A DNA stretch of 53,583 bases from a virus (lineage: Duplodnaviria > Caudoviricetes): positions 1 to 53,583 of IMG/VR virus record IMGVR_UViG_3300011335_000440; one strand, written 5' to 3'. Positions 1 through 53,583 of the stretch are shown piece by piece. The position numbers and the translations under genes were made by a program. A model generated the notes under the pieces. It had not been told where the DNA came from. It saw nothing but the letters and a program-made list of their open reading frames with translations, and searched no databases. The number at the start of each line of letters is the position of its first letter. Position 1 is the stretch's first letter.

Positions 1-1
1 A

Positions 2-844
2 ACAACAGAATCCACTGGCCTGACAGCTTTTGGCAGCACAGGTTTTACTGTTGGCGCATTGGCGCAAATGAACACCAGCGCAGCCACCTATGTCGCATGG
101 CAATGGGCAGCCAATGGAGCAGGCGTAACCAACACCAGCGGCACTATCACCAGTACGGTGAGCGCAAACACTACGGCTGGGTTCAGCATTGTTTTGTGGA
201 CAGGTAACGGGCTTACAGCAGCGACTGTTGGGCATGGTTTAAATGTTGTGCCTGCAATGATTATCTGTAAAGAACGAACTGGAACTGACTACTGGCACGT
301 TAAGCATCAAAGCACAGCCAGCAACACCAATTTATTTTTGAATGTGACCAACGCTTCAACTTCAGCGGCAACGGTTGGAGATGGAATATTGGCTGATTTA
401 AGCAGCAGCACTACATTTGGATTTGCAACTGCCGGAAGTCCTGGTAATGTTGTTGCTGTAAACGAAAATGGCATCAATAGTGTTGCCTATTGTTTTGCCG
501 CAGTAGCAGGGTACAGCGCATTTGGCAGCTACACGGGCAATGGTTCTGCGGACGGTACGTTTGTTTACCTTGGATTTCGACCACGGTTTATTATTGTAAA
601 AAATACCTCAGGGGCAGATGCTTGGCAAATGTGGGATACCACAAGAACCCCATACAACGTAGTTAATGGCGTTTTGTACCCAAACTTTAATACTGTGGAG
701 ACATCCAGCGGAACAAGTGATATTGACATCCTATCCAACGGGTTTAAGGTTCGCACAAGCAATTCAAATGTAGGAACAAATGGCGCAACTTACATCTACA
801 TGGCCTTTGCCGAAAACCCATTCAAGTACAGTAACGCTCGTTAA
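2..844 (+). CDS. tail fibre/receptor-binding-type protein, C-terminal part (5' truncated by window)
   Basis: Frame open from base 2; T/S/G-rich beta-strand repeats (GFSIVLWTGNG, FGSYTGNGS, YIYMAFAE) typical of aquatic phage tail-associated proteins. Confidence 0.7.
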   Translation, partial: TTESTGLTAFGSTGFTVGALAQMNTSAATYVAWQWAANGAGVTNTSGTITSTVSANTTAGFSIVLWTGNGLTAATVGHGLNVVPAMIICKERTGTDYWHVKHQSTASNTNLFLNVTNASTSAATVGDGILADLSSSTTFGFATAGSPGNVVAVNENGINSVAYCFAAVAGYSAFGSYTGNGSADGTFVYLGFRPRFIIVKNTSGADAWQMWDTTRTPYNVVNGVLYPNFNTVETSSGTSDIDILSNGFKVRTSNSNVGTNGATYIYMAFAENPFKYSNAR

Positions 845-853
845 GGAGAACAC

Positions 854-1189
854 ATGAGCCATTTTGCAAAAGTAGAGAACGGCATCGTCACTCAGGTGAT
901 TGTTGCCGAGCAGGATTTCATCGACACTGGTGCGCTGGGCCACGGCTGGGTGCAGACCAGCTACAACACCCAAGGCGGGCAACACCCCGAAGGCCGTCCG
1001 CTGCGCAAGAACTACGCTGGTATCGGCTACACCTATGACGAGGGACGCGATGCCTTTATCCCACCCAAGCCCTACGCAAGCTGGACGCTGAACGAAGACA
1101 CTTGCCTGTGGGATGCACCGACTGCCATGCCCACTGAAGGCGGGCCTTTTGCTTGGGATGAGGCTACTACTTCTTGGGTGCAAGCATGA
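854..1189 (+). CDS. small conserved phage protein following tail fibre genes (possible tail assembly factor)
   Basis: AGGAG RBS; MSHFAKV...RKNYAGIGYTYD...DAFIPPKPY..W motif familiar from aquatic phage tail regions. Confidence 0.65.
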   Translation: MSHFAKVENGIVTQVIVAEQDFIDTGALGHGWVQTSYNTQGGQHPEGRPLRKNYAGIGYTYDEGRDAFIPPKPYASWTLNEDTCLWDAPTAMPTEGGPFAWDEATTSWVQA

Positions 1190-1329
1190 ACGACAAGATT
1201 GCCATCTCCACCAACCTGCTAAACGCCGTGTTGGGCTACCTTGGTGACCGCCCCTACAAAGAAGTGTTTCAGTTGATAGAGGCCATCCAAAAAGAGGCCA
1301 AAGAGGCCATCGAACCCAAGGCAGAGTAA
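1186..1329 (+). CDS. hypothetical protein, 47 aa (MNDKIAIS...PYKEVFQLI...)
   Basis: Read manually; ATGA overlap with previous stop; fills the gap exactly. Confidence 0.6.
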   Translation: MNDKIAISTNLLNAVLGYLGDRPYKEVFQLIEAIQKEAKEAIEPKAE

Positions 1330-1331
1330 TC

Positions 1332-1553
1332 GTGGAGAACCAGCAGCTATTCAACATCGTCGTGGTGATTGCCGGGTTTCTGGCCGCCTACGTTGTAAAC
1401 AACATGACCCGGCAGATTCAGAAGCTCGAAGACAAGGTCAACGCAATGCCGACCACCTACGTCATCAAGGGCGACTATCGCGAGGACATCGCGGAAGTGA
1501 AGACCATCTTGAAGCAGATTTTTGACAAGCTGGACAGCAAGGCTGACAAATGA
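1332..1553 (+). CDS. single-TM plus coiled-coil protein (lysis-associated candidate)
   Basis: N-terminal hydrophobic helix then heptad-like charged region; upstream of endolysin. Confidence 0.55.
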   Translation: MENQQLFNIVVVIAGFLAAYVVNNMTRQIQKLEDKVNAMPTTYVIKGDYREDIAEVKTILKQIFDKLDSKADK

Positions 1554-1829
1554 ATGCGCTGGCTCGTACCCGTTCTTGTCCTGTCATTGGTGTACGGGGC
1601 AACAGCAAAGCGCGAGTGCAGCGTATCTGAGTTTGTTGAGATAGGGTACAGCAGCCATGACCCCAAAGAACGCGCAGACAGGGTTTGGGGTTGGCTTGAA
1701 GACACAGGGCCATATTGCACCAAGGAGCAACTGGCCCTTATTTACAACAACTTGGCAACGGTGCTAGGTGTGGCAGACAGCATAAAAATTCGCTCCAAGG
1801 TTGAGCGACTGTACGAAAGGGCAAAATGA
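1554..1829 (+). CDS. secreted/periplasmic small protein
   Basis: Signal-peptide-like N-terminus ending ATA, two Cys; packed between neighbours. Confidence 0.5.
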   Translation: MRWLVPVLVLSLVYGATAKRECSVSEFVEIGYSSHDPKERADRVWGWLEDTGPYCTKEQLALIYNNLATVLGVADSIKIRSKVERLYERAK

Positions 1830-2083
1830 TGGACGCAAAAGACCGGTTAATTTACTGGGTCACGATGATGGTGACCGCCACCCTGTGTTCCGTGGTCGTT
1901 GTGCTCATCGGGGCGCTTGTCCACGGCCTTTTTGTGAAAGAAGTAGACAACACCAAGATTTTTGAAATCATCGGCCCAGCGTTCCAGACCATTGTGGGTG
2001 GACTCATTGGCTGGCTCAGTGGCTTGAAAGTTGGTAGCCACATGGATGAAATCAAAGTAGGAGAAACAAATGGAGTGGCTTAA
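1826..2083 (+). CDS. two-TM membrane protein (holin-like candidate)
   Basis: Two hydrophobic segments; overlaps both neighbours. Confidence 0.5.
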   Translation: MMDAKDRLIYWVTMMVTATLCSVVVVLIGALVHGLFVKEVDNTKIFEIIGPAFQTIVGGLIGWLSGLKVGSHMDEIKVGETNGVA

Positions 2084-2567
2084 AACACTTGCGCCCACCA
2101 TTGCAACATGCTTGGCTGGCCCGTTGGCTGGCATGGGTGTGGCTGCACTTGCCAAAGCCATTGGTGTTGAACCTGAGCAAGTGCAAGACGTTATCAGCAG
2201 CGGCAAGTTGACATCTGAACAAGTCGCAGCAATTCAACTTGCAGAACTGGAATTGAAGAAGCAGGCCCAGTCAATGAACTTGGACTTTGCTAGGTTGGTT
2301 GTAGAAGACAGGAAATCTGCGCGTGAAATGCAGATAGCAACCAAGTCCATGCTCGTACCCTCGCTGGCAATCCTCATTGTCAGTGCGTTTATTGGTGTGG
2401 TGGTAGCAACGCTGGGCGGGTTTGCCGTTGTGGATTCCGTACTGGCTGGCACTTTGATTGGCTACCTGTCCGCAAAGGCCGAACAAGTGGTGAACTTCTA
2501 CTTTGGCTCGTCTGCTGGCAGCAAGGAAAAAACCGAATTGCTTGCCAAAGCGGAGGCATTGAAATGA
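2070..2567 (+). CDS. putative holin (3-TM type)
   Basis: APTIAT.L.GPLAG, DR.SAREMQ and FYFGSSAGS motifs; directly upstream of endolysin. Confidence 0.65.
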   Translation: MEWLKTLAPTIATCLAGPLAGMGVAALAKAIGVEPEQVQDVISSGKLTSEQVAAIQLAELELKKQAQSMNLDFARLVVEDRKSAREMQIATKSMLVPSLAILIVSAFIGVVVATLGGFAVVDSVLAGTLIGYLSAKAEQVVNFYFGSSAGSKEKTELLAKAEALK

Positions 2568-3094
2568 AATCCAACTTCGACGCCTGCTTTGCCAAGGTCA
2601 TCAAGTCAGAAGGTGGGTACGTCAACGACCCGGCAGACCGTGGCGGTGAGACCAACCTTGGAGTGACGATTGGTGCTTGGGGTGCATACCTAAACCGCGC
2701 CATCCAACCCGGTGAGATGAAGCTGCTGACACAAGAAAAGGTCAAGCCTTTCTACCGCTCCATGTATTGGGACAAAGTCAAGGGCGATGACCTCCCCGTA
2801 GGCGTCGATTACGCCGTCTTTGATTTTGCAGTCAATGCCGGTACTGGCAGGGCTGCAAAGTTCCTCCAGCGATCTGTAGGCGCTGTGGATGATGGCGTCA
2901 TTGGCTCTGGAACTTTAGGGCTGGTTGCCAAAGCTGACCCTGCCAAACTGTTGAAAAACTTTGCCGACCAGAAACAACGCTTTTACAACGGACTTGCTAC
3001 CACCAACTCATCTCAGCAAAAGTTTTTAAAGGGTTGGTTAGCTCGAGTAGAACATGTGCAAGACGCCGCAGAATCAATGTTGGCGCAGGCATAA
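2564..3094 (+). CDS. endolysin, glycoside hydrolase family 108 with C-terminal peptidoglycan-binding domain
   Basis: EGGYVNDPADRGGETNLGVT, FDFAVNAG and FLKGWLAR motifs. Confidence 0.9.
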   Translation: MKSNFDACFAKVIKSEGGYVNDPADRGGETNLGVTIGAWGAYLNRAIQPGEMKLLTQEKVKPFYRSMYWDKVKGDDLPVGVDYAVFDFAVNAGTGRAAKFLQRSVGAVDDGVIGSGTLGLVAKADPAKLLKNFADQKQRFYNGLATTNSSQQKFLKGWLARVEHVQDAAESMLAQA

Positions 3095-3147
3095 TCGTTG
3101 ATACAATAGCTACGCGGACTTGCGCATAATTTATCTGAGGCTGCAAC

Positions 3148-3789
3148 ATGACAACGCCGTCTTTTGTCTTAACGTACGATAGCCTCAACAGCAGTGTCTT
3201 GCAATATCTTGAGCGCCAAGACGCTGCTGTTGTTGCGTTCATACCTCAAGCCATTGCGTTGGCTGAGTTTGAGATTGCGGAAACCATTAAGACGTTGGGG
3301 CAAATGGTTGTTGCCAATGGCAATATGACATCCGGCAATCCTGTCATCCAGAAACCTGCAAGATGGCGTAAAACTGTGTCTATGACACTCACCACAACAG
3401 CAAGTGAGAAGCAACCTATTTTGCTACGCAAGCTGGAGTACTTAAGCCAGTACTGGCCCAATGCCGCATCAACTGGCACGCCACTTTATTACGCTGATTA
3501 TGACTACGACAATTGGTTTATTGCCCCTACGCCTTCAAGCAATTTTGCTTTTCAAACGCTTTGCTACACTCGTCTTATGCCGCTGTCGTCCGGCAATCAA
3601 ACAAACTGGCTAACGCAAAACGCGCCTAACGTTATGCTGTTTGGCACTCTAAAGCAGACTGCACCATTTTTGAAAGATGATGCGCGACTTGCAGTTTGGG
3701 GGCAAATGTTTGACGCGGCACTGGCAGCCTTGAAGACTGAAGACACGTTACGTATTGGCGATCGTCAAGCCATAGTTCAGGATTCCTAA
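3148..3789 (+). CDS. virion structural protein (head-tail adaptor/tail tubular type)
   Basis: W.IAPTP, TNWL..NAP..L.G.L..APFLK.D.R motifs; position in tail module. Confidence 0.65.
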   Translation: MTTPSFVLTYDSLNSSVLQYLERQDAAVVAFIPQAIALAEFEIAETIKTLGQMVVANGNMTSGNPVIQKPARWRKTVSMTLTTTASEKQPILLRKLEYLSQYWPNAASTGTPLYYADYDYDNWFIAPTPSSNFAFQTLCYTRLMPLSSGNQTNWLTQNAPNVMLFGTLKQTAPFLKDDARLAVWGQMFDAALAALKTEDTLRIGDRQAIVQDS

Positions 3790-3791
3790 TC

Positions 3792-5030
3792 ATGACAACA
3801 TACACCAACCCATTTACTGGGCAAACGATTCAGCCTGCTGACGTTAGCTATGAGTATCTTAGTCTTACAGCTGACACCACGCTTGATTGGCCCATCAATG
3901 GCAATAACACCACGCCTGCCAGCAGTATTATTGAGGTCACCACTACAACGTATTCTGGCTTATCGCTAATACTGCCGCCTGCAACGCAGGTATCAGTGGG
4001 GCAGTCAATTCTGATTCGCAACGTTGGCTCACTTGCGTTTACTGTCAAGAATAATTCCGGCGGCACAATTGTCTCGGCAGCATCCGGTGTTGCTTATTTT
4101 GTATACCTTACTGACAATAGTACTACTGCAGGCTCTTGGGCAACAGTAACTTTTGGCGCAGGAACTGCAGCTGCCAACGCCGCTGAGCTAGCAGGCTACG
4201 GTTTAACGGCCATTGGGGCGACGCTCAATCAAAGCTACCAGATTGTCAATTACTACACCAACACAACGCTGCCTACTACTGTGCAAGCTACGTTTGTTGT
4301 GTGGGGCGGTGGTGCAGGCACTATTACATTGCCATCTGCGTCCACTGCAGGGGCCAACTGGTTTTGCATGATTCGCAATAACGGCTCAGGAATTCTGACG
4401 CTTACGCCTGTTGGCACTGATACCATTGACGGCAACGCAAACCAGCAACTACAATTGACTGAGTCCCTTGTCCTGGTCTCCAGTGGCTCTGGATGGAATA
4501 CCTTTGGTTACGGTAGGTCAAATTCTTTCGCATACACTCAGTTGTCCCTGGTGGTTACTGGAGGTACTACAACTCTGACATCGGCACAAGGCGCCAATAC
4601 AATTCAAGAATACTCAGGCGTTTTGACCAGCAATCAGATTGTTGTGGTGCCTTCTACGGTGCAGCTTTACACAATCACAAATAACACAACTGGCGCGTTT
4701 AGCTTTACTGTAAAAACGTCTGCAGTTAGCGCCGCAACCATTACAGTTCCGCAAGGGACTTCACTGGTTGTCATTTGCGACGGTACCAATGTTTACAATG
4801 CAGGCTCGGGCGCATCAAGCAGTATTACCACTTTGACATTGGGCAATGGCTCACTTGCGTCGCCGTCACTTAAATTCTCAGGCGACCTAAATTCAGGCAT
4901 GTACTTGGTAGGCTCGAGCCAAGTAGGCTTTGTGATTGCTAATGCGCAAGCAGGCTACTACAATGCTGCGGGTTTGACCATGGCTGGCACCGGCACGTTT
5001 ATTGGCGGTATTACTGGGGGCACGTTCTAA
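3792..5030 (+). CDS. tail/tail-fibre structural protein
   Basis: T/S/G-rich with repeated LP.A...G....IRN units; ends GGITGGTF. Confidence 0.65.
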   Translation: MTTYTNPFTGQTIQPADVSYEYLSLTADTTLDWPINGNNTTPASSIIEVTTTTYSGLSLILPPATQVSVGQSILIRNVGSLAFTVKNNSGGTIVSAASGVAYFVYLTDNSTTAGSWATVTFGAGTAAANAAELAGYGLTAIGATLNQSYQIVNYYTNTTLPTTVQATFVVWGGGAGTITLPSASTAGANWFCMIRNNGSGILTLTPVGTDTIDGNANQQLQLTESLVLVSSGSGWNTFGYGRSNSFAYTQLSLVVTGGTTTLTSAQGANTIQEYSGVLTSNQIVVVPSTVQLYTITNNTTGAFSFTVKTSAVSAATITVPQGTSLVVICDGTNVYNAGSGASSSITTLTLGNGSLASPSLKFSGDLNSGMYLVGSSQVGFVIANAQAGYYNAAGLTMAGTGTFIGGITGGTF

Positions 5031-6787
5031 TGGCAGCTAACGTCATTTCGTTGGCGATTAAGCCGGGCATTCAGCGTGATGGTACGCTGTTTGACGCAAC
5101 AGCAAATGCTGATGGGCTGTGGGTTAGATTTCAACGCGGCCGTGCTCGTAAAATAGGTGGCTACAACGCCATCTTTTTGAATGCTACTGAAATCAGTCGC
5201 GGCATGGTGATGCAGTCACAAGAAGGCTTGAATTATGTGTATTCAGGCTCTGCCAACTACTTGCAGCAATGGCAAACAGCAAACGACGATGGCGTAGGCT
5301 CAGGGCCTATTAACATTAGCTTGTCAAACTTTACAGCTAATGTAAACAACTTATGGCAATTTGACGTTGGCTACAATGATGCTGCAGCTGCTTTGCAAGT
5401 TGTGGCGCACCCAGGTCAAAACTTGCAGTATATTGACAACACCATCAATACGCCTGTGCTGTCAGGCTCATTTCCAGGCGGCGCATTAAGCAAAGTTGGC
5501 GTCTTTACTGCAACAGGCACCATATCAACTGGGACAACCTTCACCATTGCAAGTTTGAACTACATTATTGGCGCAGGCCAAACAGTCACCGGTGGAGGCG
5601 TACCTGCAAACACGACAGTGGTTATATCTGTGGTGGGCGCCAGCAACACTGTTGTAACACTGTCTGCTGCAGGTACTAATGGCGCGCAAACACTTACGTT
5701 TGACAACAACATTTCAGTTTCAGGCGGGGCATGCATGCTCTACCCGTATTTGTTTGTTTACGGCAATAATGGCCTCATTCAAAACTGCAGTGCGGGCGAC
5801 TTTACTAATTGGGTTGGTGCCGATTCCAACGCCAATAATGTTTCAGCAACCAAGATCATCAAGGGCATAGCGCTTAGAGGTGGCACGACGTCCCCTGCAG
5901 GCCTATTCTGGTCCCTCGACCAGCTGACCAGGGTAACCTATGCACCCACCACGGTAGGGACTTCTACGCTGTACTGGCGCTATGACATTATCTCAACGCA
6001 AACATCAATTATGTCGAGCCAGTGCGTCATTGAGTATGACGGCATTATTTATTGGGTTGCTGTTGATCGCTTTTTGATGTACAACGGCGTGGTTCAAGAA
6101 ATAACCAACAACACCAATCTTAATTACTTTTTTGACAACTTAAACTACTCCCAGCGACAAAAAGTTTGGGCTGCAAAGATTCCGCGTTGGGGCGAGATCT
6201 GGTGGTTTTATCCGTCAGGTGATTCTACTGAGTGTACTAACGCTATTATTTACAATGTGCGTGAACAGCTTTGGTATGACGCAGGATTTGCGCCGGGTGC
6301 AGCTCGATCTGCCGGCGTGTTTTCAGAAGTATTCCGCTATCCTATTTGGGGTGGCAATGTTGTAAACACTGACAACGAATACACGCTTTGGCAGCATGAG
6401 ACAGGCACAAATCAAGTATACCTAACCAACGTCAATGCTGTGCAATCTTATTTTGAAACTAACAATATTGGGTGGGTAACTGGTGGGCCTGGGCAAGATC
6501 AAGTGCAAGGGGCCAATAGGTGGATGCGCATTGAACGTATGGAGCCTGACTTTGTACAGTCTGGTGATATGAGTCTAGTGGTTACTGGCAAAGGCTACGC
6601 CGATGACGTTGATATTGCGTCAGACCCGTATGTATTTTCATCTAGCACGCTTAAAGTTGATATGCGTGAGCAACGCCGTGAAATGCGTCTACGATTTGAG
6701 TCAAATACTTTCAACGGGAACTACGAAACAGGTAAAATACTCATAAGCGTCAGCACCGGTGATGAACGTAGTACAGGAAACCCGTAA
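5030..6787 (+). CDS. tail tubular/nozzle (DNA stabilisation-type) protein
   Basis: 585 aa beta-rich, EIWWFYP and YN..E..W motifs; precedes ejection genes as in podoviruses. Confidence 0.65.
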   Translation: MAANVISLAIKPGIQRDGTLFDATANADGLWVRFQRGRARKIGGYNAIFLNATEISRGMVMQSQEGLNYVYSGSANYLQQWQTANDDGVGSGPINISLSNFTANVNNLWQFDVGYNDAAAALQVVAHPGQNLQYIDNTINTPVLSGSFPGGALSKVGVFTATGTISTGTTFTIASLNYIIGAGQTVTGGGVPANTTVVISVVGASNTVVTLSAAGTNGAQTLTFDNNISVSGGACMLYPYLFVYGNNGLIQNCSAGDFTNWVGADSNANNVSATKIIKGIALRGGTTSPAGLFWSLDQLTRVTYAPTTVGTSTLYWRYDIISTQTSIMSSQCVIEYDGIIYWVAVDRFLMYNGVVQEITNNTNLNYFFDNLNYSQRQKVWAAKIPRWGEIWWFYPSGDSTECTNAIIYNVREQLWYDAGFAPGAARSAGVFSEVFRYPIWGGNVVNTDNEYTLWQHETGTNQVYLTNVNAVQSYFETNNIGWVTGGPGQDQVQGANRWMRIERMEPDFVQSGDMSLVVTGKGYADDVDIASDPYVFSSSTLKVDMREQRREMRLRFESNTFNGNYETGKILISVSTGDERSTGNP

Positions 6788-7023
6788 TGACAACGTATGA
6801 CCCACGCGGACTTACATGGGACAGGTGGTGCGCCCTTATGAATGAGCTATTTGCTGCGCAGCAATTAGGCATGGTGCCTGAAGATCACTGGCGCGATTGG
6901 GCCAATGGCGTGCAGGGCATTGGGTATTTTGCAAACTCAGGTGTGCCTGACCAATCTGGCTTTAAAACGTGGCAAGACTGGGCCAAGTCATTAGTTGGCA
7001 TCATGTCAGTAGGGGCACCATAA
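6787..7023 (+). CDS. hypothetical Trp-rich virion-module protein
   Basis: TAATG overlap; W..WA repeats. Confidence 0.6.
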   Translation: MTTYDPRGLTWDRWCALMNELFAAQQLGMVPEDHWRDWANGVQGIGYFANSGVPDQSGFKTWQDWAKSLVGIMSVGAP

Positions 7024-7024
7024 A

Positions 7025-7432
7025 ATGGCAGGCATACAAAAACTATTTGACATCATTGATGCTGACTATGATAAGCATCATACAGGTCGTGACTACACTG
7101 CTGAAGAAGCTAGAAACACGTTTTTGCAATACGTGGCGCAAGGCCGTATCTACTACTACACAGGCAAAACGATCTTTCTTGTGGATGAGCATACTGATAA
7201 GCCTGACACCATGGAGTTTCATTCCATCAACGCAGGTGGGTTGCAAGATTTAGTGCATGGAATTGAGTCTATGCTAGATCAAGCAAAAGTTCGATTTAAT
7301 GATGCTGTGACATACTACGATGACGCATCTTTAAATGGCCTTGGCAAGTTCTTTAAGTACCCAATCACATTTGCAAAAGTGGATGAAGGCGTGGATCGTA
7401 CGTACTCTGCAACATTTCATCTAAGGGGCTAA
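7025..7432 (+). CDS. hypothetical protein
   Basis: Tightly packed ORF in operon. Confidence 0.6.
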   Translation: MAGIQKLFDIIDADYDKHHTGRDYTAEEARNTFLQYVAQGRIYYYTGKTIFLVDEHTDKPDTMEFHSINAGGLQDLVHGIESMLDQAKVRFNDAVTYYDDASLNGLGKFFKYPITFAKVDEGVDRTYSATFHLRG

Positions 7433-7434
7433 CC

Positions 7435-8634
7435 ATGGGATGGGTAAGTCAAGCAACTGATAAAGTCTCTGAGTCAATTGGCACATCAGGTAGTGGCAGT
7501 AGTACACTAGGCATTAACCTTGATGACTTATCTAAGACGCTCACCACTGACAGTAGCAAAAGTGGCATAGGCGCATTAGGCAAAGAGCTGACTAATAATG
7601 AGTTAGTCAACGCGGCAGCTGTTATTGCAGGTAGCTACTTTGGTGGGCCACTTGGTGCTGCAGCAACTAATGGCTTAATTTCTCGTGCGCAAGGTCATGA
7701 CTGGAATCAAGTTGTAAGTAACGCAGCAGCAGCAGGTATGCTTTCGTATGTTGCAGGTGGGCCGCAGTATGACTGGTCGGCAGCTGCTGAGCCCTTGTCA
7801 GGTGCAGAAGCAGGCTTAACAGAAGGCATCTCGTATGGTGGAGGCGGGGCTAATACCGCTGTTGAAGCCATTACGCCACAATATTCAGTCAATCAAGCTG
7901 TTGCGTCAGGTATGAGCCCAGGCTCTATGGGTGCAAGCATGGCAACTGACTACACAACAATGAATGGGGCTGCAGCATTGACTGATGCGCAAATAGCTGC
8001 TGCGCAAGGCGTAGTTACGAAGAGCGCACTGCCTGGGCTTTATGAAATGGCCCAAGTAGGCAACGCCGCAGCGTTAGCCAATCAGCTTGCAGATGCCGGC
8101 AGTGCCGCAAACATCGCAAGAATGCTAGGTGGAAGTGGCGGAAAACCAAATCTTTCTAATCTAGCCATCAACATCTTGGACACTAAAGATAAAGGCGTAA
8201 ACCCAGGCGGTTTGCTAACGCCATCATTGGTGTCTACTGGGCCTGTGCAGCAAGAGTCTTCCATACTAAAAAGCCTACCGCAATTGACTTTTGGGCATGC
8301 CCCTACTGTTGCTGCACTATCAAATAGTGCAGCGCCCCAAGGCTATAAGCGCGGCGGGCTTGCGCATCATCAGCCCGAGTTCATTACCGGAGCAACAGGC
8401 CACTATGTCAAAGGCAAAGGTGATGGCCAGTCTGACGACATCCCTGCAATGCTTGCTGATGGTGAGTATGTGTTTGATGCTGACACGGTTGCTGCGCTTG
8501 GCAATGGCTCTTCTGATGCAGGTGCACAACGGCTTGATGAAATGCGAAAAGCAATTCGTAAGCACAAGCGCTCAGCGCCTGTCGATAAAATACCCCCAAA
8601 GGCCAAGTCGCCTTTAGAATACCTCAAAGGATAA
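7435..8634 (+). CDS. internal virion/ejection protein
   Basis: A/G-rich; C-terminal YKRGG...G.GDGQSDDIPAMLADGEYV motif. Confidence 0.6.
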   Translation: MGWVSQATDKVSESIGTSGSGSSTLGINLDDLSKTLTTDSSKSGIGALGKELTNNELVNAAAVIAGSYFGGPLGAAATNGLISRAQGHDWNQVVSNAAAAGMLSYVAGGPQYDWSAAAEPLSGAEAGLTEGISYGGGGANTAVEAITPQYSVNQAVASGMSPGSMGASMATDYTTMNGAAALTDAQIAAAQGVVTKSALPGLYEMAQVGNAAALANQLADAGSAANIARMLGGSGGKPNLSNLAINILDTKDKGVNPGGLLTPSLVSTGPVQQESSILKSLPQLTFGHAPTVAALSNSAAPQGYKRGGLAHHQPEFITGATGHYVKGKGDGQSDDIPAMLADGEYVFDADTVAALGNGSSDAGAQRLDEMRKAIRKHKRSAPVDKIPPKAKSPLEYLKG

Positions 8635-8637
8635 ATC

Positions 8638-9618
8638 ATGGCAGATCTTGGCGCAGGCACTCCGCTACCGGACATTAAGTCGACAACGACGCAGGCCACA
8701 ACCACGCCTGCCTTCTACACTGATTACCTCAATAGCATTGCCAAGCAAGGGCAAACTGCAGGTGCAGGCGCGCAGTATATTGGCGCGCAGCCTTTACAGC
8801 AACAGGCCTACAATCTTGCAGGGTCAAACGTTGGCGCTACACAGCCTTACGTGCAGCAAGCTGGCAGTGCAGTAACCAACGCCCTAGGTACTAACATCCC
8901 AGGCGCTGCGCAGCAATACATGCAAGCTGCAGCTGCGCCAACGTATCAAACTGCGCAGCAGTATATGAACCCCTACACGCAAAATGTAGTGGAGTCCATT
9001 GGCGCGTTAGGCAACCAAAACATATCACAAAATCTGGCGCCGCAAACAACAGCAGGGATTGTTGGCGCAGGCCAGTTTGGCTCACAACGCGGCGCCAACG
9101 CACTAGCGCAAAACATTGCCAATGCAGGCGTAGGTGTTACAGGATTGCAAGCTGGCGCATTGCAAAGTGGCTACACACAAGCATTGCAGGCCGCGCAAAA
9201 CCAAGCCAATATGTACGGCACTCTTGCGCAGGTTGCAGGCAACCAAGCTGGTGCGCAAGGGCAAATGCAATTGTCAGGCGCACAAGCAGCACAGAATCTT
9301 GGCGCCGGTGCTCAGCAATTTAATTTGAACGACATCAACGCATTGTCCACCATGGGCTCGCAGCAACAGACTAACTTGCAAAATGAGCAGTTATTCCCGT
9401 TGCAAACATTGAGCAGTGAGGCCAACTTGCTGCGTGGCTACAATATGCCTACGTCTGTGTCTAGCACGTATGAAGGCCCAGGACAAGCAGGGCAATACGC
9501 ATCTTCGCCGCTATCTCAAATTGCTGGGCTTGGTAGCATGGTTGGCGGGCTATCGGACAGCAGCTTTGGGTCATGGCTGGGTGGTGCAGTCAAAGGCTGG
9601 CTCAAACCTAACGGATAA
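8638..9618 (+). CDS. internal virion/DNA ejection protein
   Basis: Q/A/G-rich helical; YMNPY and AGQFGSQR motifs. Confidence 0.65.
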   Translation: MADLGAGTPLPDIKSTTTQATTTPAFYTDYLNSIAKQGQTAGAGAQYIGAQPLQQQAYNLAGSNVGATQPYVQQAGSAVTNALGTNIPGAAQQYMQAAAAPTYQTAQQYMNPYTQNVVESIGALGNQNISQNLAPQTTAGIVGAGQFGSQRGANALAQNIANAGVGVTGLQAGALQSGYTQALQAAQNQANMYGTLAQVAGNQAGAQGQMQLSGAQAAQNLGAGAQQFNLNDINALSTMGSQQQTNLQNEQLFPLQTLSSEANLLRGYNMPTSVSSTYEGPGQAGQYASSPLSQIAGLGSMVGGLSDSSFGSWLGGAVKGWLKPNG

Positions 9619-9629
9619 GGCAAACAATC

Positions 9630-11891
9630 ATGGCATTACCAACACTTCCTACAGCGCCAACTGGGCTGTCTGACGCGGCACAAACCGAGTACTTGGCAGC
9701 TTTGCAAAAAGTTGCTAGTAGTTTAGAAGCACGCAATACAAAGACTGACTGGTGGGGGCTTGCAGGCGCGTTTCTTGACCCAGGCCGTTCAGGCTCTTTT
9801 GGTGAAAGCTTAGGTCGCGCAGGCACACTTTTAAGTCAGCAAAATCGTGCTCGTGAAGAACAGGCCCCTAATATTGCAGCGTTGCAAGCATCCATTGCAG
9901 CACAGAAGTTTGAAACGCAAAACCAAGCTGAGGCTATGGGCATGCTAGGAAGCGCGCTAGGCTTAAATCCAGTTGCCCTTGCAAAAGACTTGCAAGACGG
10001 TACTGTGCCACCTGCTGTGGCTGGACAATTACAAAGCATTGACCCCAAGGTCTACCTTGCCATAGCCACCAAGAGCCCCAAAGTAGGCGCGCTGGTCAAA
10101 GACTACTCGAGCATGGTTACTCAAGCGCAAACCACTGACATTTCGCAAAAGCAATTACTGTTGGCGCAAAACCAAGCACTGTTTGGACAAGAAGTTAAGC
10201 GGCTTGAAATTCAAAATGCGCAGTTCAAATTGCAACTTGATTTGCTAGGCGCTGGCAATGACGCGGAAGCACGACGGCGCGCAACTGCTGAGTTTGTTGA
10301 TAAAGTGGGTGGGCCTGAAGAAGCTGCAAAGCTTGGCATTCGGCTTGAGCCGCCTATAGCACTACCGCAATTACCTGCTGCAACTATGCCTGCTGCAACT
10401 ATTCCAGCTGTTACAGTTGGCGGTGCTGCACGTGCGCCAGCGCTTGTTGCCACAGCTATTCCGGCCCCTGCCCCTGCCGCTGCTGCCCCTGCCGCTGCTG
10501 CCCCTGCCGCTGCTGCCCCGCCTCTTGCAGCTGTCATGCTTGCTGCAGGCATTACAGAGCCTGCGCCTAATTTGCGGTTTTCAAAAGCATTTATTGCTGA
10601 AGCACAAAGCAACCCAAACTCAAGGGCTGCTTTTATGTTGCCTAGGATGCTAACAAAGCCTGAGAGTTACGCGCTAGATTTTAGGCCCGATGCGTATTAC
10701 GACTTGGGGCCTAGTGGTCAAATCATTACCAAGCGTCTTGAGCCTACGGCAGTACCAGTTGCTGCACCCGCACCCGCACCCGCACCCGCACCAGCACCAG
10801 CACCCGCACCCGCACCAGCACCCGCACCCGCACCAGCACCAGCGCTGCCTGCTGCACCTGTACCAGTTGCTGCAGCAGCACCAGCACGCGTAACGCGCAA
10901 TGACCAAGCTGCAAAAGATGCCGAGGCCATACCTATATTGCAAGCAGAAAAGCAAAAAGCTGAAGCAAGGCTATTGGCAGCACAACAAGCAAAAGATACC
11001 GCGGGCACTACGCGTGCTATGGCTGATGTTGTTGCGCTTGATCGTGAGTTGAAATTGAGAGCGCAAAAAGCCATGGTGCCTGTGGCAACTGCAGCAGCGC
11101 CTATAAGCGCGACAGCACCGGCAGCAGCGGCAGCACCCGGTATGCTATCTACTGCAGCGCCTATCCCTGCCACCATACAGGGCGCACCGCGTCGTGCTTT
11201 GGAATTGGAAAATCAAAAAGGTGCAATACAGACGCAACAAGATGTCAATAAGTCGAATCTTGCCATACAGGAAAAAGAAGCTGAGAAACGTACTGCGCCG
11301 TATGTGCAAAAGCATGACTTGCTAGCAGGCTACGACTCTGCAACAGTTGCTGCCAACAATACCAAGTTTAATGAGCTAATTCAGATAGTCAAAGCCAACC
11401 CGAAAGTGGTAGGCTTGTTGACGCACCAAGGCCCCATGTATGCATTGGCGCAAGCTGCTGAGAGTGGAATTACAACGCCATGGGGTAGCCTTGCAGCTCC
11501 TGTGGGTGAAGCTGTTGCCAAGTTGCAATTGAATCCGCAAGAGCAAGCGGTTGCACGTAATGTTATGCAGCTAATCTCAGACTTGAATCAAGCTGTGATG
11601 AAGCAGGGCAAAGCAATTTACGGCCCGCAAATCAGCACGTTTGATGCGCAAAAGATGGCTGAGCCCGGGTTTAAGACTACTGACCCTGCGTCTTTCATTA
11701 TGTACCTTGCAGCTAAAAACAAGATCACGAACATCTATATGGGCAGAATGGCTGAAGCGCAAACTGATTACTTTGAGCAGAACCCTCGCGCAACAACAGC
11801 GTCATTCTTTAAGTCGAAGCCTTACAAGCAACTGGTTGGAGAATTTGCTGCAACATACCAAGACTTAGTTAGCAAGTCACCTTACAAATAG
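9630..11891 (+). CDS. large internal virion/ejection protein with Pro-Ala linkers
   Basis: 753 aa helical, A-rich; SFGESLG motif; position after tail genes. Confidence 0.6.
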   Translation: MALPTLPTAPTGLSDAAQTEYLAALQKVASSLEARNTKTDWWGLAGAFLDPGRSGSFGESLGRAGTLLSQQNRAREEQAPNIAALQASIAAQKFETQNQAEAMGMLGSALGLNPVALAKDLQDGTVPPAVAGQLQSIDPKVYLAIATKSPKVGALVKDYSSMVTQAQTTDISQKQLLLAQNQALFGQEVKRLEIQNAQFKLQLDLLGAGNDAEARRRATAEFVDKVGGPEEAAKLGIRLEPPIALPQLPAATMPAATIPAVTVGGAARAPALVATAIPAPAPAAAAPAAAAPAAAAPPLAAVMLAAGITEPAPNLRFSKAFIAEAQSNPNSRAAFMLPRMLTKPESYALDFRPDAYYDLGPSGQIITKRLEPTAVPVAAPAPAPAPAPAPAPAPAPAPAPAPAPALPAAPVPVAAAAPARVTRNDQAAKDAEAIPILQAEKQKAEARLLAAQQAKDTAGTTRAMADVVALDRELKLRAQKAMVPVATAAAPISATAPAAAAAPGMLSTAAPIPATIQGAPRRALELENQKGAIQTQQDVNKSNLAIQEKEAEKRTAPYVQKHDLLAGYDSATVAANNTKFNELIQIVKANPKVVGLLTHQGPMYALAQAAESGITTPWGSLAAPVGEAVAKLQLNPQEQAVARNVMQLISDLNQAVMKQGKAIYGPQISTFDAQKMAEPGFKTTDPASFIMYLAAKNKITNIYMGRMAEAQTDYFEQNPRATTASFFKSKPYKQLVGEFAATYQDLVSKSPYK
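10470..10514 (+). repeat. 3 x 15-nt tandem repeat GCCCCTGCCGCTGCT (APAAA)
   Basis: Read directly. Confidence 0.9.
10764..10841 (+). repeat. 13 x hexamer GCACC(C/A) encoding (AP)13
   Basis: Read directly. Confidence 0.95.
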
Positions 11892-11899
11892 GACGCAAT

Positions 11900-13045
11900 A
11901 TGGGCAATGAGACCAAGACTGAAGACGCGCCAAAGTCTGCACTAGCAGAGTTGCTACCTGAACTGCATGATGACAAAGGCAACTTCTCGTATGGCCCGGC
12001 AGTGCCTGCGTCAGGTGCCAGTGCTCCAGGCCCAGGTGGTGACGCTGGTGAAGGCCCATTGGCATTGAATGGGGAATACCTATCAGCAGGTGTTGGGGCC
12101 ATTGCAGGGACCAAAGCGCCTAAGTATCGAGCGCCTAGCACTATGGCTGCGCGTTCACGACTTAGCGCTGCAGACGCTACTCTTGCAGGCGCAATAAATA
12201 GAGTTGAAACGTTGGATGAGGCATACAGCGATGCGTGGCATCAAGCTGAAGCTCGCTACAACGCAGCACGTACTGCAGCGCAGCAAACAGGTGAAGCACG
12301 AACAGCGGCACAGCAAATTGCGGCAGACTTAGGCTTAACTGATGAGATGCTAAATGTTGGCGATCTTGCAGGCGATAAGTGGAATGCAAAAGTTGTAGGT
12401 GATATGGGCCCGGGTGGCGCATCTGTCACTGAGGCTGCACGCAATTACCAAATTGAAAAAGGCCTGCCATCTGACTATAAATCCACACGCACAGGCATTG
12501 CAGTGCCACGTAGCTTTGAGGAAACGGCTGCGCAAAAAGAAGCACGTAAGCTATACGGGTACGCTAGTGCGGCGCATGTGCCTACACAAGCTGAGCTTGA
12601 AGCTGCTGAGGCGGCACGCACTGCAATGCAAACAAGGCCTGCGCCTCTTACGCAAGCTGAAGCCACACGTGACAGCGCACGCAGCGCACGCAGCGCAGCG
12701 CAGGCTCGAGTTGCCACGCTTGAAGAAGCCCGCTCTGTGCTTTCCAAAATCCCGTTTTTCAACACCATCATGGGTGGGCTATCCGGCTATGAAATCATGC
12801 ATGCTTACAATGCTTATAAAGCCGGTGATAGCGTTGACGCCATCCTTTCCGGTCTTAGTGGCGTAGGCGGCCTAGTGTCATTGGCACCACACCCAGTTGC
12901 AAAAGCTGTTGGTACTGCAATGACTTTGCCTGCAGTAGGCTACCAGGTGTATCAGGCATCTAAGAAGCCTTATGACTATAGGCCCAATACAGCTGGTGGC
13001 GGGGCAGGCGGCTCGGCGCCTCGAGGCGCACTGCCTGTCAACTAA
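11900..13045 (+). CDS. putative internal virion/ejection protein, last gene of late arm
   Basis: A-rich coiled coil with hydrophobic G-rich C-terminal helices; stop overlaps the convergent gene. Confidence 0.55.
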   Translation: MGNETKTEDAPKSALAELLPELHDDKGNFSYGPAVPASGASAPGPGGDAGEGPLALNGEYLSAGVGAIAGTKAPKYRAPSTMAARSRLSAADATLAGAINRVETLDEAYSDAWHQAEARYNAARTAAQQTGEARTAAQQIAADLGLTDEMLNVGDLAGDKWNAKVVGDMGPGGASVTEAARNYQIEKGLPSDYKSTRTGIAVPRSFEETAAQKEARKLYGYASAAHVPTQAELEAAEAARTAMQTRPAPLTQAEATRDSARSARSAAQARVATLEEARSVLSKIPFFNTIMGGLSGYEIMHAYNAYKAGDSVDAILSGLSGVGGLVSLAPHPVAKAVGTAMTLPAVGYQVYQASKKPYDYRPNTAGGGAGGSAPRGALPVN

Positions 13046-13752
13046 GCAAGTAGCTCTTTACCCTTCATGTAGAGCCAAGTCCGCAAGGCGGTCATACCGC
13101 CATCAATCAATACGTGGTTGGGGAACACTTGGTATTTATGGTAGAGCGGATGGTTGATGAAGTTCTTCATTAGCAGGTAAGCGTCAGCATCAGGCGGCGA
13201 CAATCCCATGGCCCTATCGGTGTCGTAGAACTTCAAGTCGTACTCGTCTTTGAACTCGTTGTTGATGGCATGCACCTGATCGCCTAGCAAACCGATCACA
13301 ATAACCCTAGGCTTTTTGACGCCTGTTGCGGCGTATGCGCCATTGTGCTTAGGCACATGGAACTCATGCTCTAACTCTTTCACCACAGCCGCAATCTCAT
13401 GTTTGAGCGTTGCTGCAATGCGTTTTGCTATAGCCTGCACCAAGTCATCAATTGTGCCTATAGACTCAGGCTCAGACTCCTTACTCGGTGGTTCTGAGGG
13501 CATAGAGCTCGGCGTTGTGGGTGGACATACATCCCTAGGGATTGGCACAACCTTGTAAGCTCTGGTTTTGACCTCTTTGACCAAGTCATTGGCTGCAGAG
13601 TGGGATGCAAAGTTTCTATGCCGCGAGAATGGCAGTGCATTTTGAGCTTGCTTAACAGCCTCAAATGCGCTGTAGCCGTCGCGTACAAACAAGTCAACTG
13701 CAACGGCAAGAACTGCCTCGCGTTCTTCAGATGTCCATCTAATCTTCGTCAT
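13042..13752 (-). CDS. two-domain hypothetical protein (helical N-domain; alpha/beta DUF2325-like C-domain)
   Basis: TTGAAAGGA RBS; RVIVIG...ADAYLLMKNFINH pattern. Confidence 0.55.
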   Translation of the reverse strand: MTKIRWTSEEREAVLAVAVDLFVRDGYSAFEAVKQAQNALPFSRHRNFASHSAANDLVKEVKTRAYKVVPIPRDVCPPTTPSSMPSEPPSKESEPESIGTIDDLVQAIAKRIAATLKHEIAAVVKELEHEFHVPKHNGAYAATGVKKPRVIVIGLLGDQVHAINNEFKDEYDLKFYDTDRAMGLSPPDADAYLLMKNFINHPLYHKYQVFPNHVLIDGGMTALRTWLYMKGKELLA

Positions 13753-13805
13753 GGTGTTTTCCTTTCAATGGTCAAGTTGGTGTGGTTGCCCACGGGTGGA
13801 TTATA

Positions 13806-13982
13806 TCACGTTGGTTTGTACATCGCGTCGCTGACAGCTTTTTGCCAATCCATGGCATTGACCATCTCAATCTTCAAAGACATAAGGGCCTCGATGACTG
13901 CCTCCATGGAGTGGCCATTACGAATCAGAACGTAGATGGCTTCCCTAAGATCATCTTCAGCGTGTAGGGCTTTGCTTGTCAT
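13806..13982 (-). CDS. hypothetical protein
   Basis: ATG at 13982 overlaps the TGA of the upstream gene. Confidence 0.55.
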   Translation of the reverse strand: MTSKALHAEDDLREAIYVLIRNGHSMEAVIEALMSLKIEMVNAMDWQKAVSDAMYKPT

Positions 13983-14764
13983 ACGTTCAGTAGCCATTTT
14001 GAGAATCCAAAGCGTGGGTTGACAGATTGCTCGATGAGCTGGTGTGCCTCATACCGAGAGATGCGGGGCGGTAAGTCTGCAATTGGCACATGCCGCTTGT
14101 ATGACAAGATGCTATTGAACATTTCCATGCGAGAGTCATACACGTGGAATGAGCCTACAGATACAGTCAAAGGGCCTGGGTTGACGTTCAACAAAACAGC
14201 CACCAGTTCCTGGAGAAAGCTAAATGTGGGTAGGTCATTGGCCATCCCCCAAAGAATGTCCTGAGACCTCATAATAACACGTGTATGCAATAGCGAATTG
14301 CGGAGCCTGAACTCGATGGCAATGGTGCAAGGCACATCTTTGGCGTCATGGGCTGTGTGGTCAAGATCGGTGCCATACATGGGGATGACTGCACGGCGGC
14401 TCATGGGGTCTGCCTGCAGCGTTTGCATGATGTATTTGACGCCTTGCGCGCCAAACCAGTATGAGCCATAGTTGCTGTTAAGCTTGCCATTGGCAACAAT
14501 CTTGCCCCATTGAGCTGCATGCTCAGCAATGGAAAGATCAAACGGGTTTGCACGTACGTACCATGCAAATTCGCGTTTGAGGTAGCTCAAATTGAAGTTG
14601 CGACCGTCAAATGAGTTGAACCTCACAAAGGGCGCAACAGAATACGTAAAGTTCTCAATCTCCAGCGTTCGCTCGCCACGTGGGCTAAGTAACGTGCCGT
14701 GTTCTCTAAGGACTTGGTACAGTCCTATCAGGGCTTCTTCAGTTTTGATGAGAGGAAATTCCAA
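13979..14764 (-). CDS. thymidylate-synthase-family enzyme, probable dCMP hydroxymethylase (or related dCMP C5-modifying enzyme)
   Basis: KREFAWY, SRRAV, DVPCT (catalytic Cys), MRSQDILWGMAND, SFHVY; TTG start at 14764 with GGAGG 6 nt upstream. Confidence 0.8.
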   Translation of the reverse strand: MEFPLIKTEEALIGLYQVLREHGTLLSPRGERTLEIENFTYSVAPFVRFNSFDGRNFNLSYLKREFAWYVRANPFDLSIAEHAAQWGKIVANGKLNSNYGSYWFGAQGVKYIMQTLQADPMSRRAVIPMYGTDLDHTAHDAKDVPCTIAIEFRLRNSLLHTRVIMRSQDILWGMANDLPTFSFLQELVAVLLNVNPGPLTVSVGSFHVYDSRMEMFNSILSYKRHVPIADLPPRISRYEAHQLIEQSVNPRFGFSKWLLNV

Positions 14765-14765
14765 G

Positions 14766-15680
14766 TTAAGCCTCCGTGATATGGTAGGGTTGGTCAGGGT
14801 AGTTCTGCATGTGATGCAGAGGTGGTGGCAACTTAATCGCTTTGATTGAGTTGTTGAGGGCCCATGTGTAGGCATTGTTGCCTAGGGCAAAGATTCTTGA
14901 TGGCTTCAGTTTGTCGATGAAGCCGGTATCGGTAGGCGTGCCTTGCGATGTTTGTGTGTTGATCCAGTACAGCATACGCTCGGTGATGCCTTCCTGCTCC
15001 AGTGCTTGTGCCAGCATGCGACTGGGGCCATCATTGTCGAGGAAGTTGACAAAGGGCACAACCACAGCTGTTGATTTGACATTGGTTTGAGGGCCCTTGT
15101 CGCAAAGCATTAGGATATTCCCATACTTAAAGGCTCCGCCACCACTGGCGTGGTTCTGGATGGACGCAGCCGCTATCTTGAGGAACAATTCATCCACATC
15201 ATCATGAACGTAGTCATAGTGGATCACAGGCAAATGCGTTTGCAAGTCCAGCGTTTCATATGCTTGGTACACATCACGCAACTGGTCAACGTTATCAAGG
15301 TACTCAGGCCGCTTTGAGAAAGTCTCAGCGCAGACATCAAAGTCAGGCTGGCAGAGGACAACCACGGCGCCACGTGATAGTGCAGTACGCTCAAGCATAC
15401 GGCGGCGTGGCATATCAACACGTGAAACGCCATTGCGATACGCATCGCCGTAGATAGGCTCAGACAGCCACGACCTATCCATGATGACTGTGTCATCAAA
15501 GGACAGTGCCGGTGACATGGCCCTGAAGTAGATCCTGCACAGATGCTCAGCATCAATCCCCGAGTAGGGGCCGTGCTTGACCATGTGCTGTATCCCCTGC
15601 TTGTGGCGCAAATGCAATCGCAGTTTCTCCGCGAGAGTAGATTTGCCGCCACCGTCTGGGCCTTCAAGAATTATGAGCAT
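14766..15680 (-). CDS. dNMP (thymidylate-kinase-like) P-loop kinase fused to a UDG-like C-terminal domain
   Basis: IILEGPDGGGKST, MDRSWLSEPIYG; C-terminal ILMLCDKGP..PF..YWIN..KPSRIFALGNNA..KLPPP. Confidence 0.75.
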   Translation of the reverse strand: MLIILEGPDGGGKSTLAEKLRLHLRHKQGIQHMVKHGPYSGIDAEHLCRIYFRAMSPALSFDDTVIMDRSWLSEPIYGDAYRNGVSRVDMPRRRMLERTALSRGAVVVLCQPDFDVCAETFSKRPEYLDNVDQLRDVYQAYETLDLQTHLPVIHYDYVHDDVDELFLKIAAASIQNHASGGGAFKYGNILMLCDKGPQTNVKSTAVVVPFVNFLDNDGPSRMLAQALEQEGITERMLYWINTQTSQGTPTDTGFIDKLKPSRIFALGNNAYTWALNNSIKAIKLPPPLHHMQNYPDQPYHITEA

Positions 15681-16567
15681 ACATAGCTTTCAAGTTTCAT
15701 TACCGTCGTGTCAATATCAATTTCAAAACGCAAACTGTTTGCTTGCGCTTGTGCAACCATTTGCAAACTGGCATCACCCATATTTTCTAGGTCTTTCATT
15801 GACCAAGCATACGGGGTGCCAATTACTCCAAGCTCTTCAGGGCTTCCTCCAAGTACACAGCCGGCATGAGCAGCGTGTAGGTATCTGACTCGCCACCATC
15901 CAGAGCCGGCATGGGCGTAAGTTGGACACAAAACTCCTTTGTACTGGCCGTATTGCCAGACAACGTCATCCTCAAGGATACGTGGTTGCCCCAAAGCTTT
16001 TCCACCAACACTGTGAACTGGCCATGATAGGTTTTGCTCTGTTGTCCAGACATGGGCGTCTTTCGATAGGGATGCGTTGTACCACTCAGTTTTGCGTTGG
16101 TGCCATGAAAGCTTATGCACAGGTGGCATTCTGCAAAGTGGTGATGGGTCCCACATCCTGATCTCACGAACATCCAAGCCCATCTTTGTGGTGTCGCCCC
16201 AAGGGAATAGTGGGGCCAGCCACACACGATCTTGCAGCTTTTCCGCATCAATTTTGTGGCACCACGAAGGCATGATCAATCTGAATGACCAGTCGTCAAG
16301 GCATATGTAAGCATCAGGCCTTTGCTCCAATGCATACACAGCCCCGACGTGGTCAATGGCGTTACCGTCAAGCGGGTAAAGGTACACAAACACAGTGTCA
16401 TAGCCTGAAAGATCCTCGCCAACCACGGTTGCGCGGTGATCTACTTGGTGGCCTAAGCGTGTGTATGCGTAGGCCATCATTTCAGGTATAGAGACGAACT
16501 TCGTAGAGCTAGCTCTATTCGGATGATTGATGTGCGTCTCTGTGACGCCTGTGATGAGTAACTTCAT
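15671..16567 (-). CDS. putative GT-B glycosyltransferase (DNA beta-glucosyltransferase-like)
   Basis: MKLLITG..LGHQVD..DLSGYDTVFV N-terminal Rossmann pattern, CLDDW, C-terminal RVRYLHAAHAGCVL; adjacent to kinase and TS homologue. Confidence 0.6.
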   Translation of the reverse strand: MKLLITGVTETHINHPNRASSTKFVSIPEMMAYAYTRLGHQVDHRATVVGEDLSGYDTVFVYLYPLDGNAIDHVGAVYALEQRPDAYICLDDWSFRLIMPSWCHKIDAEKLQDRVWLAPLFPWGDTTKMGLDVREIRMWDPSPLCRMPPVHKLSWHQRKTEWYNASLSKDAHVWTTEQNLSWPVHSVGGKALGQPRILEDDVVWQYGQYKGVLCPTYAHAGSGWWRVRYLHAAHAGCVLGGSPEELGVIGTPYAWSMKDLENMGDASLQMVAQAQANSLRFEIDIDTTVMKLESYVCS

Positions 16568-16568
16568 G

Positions 16569-16811
16569 TTAGGCTGCGACGGCTTCTTCTGCAGGGGTCA
16601 AGGAGATGTACTCATACGCTGCGTCGTAGTGCACGTCGCTAGAACGTCCACCAGCTGCAGTGTACTCGCCCACGGTCATACCGTCTTCATACAACGCAAA
16701 GCGTGCATGGGCAAGGGTGCCTTCACGCTTGGGGTTGGATTCAGCAAGCATGTTGATGACGGTGTCTTTCTTGATACGATTGCGAGTTGCAACGGGGGCT
16801 TCTTTTGCCAT
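16569..16811 (-). CDS. small conserved hypothetical protein
   Basis: AAAGGA RBS before ATG 16811; NPKREGT..H.RF..Y..GMTV.EY motif. Confidence 0.6.
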   Translation of the reverse strand: MAKEAPVATRNRIKKDTVINMLAESNPKREGTLAHARFALYEDGMTVGEYTAAGGRSSDVHYDAAYEYISLTPAEEAVAA

Positions 16812-16858
16812 AATGGTTTCCTTTAAGATGAAATGAAAATAACTTACTTTGCGTAATG

Positions 16859-18250
16859 TCAATGGTCAGTGCTGCTAATTGTATCACGTTTAATGTAGTC
16901 ACGCACAGCATTCAGCAACTTTTGTTGCGTCTTATCTTTGCGCTTTACAGCAGACATGATGGCTTCGTCAATGGTGTCAGCAGCCACGATATGGTGCACC
17001 ATCACGTTATTCTTTTGCCCTTGCCTCCAGATTCGGCGGATGAACTGCTCGTAGACTTCCAAAGACCAAGTCAGAGAATACCAAATGACTGCATGGCCGG
17101 CGCCTTGTAGATTCAGTCCATGGCCTGCAGACATAGGGTGGGCTAGCAGCACAGGCAGTTGGCCTGTATTCCAGCCCATGATGATCTTGTCCAGCCTTGA
17201 GCCTACCACACCTGAGCCAATCACCGGTGCATGTGGGAAAGCTTTCTTAAGACGTTCAAGGTCATGTTGAAAGTGGTAGCCAATGATGCAAGGCTGGCCG
17301 GATAGCTCCTCAACCAGCTCGGCAACGGCGTCAGTCTTGGCGTCATGCACATGCAATGTGTGCCTGCCTTCACCATCAAGGTAAGAGCCACCATTGGCGA
17401 TCTGCTGGCCTTTCATCACAGCAACTGCAGCATTAGCCGCCGTGACCTCGCCACCTTCAAGTTTGACTGTCAGGTCTGCCTCAAAAGAATCGTACATTTT
17501 ACGTGCATTAGGCGGAAGTTCGATTCTGATAGTGTTGTAGGCCAAATCAGGCAAGTCAAGGTGATCGAGAGCTGCCATCCGCAACACTTTATCATGAAGC
17601 TTTTCTTGGATTCGTTGTTCCCCATCTGACTTTAGCTTCCATTCAAAGCCATTGAAACCTGATGGGTAGAAGTACTCATCACGAAATCGTGACACGTAGG
17701 GCCCAAACGTGGCCCCCTGGTCAATGATTAACTGTGGTCCAAATATGTCCAATAGGCTATTAGGCGCGGGTGAACCAGTGAGTCCCCAGCGGCGGTTGAA
17801 TTTATTGAGCATTGTCTTCAATGTCTTGAAGCGTTGGGACTGTGTATTTTTCAGATACGAAATCTCATCCACAACAAGAATGTCAAAAGGCCAAGGGGCG
17901 CCATTCAACTTATGCCCCAACCAGCCTAGGCCTTCATAGTTGATGACGTAGATGTCATGGTTAGCAGCCAGCACTTTATCTTTCTTGCCACCATGCAGCA
18001 CGCCAACTGAGTAGTGCACAAACTGTTCCCACTTACGTGTTTCATTAGGCCACACTGCATGCACAGGTCGCAATGGCGCAACAACCAACATTTTGCTACC
18101 CATCTCAGCAAGCCGCAGCGTACGAAACGCAGACAGCACAATGGCGGTTTTACCTAAGCCCGGGTCCAACCATAGTTGTCCTGAGCCACGCTCAACCAGA
18201 AACTTTACAGCTTCTTTCTGATACTCATGCGGTTCCCAAAACACTATCAA
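16859..18250 (-). CDS. SNF2-like superfamily 2 helicase
   Basis: LDPGLGKT, VVDEIS, LTGSP, GHGLNLQ, QFIRRIWRQGQ motifs. Confidence 0.9.
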   Translation of the reverse strand: MIVFWEPHEYQKEAVKFLVERGSGQLWLDPGLGKTAIVLSAFRTLRLAEMGSKMLVVAPLRPVHAVWPNETRKWEQFVHYSVGVLHGGKKDKVLAANHDIYVINYEGLGWLGHKLNGAPWPFDILVVDEISYLKNTQSQRFKTLKTMLNKFNRRWGLTGSPAPNSLLDIFGPQLIIDQGATFGPYVSRFRDEYFYPSGFNGFEWKLKSDGEQRIQEKLHDKVLRMAALDHLDLPDLAYNTIRIELPPNARKMYDSFEADLTVKLEGGEVTAANAAVAVMKGQQIANGGSYLDGEGRHTLHVHDAKTDAVAELVEELSGQPCIIGYHFQHDLERLKKAFPHAPVIGSGVVGSRLDKIIMGWNTGQLPVLLAHPMSAGHGLNLQGAGHAVIWYSLTWSLEVYEQFIRRIWRQGQKNNVMVHHIVAADTIDEAIMSAVKRKDKTQQKLLNAVRDYIKRDTISSTDH

Positions 18251-18512
18251 TCCCTTCTTTTGAGTTGATCACAAAGACTTTGTGGCCACGTATCTTCAAT
18301 TGGTCATGCACCTTCTCTTGCATAGGGGAGACTACACCGCCTGGACGTTTGAGTTCCACCCACAACACCTCACCATTTTCAAGAGGCACAATGCGATCGG
18401 GCCATCCGCGTGCAAAGCGTACGTTCAGTTTCAACGACATAATGCCATGCTTTTTGCATTGCTTTGTAAAGTACGCCTCAAGGTCACGCTCAAGGATAAT
18501 GCGTGTCACCAT
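18225..18512 (-). CDS. VRR-NUC domain nuclease
   Basis: LERDLE, GWPDRI, WVELKRPGG, SPMQ motifs. Confidence 0.85.
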   Translation of the reverse strand: MVTRIILERDLEAYFTKQCKKHGIMSLKLNVRFARGWPDRIVPLENGEVLWVELKRPGGVVSPMQEKVHDQLKIRGHKVFVINSKEGIDSVLGTA

Positions 18513-19141
18513 TTGCAAGGGCCGCCATTGTCTTTTCTGAAGTGGCACCACTTGCAACCATACTCTGGCCGTGGCGCAAAAATGGTGTCTTTTTCGATGC
18601 GGTAAATGCGATTGTCAATCCACAGCTTTAAACTAGGAAACTCTTTGCGAGTGATGACGTCATACGACTGCATCTTCTTAAGGTCCACATACACGATGTC
18701 AAGATTGACTGTTTGCACTTCAGGGTATGCCGCAAGCACCAATGCTGCGTAAAGCTTCAGTTGCTCTTCATAGAAGCGTTCCTTGCCTGTTTTCCAATCA
18801 GCAATGTAGGCTGCAGTGCCATCAATGGTGAAAATATCGAGGATGCCGCGTAGCCACGCATCAGGGTCGGAAAAACTGCAAGGCGACCAATCGCGTTTAA
18901 TGCCAAGCTCAAGCTCAGGCTGCACTTTTTTTGACTTCAGCAACTCAACGTAGTCATGCCAATACGTCAATTCAGGTGAAAGAAGCGTAAGGCCTATGAG
19001 TGACTTTTCAAGCTCTGCATGGATTTGCTTACCACGCTCAGCAGCATCGCCTGAAGGCTCTTTGAGATGCATGATGCGTATGAATTTGTACTTTGCAGGG
19101 CACTGCTCATAGAGCTTTATGCTTGAATGTGAAAGGCTCAT
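18506..19141 (-). CDS. PD-(D/E)XK Cas4/RecB-like exonuclease
   Basis: SHSSI..YEQCP, G..IH, RGILD, ADWKTG, QL.LY, C-terminal CKWC..C. Confidence 0.85.
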   Translation of the reverse strand: MSLSHSSIKLYEQCPAKYKFIRIMHLKEPSGDAAERGKQIHAELEKSLIGLTLLSPELTYWHDYVELLKSKKVQPELELGIKRDWSPCSFSDPDAWLRGILDIFTIDGTAAYIADWKTGKERFYEEQLKLYAALVLAAYPEVQTVNLDIVYVDLKKMQSYDVITRKEFPSLKLWIDNRIYRIEKDTIFAPRPEYGCKWCHFRKDNGGPCKW

Positions 19142-20955
19142 TTTGTTTCCTGATAGTTATTGCCAACCTTGTAGTCACTGATCATCGGTACGTCCATAGC
19201 CAAGGCGTTGCACATGGACCACATTAGGCATTCAGCCTCACGCTCAATAGCATCAACCGGTGCTGAGATCACCAGCTCATCATGCACACTGAGTAGCAAC
19301 CTACTACCTTGCCGCTTTTTTTGGTACAGTAGCATTGCAGCCTTGGCCTGATCAGCCGCTGAGCCTTGAATCAACAGATTCACGCCCTTATAGTCAAACT
19401 CACGGCGGCGGCCATTGATGACTTTAGGCGGCTCCATTTTGACCAGCCGGCCGCCTACTGTTTTAAGTGGCTGCCCCAGCTTGTAGCGTTGCCGCATGGT
19501 TGCCTGCATGTCTTTGAGACCTGGCGCCACAGCTGTGGTGTATGCATCCACGAGTGTCTTGGCCATCTCAAAATCTACGCCTAACATGTCTGCAATCTTG
19601 GTGGGGCCTGCGCCGTACAGAATCGCAAAAGACACACCTTTTGAGTAAGTTCTTGACACCTCACGGCCAATGGCTTGGGTCATCATCTCAGCTGCGTAAG
19701 TATGCAGATCAGCACGGGCATCGGCTTGGTACTGCTTCATCAGGTTGCCACCTTCAAAGTGCGCAAAGATTCTGAGCTCCTGTGCATTGAAATCGCATGC
19801 CACCAGCTTGTGGCCTTCATCTGCCAAGATGAAGCTACGTATCAGTGGCAAGGGGGACACCGAAAGCTCTGGTGGTATATCCACCTTTGGGTAGCGAATG
19901 GGGGCATTCTGGAAGTTCGGAGTGCTACTGAGCCTGCCTGTCCGTGTGCCACCTCGTTCACCCCTGACGCTATTCCAATTGGTGTAGATACGACCGGTGG
20001 TTGCGGATGCTTCCAGCCACGAATCGATGAACGTTGATAGGCATGTTGACAAGTTGGCGCGGTACCTAAGGACATCCTTGAGATGGTGGTGCGTTAGCAT
20101 CTCTTTGAAAGCTTCAGTGGTAGCTTGTAGCTGGCCTTTGTCGGTTGCGGGCCAGACTTTACTTTTGTCCCAGAGCTCAGATTGATAAATACTTTCGACC
20201 AGCTGTTGGTCGCTATCAACATTCAATTCAGGAGACCCTAACAATGCGCGAACCCAAACGTTACATGCCTCAATGTCTTTTACTGCTTGTGCTTGTGCAG
20301 CAAGCAAGCCTTCACGATCTACACGTACGCCTAGACTTGAGTTCTCAAGCAGCATCGGTATCAGTTCAATCTCACGCTGATAGGCAACGAGCTGATCGGG
20401 CAAAACCTTCTCAGCCAAAAACTCGTAAAGCTGTGAAGTAAGCCGGACATCAGCCTTGGCGTAGCGGCCTACCAACTCGGTGGGGCCTTTGCAAATGTAG
20501 GCACCCCAGGTGGATTTCTTTTTCTTGGCCTCAGGCACATTCTCAATGATCCATGCCTTAAGCTCATCGCGCTCTTCAGGCTCTGCAATGCCCCATTCGA
20601 CAACCAAGTCTTTTAGGGAAAGAGACCTAACATGCGGATCAAATAGAAAAGCAAGAATAAGGGTATCATGCACACGCCGATGATCAGGCATAGATAGCCC
20701 AAAATGAACGTCAATGACATCAGCATCGAACATAGCGTTATGAAAGCACATATCACGCTCACCAGCATAGATCTTAGAAAGTAAAGCATGCACTTCATCC
20801 TTTGTGCTGTTGTTGTTATGCAGGTGGTCAAAAGCGTAGTACCCATCAGGCACCTCGCCTTCAGGGTCAAAGACAGCAAGGCCTACCGGTTTTGGCGGGT
20901 ACTTAGGCCTTGCTTCAATGCCTTCAGTTTCAAAGTCAAGAAAGATGGGTTTCAT
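19138..20955 (-). CDS. polA: family A DNA polymerase with 3'-5' exonuclease domain
   Basis: DFET, HNAMFD, TGRLSS.PNFQN, DFNAQELR, K...FAILYG, IQGSAAD, VHDE. Confidence 0.95.
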   Translation of the reverse strand: MKPIFLDFETEGIEARPKYPPKPVGLAVFDPEGEVPDGYYAFDHLHNNNSTKDEVHALLSKIYAGERDMCFHNAMFDADVIDVHFGLSMPDHRRVHDTLILAFLFDPHVRSLSLKDLVVEWGIAEPEERDELKAWIIENVPEAKKKKSTWGAYICKGPTELVGRYAKADVRLTSQLYEFLAEKVLPDQLVAYQREIELIPMLLENSSLGVRVDREGLLAAQAQAVKDIEACNVWVRALLGSPELNVDSDQQLVESIYQSELWDKSKVWPATDKGQLQATTEAFKEMLTHHHLKDVLRYRANLSTCLSTFIDSWLEASATTGRIYTNWNSVRGERGGTRTGRLSSTPNFQNAPIRYPKVDIPPELSVSPLPLIRSFILADEGHKLVACDFNAQELRIFAHFEGGNLMKQYQADARADLHTYAAEMMTQAIGREVSRTYSKGVSFAILYGAGPTKIADMLGVDFEMAKTLVDAYTTAVAPGLKDMQATMRQRYKLGQPLKTVGGRLVKMEPPKVINGRRREFDYKGVNLLIQGSAADQAKAAMLLYQKKRQGSRLLLSVHDELVISAPVDAIEREAECLMWSMCNALAMDVPMISDYKVGNNYQETK

Positions 20956-21218
20956 TGCATGAAGTATTTAAGACGTGGATAGCATTGCACGTCAATGACA
21001 ATGTCGGACATCAATCCGGAGACAAGGCGTTTTGAGGTAATAGGTACAGCACGCATGTTGCTGCCCTCACACTCATGAATTGCATTGATGACCTCATTGC
21101 GGCTCATTTGCTGAACCCTAGGGTCAACCATCAATATCACTTCAGGAGGTGAAGGCGGCATAATGGTGTTGCATGCAGCGACAGGTATGGCGCACAAAAG
21201 ACAGACTATCTTTTTCAT
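20952..21218 (-). CDS. small putative lipoprotein
   Basis: MKK + hydrophobic core + VAAC lipobox. Confidence 0.6.
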   Translation of the reverse strand: MKKIVCLLCAIPVAACNTIMPPSPPEVILMVDPRVQQMSRNEVINAIHECEGSNMRAVPITSKRLVSGLMSDIVIDVQCYPRLKYFMQ

Positions 21219-21235
21219 TGCATGCACCTTTGTTG

Positions 21236-22003
21236 TTAGAACCGAGTCGACTGAGTTGCAGGTGCGGCGGCTTCACCCTCATCGCCTTCTTGTATGCCTG
21301 CAGATTCGATTGCCTTAGTTGCCTCAATGGCGCCACGCTTCATCAAAGCCTGCAATACTGCAGAATCCTCAATGGCCTTGACCATGGTGAAGTTAACCTT
21401 GAATTGCGTCTTGGCATCAGGCACCACGGCAATCTCAGTGATGACACCCAGTGTAGGGCGGCGCAAAGTTGCGGCAATGGTTTGGATGTAAGTGGCGTAG
21501 TTGCGCAGGCTGGTAACAGGTGGGCGCAATGCTGCAACCTCAGCAGCTTCAACAGCCGCAGCCGAGCCAATGCTATCTGCGGGAATGACCAGCAGGCGGC
21601 GTGTCTCACGGCAAGCTTTGCCTTTGCCACCGCTGGTAGAACTACCCCATTCATTCTTGGCACAACCTTCGCATGTTGCGTTCTCAGGAGCCTCGACACT
21701 GGCAACGGGGCCCATGCCAATGGCGCTTACAGAGATTGCAAAGCACTTAGGCGGGGTGGCCTTGGTTGCGTCGTACCGCGAGTCATAGTACAGGCGCTCG
21801 ATGGGGCCGGCAATGATGACGCATTGCAGTTTGTTGTTGGCCACGGGGTTGCCGCGGTAAGTAAGCACACCGGACTTGGTGGAGAGGAATGCTGTGCCGA
21901 GGGTTGATTGCTCAGCCTTGACGTTTTCCATTGCCATTGCGGCGAGTTGATCTTCGAAGAGAGCCAGTTGGTTCTCAGGGGTGACTGCAGGGGGTTTAGC
22001 CAT
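21236..22003 (-). CDS. conserved replication-module protein (possible ssDNA-binding/annealing protein)
   Basis: AAAGGA RBS; C..C..N.WGS..GKGKAC motif; acidic C-tail ending in F; upstream of polymerase. Confidence 0.55.
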   Translation of the reverse strand: MAKPPAVTPENQLALFEDQLAAMAMENVKAEQSTLGTAFLSTKSGVLTYRGNPVANNKLQCVIIAGPIERLYYDSRYDATKATPPKCFAISVSAIGMGPVASVEAPENATCEGCAKNEWGSSTSGGKGKACRETRRLLVIPADSIGSAAAVEAAEVAALRPPVTSLRNYATYIQTIAATLRRPTLGVITEIAVVPDAKTQFKVNFTMVKAIEDSAVLQALMKRGAIEATKAIESAGIQEGDEGEAAAPATQSTRF

Positions 22004-22032
22004 GATACGGATCCTTTGTAAATAGAAACAAG

Positions 22033-22404
22033 TTACGAGTTTTTGCGACGGATGCTAATTTCCCAAGAACTGGTCGCAACAGTTCCCGGTATTTCTTTGC
22101 CAGCTTCCCAACGCTCGCGGATAGCTGCCGAAGACAATCGTTTGTGGAGCAACTCGAACTCGCCGGTTTGCGCCACGTGTTTGTAAAAAGCGTCCCAATC
22201 AGTGATGGCAGGATGCGTGACCTTTTTCATGCTGCATGAAGCCTTATCAGACGCTGCCTGTGAGATGCCTGTATTGGCCATTTGCTCCATGATGTCAGCC
22301 TCAATAGCTGCCAGCTTTTCGTTGCATTGCTTGACCTGCTCTGCCAGATCTTCCTTAGCAGCTTTGACTTCTACAAAGCGGTCGATGAGTTCACTAATTT
22401 TCAT
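22033..22404 (-). CDS. conserved hypothetical coiled-coil protein
   Basis: DWDAFY...LLHKRLS...IPG motif; ATGA overlap. Confidence 0.6.
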   Translation of the reverse strand: MKISELIDRFVEVKAAKEDLAEQVKQCNEKLAAIEADIMEQMANTGISQAASDKASCSMKKVTHPAITDWDAFYKHVAQTGEFELLHKRLSSAAIRERWEAGKEIPGTVATSSWEISIRRKNS

Positions 22405-22814
22405 GATGTTGCTTTCTTGTGTGCGTTGAGAATGTTGATGATGCCGGGCTCAGGTGGGTACCAGCCTGCAGGCTTAACCACATCATATTGGTTGCCACGA
22501 ATAGATCGTTGGTAGTCATTGGCAGGCACTTTGGACATATTGCAGTCATGCACCACAGCAAAGATTTCGTCAAGCGGCAGCCCCATTGCATGGGCCATCC
22601 CCATTGTGACGTAGATGAGGTCAGCAAGTGCATCTGCAGCATCGACCAAGGAGCCTTCCTCACAAGCTTTAAGATGCTCTGAGAGCTCCTCCATGATGAA
22701 CCTAGCAAAGTAGCTGGTTTGCTCAGCAGGCAGAAGTTGTGGGTGGTCGCCAATAGGCAGGCCCATCTTGGTGCGAAACTCTTTGACTTTGTCGTACATG
22801 GTGTGATAGCGCAT
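22401..22814 (-). CDS. MazG-like all-alpha NTP pyrophosphohydrolase
   Basis: EELSE...DALADLIYV..G...VH..NMSK...KPAGW; TAATG overlap with upstream gene. Confidence 0.8.
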   Translation of the reverse strand: MRYHTMYDKVKEFRTKMGLPIGDHPQLLPAEQTSYFARFIMEELSEHLKACEEGSLVDAADALADLIYVTMGMAHAMGLPLDEIFAVVHDCNMSKVPANDYQRSIRGNQYDVVKPAGWYPPEPGIINILNAHKKATS

Positions 22815-23335
22815 TACGCGGCCTCTTGGTAAGTGCGGCCTGACCAGAGATCGGACAGCCACATGGGTGGGGGTTTGTTGCCTTTGAAGTACACCATAGG
22901 CATGGTTTGCAGCTTGCTGGCGTAGTACTTACGGTAGGATTCGACATGGTCGGCTGACTTGTAATCATCAGGCATTGCCAATGGCGGAGGCTGCCACAGC
23001 AGAGGCAGTTTGTACATAGCAGGTGGGGCTTGCATAAGCTGGTCGACCAGCACCTGGTGTGACTTGTGCAGCTTAAGGTAGCGCAGTTTGAACTGGCGGC
23101 CAAGTGTTAGGCCGAGCTCAACAACCCAGTCATAGTGGAGCCTGCTTTGACGCACCCAGATTGCACTTGGATGGTTTTTGTGGGTAGGCCTATAGGTTAC
23201 GGCATCGCCATTGTCAAAGTGGTGGTGAGCCGTGGCCAGAAGCTGGCAGGATTCGATAAGCATTTTGCCGACATGCTTGTCGCAATGCATACTGCCGGCA
23301 ATAGTAGGCAGATGGTGGAGATAGAACACATTCAT
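22814..23335 (-). CDS. pyrimidine-dimer DNA glycosylase-like protein
   Basis: MNVFYL...HCDKHV.KM..E..QLL, H.NHPSAIW.R, AMPD.YK, YR.YY motifs. Confidence 0.75.
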   Translation of the reverse strand: MNVFYLHHLPTIAGSMHCDKHVGKMLIESCQLLATAHHHFDNGDAVTYRPTHKNHPSAIWVRQSRLHYDWVVELGLTLGRQFKLRYLKLHKSHQVLVDQLMQAPPAMYKLPLLWQPPPLAMPDDYKSADHVESYRKYYASKLQTMPMVYFKGNKPPPMWLSDLWSGRTYQEAA

Positions 23336-23362
23336 AAATACCTTTCAACAATCAGTACTGCA

Positions 23363-23368
23363 ATTATA
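23363..23368 (-). promoter_or_regulatory. sigma70-type -10 box (TATAAT) upstream of the glycosylase-like gene
   Basis: TTGTATAAT on minus strand ~28 nt before ATG; no clear -35. Confidence 0.45.
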
Positions 23369-23447
23369 CAACAAGAAGGGTAGGGGCGCCGTTACTGCGA
23401 CGCGGTTTATGACAACCGCCGCTGGCCACGCCAGCGCCCCTGAAAAC

Positions 23448-24410
23448 TTATGCCAATGCCAACAGTGCGTCCACGGCTTGATTCTTGATGCTAACGCCGC
23501 CGCCAAACCATGCATTGGCCAGACGAGCATCGCCTGTGCGGGCTGTTTCCCAATCCATTAGTTGCGTCACCGCGTTGAGGGCGCCCCATGCTGTGCCTTT
23601 GGAAGACTCGAGATCAGCACCGATGCCAGCACCATCAAACAATGCCAATGCACGTTGTGCTGCGCGGCTAGGTTTCTTATCGTCACCGCCAAGGAGCTTG
23701 GTGAACACAGCCTGGGCTTGCATGCTAGACACTTTGACACCAGCCAAGAACTTGGCGGTATGCTCAAAGGCTTTGAATGCGTCGTTGATGTTGCCGAGCT
23801 CTGACCTTACGGCAGATGCATTGAACACTGAGTTGTGGCGGACACTAACTTCTGCCTTGCCACGCGCCGAGGCCAGTTGCAATGTGTTATTGCACACAAC
23901 GCGGACAGAGGTGAGACGAGCCTGTGTTGCCAATGAGCCATCAGCCGAAGAAGCCAGCAGCAAGTACTGATTGACTCTGTCACCTGCCAATGCAAACTCA
24001 CCATCCATACGAGCCAAGGCCCAGTAATGGGCGCCGTTGCGCAGAACACCGGCTGTTTCCAGATGGGCAATGTTGCCAATCATATCGCGGAAGAATTCCA
24101 GCATCTCAATGGGCTGCACAATTTTGTACTGGCTAGACACCAGGCCGAGAGGCATGTTGCTGTCGGTGCGGTACATGACTTTCTTGCCGTCATACGCCAT
24201 GGCTGTAGGCTTGTAGCCGTTCCACACTGAAGCGGGCGGGGTGAACTGCACATCGGCTGTAGCCAAGTGGAAGTCAAGGCCGGATTCTTCGGCCCAGGTT
24301 TCAAGGGGTGCGTTGTCGGTCAGTTTCTGACCCAGACCGTGCCAAGGGGTGTCACCCACGTAAGCCATTGCAGCTTTGCCAGTGAGAGTAGTTGCGAGCA
24401 TGTGTGCCAT
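23448..24410 (-). CDS. DUF932-family phage/plasmid protein
   Basis: PWHGLG, LG.VS..Y..VQ, ETAG.L, RVVCNNTL, GTAWGALNAVT motifs. Confidence 0.8.
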   Translation of the reverse strand: MAHMLATTLTGKAAMAYVGDTPWHGLGQKLTDNAPLETWAEESGLDFHLATADVQFTPPASVWNGYKPTAMAYDGKKVMYRTDSNMPLGLVSSQYKIVQPIEMLEFFRDMIGNIAHLETAGVLRNGAHYWALARMDGEFALAGDRVNQYLLLASSADGSLATQARLTSVRVVCNNTLQLASARGKAEVSVRHNSVFNASAVRSELGNINDAFKAFEHTAKFLAGVKVSSMQAQAVFTKLLGGDDKKPSRAAQRALALFDGAGIGADLESSKGTAWGALNAVTQLMDWETARTGDARLANAWFGGGVSIKNQAVDALLALA

Positions 24411-24478
24411 GATAAATGCCTTTCAATAAACAGTAAACAAGTAAGTTAGAGAACCAGTTTGTAGTTGCCTACAGTTAA

Positions 24479-24531
24479 ATTATACAGCTGCTTTTGCAAC
24501 TTTTTCACGTCTTTGCAAAAAAGTTGCAAAA
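24479..24531 (-). promoter_or_regulatory. early promoter (TATAAT at 24484-24479) overlapped by a 14-bp perfect inverted repeat
   Basis: TTTTGCAACTTTTT (24492-24505) / AAAAAGTTGCAAAA (24518-24531). Confidence 0.6.
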
Positions 24532-24534
24532 TTT

Positions 24535-24867
24535 TTACTCTTTTACGTCTTTCAGCCTCCAGCCCTCAAGAATCCTAAGGAGATCACGCCTAAAATTCTT
24601 TCTCAAGACCAACTCGCCAGGCTCGTATTGGCTAATGAACCGCTGAAGAGGGTCCTCAAGACCTTGAAATTCCCTATTGGCTATAGGCAGAGGGTCAGTC
24701 TGGGCTATTTGCATAGGCGGGATGCCGTAGATCTGGTCAGTCAATGGCGCGTCCTTGCCTATGAGCATAGCATCAAGCACGTCATCGATTGTTGCAGGTG
24801 CTTCCGGCTCTTGTGGCTCAGGGGTCACCGTTTCTTGCGCCTTGGTGGTCTTTTTAATGCTTGACAT
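24535..24867 (-). CDS. hypothetical protein
   Basis: GGAGG RBS before ATG 24867. Confidence 0.55.
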   Translation of the reverse strand: MSSIKKTTKAQETVTPEPQEPEAPATIDDVLDAMLIGKDAPLTDQIYGIPPMQIAQTDPLPIANREFQGLEDPLQRFISQYEPGELVLRKNFRRDLLRILEGWRLKDVKE

Positions 24868-25015
24868 TCTGTGCCTCCTGTGCCACCATGATGGCTTGAC
24901 GCCATGCTTCATCCCAAATTGCTTTGGGGTCTTTCAACAACTCCATGGCATTGGCTTGCCCAAGCAGATTGACCCAATCGTCAAATGCTGTTTCCCATTG
25001 ATCTAACGGATTCAT
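24854..25015 (-). CDS. hypothetical protein
   Basis: ATGA-coupled to upstream gene. Confidence 0.5.
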   Translation of the reverse strand: MNPLDQWETAFDDWVNLLGQANAMELLKDPKAIWDEAWRQAIMVAQEAQNVKH

Positions 25016-25263
25016 GCTTTCACTTTCATGTACGGTGGTGGGCAATCTTCCGGCACCTCAACCACGCACCAGATAGCCTCTGGCGGCTTTTGAAACTCCC
25101 CTAAAATCCAACGGTCGATGTAGGTGTCGGCCATTTTACGCAGTGCAGGCCGCGCAACACGATCTGCAATGCCTGAGAGCCTGCAAATCTGCTTTGTCGA
25201 TAGACCATCTGGGTGCTTGCGTAGCAACTCCCTAATGGCGATGTGTTTAAGCGGCTTTCTCAT
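25012..25263 (-). CDS. small HTH-like DNA-binding protein
   Basis: IRELLRKHPDGLSTKQI...L..M.D.YIDRW pattern. Confidence 0.55.
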   Translation of the reverse strand: MRKPLKHIAIRELLRKHPDGLSTKQICRLSGIADRVARPALRKMADTYIDRWILGEFQKPPEAIWCVVEVPEDCPPPYMKVKA

Positions 25264-25423
25264 TTTTCTTCTTTAGCTTCTCAATGTACTGGATTAGGTG
25301 GGCGAGCACCTCCGGCTCCAGTGCCACCACGTTGTTCTCGTGAGGGTTGACTGCCAGCCAAACGGAATAGCCATCAAAACTGGCGTACACACCATCGCCC
25401 AAATAGGTTGATTCGTCATTCAT
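25247..25423 (-). CDS. hypothetical protein
   Basis: YLGDGVYASFDG..WL motif; AGGAG RBS. Confidence 0.55.
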   Translation of the reverse strand: MNDESTYLGDGVYASFDGYSVWLAVNPHENNVVALEPEVLAHLIQYIEKLKKKNEKAA

Positions 25424-26036
25424 CGTTCTTCTCCTTGAGTTTAACCTCTGCCCAACGCGCCCCAGCACGAAATTCTGCGGGAAACCGCATTTCTGCGGGG
25501 AACTTAATTGCGCTGAAATCTTCTGCTGTCAGTCCCACCCACTCGCGCTGTGGTGGGGTGGTTGTCTTGAAGTTTGGCGCTGGTTCTCGCCCCACCCGTG
25601 ACGGTTTAAGCCATGCGTACCCACAAGGCTCCCCAAGCGTTTGCGGATCGTGGCTGCCCATAAAAATTGGAAACGGATTGTCATAGGCCCAATATTCAGG
25701 CTTGCCGTCAACAAAGTTTTTCCATAACCAAAGTTTTACCGGCTCCTGCACTGGTGGGGTTGCCAAGGCTTCTTTGATGGCGGTGATGGCTTTGTGCGTC
25801 AAGTCGAAAGAATCGGACAACGAGTCTTCTTGGTCATCATAGGGGTCTACCTTTTCCAGCAGCGTGAGGTTGATTTTCATTGCCTCAAGCGCCAGCTTCA
25901 ATGCTTCACGCACAGGCTCCTGCGCTGGCTCCTGCAACTTGTCCGCAGCCATTGCTTGCTTAGCCTTAAACCCGCCGCCCCACGCATCCTGTTTCTTTGC
26001 CATTTCGTCGAACGCTTCGTCCTCAGGTGTTTTCAT
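25416..26036 (-). CDS. hypothetical early protein (mosaic QEPV...REWVGLT...AE.KLKEKN type)
   Basis: AAGGA RBS; motifs common in proteobacterial phage early genes. Confidence 0.6.
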   Translation of the reverse strand: MKTPEDEAFDEMAKKQDAWGGGFKAKQAMAADKLQEPAQEPVREALKLALEAMKINLTLLEKVDPYDDQEDSLSDSFDLTHKAITAIKEALATPPVQEPVKLWLWKNFVDGKPEYWAYDNPFPIFMGSHDPQTLGEPCGYAWLKPSRVGREPAPNFKTTTPPQREWVGLTAEDFSAIKFPAEMRFPAEFRAGARWAEVKLKEKNDE

Positions 26037-26187
26037 TTGCTTTTTCCTTTAGGTTATTCGGCAACACCACGGTAGTGAGCGTTACCCTGTCCCCGTCAAC
26101 TATCAACGCAGCAACGGTAATTGCGGCTAGGTTTTTGCCATATATTTTCTTCAGTGCATCCCACACTTTTTGTGCTTCGGTTTTCAT
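26023..26187 (-). CDS. hypothetical protein
   Basis: ATGA-coupled. Confidence 0.45.
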   Translation of the reverse strand: MKTEAQKVWDALKKIYGKNLAAITVAALIVDGDRVTLTTVVLPNNLKEKANENT

Positions 26188-26396
26188 AGCATTCCATTTC
26201 GTAGTGTGATGCAAGTGCCCTCGATCAGGGTGATCGTCGCGTCGCCCTTAGCGGCCATCTTGCGTAGGTTGTCCTTCTGCGCGTCCACCGCGCTGCGGCA
26301 CTGCTGCTCGGATTTGTACCAAATCTGCGCTTGCATGAATTCACAGTTGTTGTTCATGCAGACGAACAGGATCGGTACGAAGATGGTTTGAATCAT
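26184..26396 (-). CDS. small Cys-containing protein with hydrophobic N-terminus
   Basis: ATGA-coupled; C....C, C, C pattern. Confidence 0.5.
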   Translation of the reverse strand: MIQTIFVPILFVCMNNNCEFMQAQIWYKSEQQCRSAVDAQKDNLRKMAAKGDATITLIEGTCITLRNGML

Positions 26397-26521
26397 GCGA
26401 TCAGCCCCCATACAACTGCGCCAATGGTGACCACTAGCAAAAGAAAAAAGCCAATCGCAAGGACTGTCTTCACCATATCGATAAAAAAGTCCCCGCCTGA
26501 GTCTGTATCGTCATCGTTCAT
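26393..26521 (-). CDS. 42-aa single-TM protein
   Basis: Read manually; ATGA overlaps at both ends. Confidence 0.5.
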   Translation of the reverse strand: MNDDDTDSGGDFFIDMVKTVLAIGFFLLLVVTIGAVVWGLIA

Positions 26522-26718
26522 GCTTTGCTTCTTGCTCTAATAGTTGCGGCGCACTCTTCATCCCAAATGTTATGGTTATCAAACAGCTTGGCGCACTCTT
26601 CACGCTCATGCGCGGCTACCAACTTGGAAAACTTTTCCAATTGGGATAATTGCAAATTACTCAATGGCCTCCAAGGTGCTGCTAAATCTGCTTGGTCAGC
26701 AAATTCTTTGATTTTCAT
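26518..26718 (-). CDS. hypothetical protein
   Basis: LVAAHEREECAK...CAATIRAR motif; coupled. Confidence 0.55.
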   Translation of the reverse strand: MKIKEFADQADLAAPWRPLSNLQLSQLEKFSKLVAAHEREECAKLFDNHNIWDEECAATIRARSKA

Positions 26719-26870
26719 TTCTCAGCCCTCCCTTGAAACATCTCCGCGCTCCATGCATCAAGGATACGGGCCTTGGCTTCTTCGCGTTCTTCCGGCGGGA
26801 AGTTTTTTGCAACAACATCCTCCAGTATTTTCCAAAGCGATTCGGACATCTGCTGTGGTGTAAGTATCAT
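26715..26870 (-). CDS. hypothetical protein, 51 aa
   Basis: Read manually; GGAGG RBS; ATGA overlaps. Confidence 0.5.
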   Translation of the reverse strand: MILTPQQMSESLWKILEDVVAKNFPPEEREEAKARILDAWSAEMFQGRAEK

Positions 26871-27088
26871 TTACCCTCCCTCGCGGCAAGCATTGCGTCT
26901 GCCATCATGTAGGCTGTAACGGCAAATTCCCGTTTGGCATCTTTTCTTAAATGGCTATACATGGCAATTAACTCTTGGTCTGCCATGTAAATCTGCATTG
27001 CCCGTCCTGCAAATTCATCACGTATGGTCATGTCCTTTGCATAGCCGCCGTGGACTTCTTTCCATGTGGGTATTTCGTTAAAATTCAT
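26867..27088 (-). CDS. hypothetical protein (MT.RD.FA..AM...AY..ADAML.AR family)
   Basis: Common phage early-gene motif. Confidence 0.6.
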   Translation of the reverse strand: MNFNEIPTWKEVHGGYAKDMTIRDEFAGRAMQIYMADQELIAMYSHLRKDAKREFAVTAYMMADAMLAAREGK

Positions 27089-27393
27089 TGCTTGCTCTCC
27101 TTAATCAGTTTGCGAATGGCTTGTTGCGTGTTATATCGTTCATTAATAGAAAGACCTCCACGCAAACCAATGCCTAGCGCATCACGGCATTCACGCATAA
27201 ACTCTTCGTCTACACCTACGCCGTTCGCATTAGCAATCGTTTTCAAAAAAGTCAGCACTACCCCAGCACCAACAAGCCAGCCAAGCACAAACTTGGCAAA
27301 CTCCAAGCAAAAGTACCAATAGGCCGCAGTGCTTGCGTCACCTGACAATGACCGGATGGTCTCCAGCACCAGTTTCAGTTCTTCAATGTTCAT
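27085..27393 (-). CDS. hypothetical membrane protein
   Basis: AGGAG RBS; central hydrophobic helix. Confidence 0.55.
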   Translation of the reverse strand: MNIEELKLVLETIRSLSGDASTAAYWYFCLEFAKFVLGWLVGAGVVLTFLKTIANANGVGVDEEFMRECRDALGIGLRGGLSINERYNTQQAIRKLIKESKQ

Positions 27394-27587
27394 GCTATCT
27401 CTCCTTTAAGTTCATCTACTCGGCGGGTCAGTCGTTTGATGCGGGCATCGTTGTACTCAATCATGTTGGCGGCGTACTCACACGCTGACTCAGCCTCCAG
27501 CTTGGCTCGCTGTGCCTGCACCAGTTCCCGTGCAGCCAGCTCAAGCGGAGATGGCGTAGCCAGTAGGCGTTTAATCGTGGTGATCAT
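27390..27587 (-). CDS. hypothetical coiled-coil protein
   Basis: ATG 27587 with GGAG RBS; PSPLELAAREL motif. Confidence 0.55.
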   Translation of the reverse strand: MITTIKRLLATPSPLELAARELVQAQRAKLEAESACEYAANMIEYNDARIKRLTRRVDELKGEIA

Positions 27588-27763
27588 GCTTGCTCCGTAA
27601 TTGCTGCGGCCAACTTGGCCTTGTTTTGCTCGTAGATGGTGTTGAAAATAATTAGTGCACCCGCTCTGTTGATAGTGCCGTCTGCAATCCTTGTGATGAT
27701 TGCGGCCAAGCACGCGGGCGGCATAAGGGCGCTCATAACTTGCCACCTTTGGTCTTCGGTCAT
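27584..27763 (-). CDS. hypothetical protein, 59 aa
   Basis: Read manually; ATGA overlaps at both ends. Confidence 0.45.
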   Translation of the reverse strand: MTEDQRWQVMSALMPPACLAAIITRIADGTINRAGALIIFNTIYEQNKAKLAAAITEQA

Positions 27764-27942
27764 GCTTGCTCCTCCTCAAGCGGCACATCGCGCCATTCGC
27801 CATTTACTCTTGGCTCACCCGTGTCATCGCCAAAATCGTATGGGTTATCCCACCATTGCTGGAGTACGCGAATTGTTTTTGGCGTAACAACAAAAATAAA
27901 TACCTCGCGCTCAACAAAGCGCAGCTTGGATGTCGGAATCAT
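27760..27942 (-). CDS. hypothetical protein
   Basis: LRFVER...VLQQWW...GEWRDVP motif; AGGAG RBS. Confidence 0.55.
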   Translation of the reverse strand: MIPTSKLRFVEREVFIFVVTPKTIRVLQQWWDNPYDFGDDTGEPRVNGEWRDVPLEEEQA

Positions 27943-28085
27943 TTGCACTCCTTGGTGAAGATTGCCAGCGCGTTGCCGCAGGCTGGTTGATACGTGGTGT
28001 AGCCGAGATACACGCCAACAACAACGATGGTGGACACTAGGCCTAGCAAGGCCAGTGCATGTCTGATGAGTTCTAGTGCTTTCAT
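27939..28085 (-). CDS. small single-TM protein
   Basis: Read manually (MKALELIRHALALLGLV...); ATGA overlaps. Confidence 0.45.
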   Translation of the reverse strand: MKALELIRHALALLGLVSTIVVVGVYLGYTTYQPACGNALAIFTKECK

Positions 28086-28168
28086 GCGAACCACCATTTT
28101 TCAAGGACAAACACGAGGGCGCCAAGGATGGCGCCGGCGAGCACTGCGTCAAGGATTTGCTGTTTCAT
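28082..28168 (-). CDS. 28-aa hydrophobic peptide
   Basis: Read manually (MKQQILDAVLAGAILGALVFVLEKWWFA); ATGA overlaps at both ends. Confidence 0.4.
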   Translation of the reverse strand: MKQQILDAVLAGAILGALVFVLEKWWFA

Positions 28169-28323
28169 TGGTAGAAAGCCTCGTCTTCGCAGTAGGCTTC
28201 GCGCACCTCAAAGTCGCACTCTTCAAGCGCGATGCCGATGGCGTGGTCGGGGTCATTGGCCATGACTGTCATGGCGTGACGGAAGTGCTTTTCGCTGAGT
28301 AAGTAGACTGTGTATGCGGTCAT
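28165..28323 (-). CDS. hypothetical acidic protein, 52 aa
   Basis: Read manually; GAGG RBS; ATGA overlap. Confidence 0.45.
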   Translation of the reverse strand: MTAYTVYLLSEKHFRHAMTVMANDPDHAIGIALEECDFEVREAYCEDEAFYQ

Positions 28324-28520
28324 GCTGCCACCTCATAAGCTTGTGTGATTGCGGTCAGGGCTTCGATCATCTGCTGAGCTTCAGCTTTGCTGAATGATGC
28401 GTAGCAGCTGCCACCGGGACGGTTGAGGGAGATCCACACGCCGTCTTCGTGGTCGGTGATGAAGACGTGGGGGGAATCAAGGTCCTTGCCTTTGATGTAA
28501 AACTCTAGATTGTCGTTCAT
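28320..28520 (-). CDS. hypothetical protein
   Basis: TTGAAAGG leader motif before ATG. Confidence 0.55.
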   Translation of the reverse strand: MNDNLEFYIKGKDLDSPHVFITDHEDGVWISLNRPGGSCYASFSKAEAQQMIEALTAITQAYEVAA

Positions 28521-28574
28521 GATAAATACCTTTCAATAGTCAGTTGGTGTGGATGGCCACGAGTAAATTGTACA

Positions 28575-28871
28575 TCAGTCCAGATGCTCGACGTGATTGC
28601 AGTAGCCGCAAGTGATGTACTCGGGGCCGTCATCCTCGCTGTTGCGAATCTCGCAATCATCAAAGCCGCACTTGGAGCAAAGGATGCCGTTGGGGTTGGC
28701 CCAGTTGCCGCTGAGGGGGCCGAGCTCGGACTGCACTTTCTTGACTGCATGCGCCAAGATGCCAATGGCGTGGTCGGACATCTTGGCCAGAATCGTTTCG
28801 AGCTGGTCATGGCTGACGCTGCTCAGCATCTTGGCAGTCTTGGCTAGGTCATCATCAGTGTAGTGAATCAT
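28575..28871 (-). CDS. protein with C-terminal zinc ribbon
   Basis: CSKCG...CGYC; GAAAGG RBS before ATG 28871. Confidence 0.6.
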   Translation of the reverse strand: MIHYTDDDLAKTAKMLSSVSHDQLETILAKMSDHAIGILAHAVKKVQSELGPLSGNWANPNGILCSKCGFDDCEIRNSEDDGPEYITCGYCNHVEHLD

Positions 28872-28908
28872 TTTGTATGCCTTTCTGGGGCCGAAGCCCC
28901 GTGGTTGA

Positions 28909-29247
28909 TTATTTGTTGGGAGTGACGCGGATGTCTGCACGGCCTGCTTTGCGGTAGGTCTTGAGAATCTCTTCGGTGATGCCGTAGGCTACGCACAGCT
29001 TGGCGTAATCAACAGTGCCAGCCACAGGAACCAATTGCACGGTAACGCTGTGCATTTCGCCTTGGAACGGGATTGCAACGCCAGCGGCGTCTTTGGCAGA
29101 CTCGCCGTACTTGTTGGCAATGGCGTCTTTCAAAGCTTTAACTTGCAAGGCCAGCGCCTTGGCTTGTTGGTCGAGCACATACAGTGCGTCAATGTCGCTG
29201 GTCAGGGATGCAACAACTGCGGAGATTTCAGTTTGAGAAACTTTCAT
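28909..29247 (-). CDS. hypothetical protein, first gene of leftward arm
   Basis: TTGAAAGG leader motif; follows predicted promoter. Confidence 0.6.
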   Translation of the reverse strand: MKVSQTEISAVVASLTSDIDALYVLDQQAKALALQVKALKDAIANKYGESAKDAAGVAIPFQGEMHSVTVQLVPVAGTVDYAKLCVAYGITEEILKTYRKAGRADIRVTPNK

Positions 29248-29301
29248 TTTGTATGCCTTTCAATGGTCAATCTAACATCACAGCAACGTTGCTGTAAGGG
29301 C

Positions 29302-29331
29302 ATTGTACATCTGCTTAAGCAGTCTTTGCAA
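29302..29331 (-). promoter_or_regulatory. leftward sigma70-type promoter TTGCAA-N18-TACAAT
   Basis: Read on minus strand in the divergent intergenic region. Confidence 0.5.
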
Positions 29332-29388
29332 CTTTTTTGCAAAAAATTTTTGTAATATGCAAAAAGCCTTTAGAATCAACAACTTAGA

Positions 29389-29397
29389 TGGTATAAT
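29389..29397 (+). promoter_or_regulatory. rightward extended -10 promoter TGGTATAAT
   Basis: Perfect TGnTATAAT upstream of the rightward arm. Confidence 0.55.
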
Positions 29398-29514
29398 GGT
29401 GCCTCAGCCCCATCATCTGCCCCACCAGGGCACAAAAGTGATGTATAGTTGCTCGGTGGTGCCTGTTGGGGCCCACTTCCATCAACTCTTTTTGACTATT
29501 GAAAGGTACCTACC

Positions 29515-29700
29515 ATGATTCCCCCAGCTATCTCTGTACTGTTTACGCTTACAGTACCGCTAGACATCAGTGATGATCTGCATACCCCTGAAATCTTTGA
29601 GACGGCAGACACGTTCTTACAGCTGCTCAGCACAATTGCGCCTTACACGCCGCTGCCAACAGCAGAGGAACTGACAGAATACTACTTGAACCGCTTATAA
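29515..29700 (+). CDS. hypothetical acidic protein
   Basis: TTGACTATTGAAAGG leader motif before ATG. Confidence 0.55.
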   Translation: MIPPAISVLFTLTVPLDISDDLHTPEIFETADTFLQLLSTIAPYTPLPTAEELTEYYLNRL

Positions 29701-29740
29701 AAAAATGAGGCCCCTAGATCTAGACAATCTAGGGGCCTTT
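29698..29740. terminator. 12-bp hairpin, possible bidirectional intrinsic terminator
   Basis: AGGCCCCTAGAT (29708-29719) / ATCTAGGGGCCT (29727-29738); A-run on left, TTT on right. Confidence 0.5.
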
Positions 29741-29759
29741 GTCATTACGAAGGACGACT

Positions 29760-31889
29760 ATGCAACAACAGACTGCGCCAAGTGGTTTTGGCGCAAGTGT
29801 ACTAACACCACAGCAATTATACACCGGCTACCTTGAAGATAGACAATTCGATGACACAGACATAGCAGCTCTGGGCCTTGAGTTTCTCGATCGAGACGCC
29901 ACACGGAAACTGATCGGCCACACCAGTGAGCTGAGCATACGCATCCCGTACTGGGACCTTGACGGTCAGCTGACCGACTTCAACCGCGTTAGGCTCTTGG
30001 TGCCTCGCGGCAAAATGAAGTACTCACAGGCTCGAGCCAGTGGCAGCCATATCTACTTCACGCCGCAGACAAACTGGCGCCGCGTGGCCATGGACGTTGA
30101 CATCCCCATCATCATCACGGAGGGGGAATTCAAGGCCTGGGCCATCAACAAAACGATCCTCAAAGACAGTCTGCTTTACGCCTGCCTCGGACTGGCCGGT
30201 GTTACAAGCTGGACTGACAAGCAAGGTTTACACCTGCACAAGGACCTGATGCAGATTATGTGGAGGAAAAAGACTAGCTTCGAGTCCAAGAGCCGGCAGG
30301 TCTTCATCATCTTCGATTATGACGGCGCCAAGCCGGATGGCGAGCCCAATGAGCAGGTGGCCCTTGCCGAGACTAAGCTAGCAATCACACTGCGGGGCCT
30401 AGGCGCCGAGGTCCATCTTTGCCGTGTGGGCAAGTTCGGATACGGCGAGGGCAAGAAATACGCCATTGACGATCACCTCATGGCGGGCAAGACTCTAACT
30501 GAGGTCCTCACCACGACCAGCATTGTGATGAACGGCCTCGACACTCTCGATGTCAAGCTGCATGAGTTCTCAACGCGCTACGCCATGCTGAATGGCGATG
30601 TGATCCGACTCAGTGATGGCTATATTATGGGCTTCCAAAAAGCCAAGATAGACTCGGCGCAGTACATCTTCATCCAAACCAGCATGTCCCCTGGCCGCAA
30701 TGGCGGACCGCCTAAGGTGGTCAGCAAGGAAATCCCTATGCTTGAGGAATATAAGAAGTGGCACAAGAGGTGCGACATCCGCAAGGTAGGGGTGTATCCA
30801 CACTATCAGGGAATCCGTGTCACTCCGGATGGCTGTTATAACTATCTCAACTCATGGGCCTATGAGCCCGCAGAAGGCGAGGTCAAGATCTACACGGACT
30901 TTTGCGATTACTTCTTTCGTGATGAGCCTGAATTCGCTGAGTACTGGCATGACTGGGTTGCCAACATCGTGCAGTACCCACACAGACGCAACAACACCAC
31001 ACCGCAGTTTGTATCTAGCACTGAGGGCATCGGCAAATCAGCCGTGGCTGAGTTCATAGCTGAGATGCTAGGCATTGGTGAGGGATCACCGGCAATCATC
31101 GTGGGGCCTGATGAGCTCTTCGGCTCGTTCAATGGGATACTGAAGAACAAGATCTTCGTGGTGGTGAATGAGCCCTCATCGGATAGGGAGGATCACTCCG
31201 CCAAGCTGAAGAACTTCATCACGTCCAAGGAAATAACTATAAATAATAAGTATGGCCAGCAATATTCCATAGAGAACTATATGAACTTCGTCTTCACGAC
31301 CAACAGGCCGTACGTCACCACGATGGGAAACAACGCACGACGCGAGGCGATCTACAAGCCGGAGACGCTGACCAATGCTGAGACTCGGCCCATGGTGACG
31401 GCGCTCATGCGCTGGGCAAGGGCTGGCGGGTTTGGACAGGTGCTCAATTGGTATTACCTTAGGGACATTGCTCACTTTGACCCGTTCCAAGCTGCTCCGG
31501 AGACGAAGCGCAAGGCTCAGGTGGTGAAGATGAGCCAATCACCGACGCAGCAGTTCGTCAACGAGCTCCTTGAGTGGATGAAGATCCACATTGGGGACAT
31601 GGCGTTCTTCACCAACCAGCAGCTGCAGATACTCTATAGGACGTGGCAGGGGGAGGAAAAGATGCCACACACTAAGTATGTTAAGGCAGCGCTATCAAGC
31701 ATTACGCCAGGAGATGACGCCATTGTGTTCATGAAAAAGGATGATCAGGATACTGGGAAAAACGTCACCGTGAGGGGCTGGTTCATTGGTAATACTCGGG
31801 ACTGGGAGAGTTGTAATAAAAGACAAATCGCCAAAAAGACAGCTGACGCAATTGCAAAAGAAGTGCAAAGTAGCACTGACTCGTTCTAA
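29760..31889 (+). CDS. primase-helicase (Toprim-like N-domain plus SF3-like NTPase)
   Basis: IITEGEFKA, GLAGV..W, IIFDYD, AIDD; STEGIGKS Walker A, VVVNE Walker B, FTTN; AAGGA RBS before ATG 29760. Confidence 0.85.
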   Translation: MQQQTAPSGFGASVLTPQQLYTGYLEDRQFDDTDIAALGLEFLDRDATRKLIGHTSELSIRIPYWDLDGQLTDFNRVRLLVPRGKMKYSQARASGSHIYFTPQTNWRRVAMDVDIPIIITEGEFKAWAINKTILKDSLLYACLGLAGVTSWTDKQGLHLHKDLMQIMWRKKTSFESKSRQVFIIFDYDGAKPDGEPNEQVALAETKLAITLRGLGAEVHLCRVGKFGYGEGKKYAIDDHLMAGKTLTEVLTTTSIVMNGLDTLDVKLHEFSTRYAMLNGDVIRLSDGYIMGFQKAKIDSAQYIFIQTSMSPGRNGGPPKVVSKEIPMLEEYKKWHKRCDIRKVGVYPHYQGIRVTPDGCYNYLNSWAYEPAEGEVKIYTDFCDYFFRDEPEFAEYWHDWVANIVQYPHRRNNTTPQFVSSTEGIGKSAVAEFIAEMLGIGEGSPAIIVGPDELFGSFNGILKNKIFVVVNEPSSDREDHSAKLKNFITSKEITINNKYGQQYSIENYMNFVFTTNRPYVTTMGNNARREAIYKPETLTNAETRPMVTALMRWARAGGFGQVLNWYYLRDIAHFDPFQAAPETKRKAQVVKMSQSPTQQFVNELLEWMKIHIGDMAFFTNQQLQILYRTWQGEEKMPHTKYVKAALSSITPGDDAIVFMKKDDQDTGKNVTVRGWFIGNTRDWESCNKRQIAKKTADAIAKEVQSSTDSF

Positions 31890-32060
31890 ATTACAAAACT
31901 TATTACTCAAAAATTACATGAAAAAATGCTCTAAGTTGTTGTTACGATTCTCTAATTACAATATTACATATATTACTATCTATAAATCTAAATATATTTA
32001 TATATATATATACACTATCCTATATAGTTTTCGCGATGTTTGTAATCTTTTTTGTAATCC
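31888..32060. other. putative replication origin (AT-rich with short iterons)
   Basis: 6 ATTAC + 1 GTTAC, a (TA)n run, then 2 inverted GTAAT; directly after primase-helicase. Confidence 0.55.
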
Positions 32061-32117
32061 GCCAGAACTGCATAAAAGAGTGTACTCTGGCTCCACCGAG
32101 TGTGTATAATGACTCAT

Positions 32118-32576
32118 ATGACTGACACTACAAAGCCTGTGCGTGGTCGCCCCACGACTTATGATCCCGCCCTTTGCGACAAGATCGAAGGCATGGGCAA
32201 GCTGGGCCTTTCACGTTGGCAAATCGCTTCACGCCTTGAGATTGCGCCCAACAATCTCCGTAACTGGGAAGGCGCACACGAGAATTTTCGAGCAGCCTTA
32301 GAAATAGCGCGTTTAGATGCGCTTGATTACTGGGAGTCTCTTGCCCAGAATCACATGATTGAAAACCCCGGTGGGCCGAAGCTGAACACAGGTCTTTGGT
32401 CCCGATCCATGGCTGCAAGGTTCCCCGCTGAATACCGCGAAAACTCCAAAGTCGAAGTCACAGGCAAGAATGACGGAGCCATCGAGGTCGACGTCGTACA
32501 TGACTTTGCGCAATCACTCGTTACTGATCTCCTAGCTGCAAGGCAAGCCGATGCTGAAGCCGGCGATAGCAAATAG
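32118..32576 (+). CDS. terS: terminase small subunit
   Basis: GRPTTYDPALC, W...H..F..A, EVTGKNDGAIE motifs; overlaps terL; start could be 32109. Confidence 0.8.
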   Translation: MTDTTKPVRGRPTTYDPALCDKIEGMGKLGLSRWQIASRLEIAPNNLRNWEGAHENFRAALEIARLDALDYWESLAQNHMIENPGGPKLNTGLWSRSMAARFPAEYRENSKVEVTGKNDGAIEVDVVHDFAQSLVTDLLAARQADAEAGDSK

Positions 32577-33978
32577 ACTAGCGCAAAAGATCAAGTCGGG
32601 GCCGAACCTCAATGCTGCTTCGCCAGAGTGGCAAGGCGCACTTAAAGCCCGCATCAAATGGTTATCCATTGCCAACAACCATCAAATCACACCGAGTGGT
32701 GACTGGTGGTCGATCTGGTTGCTCCTAGCAGGGCGCGGTGCAGGCAAGACACGGTGCGCTGCTGAGTGGCTGTGGTGGGAAGGATGGTCGCACCCCAATA
32801 CGCGTTGGCTCGTATCAGCTCCCACATCCGGCGACGTCCGTGACGTGTGCTTTGAAGGCGACTCAGGACTTCTGTCCGTCATCCCAGAGATACTGATCTC
32901 CGACTACATCAAGTCGCTGCATGAGATCAAGCTCAAGAACGGCACGATCATCAAAGGAATTGCTGCGTCTGAGCCCTCCCGCTTCCGCGGCCCACAGTTC
33001 CATGGCGGCTGGCTTGATGAGCTCGCAGCCTGGGACTACCTTGATGATGCATGGGACATGCTGCAATTCGGCATGCGCCTGGGCCAGCACCCCAAGATCA
33101 TTGCCACCACAACGCCTAAGCCCAAGCCCCTGATCGTGGATCTGGTCAATCGTGATGGGGATGATGTATGCTACACCACAGCGTCCACGTACGACAACAT
33201 CAAGAACCTAGCCCCCACATTCCAGAAGCAGATCCTGCAGTATGAAGGCACGACCCTTGGCCGCCAAGAGATTTACGCCGAGATCATCGACCCAGAAGAG
33301 GCGGGCATCATCAAGCGCAACTGGTTCAAGCTGTGGCCACACGACAAGCCCTTGCCCAGGTTTCAGTATGTTGTGCAGTCCTATGACTGCGCCACGTCAG
33401 ACAAGACTAAAAACGACCCCACCGCATGCGTCGTCTTCGGCGTCTTCAAGCCTAATGACGACAAGCCTATGTCGGCAATGGTCATCGACTGCTGGGAGGA
33501 GCACCTGCAATACCCAGACCTGAGACCTAAGGTCATTGAGGAAGCGTCCAGCATTTACGGCGATGACAATGAGTTCGGCTCAGGTAAGAAGGTCGACATG
33601 ATACTGATCGAGGACAAGTCGGCAGGCATCTCCCTTGTGCAAGACCTGCAGCGCGGTGGCCTACCTGTAAGGAGCTACAACCCGGGCTCTGCCGACAAGA
33701 TGATGAGGCTCAATCTGGTGGCGCCTATCATCCAACGTGGCCGCATTTACATCCCCGAGTCGACCACGGTACCGGGTGCACCAAGGTCATGGGTCGAGCC
33801 ACTGCTTAACCAGCTCTGCGCTTTCCCCGAAGTCAGGCACGACGACCTCGTGGATGCGACATCACAGGCTTTGCGTCTTTTGCGAGATCTCGGATTCTTG
33901 AACATTGATCCGGTATACAATGCCGATGACTCATACGACGAGGACCGCCGGCCGCGGATCAACCCATATGCCCTCTGA
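32551..33978 (+). CDS. terL: terminase large subunit
   Basis: AGRGAGKTR Walker A, WLDELA Walker B, TTTP, SYDCA, IEDKSAG, HDDLVDA. Confidence 0.95.
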   Translation: MLKPAIANRLAQKIKSGPNLNAASPEWQGALKARIKWLSIANNHQITPSGDWWSIWLLLAGRGAGKTRCAAEWLWWEGWSHPNTRWLVSAPTSGDVRDVCFEGDSGLLSVIPEILISDYIKSLHEIKLKNGTIIKGIAASEPSRFRGPQFHGGWLDELAAWDYLDDAWDMLQFGMRLGQHPKIIATTTPKPKPLIVDLVNRDGDDVCYTTASTYDNIKNLAPTFQKQILQYEGTTLGRQEIYAEIIDPEEAGIIKRNWFKLWPHDKPLPRFQYVVQSYDCATSDKTKNDPTACVVFGVFKPNDDKPMSAMVIDCWEEHLQYPDLRPKVIEEASSIYGDDNEFGSGKKVDMILIEDKSAGISLVQDLQRGGLPVRSYNPGSADKMMRLNLVAPIIQRGRIYIPESTTVPGAPRSWVEPLLNQLCAFPEVRHDDLVDATSQALRLLRDLGFLNIDPVYNADDSYDEDRRPRINPYAL

Positions 33979-34999
33979 GAACGACTTTGCACGTATTAGA
34001 GCTGAGATGCTCATGCAGCAAGCCGAGTCACCGTCGTATGACGATGGCGCCAGTCTCCTGATGCGAGACCCCGCCATGATGGAGGTTGGCCTCTTCGGCC
34101 GTCGGCCGCCTAAGCCCATGGAGCCGCCTGTCAATCTATCAAGGCGTGGCATCATCGGACTTGGGCAAGCAGCACCTGAGAACCTACCTGCTGTGCGGTC
34201 ATCTGACATCCCACTGCCACCCTCATCCACGCTGCCTGCGCCGCTGTCTACACCCGGTGCAACGCAACCTGCACGTCCGCCCATACAGCAACCCACGCCG
34301 CCTCATACCCCTACGCCTTTAGAGGCCTTGGCACAGAAGGCGATCAATGCGCCTATGTCACGTCGTGAGGTGCTACAACGTGCCGGGCAGGCAGCTGTTA
34401 ATCAGATGCTGCCTACGCCTAAGATCGCAGATGTCGTGCCTGAGATTGCTGCGCCTTTGGCGCCATTGTCGCCATTGATGCAAGCAGCCAAGGCGGCCGA
34501 GGCTGTGCAGTCGGCATTCACGCCTAACGCACTGATTGATGCGTATCTTGGTAAGTACGCTGTTGAGAGAGCAGAGGGGGCGTACGCAAATGCGCCGGCT
34601 GAAACTGCGCAAGGCATGTGGATTTTGTCGCGCAAGTATTTGAAAGACCGCTTACCGCCTGAAGACGTGCAAAAACTCGATAGAATTGCAGAAACGCCTG
34701 ATGGCGAGTACACGCAAGGTAGTTCAGAAGACATATCTGAAAAGCGAGCAGACATGTTGTATGAAAAGATGTTGAAGCATCTGAAAACGCTTAAGCCGCA
34801 TGAGCAACTTGACGTGGTCGAGAACATGTACCAAATGAATGGCGACCCTGCTGAGACGGCTGAGGACGTGGGCGTGTTCCTTCAGCAAGGCCCTTGGTCG
34901 ACAGGCGGCAAAAAGTATAAGAAGCCGGACATTAAGCAAGACGAACTTGAAAAGTATCTTTCTGACATGTACGACAACGCGTACCCAAGCAAAGAGTAA
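33968..34999 (+). CDS. hypothetical protein (Pro-rich N-half, two SRR motifs)
   Basis: ATG 33968 overlapping the terL end. Confidence 0.55.
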   Translation: MPSENDFARIRAEMLMQQAESPSYDDGASLLMRDPAMMEVGLFGRRPPKPMEPPVNLSRRGIIGLGQAAPENLPAVRSSDIPLPPSSTLPAPLSTPGATQPARPPIQQPTPPHTPTPLEALAQKAINAPMSRREVLQRAGQAAVNQMLPTPKIADVVPEIAAPLAPLSPLMQAAKAAEAVQSAFTPNALIDAYLGKYAVERAEGAYANAPAETAQGMWILSRKYLKDRLPPEDVQKLDRIAETPDGEYTQGSSEDISEKRADMLYEKMLKHLKTLKPHEQLDVVENMYQMNGDPAETAEDVGVFLQQGPWSTGGKKYKKPDIKQDELEKYLSDMYDNAYPSKE

Positions 35000-35004
35000 C
35001 AGAC

Positions 35005-38000
35005 ATGGCAACTAACGAATGGGACGACGTCAATAGGCCACTACCCGGCCCACTTCCTAAGCCCACGATCGACGACATGAAGTATGAGCTCATGCGTCTG
35101 CAGCACAACTACCCAGCACCGCTATCAGCGTATGACAAAGCGGCGTCAACAGCGTTTGATGTAGCACGTACAGTAATGGGGCGCCCAGCACCTGCTGCTA
35201 CCGACGTAGCACGTACATTGCTTGGTGGCCCCGCTGCTGCAGTTGGCGGCGCATGGCAAGGGCCCCTACAGGCTCTAAGCGCAGGCCCAGGTTACCTGTA
35301 TCGCAAGTACGCTGAAGGCGACCAGCAAGGCGCTGACGCATACTGGAAGCAGAATGTTAAGCCTGCGCAAGAGAACATGTACAATCTGTACAAGAAGCTT
35401 GCAGAGCCCAGCACCAAGCAAGGCAAGCAGTTTGAGGAAGACTTTGCCGCAGCATTTGAAGCTTCCAAGCTACCGCCCATATTCCCAGGTCTGACATCAG
35501 GCATCCCAGTCCGTGGTATCACCCCCACTGATGTCCGCGTTATGGGCGCCAACGCCAAGCGCATAGGCACGCAAGTACGTGACATCCCCACCGACTTCAA
35601 GAACGCGCAATCAGGTCTTAAAAAGATTGACCCCGTTACCGGTGAGTCTACACTTGGTGCCAAGCTGCAAGGCACAGCTGAGTCTGTAGGCGACACGCTT
35701 GAGCGTCAAGCAGATGCGCGCACAGCACGCACTGACACGTCGAGTATGTCACCGCTGTCTGCGGCGGCGTCTGCACTGATGCCTGACACAAGCATGAACG
35801 TCATGCGGCCTGTAGACTCAAGAATTCTACGTGCTAAGACACCTGAAGGCGCTGCGCCTTTAGCCATTCCAGCTTCTGCAACGGGAAGTCGTGGCGACAT
35901 TAGCAGACTGGACCCGCTATCTACTGAGCTTAATAAGCACACGCTCACGTATGATGAGATGATGAAGCCGCACCCGCTGCTTAACACATACATGGCGCAG
36001 TATGCACGCGACAACAATGCAGTGCATGACGTAGGTATTGACACTGCACTTGCGCAACGTGCCCTTGAGAAATTCCCTGATGCACCTAGCCCAAGTGAAG
36101 CTGTTCTTGCATTAGAGGCATTTCATGGTGGCAGCAATTCAGAAGGTATGGCTAAAGAGCACATAGCAGCTGCTGATGCGTACGCCAAGTCGCCGCTTGC
36201 TGCGGCAGTTGCCACACAGCCAGACGTGACGCCTATCCCCACCAGTGAGGAGTTCCTTAGGCGCTATGAGGCATCTGAAAAGTGGCGCACCAACAACTTT
36301 CCCGCGTTTGTAACCAAGTATCTTGGGACCGAGACAGACCCAGCGCTTTCTTTAGCGTCACAAGGCCTTACGTTTCAAGACCCAGAGCATGTCTTATTGG
36401 CCGGTGAGAACTCAGTAAGAACGGCGGTAAAGAATCGTGTAGCAGCCGGCATGCCTGAAAAGACAGCATTGCAAACGGCGCTTGAAGCAAAAGAAAATGA
36501 GCTTGCGCAAAAAGACACACAGTGGCGTGCAATTGCAGATACACGTGAAGCACGTACTTTTAGTGACACCAACATTAAGCCATTGCAAAAGGAGATTGAG
36601 AACCTCAAGCTTGGCGCTGCGTATGAGAACATGGCCGATGCGGCTGTGATACCTACTAAAGTGCAGGATATGCTTGGCGTAATGGACTACAGCGCCACGC
36701 AGTTCTTCCCAAGTCTGACAGGTGAAAAAAATCCTGAGGCAATAGCATACAAACTTGAGAAGGCTGCCATTGCGCGGCTTGGTTTTGATGACATCGTTGA
36801 TCAGATGCACCAGGACATTCTCAATGGTAAGTACGACCCTGACAAAGTCAAGAACATCAGCGTTGACAGGTACATCAGAGAGAATGCCGAAGCACGGCAA
36901 AAAGCTGACGCCGCTGTGCAAGCTTTGCAGAAAGCGTACATTGCAAAAGTCACTACACGCTTTTCTGAAATGGTAAAAAACTTACCTGCTGACGCTCTTA
37001 AATACGAGAATGCGGTTATTCTTGAAACAACGCAAAATACGCCTCTTAACGAGGCTAAGCAGCGTGCAAGCGACGACTGCGGTGTCCTGGATAATTGCAT
37101 TGGCAAAGGCAGTGACGCGTCGCAATCGGGCAAGCAGCCAAAGCACCCATTCACTGGCTTAGCAAATACGCATTATGAGCCTGTCTTTTTGCTAGATCAG
37201 CCCGGTGTGCGCAACCCCAGAGCAGCACAAGATACGTCAACATTTATCAAACGCGTTTACTCAGGCGAGAATATACTTGGGCACGTACGTGATGAAACTA
37301 CGGGCTTCCCTGTTGCCAACATTGAGCTTAAGGTGCATAGGCGCCGCGATGGCAGCTTTCTCAAGTTTGTAGGCTATGTCTCAGGCCCTACAACTAATGA
37401 TGGCACTAATGGGCCTATTGATCAAAAGTACCACAACGCAATACGTGATTACTTGAACCGATATGCCGACAAGATTGGCTCAGTCGACAGCCCGTTGATC
37501 AACAATACTAGCGTACGCGATACGATGTCAGGGGAATACGACTCCATTGGTGTTGAGGCTGGCTATCGTGATAACCGCGACCTTCGTGCTGCCAACCCTG
37601 ACCTGCCGCGGTTCATAACTCTTGACGATGCACGCAGTATTCGCAATCAAACATACAAGATGCCTGAGCCTGCAGCTTCTGCAGTACCTGCGCCTTTAGA
37701 GATTGCGCCTTACAAGCACATTGACTTTGTAGATGACCCTGGGCTTACACCTGACGAGAATCTTACAGCGCGTCGTATTATTGACGCCATTCACACACAA
37801 GCTGACGCTGATGCCAACTCATATAATGTTTTGCATGAGCTTGACAATGCTGCAAGTCACATCCGTGACACCCCGCAGCTTCGTGCATTGGTGGATAGTA
37901 GCCCTCCAGCGGTGCAACAGGCTGTGGCAGTGCACTTTGCAAATCTGCCTGAGAGTCAAGATGCGCCTATGCCGCGCAAAATTGTCAATGCTTCTACTGA

Positions 38001-39726
38001 AGACTTACGCTCGCAAATAACACCCGCGGATGAGGCAACACTTACAGGAGTAGAAGCACATATACGCGGTGAGCTTGTTAACAACAATGTTGTAGACCCT
38101 AATGAGTACTTCACGCTATTGCGTGACGCGCCGTTTGCGTATTTTGGCACTGACGTTGACCCAGCTGCTGTTGAGCTCGCCATTAGGAATGTAGCAGACG
38201 AGCTGCAAGTAATACGCCAACGAGAGATTGCGCAAGCCCAGACGCCTACTGCTAGGCAAGCTGCTGCGCCTGCCCCTGTACCGCCTGGTGTGCTTAGAGA
38301 ACAGGTTACCACTTTTGCTACTAATGTGCTTGATGAGTTGCATCGCACAAGCGTAAACCCAGGCTACGCAGATGATGTCGCATTGGTTCTAGCGCCACTT
38401 GTCGACAGGCATGACTACTCATTAGGCCTAGGCCCGCTGATTGACCAAATTGAGAGGGTTGGAAATACGCAGTCAGACGAGATTGCTGCTGAGTTATTTG
38501 ACTTTGCACAGTACTTGCGTGAAGAGCAGCACATACCGCCGGGTCCTGCTGTAGCACCAGTGCCAGCTCCTACGCAAAACGCTGGGGGCCAACTAGCTAC
38601 ATTTCTTGACTACACGCGTACAAACATGGCTCAAGCCTTTGGGCAAGCTGCTGCTGATCGTGCAACTGAGATCGCGCATCGCTCTCTCATTGACCAGTTG
38701 CCAAATGGCATTCCGGCGCTTGTTGCTGATTTGCGAGATCGTGCCAGTGTATACGCCAATGACGACGTTGCTGGTGCGCTAGACGTTATTGCGTTTCGCA
38801 TAGAGCGGGGCGACCACCAAGGCTTTGTTGGACTTGGCGCCTTTGAGCCTGAAGCTCCGCACCCCGCAGGCCCCGGTGGCGTACAAGACGTTGCGCATCA
38901 CCTGCTTGAGATTGAGCGCCGGCCTGATGGCACACTAAGCACTGAAGGCATCGCGTCCACTGCATATGCACTTTTGCATGGGCAACTGGATTACCCAGGA
39001 TTTACGCATATCCCTGCGGGCCCAGAGCGTGCGCAAGCAATGCGACCTATCCTTGAAGCGTTTAATACTGCTGCGGATAATGAGCTTGCCATCCAAAGGA
39101 TGCGTGCTGCAACACATGCACCGCCAGCACTACCAGCCCCAGAGCCTGCACCCGCACCAGTTGTAAACTTCAGCCCCGTTAATGCGTCAGTGCAAATGAC
39201 TGACACCGGCACGCTGTCGGCAATGCTTCGCCAACAAACTGATGACAATGCTGAGGCAGAAGTTGCCGATGTCGCACGGCGCTACATTCAAGGCAATGCG
39301 CCTGAAGATCTTGCTGTGCTGCCGCATCTTATACGCACAACTGCAACCGGGTTACACGCAGACTTTGGGTACATTTCACGTGAGCTTTTGGCTCGACAGA
39401 TTGAAGAGCACCTTGCGCAACAAGCGCCACCACCTATAGGGCAAATCTTGCTGCGTACGCCCTACAACGAGTTACAGCAAGCAATGACACCTCTTGAGCG
39501 CTCACTTGCTATGAATATACAAGCACGCATTGCACGACAAGCAGCCGACTTTGGCATTGACGGCGCTGAAGTTGCTGACATGATACGCAATCGTTCGCAG
39601 ACATACGGTGGGCTTACTGTGAACTTAGATCACTTTAGCCCTCAAGCACTTGAAGTTCTGGCTCGTGATACTTCAGACTCAATTGAGGCGCAAAATCGTG
39701 CACGTGATCGCCGGCCTCGGCAATAG
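35005..39726 (+). CDS. 1573-aa multidomain protein with possible PcfJ-like domain
   Basis: Long uninterrupted ORF; DCGVLDNCIG...VRDETTGFPVANIE motif. Confidence 0.6.
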   Translation: MATNEWDDVNRPLPGPLPKPTIDDMKYELMRLQHNYPAPLSAYDKAASTAFDVARTVMGRPAPAATDVARTLLGGPAAAVGGAWQGPLQALSAGPGYLYRKYAEGDQQGADAYWKQNVKPAQENMYNLYKKLAEPSTKQGKQFEEDFAAAFEASKLPPIFPGLTSGIPVRGITPTDVRVMGANAKRIGTQVRDIPTDFKNAQSGLKKIDPVTGESTLGAKLQGTAESVGDTLERQADARTARTDTSSMSPLSAAASALMPDTSMNVMRPVDSRILRAKTPEGAAPLAIPASATGSRGDISRLDPLSTELNKHTLTYDEMMKPHPLLNTYMAQYARDNNAVHDVGIDTALAQRALEKFPDAPSPSEAVLALEAFHGGSNSEGMAKEHIAAADAYAKSPLAAAVATQPDVTPIPTSEEFLRRYEASEKWRTNNFPAFVTKYLGTETDPALSLASQGLTFQDPEHVLLAGENSVRTAVKNRVAAGMPEKTALQTALEAKENELAQKDTQWRAIADTREARTFSDTNIKPLQKEIENLKLGAAYENMADAAVIPTKVQDMLGVMDYSATQFFPSLTGEKNPEAIAYKLEKAAIARLGFDDIVDQMHQDILNGKYDPDKVKNISVDRYIRENAEARQKADAAVQALQKAYIAKVTTRFSEMVKNLPADALKYENAVILETTQNTPLNEAKQRASDDCGVLDNCIGKGSDASQSGKQPKHPFTGLANTHYEPVFLLDQPGVRNPRAAQDTSTFIKRVYSGENILGHVRDETTGFPVANIELKVHRRRDGSFLKFVGYVSGPTTNDGTNGPIDQKYHNAIRDYLNRYADKIGSVDSPLINNTSVRDTMSGEYDSIGVEAGYRDNRDLRAANPDLPRFITLDDARSIRNQTYKMPEPAASAVPAPLEIAPYKHIDFVDDPGLTPDENLTARRIIDAIHTQADADANSYNVLHELDNAASHIRDTPQLRALVDSSPPAVQQAVAVHFANLPESQDAPMPRKIVNASTEDLRSQITPADEATLTGVEAHIRGELVNNNVVDPNEYFTLLRDAPFAYFGTDVDPAAVELAIRNVADELQVIRQREIAQAQTPTARQAAAPAPVPPGVLREQVTTFATNVLDELHRTSVNPGYADDVALVLAPLVDRHDYSLGLGPLIDQIERVGNTQSDEIAAELFDFAQYLREEQHIPPGPAVAPVPAPTQNAGGQLATFLDYTRTNMAQAFGQAAADRATEIAHRSLIDQLPNGIPALVADLRDRASVYANDDVAGALDVIAFRIERGDHQGFVGLGAFEPEAPHPAGPGGVQDVAHHLLEIERRPDGTLSTEGIASTAYALLHGQLDYPGFTHIPAGPERAQAMRPILEAFNTAADNELAIQRMRAATHAPPALPAPEPAPAPVVNFSPVNASVQMTDTGTLSAMLRQQTDDNAEAEVADVARRYIQGNAPEDLAVLPHLIRTTATGLHADFGYISRELLARQIEEHLAQQAPPPIGQILLRTPYNELQQAMTPLERSLAMNIQARIARQAADFGIDGAEVADMIRNRSQTYGGLTVNLDHFSPQALEVLARDTSDSIEAQNRARDRRPRQ

Positions 39727-39788
39727 TGATATAGTCCACTGACTCCAACACTCGATGACAAGCAATATGAACCTATGTGGAGACACTA

Positions 39789-42287
39789 ATGGCTACTGAA
39801 ATGCCGATCCCTCAAGACTATGGTCGCTACGTTGATCCACTTGAGGACGACATGCCTGAGGCTGAAGAAGCTGCCATTGATTTGTTTGATGATGATGTTG
39901 AAGAGCTTGAAGACGGGTCTGCCATTGTAAGACTCGAAGACCTTAAAGGGCCTGAAGAAGACCCTGACTTCTACGCCAATCTGGCCGACTCGATTGACAG
40001 CATTAAGCTCGACGGCCTTGCGCTTAAGTACCTAGATCTGATTGAGAAAGACAAGCAAGCACGAGAAGATCGCGACAAGCAATATGAAGATGGTTTGCGG
40101 CGTACAGGCCTAGGCCACGATGCACCAGGTGGTGCTCAGTTCATGGGCGCAAGCAAGGTTGTCCATCCCATCATGGCTGAGGCTTGTGTTGACTTTGCAG
40201 CTCGAGCGATTAAAGAGCTGTTCCCGCCTGATGGGCCCGTGAAGACCAAGATCATCGGTGAGACTTCTGAGGAGAAAGTTGAGAAAGCCGAGCGCAAGCG
40301 CGATTACATGAATTGGCAGCTCACTGAGCAGATTGAAGAATACCGCGATGAGCAGGAGCAGATGCTCACGCAGCTACCACTTGGTGGCAGCCAGTACATG
40401 AAGCTCTGGTACGATGAGACCAAGAAGCGACCTTGCGCTGAGTTCGTGCCTATTGACAACGTGTACTTGCCCTTTGCTGCAGGTAGCTTTTACACTGCCA
40501 GTCGCGTGACTGAGGTGCAGGACATTACGCAAGAAGAGTTTGATTTGCGCGTAGACTCAGGCTTGTACGCAGACATCGATATCTTCAAGACTTCCATGTC
40601 GCCTGAAGAGACTAAGTCTGAAAAGGCCAATGACAAGATCGAAGGCCGCAATCAGAAGTCTGACAACATAGACGGCATACGTCGCGTATTCCACATCCAC
40701 ACTTTCCTCGAAGAAGAAGAAGACTCGTTCTCAAAAGAAGCACGTGCCCCGTATATTCTCATGATTGATGAGACCTCACGCTCCGTCGTAGGTCTGTATC
40801 GCAACTGGGAGAAGGGTGATGAGACTTTTACAAAGCTTGACTGGATTATCGAGTTTAAGTTTATCCCGTGGCGAGGCGCTTACGCTATTGGCCTACCTCA
40901 TCTTATTGGCGGTCTATCTGCCGCTCTCACTGGCGCTTTGCGTGCTCTGCTGGATTCTGCTCACATAAACAATGCGCCGACAATGCTCAAGATCAAGGGC
41001 GCTAAGATCAGCGGCCAGAGCACTGTCATTGAGCCTACACAAGTTGCTGAGATTGAAGGCGCTCCGGGCGTGGATGACATTCGCAAGATCGCCATGCCTG
41101 TGCCATTCAATCCACCTAGCCCCATTCTGTTCCAGCTGCTGGGCTGGTTGACTGACGCCGCTAAGGGCGTGGTCACTACCAGCGAAGAGAAGATTGCTGA
41201 TGTCACCAGCAACGCGCCGGTTGGCACCACACAAGCGCTGATTGAGCAAGGCGCCGCTGTTTTCAGCTCCATCCACTCTCGGCTGCATGACTCACAGCGT
41301 CGCGTCTTCAAGGTACTGGCTCGTATCAACCGGTGGTACCTGGATGAGCAGCGCAAGAGCGAGATCGTATCTGATCTGAAAGTCACGCAGGATGACTTCA
41401 TCTCCAACCCTGATGTCATCCCAGTCAGTGACCCGCACATTTTTGCTGAGAGCCAGCGCTATGCGCAAATCCAAACGCTTGCAGCACGTGCGGCAGCTAA
41501 CCCTGACCTGTACAACCGCCTTGCTGTTGAGAAGCGAATCCTCAAGCAAATCAAACTTCCTGAGATCAATGAGGTGCTACCTGATCCGCAGGATGTGAAG
41601 GACATGAATCCGGCGCTGGAGAATGTCGCCATGACCCTTGGAAAGCCCGTGGGTGCATTCCCGATGCAAGACCATATGGCTCACTTCATGGTGCATTTGC
41701 AATACGCCATGGACCCGATCTTTGGCTCCAACCCCATCGTAGCACCGGTCTTCACGCCTGCGTGCTTGGAGCATTTGAAGCAGCACTTGACATTGTGGTA
41801 CTTGAGCATGGCAGATGGCTACACCACACTGGCACTTGGCAAGCCGTATAACATCTTAAAGGTAGGCCCCACTATTCGTGAAGCTCAGCAATTACTGGCT
41901 GCTGCAGTGCAGCATGTCCACCAGGATAGCAAAGAGCAACTTGGCGCTGTTGGACAGACCATGGCGCAGATGCTGCAGATGCTGCAACAGATGCAAACAC
42001 AAAATCAGCCGCCTGTTGACCCCAATATCATGGCACAAGTCAAGTCGTTGACGGATACGGCGCTTGCAGAGACGCAGCGCAAAGCCAACAAGGACGCGCA
42101 AGATCTAACGTTGAAAGCACAAGAAATCAACAACGACATGATCAAGAACACTGAGAACAATCTCACTGAAGAGAGAATGAAAGCGGCAGAACTTTCTAGG
42201 GATGCCGTTACGTTGCAGCATGAGCAACTGACAACCGTGATGGACGCTCAAAACAAACTTCAAGCTAACTTAGGAGTGCAGCAATGA
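39789..42287 (+). CDS. portal protein
   Basis: GGAG RBS; GAS.VVHP..AEA.V.F.A.A.KEL.P..GPVKT, LPLGGS..K, APVGTT.AL.E.G motifs. Confidence 0.85.
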   Translation: MATEMPIPQDYGRYVDPLEDDMPEAEEAAIDLFDDDVEELEDGSAIVRLEDLKGPEEDPDFYANLADSIDSIKLDGLALKYLDLIEKDKQAREDRDKQYEDGLRRTGLGHDAPGGAQFMGASKVVHPIMAEACVDFAARAIKELFPPDGPVKTKIIGETSEEKVEKAERKRDYMNWQLTEQIEEYRDEQEQMLTQLPLGGSQYMKLWYDETKKRPCAEFVPIDNVYLPFAAGSFYTASRVTEVQDITQEEFDLRVDSGLYADIDIFKTSMSPEETKSEKANDKIEGRNQKSDNIDGIRRVFHIHTFLEEEEDSFSKEARAPYILMIDETSRSVVGLYRNWEKGDETFTKLDWIIEFKFIPWRGAYAIGLPHLIGGLSAALTGALRALLDSAHINNAPTMLKIKGAKISGQSTVIEPTQVAEIEGAPGVDDIRKIAMPVPFNPPSPILFQLLGWLTDAAKGVVTTSEEKIADVTSNAPVGTTQALIEQGAAVFSSIHSRLHDSQRRVFKVLARINRWYLDEQRKSEIVSDLKVTQDDFISNPDVIPVSDPHIFAESQRYAQIQTLAARAAANPDLYNRLAVEKRILKQIKLPEINEVLPDPQDVKDMNPALENVAMTLGKPVGAFPMQDHMAHFMVHLQYAMDPIFGSNPIVAPVFTPACLEHLKQHLTLWYLSMADGYTTLALGKPYNILKVGPTIREAQQLLAAAVQHVHQDSKEQLGAVGQTMAQMLQMLQQMQTQNQPPVDPNIMAQVKSLTDTALAETQRKANKDAQDLTLKAQEINNDMIKNTENNLTEERMKAAELSRDAVTLQHEQLTTVMDAQNKLQANLGVQQ

Positions 42288-42538
42288 CTGAAGCAATTAA
42301 CGCCCACAAAAAAATGGCCATGGGCATGACAGAAGGCAACGTAATGAAGAAGGGCGGCGCAGTCTCGAAGTATGCGTCAGGCGGCATCGTGAATAACATC
42401 AACGATAGCTCGCAAAAACAGCCTTTCCCCAAGCCTACCGGCAAGATCGCGACCATGAAAAAAGGCGGTCATGCTAAAAGCGGGCTCACAATCGCAATTG
42501 TGATGCCTATGAAGAAGAGCGTAGGTCGCGGTCGCTAA
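42284..42538 (+). CDS. small basic protein with KKGG motifs
   Basis: AGGAG RBS; MKKGG, YASGG, MKKGG. Confidence 0.6.
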   Translation: MTEAINAHKKMAMGMTEGNVMKKGGAVSKYASGGIVNNINDSSQKQPFPKPTGKIATMKKGGHAKSGLTIAIVMPMKKSVGRGR

Positions 42539-42723
42539 TGCAAATTAGCGCCTTGATAACTCTGATCAAGCAGAGGCAGCGAGAGATCGCTGATTCCATG
42601 GCTAATGGACATTGCGCAAGCTTTGAAACTTACCAGCGCTTGACAGGGACACACGCAGGTTTGCAAGAAACCTTGAACATTATCAACAACTTTTTAGAAG
42701 AGGAAAGAAGAGATGACTCGTGA
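42538..42723 (+). CDS. conserved hypothetical head-module protein
   Basis: TAATG overlap; G....F..Y....G...GL motif. Confidence 0.6.
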   Translation: MQISALITLIKQRQREIADSMANGHCASFETYQRLTGTHAGLQETLNIINNFLEEERRDDS

Positions 42724-43132
42724 CATCGAACAGACGCTTGAACAAGCGTTTCCCGAGATTGACCCGCTTATGGCGCCGTATGGTGCTCGTGTTCTCGTAC
42801 AATTGAGAGCAGTGAAAGACAAGGTCACAAGCAGTGGGATCTACATCCCTGAAGAAACCAAGGAAACCGAGAAGTGGAACACCATGATCGGCAAAGTTCT
42901 TGCAGTAGGTCCTATTGCGTTCAAAAAGCGCGACACCATGGAGCCTTGGCCTGAAGGCGTATGGTGCAAAGTTGGTGACTACGTTCGCATCCCTAAATGG
43001 GGCGGCGATCGTTGGGAAGTTGACTTTGAAGAAGGCGGCGCAAAAGGCAAAGCATTGTTCACTTTTTTCAATGACCATGAAATCATTGGCAAAGTGACAG
43101 GCGACCCACGCGACATTAAAGCGTTTCTATAA
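42713..43132 (+). CDS. groES: GroES-like co-chaperonin
   Basis: P.GARVLV..TSSGIYIP..GKVLAVGP..KVGDYV..ND.EIIG.V. Confidence 0.8.
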   Translation: MTRDIEQTLEQAFPEIDPLMAPYGARVLVQLRAVKDKVTSSGIYIPEETKETEKWNTMIGKVLAVGPIAFKKRDTMEPWPEGVWCKVGDYVRIPKWGGDRWEVDFEEGGAKGKALFTFFNDHEIIGKVTGDPRDIKAFL

Positions 43133-43151
43133 GTTTTGAAAGGAAAACTTG

Positions 43152-44144
43152 ATGAGCCCTACCGATAAATTAGAAATGCAGGTGGCAGAAGACACTGATG
43201 GCAGTGCGACAGTCATTTTGCCGCAGGAAATTGAAGCCCCTGATGCAACTACTGCACCAGCGATGCACTCAGAGTCACAGAATGGTGACGATGAGGGTAG
43301 CCCACCACAACAAAATGACGGATTGGACAACGATCCGGACCGAGAGGCCATTCGAGCAGCTCGCCGCGAGGAAAGACGCCTCAAAAAGCAGATTCACCGT
43401 GAAAAAGCACGCGAATCGAGCCATCTGGTCAGCGCATTGAAGCAACAAAACAGCGCATTGGCTGAACGCCTTGCGGTTTTGGAGCAAAAGACGTCTGGCG
43501 CCGAGCTTGCACGCATTGACAAGGCCATCGAAGACTCAGGAGTTGAGGTCGAATACGCCAAGATGAAGATGCAGAACGCTGTGCGTGATCGCGATGGCGA
43601 AGGCGTTACCAAAGCGCAAGAACGCTGGTTTGACGCACAGCGCAAGATGGAATCGCTGCAGAATATTAAGCAGCGTGCCACACAAGTGATGTCGCAGCCT
43701 CGTCAAAACGCAAGTATCCCCGACCCAATGGTGCAAAGGATGGCCTCTGAGTGGATGGAAGAGAATGCATGGTATGACCCGCAAGGTCAGAATGAAGAGT
43801 CTCAGATTGCACAAGTGATTGACAAGCGCCTTACCAATGAAGGCTACGACCCATCATCGCAAGACTATTGGGACGAACTTACCGACAGAATGAAAAAATA
43901 TATCCCTGCCACCAAAAACAGTGGATATAATGACCCACATATCAGAAATCAAAGGCCCAAATCTGTTATGACAAGTTCTGGTCGCGAGACAACAGCAACG
44001 ACTAAGTCTAATGAATTTAGACTTAGCCCGGAGCGTGTTAACGCCATGAAAGAAGCTGGATTGTGGAACAATCCAACAGCTCGTCAAAATGCCATTCGCA
44101 AATACGCCGAATGGGACCGCACTAACAAACAACAGAGGGCTTAA
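43152..44144 (+). CDS. putative capsid scaffolding protein
   Basis: Acidic N-terminus, long coiled coil, W...N.WY and LSPE motifs; between portal and capsid. Confidence 0.65.
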   Translation: MSPTDKLEMQVAEDTDGSATVILPQEIEAPDATTAPAMHSESQNGDDEGSPPQQNDGLDNDPDREAIRAARREERRLKKQIHREKARESSHLVSALKQQNSALAERLAVLEQKTSGAELARIDKAIEDSGVEVEYAKMKMQNAVRDRDGEGVTKAQERWFDAQRKMESLQNIKQRATQVMSQPRQNASIPDPMVQRMASEWMEENAWYDPQGQNEESQIAQVIDKRLTNEGYDPSSQDYWDELTDRMKKYIPATKNSGYNDPHIRNQRPKSVMTSSGRETTATTKSNEFRLSPERVNAMKEAGLWNNPTARQNAIRKYAEWDRTNKQQRA

Positions 44145-44146
44145 CA

Positions 44147-44680
44147 ATGGACGATCGACTCAAACGCAATAACCGTACAGGCCGTGAATCACGTGCGCAA
44201 GATGACTTGCAACGTCGTGGGCCTGAGGAACAATTCGTATCTTCTGAGGAACGCCGTAGGGCGTTCCGTTCGGAATGGCTTCAAGAGGCTCTTCCGACCC
44301 CGCCTGAGATTCCGGGCTTTCATTTGTGCTGGCTCTCCTCTAATAATCAGTACGATCCTATTCACAAACGCACTCGCTTGGGCTACACCCCTGTGAAAGC
44401 CGATGAACTACCCGGCTTTGATACATATAGGGTAAAGTCAGGCGAGCAAGAAGGTTTTGTTGCTTGCAACGAAATGTTGCTTTTCAAACTTCCGATGGAT
44501 GTCTATCAGGACCTAATGGCAGAAATGCATCATTATGCCCCAATGGACGAGCAAGAGAAGATTGCGATTCAGCAAGACCAATTGCTAGGTGCTAAAGATA
44601 GCAACGGTAAACCGTTGGTGATGATTGAGGGTGATGGCATGAAGTTTGACCAAACCGCAAGAGTACCCGTTTTTGGGTAA
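44147..44680 (+). CDS. conserved head-module hypothetical protein
   Basis: LP.PP..PGF..W, GY.PVKA.E motifs. Confidence 0.6.
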   Translation: MDDRLKRNNRTGRESRAQDDLQRRGPEEQFVSSEERRRAFRSEWLQEALPTPPEIPGFHLCWLSSNNQYDPIHKRTRLGYTPVKADELPGFDTYRVKSGEQEGFVACNEMLLFKLPMDVYQDLMAEMHHYAPMDEQEKIAIQQDQLLGAKDSNGKPLVMIEGDGMKFDQTARVPVFG

Positions 44681-44702
44681 TTTCAACTAAAGGAGTAAGA
44701 CT

Positions 44703-45293
44703 ATGTCTGCTACGTCAGCTCCATTCGGTTTGCGCCCTGCTTTCTTTCCAACTGGTTTGGAACGTGCTCAGGCGCTCGCGAATGGTATCACTTCGGGCTA
44801 CGCCTCGAATATTCTCAAAGGACAACCTGTTGTCTACGGCACTACCGCAAATAGTGGTACGCTAGGGACAATCATTCCTGCAACTACTTCTGGTACGGTT
44901 ACCGGCGCCTTTGCAGGCGTTGAGTGGACTGACACCACGGGTCGTCGCCGGGTGTCCAACTACTGGCCTGCAAGTACCACGGGTACCGCTGTTGTTGCGT
45001 ATTTCTACAATGATCAACAGATCATCTATGAAATCCAAGCCGATGGTTCCATGGCGCAAACTACGCTGGGCAATGAGTACAACATGAACAACGTCACTGC
45101 TGGTTCTACCACCACTGGCTTGTCGCAATGTACTCTGAACTCTTCGAGTGCAGCAGGTAACGGCGGTCAAGCGCAACTTCGTGTTGTTGACTTGGCCCCG
45201 TATCCGGATAATGCATGGGGTGATGCATACACCATTGTGCGCGTCCAGATTGTTCAAACCCAGTGGTTCGGTGTCTTCACCGCTACCGCATAA
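44703..45293 (+). CDS. capsid decoration/cement protein
   Basis: APFGLRP..G.F.GVE.TD..YEIQADG..TGLS; directly upstream of the capsid gene; AAGGAG RBS. Confidence 0.65.
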   Translation: MSATSAPFGLRPAFFPTGLERAQALANGITSGYASNILKGQPVVYGTTANSGTLGTIIPATTSGTVTGAFAGVEWTDTTGRRRVSNYWPASTTGTAVVAYFYNDQQIIYEIQADGSMAQTTLGNEYNMNNVTAGSTTTGLSQCTLNSSSAAGNGGQAQLRVVDLAPYPDNAWGDAYTIVRVQIVQTQWFGVFTATA

Positions 45294-45309
45294 TAAGGAG
45301 GTACAATAA

Positions 45310-46224
45310 ATGGCCGCCCCAATGAGAAGTACGGACTTCCGCTCGATCGTTGAGCCTATCCTCAACGAAGCATTCGACGGAGTTTATGACCAACGCGCCG
45401 ATGAATGGTCCACGGTTTTCCGTGAGCAATCCGGCATTCCACGCAACTACCATGAAGAGCCCGTTCTGTATGGTTTTGGCGCAGCACCTCAGTTGCCTGA
45501 TGGTTCGCCTGTGTCTTACCAACAAGGCGGTGTTCTCTTCCTGCAGCGCTATGTCTACCAAGTCTACGGTCTGGCTTTTGCCTTGACCAAGGTCTTGGTT
45601 GAAGATGGCGACCACATCCGCATCGGACAGACTTACGCTAAGCACTTGGCTCAATCTCTGGTTGAAACCAAAGAACTGCTTTGCGCTAACGTTCTGAATC
45701 GCGCTTTCAACAGCTCGTACACCGGTGGTGATGGCGTTTCTCTGATTAACACTGCTCACCCCATTGCAGTCGGTACTTTTAGCAACCAGTTGTCAACTGC
45801 TGCTAATCTGTCACAGACCTCTTTGGAGCAAATGCTGATTCAGATTCGCCAAGCTGTGGACAACAACGGCAAGAAGATTCGCCTGCAACCCGTTAAACTG
45901 GTTGTTGCACCTGGCAATGTCTTCCAAGCTGAAGTTCTGCTAAAGAGCGTTCTGCGTACCGGCACCGCCAACAACGACATCAACCCGATCAAATCGATTG
46001 GCTTGCTGCCCGAAGGCTGCACCGTGATCAGCCGTTTGACTTCTGCCACCAACTGGTGGGTGGAGACTGACGCGCCTGAAGGCATGAAGCTCTTGATGCG
46101 TCGTGCACTGGAGAAGACCATGGAAGGTGACTTCGAAACCGACTCCATGCGTTACAAAGCTACCGAGCGTTACATCCCCGGATGGACTGACCCTCGAGCC
46201 CTCTTCGGCACTCCTGGCGTCTAA
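45310..46224 (+). CDS. major capsid protein
   Basis: AGGAGG RBS; GFG.AP, ANVLNRAF, GGDGVSL..HP, DF.T...RYKA.ERY..GW.DPR. Confidence 0.85.
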   Translation: MAAPMRSTDFRSIVEPILNEAFDGVYDQRADEWSTVFREQSGIPRNYHEEPVLYGFGAAPQLPDGSPVSYQQGGVLFLQRYVYQVYGLAFALTKVLVEDGDHIRIGQTYAKHLAQSLVETKELLCANVLNRAFNSSYTGGDGVSLINTAHPIAVGTFSNQLSTAANLSQTSLEQMLIQIRQAVDNNGKKIRLQPVKLVVAPGNVFQAEVLLKSVLRTGTANNDINPIKSIGLLPEGCTVISRLTSATNWWVETDAPEGMKLLMRRALEKTMEGDFETDSMRYKATERYIPGWTDPRALFGTPGV

Positions 46225-46231
46225 GCCAGAC

Positions 46232-46264
46232 AGGGGCTGGCTAATACCCAGCCCCTACTTCTTT
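46232..46264 (+). terminator. intrinsic terminator-like hairpin after capsid gene
   Basis: AGGGGCTGG / CCAGCCCCT 9-bp stem followed by ACTTCTTT. Confidence 0.65.
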
Positions 46265-46293
46265 AGTCGGTCAAACTTTTCAAGGAGCAGACC

Positions 46294-47271
46294 ATGCCTC
46301 AATTTTCAGATGATCTATTTCTGGGAACGGCTGTTACCTATCAAGGCACAGACGCGTATCCCAATACCACTACTTTTACAGGCTCCATAGCCACCACCAC
46401 ACTGACTGTTACGGCAATGCTGTCAGGCGACCCCATTGTTGTGGGTATGTTTATTGATAGCGCAACCTCGTTGACCAATGGGACTTACATTACCGCTTTT
46501 GGTACCGGTACAGGTGGGGTAGGTACTTACACCGTAAGCGCCTCACAAACTGTGGCAAGCGCCACAATAGTAGGTTCTGGCAATGCTTTGTTGCAAAACC
46601 CGTCCCCTATGAGCGTAGGTGTTGGCCCGTTAGGTCGCGTCTATATCTGGGACGCTGTTCCACAAGCAAAACTGACAACCAACATTGTTGCAGCTGCAAT
46701 TACTACTGCAGCAACTTTGACGCTTGCCGCTGGTGCCGGGGTTACGTCTGTAACCACTACAAGCGGTGCTACTGTACTGCAACTTGACTGCCCTCGTGCT
46801 GTTTCTACCACCACAGGTGCCGGTAGCCCAACTACTGTTAACATCACTGTTTCAGGCTACGACTACTACGGTCAGTCCATGAGCGAGGTAATTGCAACAG
46901 GCACGGTTGCGTCAACAACTGTGAGTGGTAAAAAAGCCTTTTACCAAATCTCCAGCGTTGTTTCTTCAGGCGCAAGCGTGGTAACTGTTGCAGTAGGCAC
47001 AACCGACATCTTAGGCGCACCATTGCGCATTACTGATGCCGGATACATCACTCGTGTTGGTTGGAACAGTGCCTTAGCAGAAGATGCTGGTACTTTTGTT
47101 GCCGCCGCTACGTTGACGGCTACCACAACCACAGGGGATGTACGCGGTACCTATTTGCCCTCGTCTGCTTGTGACGGCATCAAGCGCCTTGTGATGGGAA
47201 TAGCACTTCCTGCAATTGCTGTTGGGCCTAACGCTACTCGCGTCGGTGCTCTCGGCGTAACTCAAGCCTAA
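46294..47271 (+). CDS. virion structural protein
   Basis: T/G/V-rich; follows capsid gene; AGGAG RBS. Confidence 0.6.
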
Positions 47272-47281
47272 GGAGTAGATC

Positions 47282-47905
47282 ATGCCTGTGCATATAACAA
47301 CTGAAGACGACCGCAAAAAGCCTGAGCCACCTAAAGAGCCCGCGCCTGAAAAAGGCTATAAGCATGGCGGTAAAGCTGCCGGTGGCTTTAAACGTGAGCC
47401 TAAGATGAAGACAACTGAGCCCGCAGTTGACGAAGTCAAAATGAAAAAAGGTGGGCATGCAAAGAAAATGGCTATGGGTGGCGCACCTATGATGGACCCA
47501 CGTATGATGCCGCCTCGCGGTCGTCGTGGTGGGATGCCCATGGCACTGGCCCGCCCTGCTGCACGCTCGGCACCTGTTGATCCGCGTGAAGCTGCTGCAA
47601 TGCTGGCAAGTCGTGGCGCAGGTCGCCCGATGATGAAAGAAGGCGGCAAGGCTGACATGGCACAGGACAAGGCTATGGTTAAGAAAGCCTTTAAGCAGCA
47701 TGACGCACAAGAGCACAGCGGCGGTAAAGGCACTGACTTGAAGCTTAAAAAAGGCGGCGCAATGGCTAAATACAAAACCGGTGGCATTGTTCAAGCGTAC
47801 AAGACCGGCGGCGTAGTCAAGCCTTACAAAGATGGTGGTCATGCTGCCATGACTTGCAAGGATGTAGGCGGCTTCGTAAGCAAGAAAAAGCTCTCATCGT
47901 GCTAA
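47282..47905 (+). CDS. basic low-complexity protein with repeated K-x-G-G motifs
   Basis: YKHGG, MKKGG, MKEGG, LKKGG, YKTGG x2, YKDGG. Confidence 0.6.
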   Translation: MPVHITTEDDRKKPEPPKEPAPEKGYKHGGKAAGGFKREPKMKTTEPAVDEVKMKKGGHAKKMAMGGAPMMDPRMMPPRGRRGGMPMALARPAARSAPVDPREAAAMLASRGAGRPMMKEGGKADMAQDKAMVKKAFKQHDAQEHSGGKGTDLKLKKGGAMAKYKTGGIVQAYKTGGVVKPYKDGGHAAMTCKDVGGFVSKKKLSSC

Positions 47906-47907
47906 TC

Positions 47908-47936
47908 AAGTAGGGGCTTCGGCCCCTGCTTTCTTT
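47908..47936 (+). terminator. intrinsic terminator with cUUCGg tetraloop
   Basis: AAGTAGGGGC-TTCG-GCCCCTGCTT followed by TCTTT. Confidence 0.7.
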
Positions 47937-47946
47937 GGAGAATTAA

Positions 47947-48579
47947 ATGCGACCACTTGTACTAGGCCCATTCACGCCTGCTGTAGCCTCGACAACGGCA
48001 TTCAATGCCCAAGGTTTCACCAGCACCGGTGCGGCAACTGCACCGACCACCACATCCACATCAGACGGCTTGGCGCATTACGTCACGCTGACATCGCCTG
48101 CCCAAGCCACGCTGGCTGGCATCAATTTCACGATTGTTGGCACAGACCCCGATGGTCACGACATCAGCGACACAATTGCTGGCCCAGCAAGCGCATCGAC
48201 AGTCACAAGCACCAAGTTCTTCAAGACCGTTGCGACCATCCAGCCATCAGCGACTATGGGCGCTTTGACGCTGGCTGTCGGTATTGCGGTCACGGCCATC
48301 ACACCAACCATCGCGCTGACCAATTCAGCCGCGGCTGCCAGTATGACTGTTGCAGTAACAGGCACAGTTAACTACACGATGTACGAGACGTTTGCTAACG
48401 TATACGTGCATAGCGCAAATTCCGTGTCTACGGCAATCACTGCTTTGACATCCAAGACTGCAAACACATCTGGCACGGCTGCTGTCAGTGCAACAGGCGT
48501 CATCTTGCTTATCAACTCCGTTACGGCAAGTGCAACTGTTACAGTTTGGTTGAACCAGAATAGCGCCGGACTTGCGTAA
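47947..48579 (+). CDS. virion structural protein
   Basis: T/A/S-rich; FTIVGTD.DG....TI.G motif also echoed in the 46294 protein. Confidence 0.6.
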   Translation: MRPLVLGPFTPAVASTTAFNAQGFTSTGAATAPTTTSTSDGLAHYVTLTSPAQATLAGINFTIVGTDPDGHDISDTIAGPASASTVTSTKFFKTVATIQPSATMGALTLAVGIAVTAITPTIALTNSAAAASMTVAVTGTVNYTMYETFANVYVHSANSVSTAITALTSKTANTSGTAAVSATGVILLINSVTASATVTVWLNQNSAGLA

Positions 48580-48581
48580 TC

Positions 48582-49130
48582 ATGCCAACCAAGTCACCAG
48601 CCCAGCGCCGTCTAATGGCGGCAGCAGCGCACACTAAGGGCGGGTTTGGCGGCGTCCCACAAAAAGTTGGCAAAGAGTTTGTCAAAGCTGACAAAGGTAT
48701 GAAGAGCGGAGGCTTATATGAAAACATTCATGCAAAGCGTGAAAGAATTGCCGAAGGTTCTGGTGAGCGGATGCGTAAGCCTGGGAGTAAAGGCGCACCA
48801 ACTGCTGGAGACTTTAAAGCTGCGGCTAAAACAGCAAAAATGAAAGACGGCGGCGACCCTGTGCTAGCAGTAAGTCGCGGGGAAAAGCTGCCTACAAGCC
48901 AAGGCGCAGGGTTGACGCAAAAGGGTCGTGACAAGTTCAATAGGGCAACAGGTAGCAATCTCAAAGCCCCACAGGCAAAAGGTCCACGGCATGATTCTTT
49001 TTGCGCCCGTATGAGTGGCATGCCCGGCCCTATGAAAGACGACAAAGGTCGCCCAACACGCAAAGCTGCATCATTAGAACGCTGGCATTGCGCAACAGGT
49101 GGCAAAGTTTCAACCACTAAAAATTGGTAG
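48582..49130 (+). CDS. basic conserved phage protein
   Basis: MP.KS.AQ.RLMAA.AH, GLY.NIHAKR.RI, GAGLT.KGR, SFCARM motifs. Confidence 0.65.
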   Translation: MPTKSPAQRRLMAAAAHTKGGFGGVPQKVGKEFVKADKGMKSGGLYENIHAKRERIAEGSGERMRKPGSKGAPTAGDFKAAAKTAKMKDGGDPVLAVSRGEKLPTSQGAGLTQKGRDKFNRATGSNLKAPQAKGPRHDSFCARMSGMPGPMKDDKGRPTRKAASLERWHCATGGKVSTTKNW

Positions 49131-49133
49131 CAT

Positions 49134-50192
49134 ATGGCAACAAGTGGTACTGTCGGCGAAACCGTTATCACTGTCCAGAATCTGATTGACAGTGGGGCAC
49201 GACGTGCCGGAAAGTTGGCCGAGGAGCTCAGTGTTGAGCAAGTACAAGCTGCAAAGCAAAGTCTGTACTACTTGCTTTCTAATCTGGTCAATCGTGGGAT
49301 TCAGTACTGGTGCATCAATAAAGTGGTTTATGGGCTGGTGCCTGATCACTACATCTACACGTTGCCTGCAGGTGTCAACGACGTTCTCAATGCCAACTAC
49401 CGCACTGTTACGCAAAATACAACAGGCGGGTATAGCTCTTCAGGCAATGCTAGCTACGCTTTTGATGGGCAATACACCAACATTTGCCAGCTGACAACCA
49501 ACACCGGCTACATTGGCATCAGTAATGGCGCAGGCGGCGGCGTATACATTGGCACGGTAGGCATCTTGCCTGCTATATCAGGCTCAGTAACGCTGACCAT
49601 TCAGTACTCACAAGACAACACTAACTGGACCACGGCATACAGTCCTGGCGCCACAACCTGGGTTGCAGGCACTTGGATTTACTACGATCTGGATCCATCT
49701 GCAACTGCACCATACTGGAGAATTTTGCAATCAGCAGGCGCCAATATGGGCGTCTATCAAGTTGTGTTTGGCTCCAATGCCACTGAGATTCCTATGGCAA
49801 GGATGAATCGTGATGACTACACGAACTTGCCTAACAAGAACTTCACCAACAACTACCCGCTGCAATATTGGTTTGATCGCACAATCCCGCAGCCGTCAAT
49901 GTACCTTTGGCCTGCGCCTGCCATTTACTCACCTCAGGTTGTGGCTTGGTGCTCATATTATGTGCAGGATGTAGGTTCCCTCTCAGGGTCCATTCAAATT
50001 CCCCAGCGATGGTATCTGGCCATTCAGAATATGCTTGCGCATCAGATGGCTATGGAACTCCCAGGTGTGCCTGAAAGTCGTGTAGCGTATTGCGAGGCAC
50101 AAGGTGAAAAGTATTGGTTTCAGGCTGAGCAGGAAGAACGCGACAAGTCGCCGATTTATTTTGCGCCTAACATCAGCCCGTACACAAGATGA
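49134..50192 (+). CDS. head-to-tail adaptor-type protein with inserted beta-sandwich domain
   Basis: MATSGT, L.N.G..W, R.DY.NLPNK, P.QYWFDR, LWP.P motifs. Confidence 0.65.
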   Translation: MATSGTVGETVITVQNLIDSGARRAGKLAEELSVEQVQAAKQSLYYLLSNLVNRGIQYWCINKVVYGLVPDHYIYTLPAGVNDVLNANYRTVTQNTTGGYSSSGNASYAFDGQYTNICQLTTNTGYIGISNGAGGGVYIGTVGILPAISGSVTLTIQYSQDNTNWTTAYSPGATTWVAGTWIYYDLDPSATAPYWRILQSAGANMGVYQVVFGSNATEIPMARMNRDDYTNLPNKNFTNNYPLQYWFDRTIPQPSMYLWPAPAIYSPQVVAWCSYYVQDVGSLSGSIQIPQRWYLAIQNMLAHQMAMELPGVPESRVAYCEAQGEKYWFQAEQEERDKSPIYFAPNISPYTR

Positions 50193-50560
50193 GCGTCTGG
50201 CTTGATACTCGCGGCAACACTGTTTTATCAATCGCTATTTGCGATCGATGCAAAATGAAGCGTGCGTATTCTGACATCTCAATGGACCGTAATACTCCGG
50301 GTCTCAGAGTTTGTAATAATGGTTGCAATGATGAACGCGACCCTTACCGCTTACCTGCACGCCAGCCTGAAAAAATTGCTATTCGTTTCCCACGTCCTGA
50401 TGCACCACTTGACCCCAATGATCAGGCTATTACGACTGACCCCAATGTGGTCACAGCGCCTAATCAAACGGTTACCGGTACAACTGCAGGTGAGTATGGC
50501 ATCGCGCCTGAAACCTCTCAGGATGATCTCAATGGCAACCTTGATAACTTGAGCCCATAA
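50189..50560 (+). CDS. small CxxC-containing structural-module protein
   Basis: AICDRC...LRVC..GC.D..P...RPD. Confidence 0.6.
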   Translation: MSVWLDTRGNTVLSIAICDRCKMKRAYSDISMDRNTPGLRVCNNGCNDERDPYRLPARQPEKIAIRFPRPDAPLDPNDQAITTDPNVVTAPNQTVTGTTAGEYGIAPETSQDDLNGNLDNLSP

Positions 50561-52104
50561 TGTCCAACGTGCGCATATCACAACTACCAGCAGCACCGGT
50601 TTCACTGACAGGTACTGAATTGGTGCCTGTTGTCCAAAATGGGCAAACTGTACAAACAACAGTCAGCGCTATTCAATCTAGCCCGACGCTCACGCAAACG
50701 TTCCTTACAACCACAAACCAGCCATCACTTGCAAACAGCAGATACCTTGCTGCTGGTACAGGCGTCAATCTAACTGATGGTGGTGCGCAAAGTACTATGA
50801 CTATTGCCCTTACAGGGGCGCCTGCCAGTTTGGTGTCTGTTGGCAATGGTTTGCTTGCAAAAACCAATTCTACGACCCTGGCTGCACGTATTATCGGTGC
50901 AAGCGGTGGTCTGAGCGTCACAGATGGCGATGGAGTGGGTGGTAACCCTGCTATATCTACTACAGGCCTTCTCAGTGCACTTGCGGCAACCAGCGGCACG
51001 GGCTTGCTTGCAACAGCAGGTGGCACAACCATTACGCCTATCACTATAACAGGCGTAGCAAATCAGATTGCTGTTACTGCGGGCAATACACTGCCTGTTA
51101 TTGGACTTGCAGATAACCCTGTGCTTCCAGGCGCGGCCAGCGCAACTCTTCCAATTGGAACCACAGGCAACCGCCCCGGAACCCCAGTGAACGGGATGCT
51201 GCGTTACAATACCTCTATTGCGTTGTTTGAGGGCTATATCAACAACGCTTGGACAAGCCTCGCGTCTGGCTCAGGTGTAACGTCTATTGCCACAGGTACA
51301 GGTTTGACAGGCGGGCCTATCACCTCAACTGGCACAATCTCTATTGACAGCACTGTAGTAACATTAACCGACGCCCAGACGCTGACCAACAAGACCATCA
51401 GCGGCGCAAGCAATACGTTGAGCAACATTGCCAACGCCAGCCTGACCAACAGCACCATTTCCGGTGTGGCACTGGGCGGTAATTTATTTAACCTCACCGC
51501 AGGGACTGGCGTCTCTTTTAGCGCAGGGACTACTTATAACGGCTCTGCCGCAATCACGATTAATGCAACTGGGTCGGGTGGCACAGTTACGAGCGTTAGT
51601 TTTACTGGCGGCATCATTTCTGTGGCTACGGCCACCACAACCCCGGCATTTACGGTTGCGGGAACAAGTGGCGGGATACCTTATTTTAGCAGTGCGTCAA
51701 CTTGGGCAACATCTGCTGCCCTAACTCAGTATGGTGTGGTCTATGGCGGCGGCGCTGGCGCTTCACCTGCGTCAACTGCGGCGGGTACGGCAGGGTACGC
51801 GTTAGTTGCTAATAGTTCTTCTGCGCCAACATTCCAACAAATCAGTTTGACCGCTGGAGTTACAGGTACGTTGCCTGTACTTAATGGCGGGACTGGGGCA
51901 ACAAACGCCACTAACGCAAGGACAAACCTAGTTGCCGCCAAGTCAGGCACAAACAGTGACATCACAGAGTTGTACGCGCTGAACGGAACGTCTTACGGTG
52001 TGGCGTATCAAAACGTATCCAATCAATTAATAATGGGGTCGGCATTGACATTTAACGGCACAATGTTATTTGTACCGGGCGGAATATCTGGAGGAACTTT
52101 CTAA
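50560..52104 (+). CDS. tail fibre protein
   Basis: RISQLP, G.E.VPVVQ.G.T, GMLRYN, QTLTNKTI, NGGTGAT motifs; ends GGISGGTF. Confidence 0.75.
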   Translation: MSNVRISQLPAAPVSLTGTELVPVVQNGQTVQTTVSAIQSSPTLTQTFLTTTNQPSLANSRYLAAGTGVNLTDGGAQSTMTIALTGAPASLVSVGNGLLAKTNSTTLAARIIGASGGLSVTDGDGVGGNPAISTTGLLSALAATSGTGLLATAGGTTITPITITGVANQIAVTAGNTLPVIGLADNPVLPGAASATLPIGTTGNRPGTPVNGMLRYNTSIALFEGYINNAWTSLASGSGVTSIATGTGLTGGPITSTGTISIDSTVVTLTDAQTLTNKTISGASNTLSNIANASLTNSTISGVALGGNLFNLTAGTGVSFSAGTTYNGSAAITINATGSGGTVTSVSFTGGIISVATATTTPAFTVAGTSGGIPYFSSASTWATSAALTQYGVVYGGGAGASPASTAAGTAGYALVANSSSAPTFQQISLTAGVTGTLPVLNGGTGATNATNARTNLVAAKSGTNSDITELYALNGTSYGVAYQNVSNQLIMGSALTFNGTMLFVPGGISGGTF

Positions 52105-52105
52105 A

Positions 52106-53113
52106 ATGGCACAAGCAACTTACACCCCAATTCAGTTGTACTACAGTACGACTGCGGCGGCTATTCCAACTTCTGGCAATCTTGCCAATGGCGAGTTGGG
52201 GCTGAACATTTCAGATATGAAGCTGTACGCCAAGAACAGCGGCGGTACAGTAACTTTGCTGGCATCTAGTTCTGGCGCATCTGGCACGGTTACTTCTGTA
52301 GCGCAAACATTTACTGGTGGCATAGTTTCAGTTGCGGGTTCTCCAATAACCACTTCTGGAACATTGGCCCTCACCGTTGCTGGAACAAGTGGCGGCATTC
52401 CGTACTTCTCAAGCGCATCAACATGGGCAACTAGCGCGGCGTTGACAGCCAGCGCGTTGATGGTTGGCGGCGGCGCTGGAGCAGCCCCAAGCACCGTAAC
52501 CACTGGCACGGGTGTTGTGACCGCTCTGGGCGTGAATACAGGCTCCGCAGGCGCATTTGTGGTCAATGGCGGGGCATTGGGCACGCCTTCCAGCGGAACG
52601 GTGACCAATTTGACCGGAACTGCGTCCATCAACATCAATGGAACCGTAGGTGCAACTACTGCGAGTACCGGGGTATTTACCACGGTAACACTTAACGGTA
52701 CATCATCGGCAACAGCGCTTACCACACCCAACATACTGGAAGTGGACACCATCTCCGCGACTGCTGCAACCGGAACCATCAACTACGATGTGACCACGCA
52801 GTCCGTGCTGTACTACACCAGCAATGCATCGGGCAACTGGACGCTCAACTTCCGTGGCTCCAGCGGCACATCGCTGAACACTGTGATGGCTACTGGAGAA
52901 TCTCTGTCCGCTACCTTCCTCGTCACCAACGGCACAACGGCCTACTACAACTCTGCCGTAACGATTGACGGCACATCGGTGACCCCAAAGTGGCAGGGTG
53001 GCTCTGCGCCCACAAGCGGCAACGCAAGCTCCACTGACTGCTACACCTACGTCATCCAGAAGACCGGAAGCGCCACCTACGTTGTGTTGGCCTCGCAGAC
53101 CAAGTTCGCATAA
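52106..53113 (+). CDS. tail fibre protein
   Basis: PIQL..P..L.NGELGLN..D.KLY N-domain; T/G/S-rich; KW.GG.AP...D.Y.Y C-domain. Confidence 0.75.
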   Translation: MAQATYTPIQLYYSTTAAAIPTSGNLANGELGLNISDMKLYAKNSGGTVTLLASSSGASGTVTSVAQTFTGGIVSVAGSPITTSGTLALTVAGTSGGIPYFSSASTWATSAALTASALMVGGGAGAAPSTVTTGTGVVTALGVNTGSAGAFVVNGGALGTPSSGTVTNLTGTASININGTVGATTASTGVFTTVTLNGTSSATALTTPNILEVDTISATAATGTINYDVTTQSVLYYTSNASGNWTLNFRGSSGTSLNTVMATGESLSATFLVTNGTTAYYNSAVTIDGTSVTPKWQGGSAPTSGNASSTDCYTYVIQKTGSATYVVLASQTKFA

Positions 53114-53123
53114 GGGATAACCG

Positions 53124-53583
53124 ATGCCACGCCTTTCAAAAATCGGAGCCGCTGCACTTGCCGCATTTGGGTGGACTTCTGGTTCTGCTGTTTCCGCAAG
53201 CTACCTTGTAGTTGCTGGTGGGGGCGCGGGTGGAAACGATAGGTCTGGCGGTGGCGGCGCTGGGGGCTTACTTACGGGTACTGCATCCTTAAACCCAACA
53301 CTTTCATACACAGTAACGGTTGGTGCTGGCGGCGCAACAAGCGCAACATCATTAGGCTCTGGAAACAATGGGTCAAACTCAGTTTTTAACGCCTTAACAG
53401 CTATTGGCGGTGGTGGTGGTGCTGGAACCACTTCTATAAATGGACTTTCGGGCGGTTCTGGTGGTGGCGGTAACACCCCATCTGGTACTGGCGGCGCGGG
53501 TACATCGGGGCAAGGCAACGCTGGTGGAGCGGGAAGCACAGGGGCAACGGGTTACTGCTCAGGCGGTGGCGGCGGTGCTGGCG
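53124..53583 (+). CDS. glycine-rich tail-associated protein (3' truncated)
   Basis: Read manually: MPRLSKIG...YLVVAGGGAGG...GGGGAGG...YTVTVGAGG. Confidence 0.7.
   Translation, partial: MPRLSKIGAAALAAFGWTSGSAVSASYLVVAGGGAGGNDRSGGGGAGGLLTGTASLNPTLSYTVTVGAGGATSATSLGSGNNGSNSVFNALTAIGGGGGAGTTSINGLSGGSGGGGNTPSGTGGAGTSGQGNAGGAGSTGATGYCSGGGGGAG

Follow-up and report, generated by a model that had tools for sequence, protein, structure and literature searches.

The glucosyl-5-hydroxymethylcytosine (glucosyl-5hmC) of phage T4 is made by a pathway composed of the dCTPase gp56, the dCMP hydroxymethylase gp42, the dNMP kinase gp1 and the alpha- and beta-glucosyltransferases. In the clusters of RB69, DLP3 and RL38JI, which specify glycosylated 5-hydroxycytosine, an adjacent trio encodes a Tmk/YorR-like kinase, a GT-B glycosyltransferase and a thymidylate synthase (TS) homologue, the latter carrying D169N and making 5-hydroxy-dCMP (5hodCMP), and sugar-nucleotide synthesis genes are encoded as well (PMC13326640). 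The general class, GT-B DNA glycosyltransferases encoded beside TS homologues with a kinase/glycosyltransferase/TS core, is already in print (bioRxiv 10.1101/2023.12.21.572611; PMC13326640). In the 5hmC carbamoyltransferase pathway (MetaGPA, PMC8670742) and clusters of the Xanthomonas phage Xp15 and Acinetobacter phage Effie type, a hydrolase and a dCMP deaminase occur together with the TS homologue, and the tailoring enzyme of Xp15 is annotated as a Nol-like carbamoyltransferase; PRA-PH, TS and dCMP deaminase domains co-occur in cytosine-modified contigs (PMC8670742). Thymidine hypermodification, known from M6, ViI and other phages, likewise combines a TS-family hydroxymethylase, a P-loop kinase and a transferase, but the modified base is a uracil, the 5-hydroxymethyluracil (5-hmU) DNA kinase acts on DNA, and the transferase, aGPT-Pplase, has a predicted helix-hairpin-helix glycosylase-like fold rather than a uracil-DNA glycosylase (UDG) or GT-B fold (PMC8989533).

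Two further systems bear on the locus described here. Stenotrophomonas phage AXL3 and Pseudoxanthomonas phage PW916 carry a cluster of a methyltransferase, a MazG protein, a kinase-UDG fusion, a TS homologue and a dCMP deaminase, and AXL3 DNA is reported to resist 35 of 37 restriction enzymes, sites with G/C being protected and the two cutters recognising A/T-only sites (PMC7504290). On the host side, the defence enzymes Brig1 and Brig3 are standalone, catalytically active members of the UDG superfamily adapted to glucosyl-5hmC or 5hmC (PMC11078745, PMC13160076), so the UDG fold can read such bases.

The window, that is, the whole 53,583-nucleotide stretch analysed, is an IMG/VR record of about 54 kb, estimated to be 81% complete, whose replication module is built around PolA. 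Three coupled genes on its minus strand (13979-16567) encode a GT-B transferase, a kinase-UDG fusion and a TS homologue, and a MazG-like gene lies outside this trio, about 6.7 kb upstream; all four genes named by the first-pass annotation were found on this strand. The transferase (15671-16567) and fusion (14766-15680) ORFs overlap by 10 bases, an arrangement of translational coupling. The same annotation had called the phage podovirus-like, for which no decisive tail marker was found when 10 large ORFs were scanned against PHROG; the named phages nearest to its PolA bear siphovirus-type names or record descriptions. The logic of the locus is that of T4, from which it differs in genome size, in its PolA-based replication and in the lack of a dCMP deaminase; the latter gene was not found in the window and is present in 11 of 12 loci of distant relatives.

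The TS homologue (13979-14764, minus strand) matches PF00303 (E 8.6e-17; 61.6 bits, cut-off 24.3), and in the PDB it is closest to the CMP hydroxymethylase MilA and the T4 dCMP hydroxymethylase. The longest ORF starts at ATG 14875 (13979-14875) and would overlap the fusion gene by 110 bases. The true start is most likely the TTG at 14764, six bases after a putative Shine-Dalgarno GGAGG at 14775-14771, which would yield a protein of 261 aa and a gene abutting that of the fusion, without the overlap. At E. coli positions 143, 146, 147, 166, 167, 169, 173 and 177 the protein reads DCTRSDGD, identical to T4 gp42 at eight of eight positions, with the catalytic Cys at position 146; the dCMP-type Asp claimed earlier was confirmed by alignment at the position of E. 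coli N177. The corresponding residues are LCHRSDGN in E. coli ThyA, ECTRSNVD in the RB69 5hodCMP synthase and DCNRSDGN in M6 gp58, taken here as the dUMP hydroxymethylase of that phage, which unlike the window protein keeps N177. Following the published signature rules, Asp at N177 marks an enzyme specific for cytosine and an acidic side chain at L143 one with a non-methyl product, while the 5hodCMP synthases tested, which use flavin, all have Asn at D169 (PMC13326640). From these residues we infer that the window enzyme would make 5-hydroxymethyl-dCMP (5hmdCMP) from dCMP with methylene-tetrahydrofolate. A 5-hydroxy-dCMP synthase of the RB69 gp48 type is disfavoured, the window protein having Asp at D169 (RSQD) where RB69 gp48 has Asn (RSQN). 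The closest cultured TS homologues, at 37-38% identity, are those of the Xp15/Effie-type clusters, which share the signature; those of AXL3 and PW916 share it too, at only 28% identity.

The fusion protein (304 aa) was modelled with high confidence (pLDDT 92.4, pTM 0.91), and both folds proposed from its sequence, a kinase and a UDG-like domain, were recovered in the model. Fold and profiles identify residues 1-173 (15162-15680, minus strand) as a Tmk/YorR-like P-loop nucleotide kinase domain, a proposed 5-substituted-dCMP kinase. Residues 1-170 superpose on thymidylate kinase 1g3u (Z 15.0) and YorR 2axp (Z 14.3), and a profile search of the PDB retrieved YorR 2axp at E 2.7e-11. The protein scores 26.0 bits against PF02223, for which the curated cut-off is 27, and 31 of 44 fusion relatives match this family (E up to 0.01). 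Invariant residues comprise G7, D9, G12, K13, D68, R69, R94 and R98, the P-loop being G7-x-D9-x-x-G12-K13. In profile comparisons with hhalign, similarity to RB69 gp45 extends over 88 columns (probability 95.5), whereas that to the 5-hmU DNA kinase M6 gp54 covers 36 columns, of the P-loop only (probability 82%). The domain clearly belongs to a family other than that of T4 gp1, being Tmk/YorR-like and resembling RB69 gp45. The kinases of RB69, DLP3 and RL38JI (182 aa in RB69 gp45) differ from it in lacking a UDG-fold domain, and the Xp15/Effie-type cluster stretches examined showed no kinase-UDG fusion.

A structural match assigns the remainder of the protein, residues 174-304 (14766-15161 with the stop codon, minus strand), to the UDG superfamily: it aligns with the Thermotoga family-4 UDG 1l9g over 118 residues (Z 9.6, rmsd 2.8) and is rigidly packed on the kinase in the model. 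At the sequence level the resemblance is fainter. The window protein does not match PF03167, the Pfam UDG family, which is matched by 5 of 44 fusion relatives (best E 6e-8), and the profile reaches family-4 UDG chains at E of about 0.02. The acid of motif A is retained and N241 is invariant. The motif-B histidine (HPS/HPQ) of UDGs has a catalytic role; all 14 sequences of the window clade have Pro in its place, and 29 of 30 distant relatives keep it, as do AXL3 and PW916. Because of this replacement, our best guess is that the domain is most likely a non-canonical pyrimidine-binding module and not a standard glycosylase.

The first gene (15671-16567, minus strand) encodes a protein of 298 aa for which no Pfam, NCBIfam or PDB sequence match was found; its 42 homologues likewise have no Pfam match, PF09198 (T4-Gluco-transf) included (E up to 0.1). 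Comparison with the T4 beta-glucosyltransferase (BGT) at the sequence level gave an hhalign probability of 1.6%, hence no link, and BLASTP detected no similarity to RB69 gp46 or gp47. Its AlphaFold2 model (pLDDT 89.6, pTM 0.87) nevertheless has the two Rossmann domains of a GT-B fold, as the first-pass annotation had proposed, and the structural matches listed for it are GT-B enzymes or domains. The best VIA-align match is T4 BGT 1c3j_A (Z 16.2, rmsd 4.0, 273 of 298 residues aligned), nearly tied with SenB (Z 16.0) and PimA (Z 15.8) and followed by the T4 alpha-glucosyltransferase (Z 14.6); Foldseek placed SenB (E 2.5e-6) and T4 BGT 1j39 (E 3.0e-6) together. Residues D92, W93, E199, G221, G223, W224, W225, R226 and R228 are among those invariant across the 42 homologues, and D92, W93 and the motif G221-x-G-W-W-R-x-R228 are candidates for the equivalent of the catalytic Asp D100 of BGT and for UDP-binding Arg/Glu residues. 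The neighbours of the protein in language-model space include clusters with PF09198 and PF13524. From its fold and context, we propose it as a 5hmC-DNA sugar transferase.

Homologues of this transferase occur in four phage lineages, every one with a T4-type TS. Members of this divergent GT-B family also occur in T4-like Aeromonas phages and in Gordonia phages, with a sugar-mutase or second glycosyltransferase gene as neighbour. In Aeromonas phage Aes508 and phage DSL-LC01 a UDP-galactopyranose mutase gene adjoins the homologue, and in these two and in Mareelih the homologues co-occur with T4-type TS genes. The window itself, as the first-pass annotation had noted, lacks genes for sugar-nucleotide synthesis, which holds for PF03275, PF00483 and PF01370 in a record estimated to be 81% complete, and in this it differs from RB69, DLP3 and RL38JI.

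The fourth gene (22401-22862, minus strand) encodes a MazG/PRA-PH-type all-alpha NTP pyrophosphohydrolase (PF01503, 65.5 bits, cut-off 21.3; phrog_671), a proposed dCTPase and/or dUTPase. Its best PDB sequences are 3nl9 and DR2231, the latter, a dUTPase, being its nearest solved relative. It is 32% identical to AXL3 gp30, whose gene abuts the AXL3 fusion gene.

The trio is widely conserved. Among 80 close loci in IMG/VR, the transferase gene lies upstream of the fusion gene in all 80 and the full trio is syntenic in 78, the two loci without TS being those in which the contig ends at that point. Relatives of the fusion are encoded in more than 300 IMG/VR stretches. Of the distant loci, 12 of 12, AXL3 included, have the fusion gene directly before a TS gene with Asp at N177, and 10 of them have this fusion-TS core without a GT-B gene. 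Among cultured phages, the fusion is closest in AXL3 and PW916 (33-36% identity, covering 88-96% of the query), which share with the window a homologous MazG and have the closest named PolA; in contrast to the window, they have no GT-B gene, and a small-molecule-type SAM methyltransferase is found at the accessory position.

Taken together, the TS signature, the NMP-kinase fold and a GT-B fold nearest to T4 BGT agree with the earlier proposal of a C5-modified cytosine made as in T4 and subsequently glycosylated, which is further supported by the MazG-like gene, the conserved synteny and the restriction-resistant DNA of a cultured relative. We estimate at roughly 55% the probability of a T4-like route in which 5hmdCTP is made before replication and 5hmC in DNA is then glycosylated with a host NDP-sugar. 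The MazG-like enzyme would convert dCTP, and perhaps dUTP, to the monophosphate, and the TS homologue, to judge from an active site identical to that of gp42, would hydroxymethylate dCMP at C5. The kinase domain of the fusion would phosphorylate 5hmdCMP to the diphosphate, which a host NDP kinase would convert to 5hmdCTP for incorporation by the phage PolA. After replication, as fold and gene context suggest, the GT-B enzyme would use a host-made NDP-sugar to glycosylate the 5-hydroxymethyl group in DNA. Counting against this route are the missing sequence-level link between the transferase and BGT, the Pfam score of the kinase just under the cut-off, the distance of the MazG-like gene from the trio and its dUTPase as nearest solved relative, and the lack of a dCMP deaminase in a record of incomplete estimated length. 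The first-pass annotation saw the T4 logic as rebuilt from different parts, which is true of the Tmk/YorR-like kinase, with its added UDG fold; the TS is instead a gp42 homologue with the same signature, and the transferase shares the fold of the T4 beta-glucosyltransferase, albeit without sequence similarity to it.

Other readings of the pathway concern the product of the TS homologue and the acceptor of the sugar. It is highly improbable that the TS product is dTMP, 5-methyl-dCMP or 5-hydroxy-dCMP: its specificity is deduced from few residues, and the flavin-using 5hodCMP synthases (PMC13326640) exemplify unexpected chemistry in this family, but N177D speaks against a dUMP substrate, L143D against a methyl product and the conserved D169 against 5hodCMP, and the best solved relatives are hydroxymethylases. 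Somewhat less remote, though still rather unlikely, is a genome with plain 5hmC or a non-sugar decoration, in which the GT-B protein acts on a host envelope glycan, a small molecule or a phage protein. The tie of BGT with SenB and PimA, which do not act on DNA, leaves room for a non-DNA acceptor; there is no sequence-level match to a DNA glycosyltransferase, and the fusion-TS core of most distant loci dispenses with the transferase gene. Against this stand the translational coupling of the transferase to the fusion, its fixed position in the close loci and the consistent company of a T4-type TS in all four lineages; moreover, in T4-like Aeromonas phages the homologue lies in an early DNA-metabolism region, adjoining the sugar-nucleotide mutase gene.

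The fusion protein admits three further interpretations, all of them with low probability. That the domain is an active glycosylase for repair or quality control, tied to the kinase only through co-expression and removing U, 5hmU or T opposite G, the deamination products expected in an all-5hmC or all-5mC genome, seems to us decidedly unlikely. In its favour, motif A reads G-[D/E] in 26 to 29 of 30 distant relatives and motif B reads H-P in 29 of these 30, five of 44 fusion relatives match the Pfam UDG family, the dCMP deaminase of most distant loci could raise dU or hmdU pools, and phage PolA-UDG fusions are reported in T-modified phages (PMC13697223). In the window clade, however, the motif-B change is accompanied by a motif-A Gly to Cys change in 14 of 14 sequences, despite a within-clade identity that is higher for this domain (73.5%) than for the kinase (66.4%); the domain is also short (about 130 aa, against about 190 aa in family-4 UDGs), and standalone copies were not found, the six short matches all lying on contigs under 3 kb. 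Still more doubtful is a fusion acting on DNA, whose UDG fold would flip out 5hmC for the kinase to phosphorylate the hydroxymethyl group, giving an activated intermediate for a downstream transferase. A base-flipping fold rigidly fused to a P-loop kinase, the DNA kinase and transferase of thymidine hypermodification (PMC8989533) and the host readers Brig3 and Brig1, for 5hmC and glucosyl-5hmC respectively, would fit such a scheme. Yet the kinase resembles NMP kinases and RB69 gp45, its likeness to the M6 5-hmU DNA kinase being confined to the P-loop, and the downstream enzyme has a glycosyltransferase and not an aGPT-Pplase fold. No other 5hmdCMP kinase candidate was seen in the window, so the nucleotide step probably depends on the fusion kinase. 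In one distant locus (L132), moreover, the partner TS keeps L143 and H147 with N177D and is predicted to be a dCMP methylase; its 5-methyl-dCMP product would have no hydroxyl to phosphorylate, which favours the nucleotide, not DNA, as the kinase substrate. Finally, and with a probability that we also consider small, the domain could have given up glycosylase chemistry and been recruited to recognise C5-modified cytosine, coupling precursor supply to DNA. It might dock the enzyme on nascent hmC DNA, shield hmC from host glycosylases of the Brig1/Brig3 type, with which its likeness is at superfamily level, or present 5hmC for phosphorylation, which would make the fusion the cytosine equivalent of the 5-hmU DNA kinases.

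Modified cytosines are what phage survival against restriction enzymes, CRISPR nucleases and newly found glycosylase defences hinges on, and the enzymes that modify cytosine are now biotechnology tools. With three coupled genes and a MazG-like gene, the operon is a very compact candidate glycosyl-5hmC pathway outside the T4-like phages. It offers two testable items, a divergent GT-B family and a kinase-UDG-fold fusion of which the literature searched gave no description, and the cultured AXL3, a carrier of the fusion with restriction-resistant DNA, provides an immediate experimental handle. If the UDG-fold domain does prove to be a reader of modified cytosine, it would represent a new enzyme or anti-defence class in a widespread phage group that includes AXL3.

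The three genes that close the replication arm of the viral record are predicted, from sequence signatures, folds and genomic context, to form a compact operon for the synthesis of 5-hydroxymethylcytosine (5hmC) and its glycosylation, and the system is treated here as a candidate of that kind. All three lie on the minus strand and encode a glycosyltransferase-like (GT-like) protein of 298 aa (15671-16567), a 304-aa fusion of a kinase with a UDG-like domain (14766-15680), and a homologue of thymidylate synthase (TS; longest ORF 13979-14875). The GT-like and fusion genes overlap by 10 bases, and the TS most likely starts, as read from the sequence, at TTG 14764, six bases past a GGAGG at 14775-14771, which gives a protein of 261 aa whose N-terminus agrees with those of TS homologues. 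With this overlap and this start, the three genes abut as a translationally coupled unit. Upstream on the same strand, the gene order of the arm begins with a MazG/PRA-PH pyrophosphatase (22401-22862) and continues through PolA (19138-20955), a PD-(D/E)XK nuclease, a VRR-NUC nuclease and an SNF2 helicase (16859-18250), confirming the arrangement described in the first-pass annotation. Between the helicase and the GT-like gene, a small ORF of the minus strand (16569-16862; about 80 aa from a likely ATG at 16811), whose stop codon lies 1 base from the start of the GT-like gene, is conserved across 77 of the 80 close loci; neither Pfam nor PHROG gave a match to it, and it may be part of the operon.

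Elsewhere in the arm, near the MazG-like gene, two further proteins are encoded on the minus strand: one with DUF932 (23448-24410; E 2e-52) and one of Pam3 gp33-like/Gam-like type (DUF7307; 22033-22404). Another 10 small ORFs of the arm yielded no useful Pfam match, and a scan of 12800-23500 for promoters and terminators returned fewer sites than in shuffled controls. Among the structural genes on the plus strand lies a 753-aa protein (9630-11891) with extended stretches rich in Ala and Pro, one of them an (AP)n run about 30 residues long. Also on this strand, an ORF of 1573 aa (35005-39726) that stands between terminase and portal matched nothing in PHROG at a threshold of E 1e-5. Ten large ORFs compared with PHROG yielded no decisive marker of tail type, and no tRNA genes were found in the 53,583-base record, the completeness of which is estimated at 81%. 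At the DNA level, a search with 6 kb against 50,697 phage records returned a single match of 206 bases at 69% identity, indicating no close cultured relative at this level.

The TS homologue matches PF00303 (E 8.6e-17). Its best solved relatives are two hydroxymethylases that both outrank true thymidylate synthases: MilA, which acts on CMP (E 2.5e-15), and the T4 dCMP enzyme (E 9.5e-14). In E. coli ThyA numbering, Lee et al. 2026 (PMC13326640) take N177D to denote dCMP as substrate, an acidic residue at L143 to denote a non-methyl product, and D169N to mark 5-hydroxy-dCMP (5hodCMP) synthases. We aligned the protein with E. coli ThyA, T4 gp42, RB69 gp48, M6 gp58 and others, and read positions 143, 146, 147, 166, 167, 169, 173 and 177. 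The resulting signature, DCTRSDGD, is that of T4 gp42; E. coli ThyA reads LCHRSDGN, RB69 gp48 ECTRSNVD, and M6 gp58, a TS homologue taken as that phage's dUMP hydroxymethylase, DCNRSDGN. The dCMP-type Asp reported in the first-pass annotation is thus correctly placed, at the N177 position. Synthesis of 5hodCMP was set aside in view of the retained D169, and these residues predict a dCMP hydroxymethylase, neither a 5hodCMP synthase nor a dCMP methylase.

For the glycosylation step, no match to the GT-like protein was found in Pfam, NCBIfam or PDB sequences, its profile retrieved 0 PDB sequences at E up to 10, BLASTP against RB69 gp47 and gp46 gave nothing, and hhalign against the T4 beta-glucosyltransferase (BGT) a probability of 1.6%. 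The AlphaFold2 model (42 sequences; pLDDT 89.6, pTM 0.87) has a GT-B fold. When ranked by VIA-align against 48,161 chains, it matched T4 BGT (1c3j_A; Z 16.2, rmsd 4.0 over 273 aligned residues), SenB (Z 16.0) and PimA (Z 15.8), which are effectively tied, followed by the T4 alpha-glucosyltransferase (Z 14.6); Foldseek likewise ranked SenB (E 2.5e-6) and T4 BGT (1j39; E 3.0e-6) at the top. Model and searches thereby uphold the earlier call of a GT-B-like fold, and some viral clusters among the protein's language-model neighbours carry PF09198 (T4-Gluco-transf) or PF13524. We infer that the acceptor is DNA. Homologues of the GT-like protein also occur in other settings with T4-type TS: they are found in T4-like Aeromonas phages, of which Aes508 has its homologue (gp220) beside a UDP-galactopyranose mutase, and in phage DSL-LC01, also beside such a mutase, and stand near a second glycosyltransferase in Gordonia Forzaviruses, where a kinase-TS-deaminase cluster is found elsewhere. 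The kinases of DSL-LC01 and the Gordonia phages match ours at the N-terminal part only, or not at all, and no UDG-like domain is ascribed to these phages. The statement that recognisable sugar-nucleotide synthesis genes are missing stands for the families searched (PF03275, PF00483 and PF01370), none of which has a match in this record of an estimated 81% completeness, so that any sugar donor would be host-made; the deaminase family PF00383 has no match either. In T4, the donor UDP-glucose is host-made.

The AlphaFold2 model of the fusion (44 sequences; pLDDT 92.4, pTM 0.91) gives a confident, fixed arrangement of both domains. VIA-align pairs residues 1-170 with thymidylate kinase (Z 15.0) and with YorR of SPbeta (Z 14.3); YorR is also found by a sequence profile (E 2.7e-11), and Pfam Thymidylate_kin scores 26.0 bits, slightly below its cut-off of 27. 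In profile comparisons, the kinase aligned with RB69 gp45 over 88 columns (probability 95.5), and its alignment with the M6 5-hmU DNA kinase was limited to the P-loop. The structural match of residues 174-304 is a family-4 UDG from Thermotoga (1l9g; Z 9.6, rmsd 2.8, 118 aligned). Kinases filled the Foldseek results for the whole model; the UDG match emerged from the VIA wide search alone, where it ranked 48th. No PDB match was obtained when the UDG-like part of one relative (P0101) was searched as a single sequence, and Pfam UDG is matched by 5 of 44 relatives (best E 6e-8). Six short standalone homologues of this part, every one on a contig of 537 to 2915 bases, are probably fragments. An identity as aGPT-Pplase, a family with a predicted helix-hairpin-helix fold (PMC8989533), was rejected, the domain having a UDG fold.

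Is this domain an active glycosylase? In distant relatives, motif A begins with Gly (26/30) and holds an acidic residue, D or E (29/30), and motif B is His-Pro (29/30); in the clade of our virus, all 14 sequences have Cys and Asp at the two motif A positions and Pro-Pro in motif B. The motif-B histidine is catalytic in UDGs. On these motifs, the domain of this clade is probably not a canonical glycosylase, yet its identity within the clade (73.5%) exceeds that of the kinase domain (66.4%), indicating that it is under selection. Two host defence glycosylases (PMC11078745, PMC13160076) show that a UDG fold is able to read modified cytosines: Brig1, with a family-4-UDG-like structure, acts on glucosyl-5hmC, and Brig3, of the UDG superfamily, on 5hmC.

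Of 80 IMG/VR loci belonging to the clade, in which the fusion protein is 39-96% identical, all 80 have a GT-like homologue upstream of the fusion gene and 78 have the TS downstream; the two exceptions break off within the fusion gene. As the 80 represent one lineage, this reflects conservation and not independent association. In 12 distant fusion carriers (less than 55% identical to our protein, some pairs being near-duplicates), the fusion gene is directly upstream of a TS homologue in every case, a dCMP deaminase comes next in 11, and tblastn detected a MazG homologue in eight. The accessory position is occupied by a small-molecule-type SAM methyltransferase in 7/12 and by a GT-like homologue in 2/12, never by both. 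In the former loci (L001, L002, L091, L094, L117, L134 and L150), which are of the type of phage AXL3, the methyltransferase, a class I SAM enzyme (Methyltransf_23/12/31/11/25), stands beside MazG, fusion and TS, and could provide another way of tailoring 5hmC.

Across all loci retrieved, 135 of 142 copies of the TS read DCTRSDGD; these copies are not independent, since the same contigs were in part retrieved twice. Five others are truncated (2), contain an ambiguous residue (2) or are unaligned at these positions (1). Locus L117 has DCHRSDGD. In L132, the TS adjoining the fusion gene (7864-9228; 454 aa, ThyA match E 6e-75) reads LCHRSDGD, keeping L143 and H147 with N177D, which predicts a dCMP methylase. 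A dCMP methylase of this kind is reported for the 5mC phage XP12. The fusion therefore travels with a dCMP-specific TS whatever the TS product, which fits a kinase acting on 5-substituted dCMP. The TS homologue of phage PW916 (L002; 3280-4098) bears the annotation deoxyuridylate hydroxymethyltransferase; Asp at the N177 position and the T4 gp42 signature make dCMP the likelier substrate. In the distant locus L095, a C5-cytosine DNA methylase that matches PF00145 at E 2e-10 and a protein of the dUTPase_2 type (1303-2391 and 2235-2750) separate the GT-like and fusion genes, and a TSCPD-domain ORF sits between TS and dCMP deaminase.

AXL3, with the gene row methyltransferase, MazG, fusion, TS and dCMP deaminase, provides a cultured anchor. 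As reported in PMC7504290, only 2 of 37 restriction enzymes cut its DNA, both at A/T-only sites (AATT and TTAA), and its authors suggested modified G/C. This resistance is consistent with a candidate modification of C by the core genes common to both phages.

Published systems offer partial parallels. In PMC13326640, RB69, DLP3 and RL38JI have an adjacent trio of 'nucleotide kinase', GT and TS, with YorR the top Foldseek match of DLP3 gp78, but their TS yields 5hodCMP and they encode sugar-nucleotide pathways. Phage GT-B DNA glycosyltransferases of T4-BGT-like architecture are described in a preprint (bioRxiv 10.1101/2023.12.21.572611), where about 28% of them are linked in metagenomes to genes for thymidylate synthase. 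PMC8670742 reports PRA-PH, TS and dCMP deaminase domains co-occurring on cytosine-modified contigs and characterises a 5hmC carbamoyltransferase; Xp15, the source of one of the closest cultured TS homologues, also encodes a protein annotated as a Nol-like carbamoyltransferase.

Judged by signatures, folds and context, the T4-like logic first proposed for this predicted pathway appears largely right. What sets the system apart is its divergent GT-B family and its fusion of a kinase with a UDG-fold domain, a combination for which literature searches of full text found no description; the conserved yet motif-altered UDG-fold domain is the point of greatest interest.
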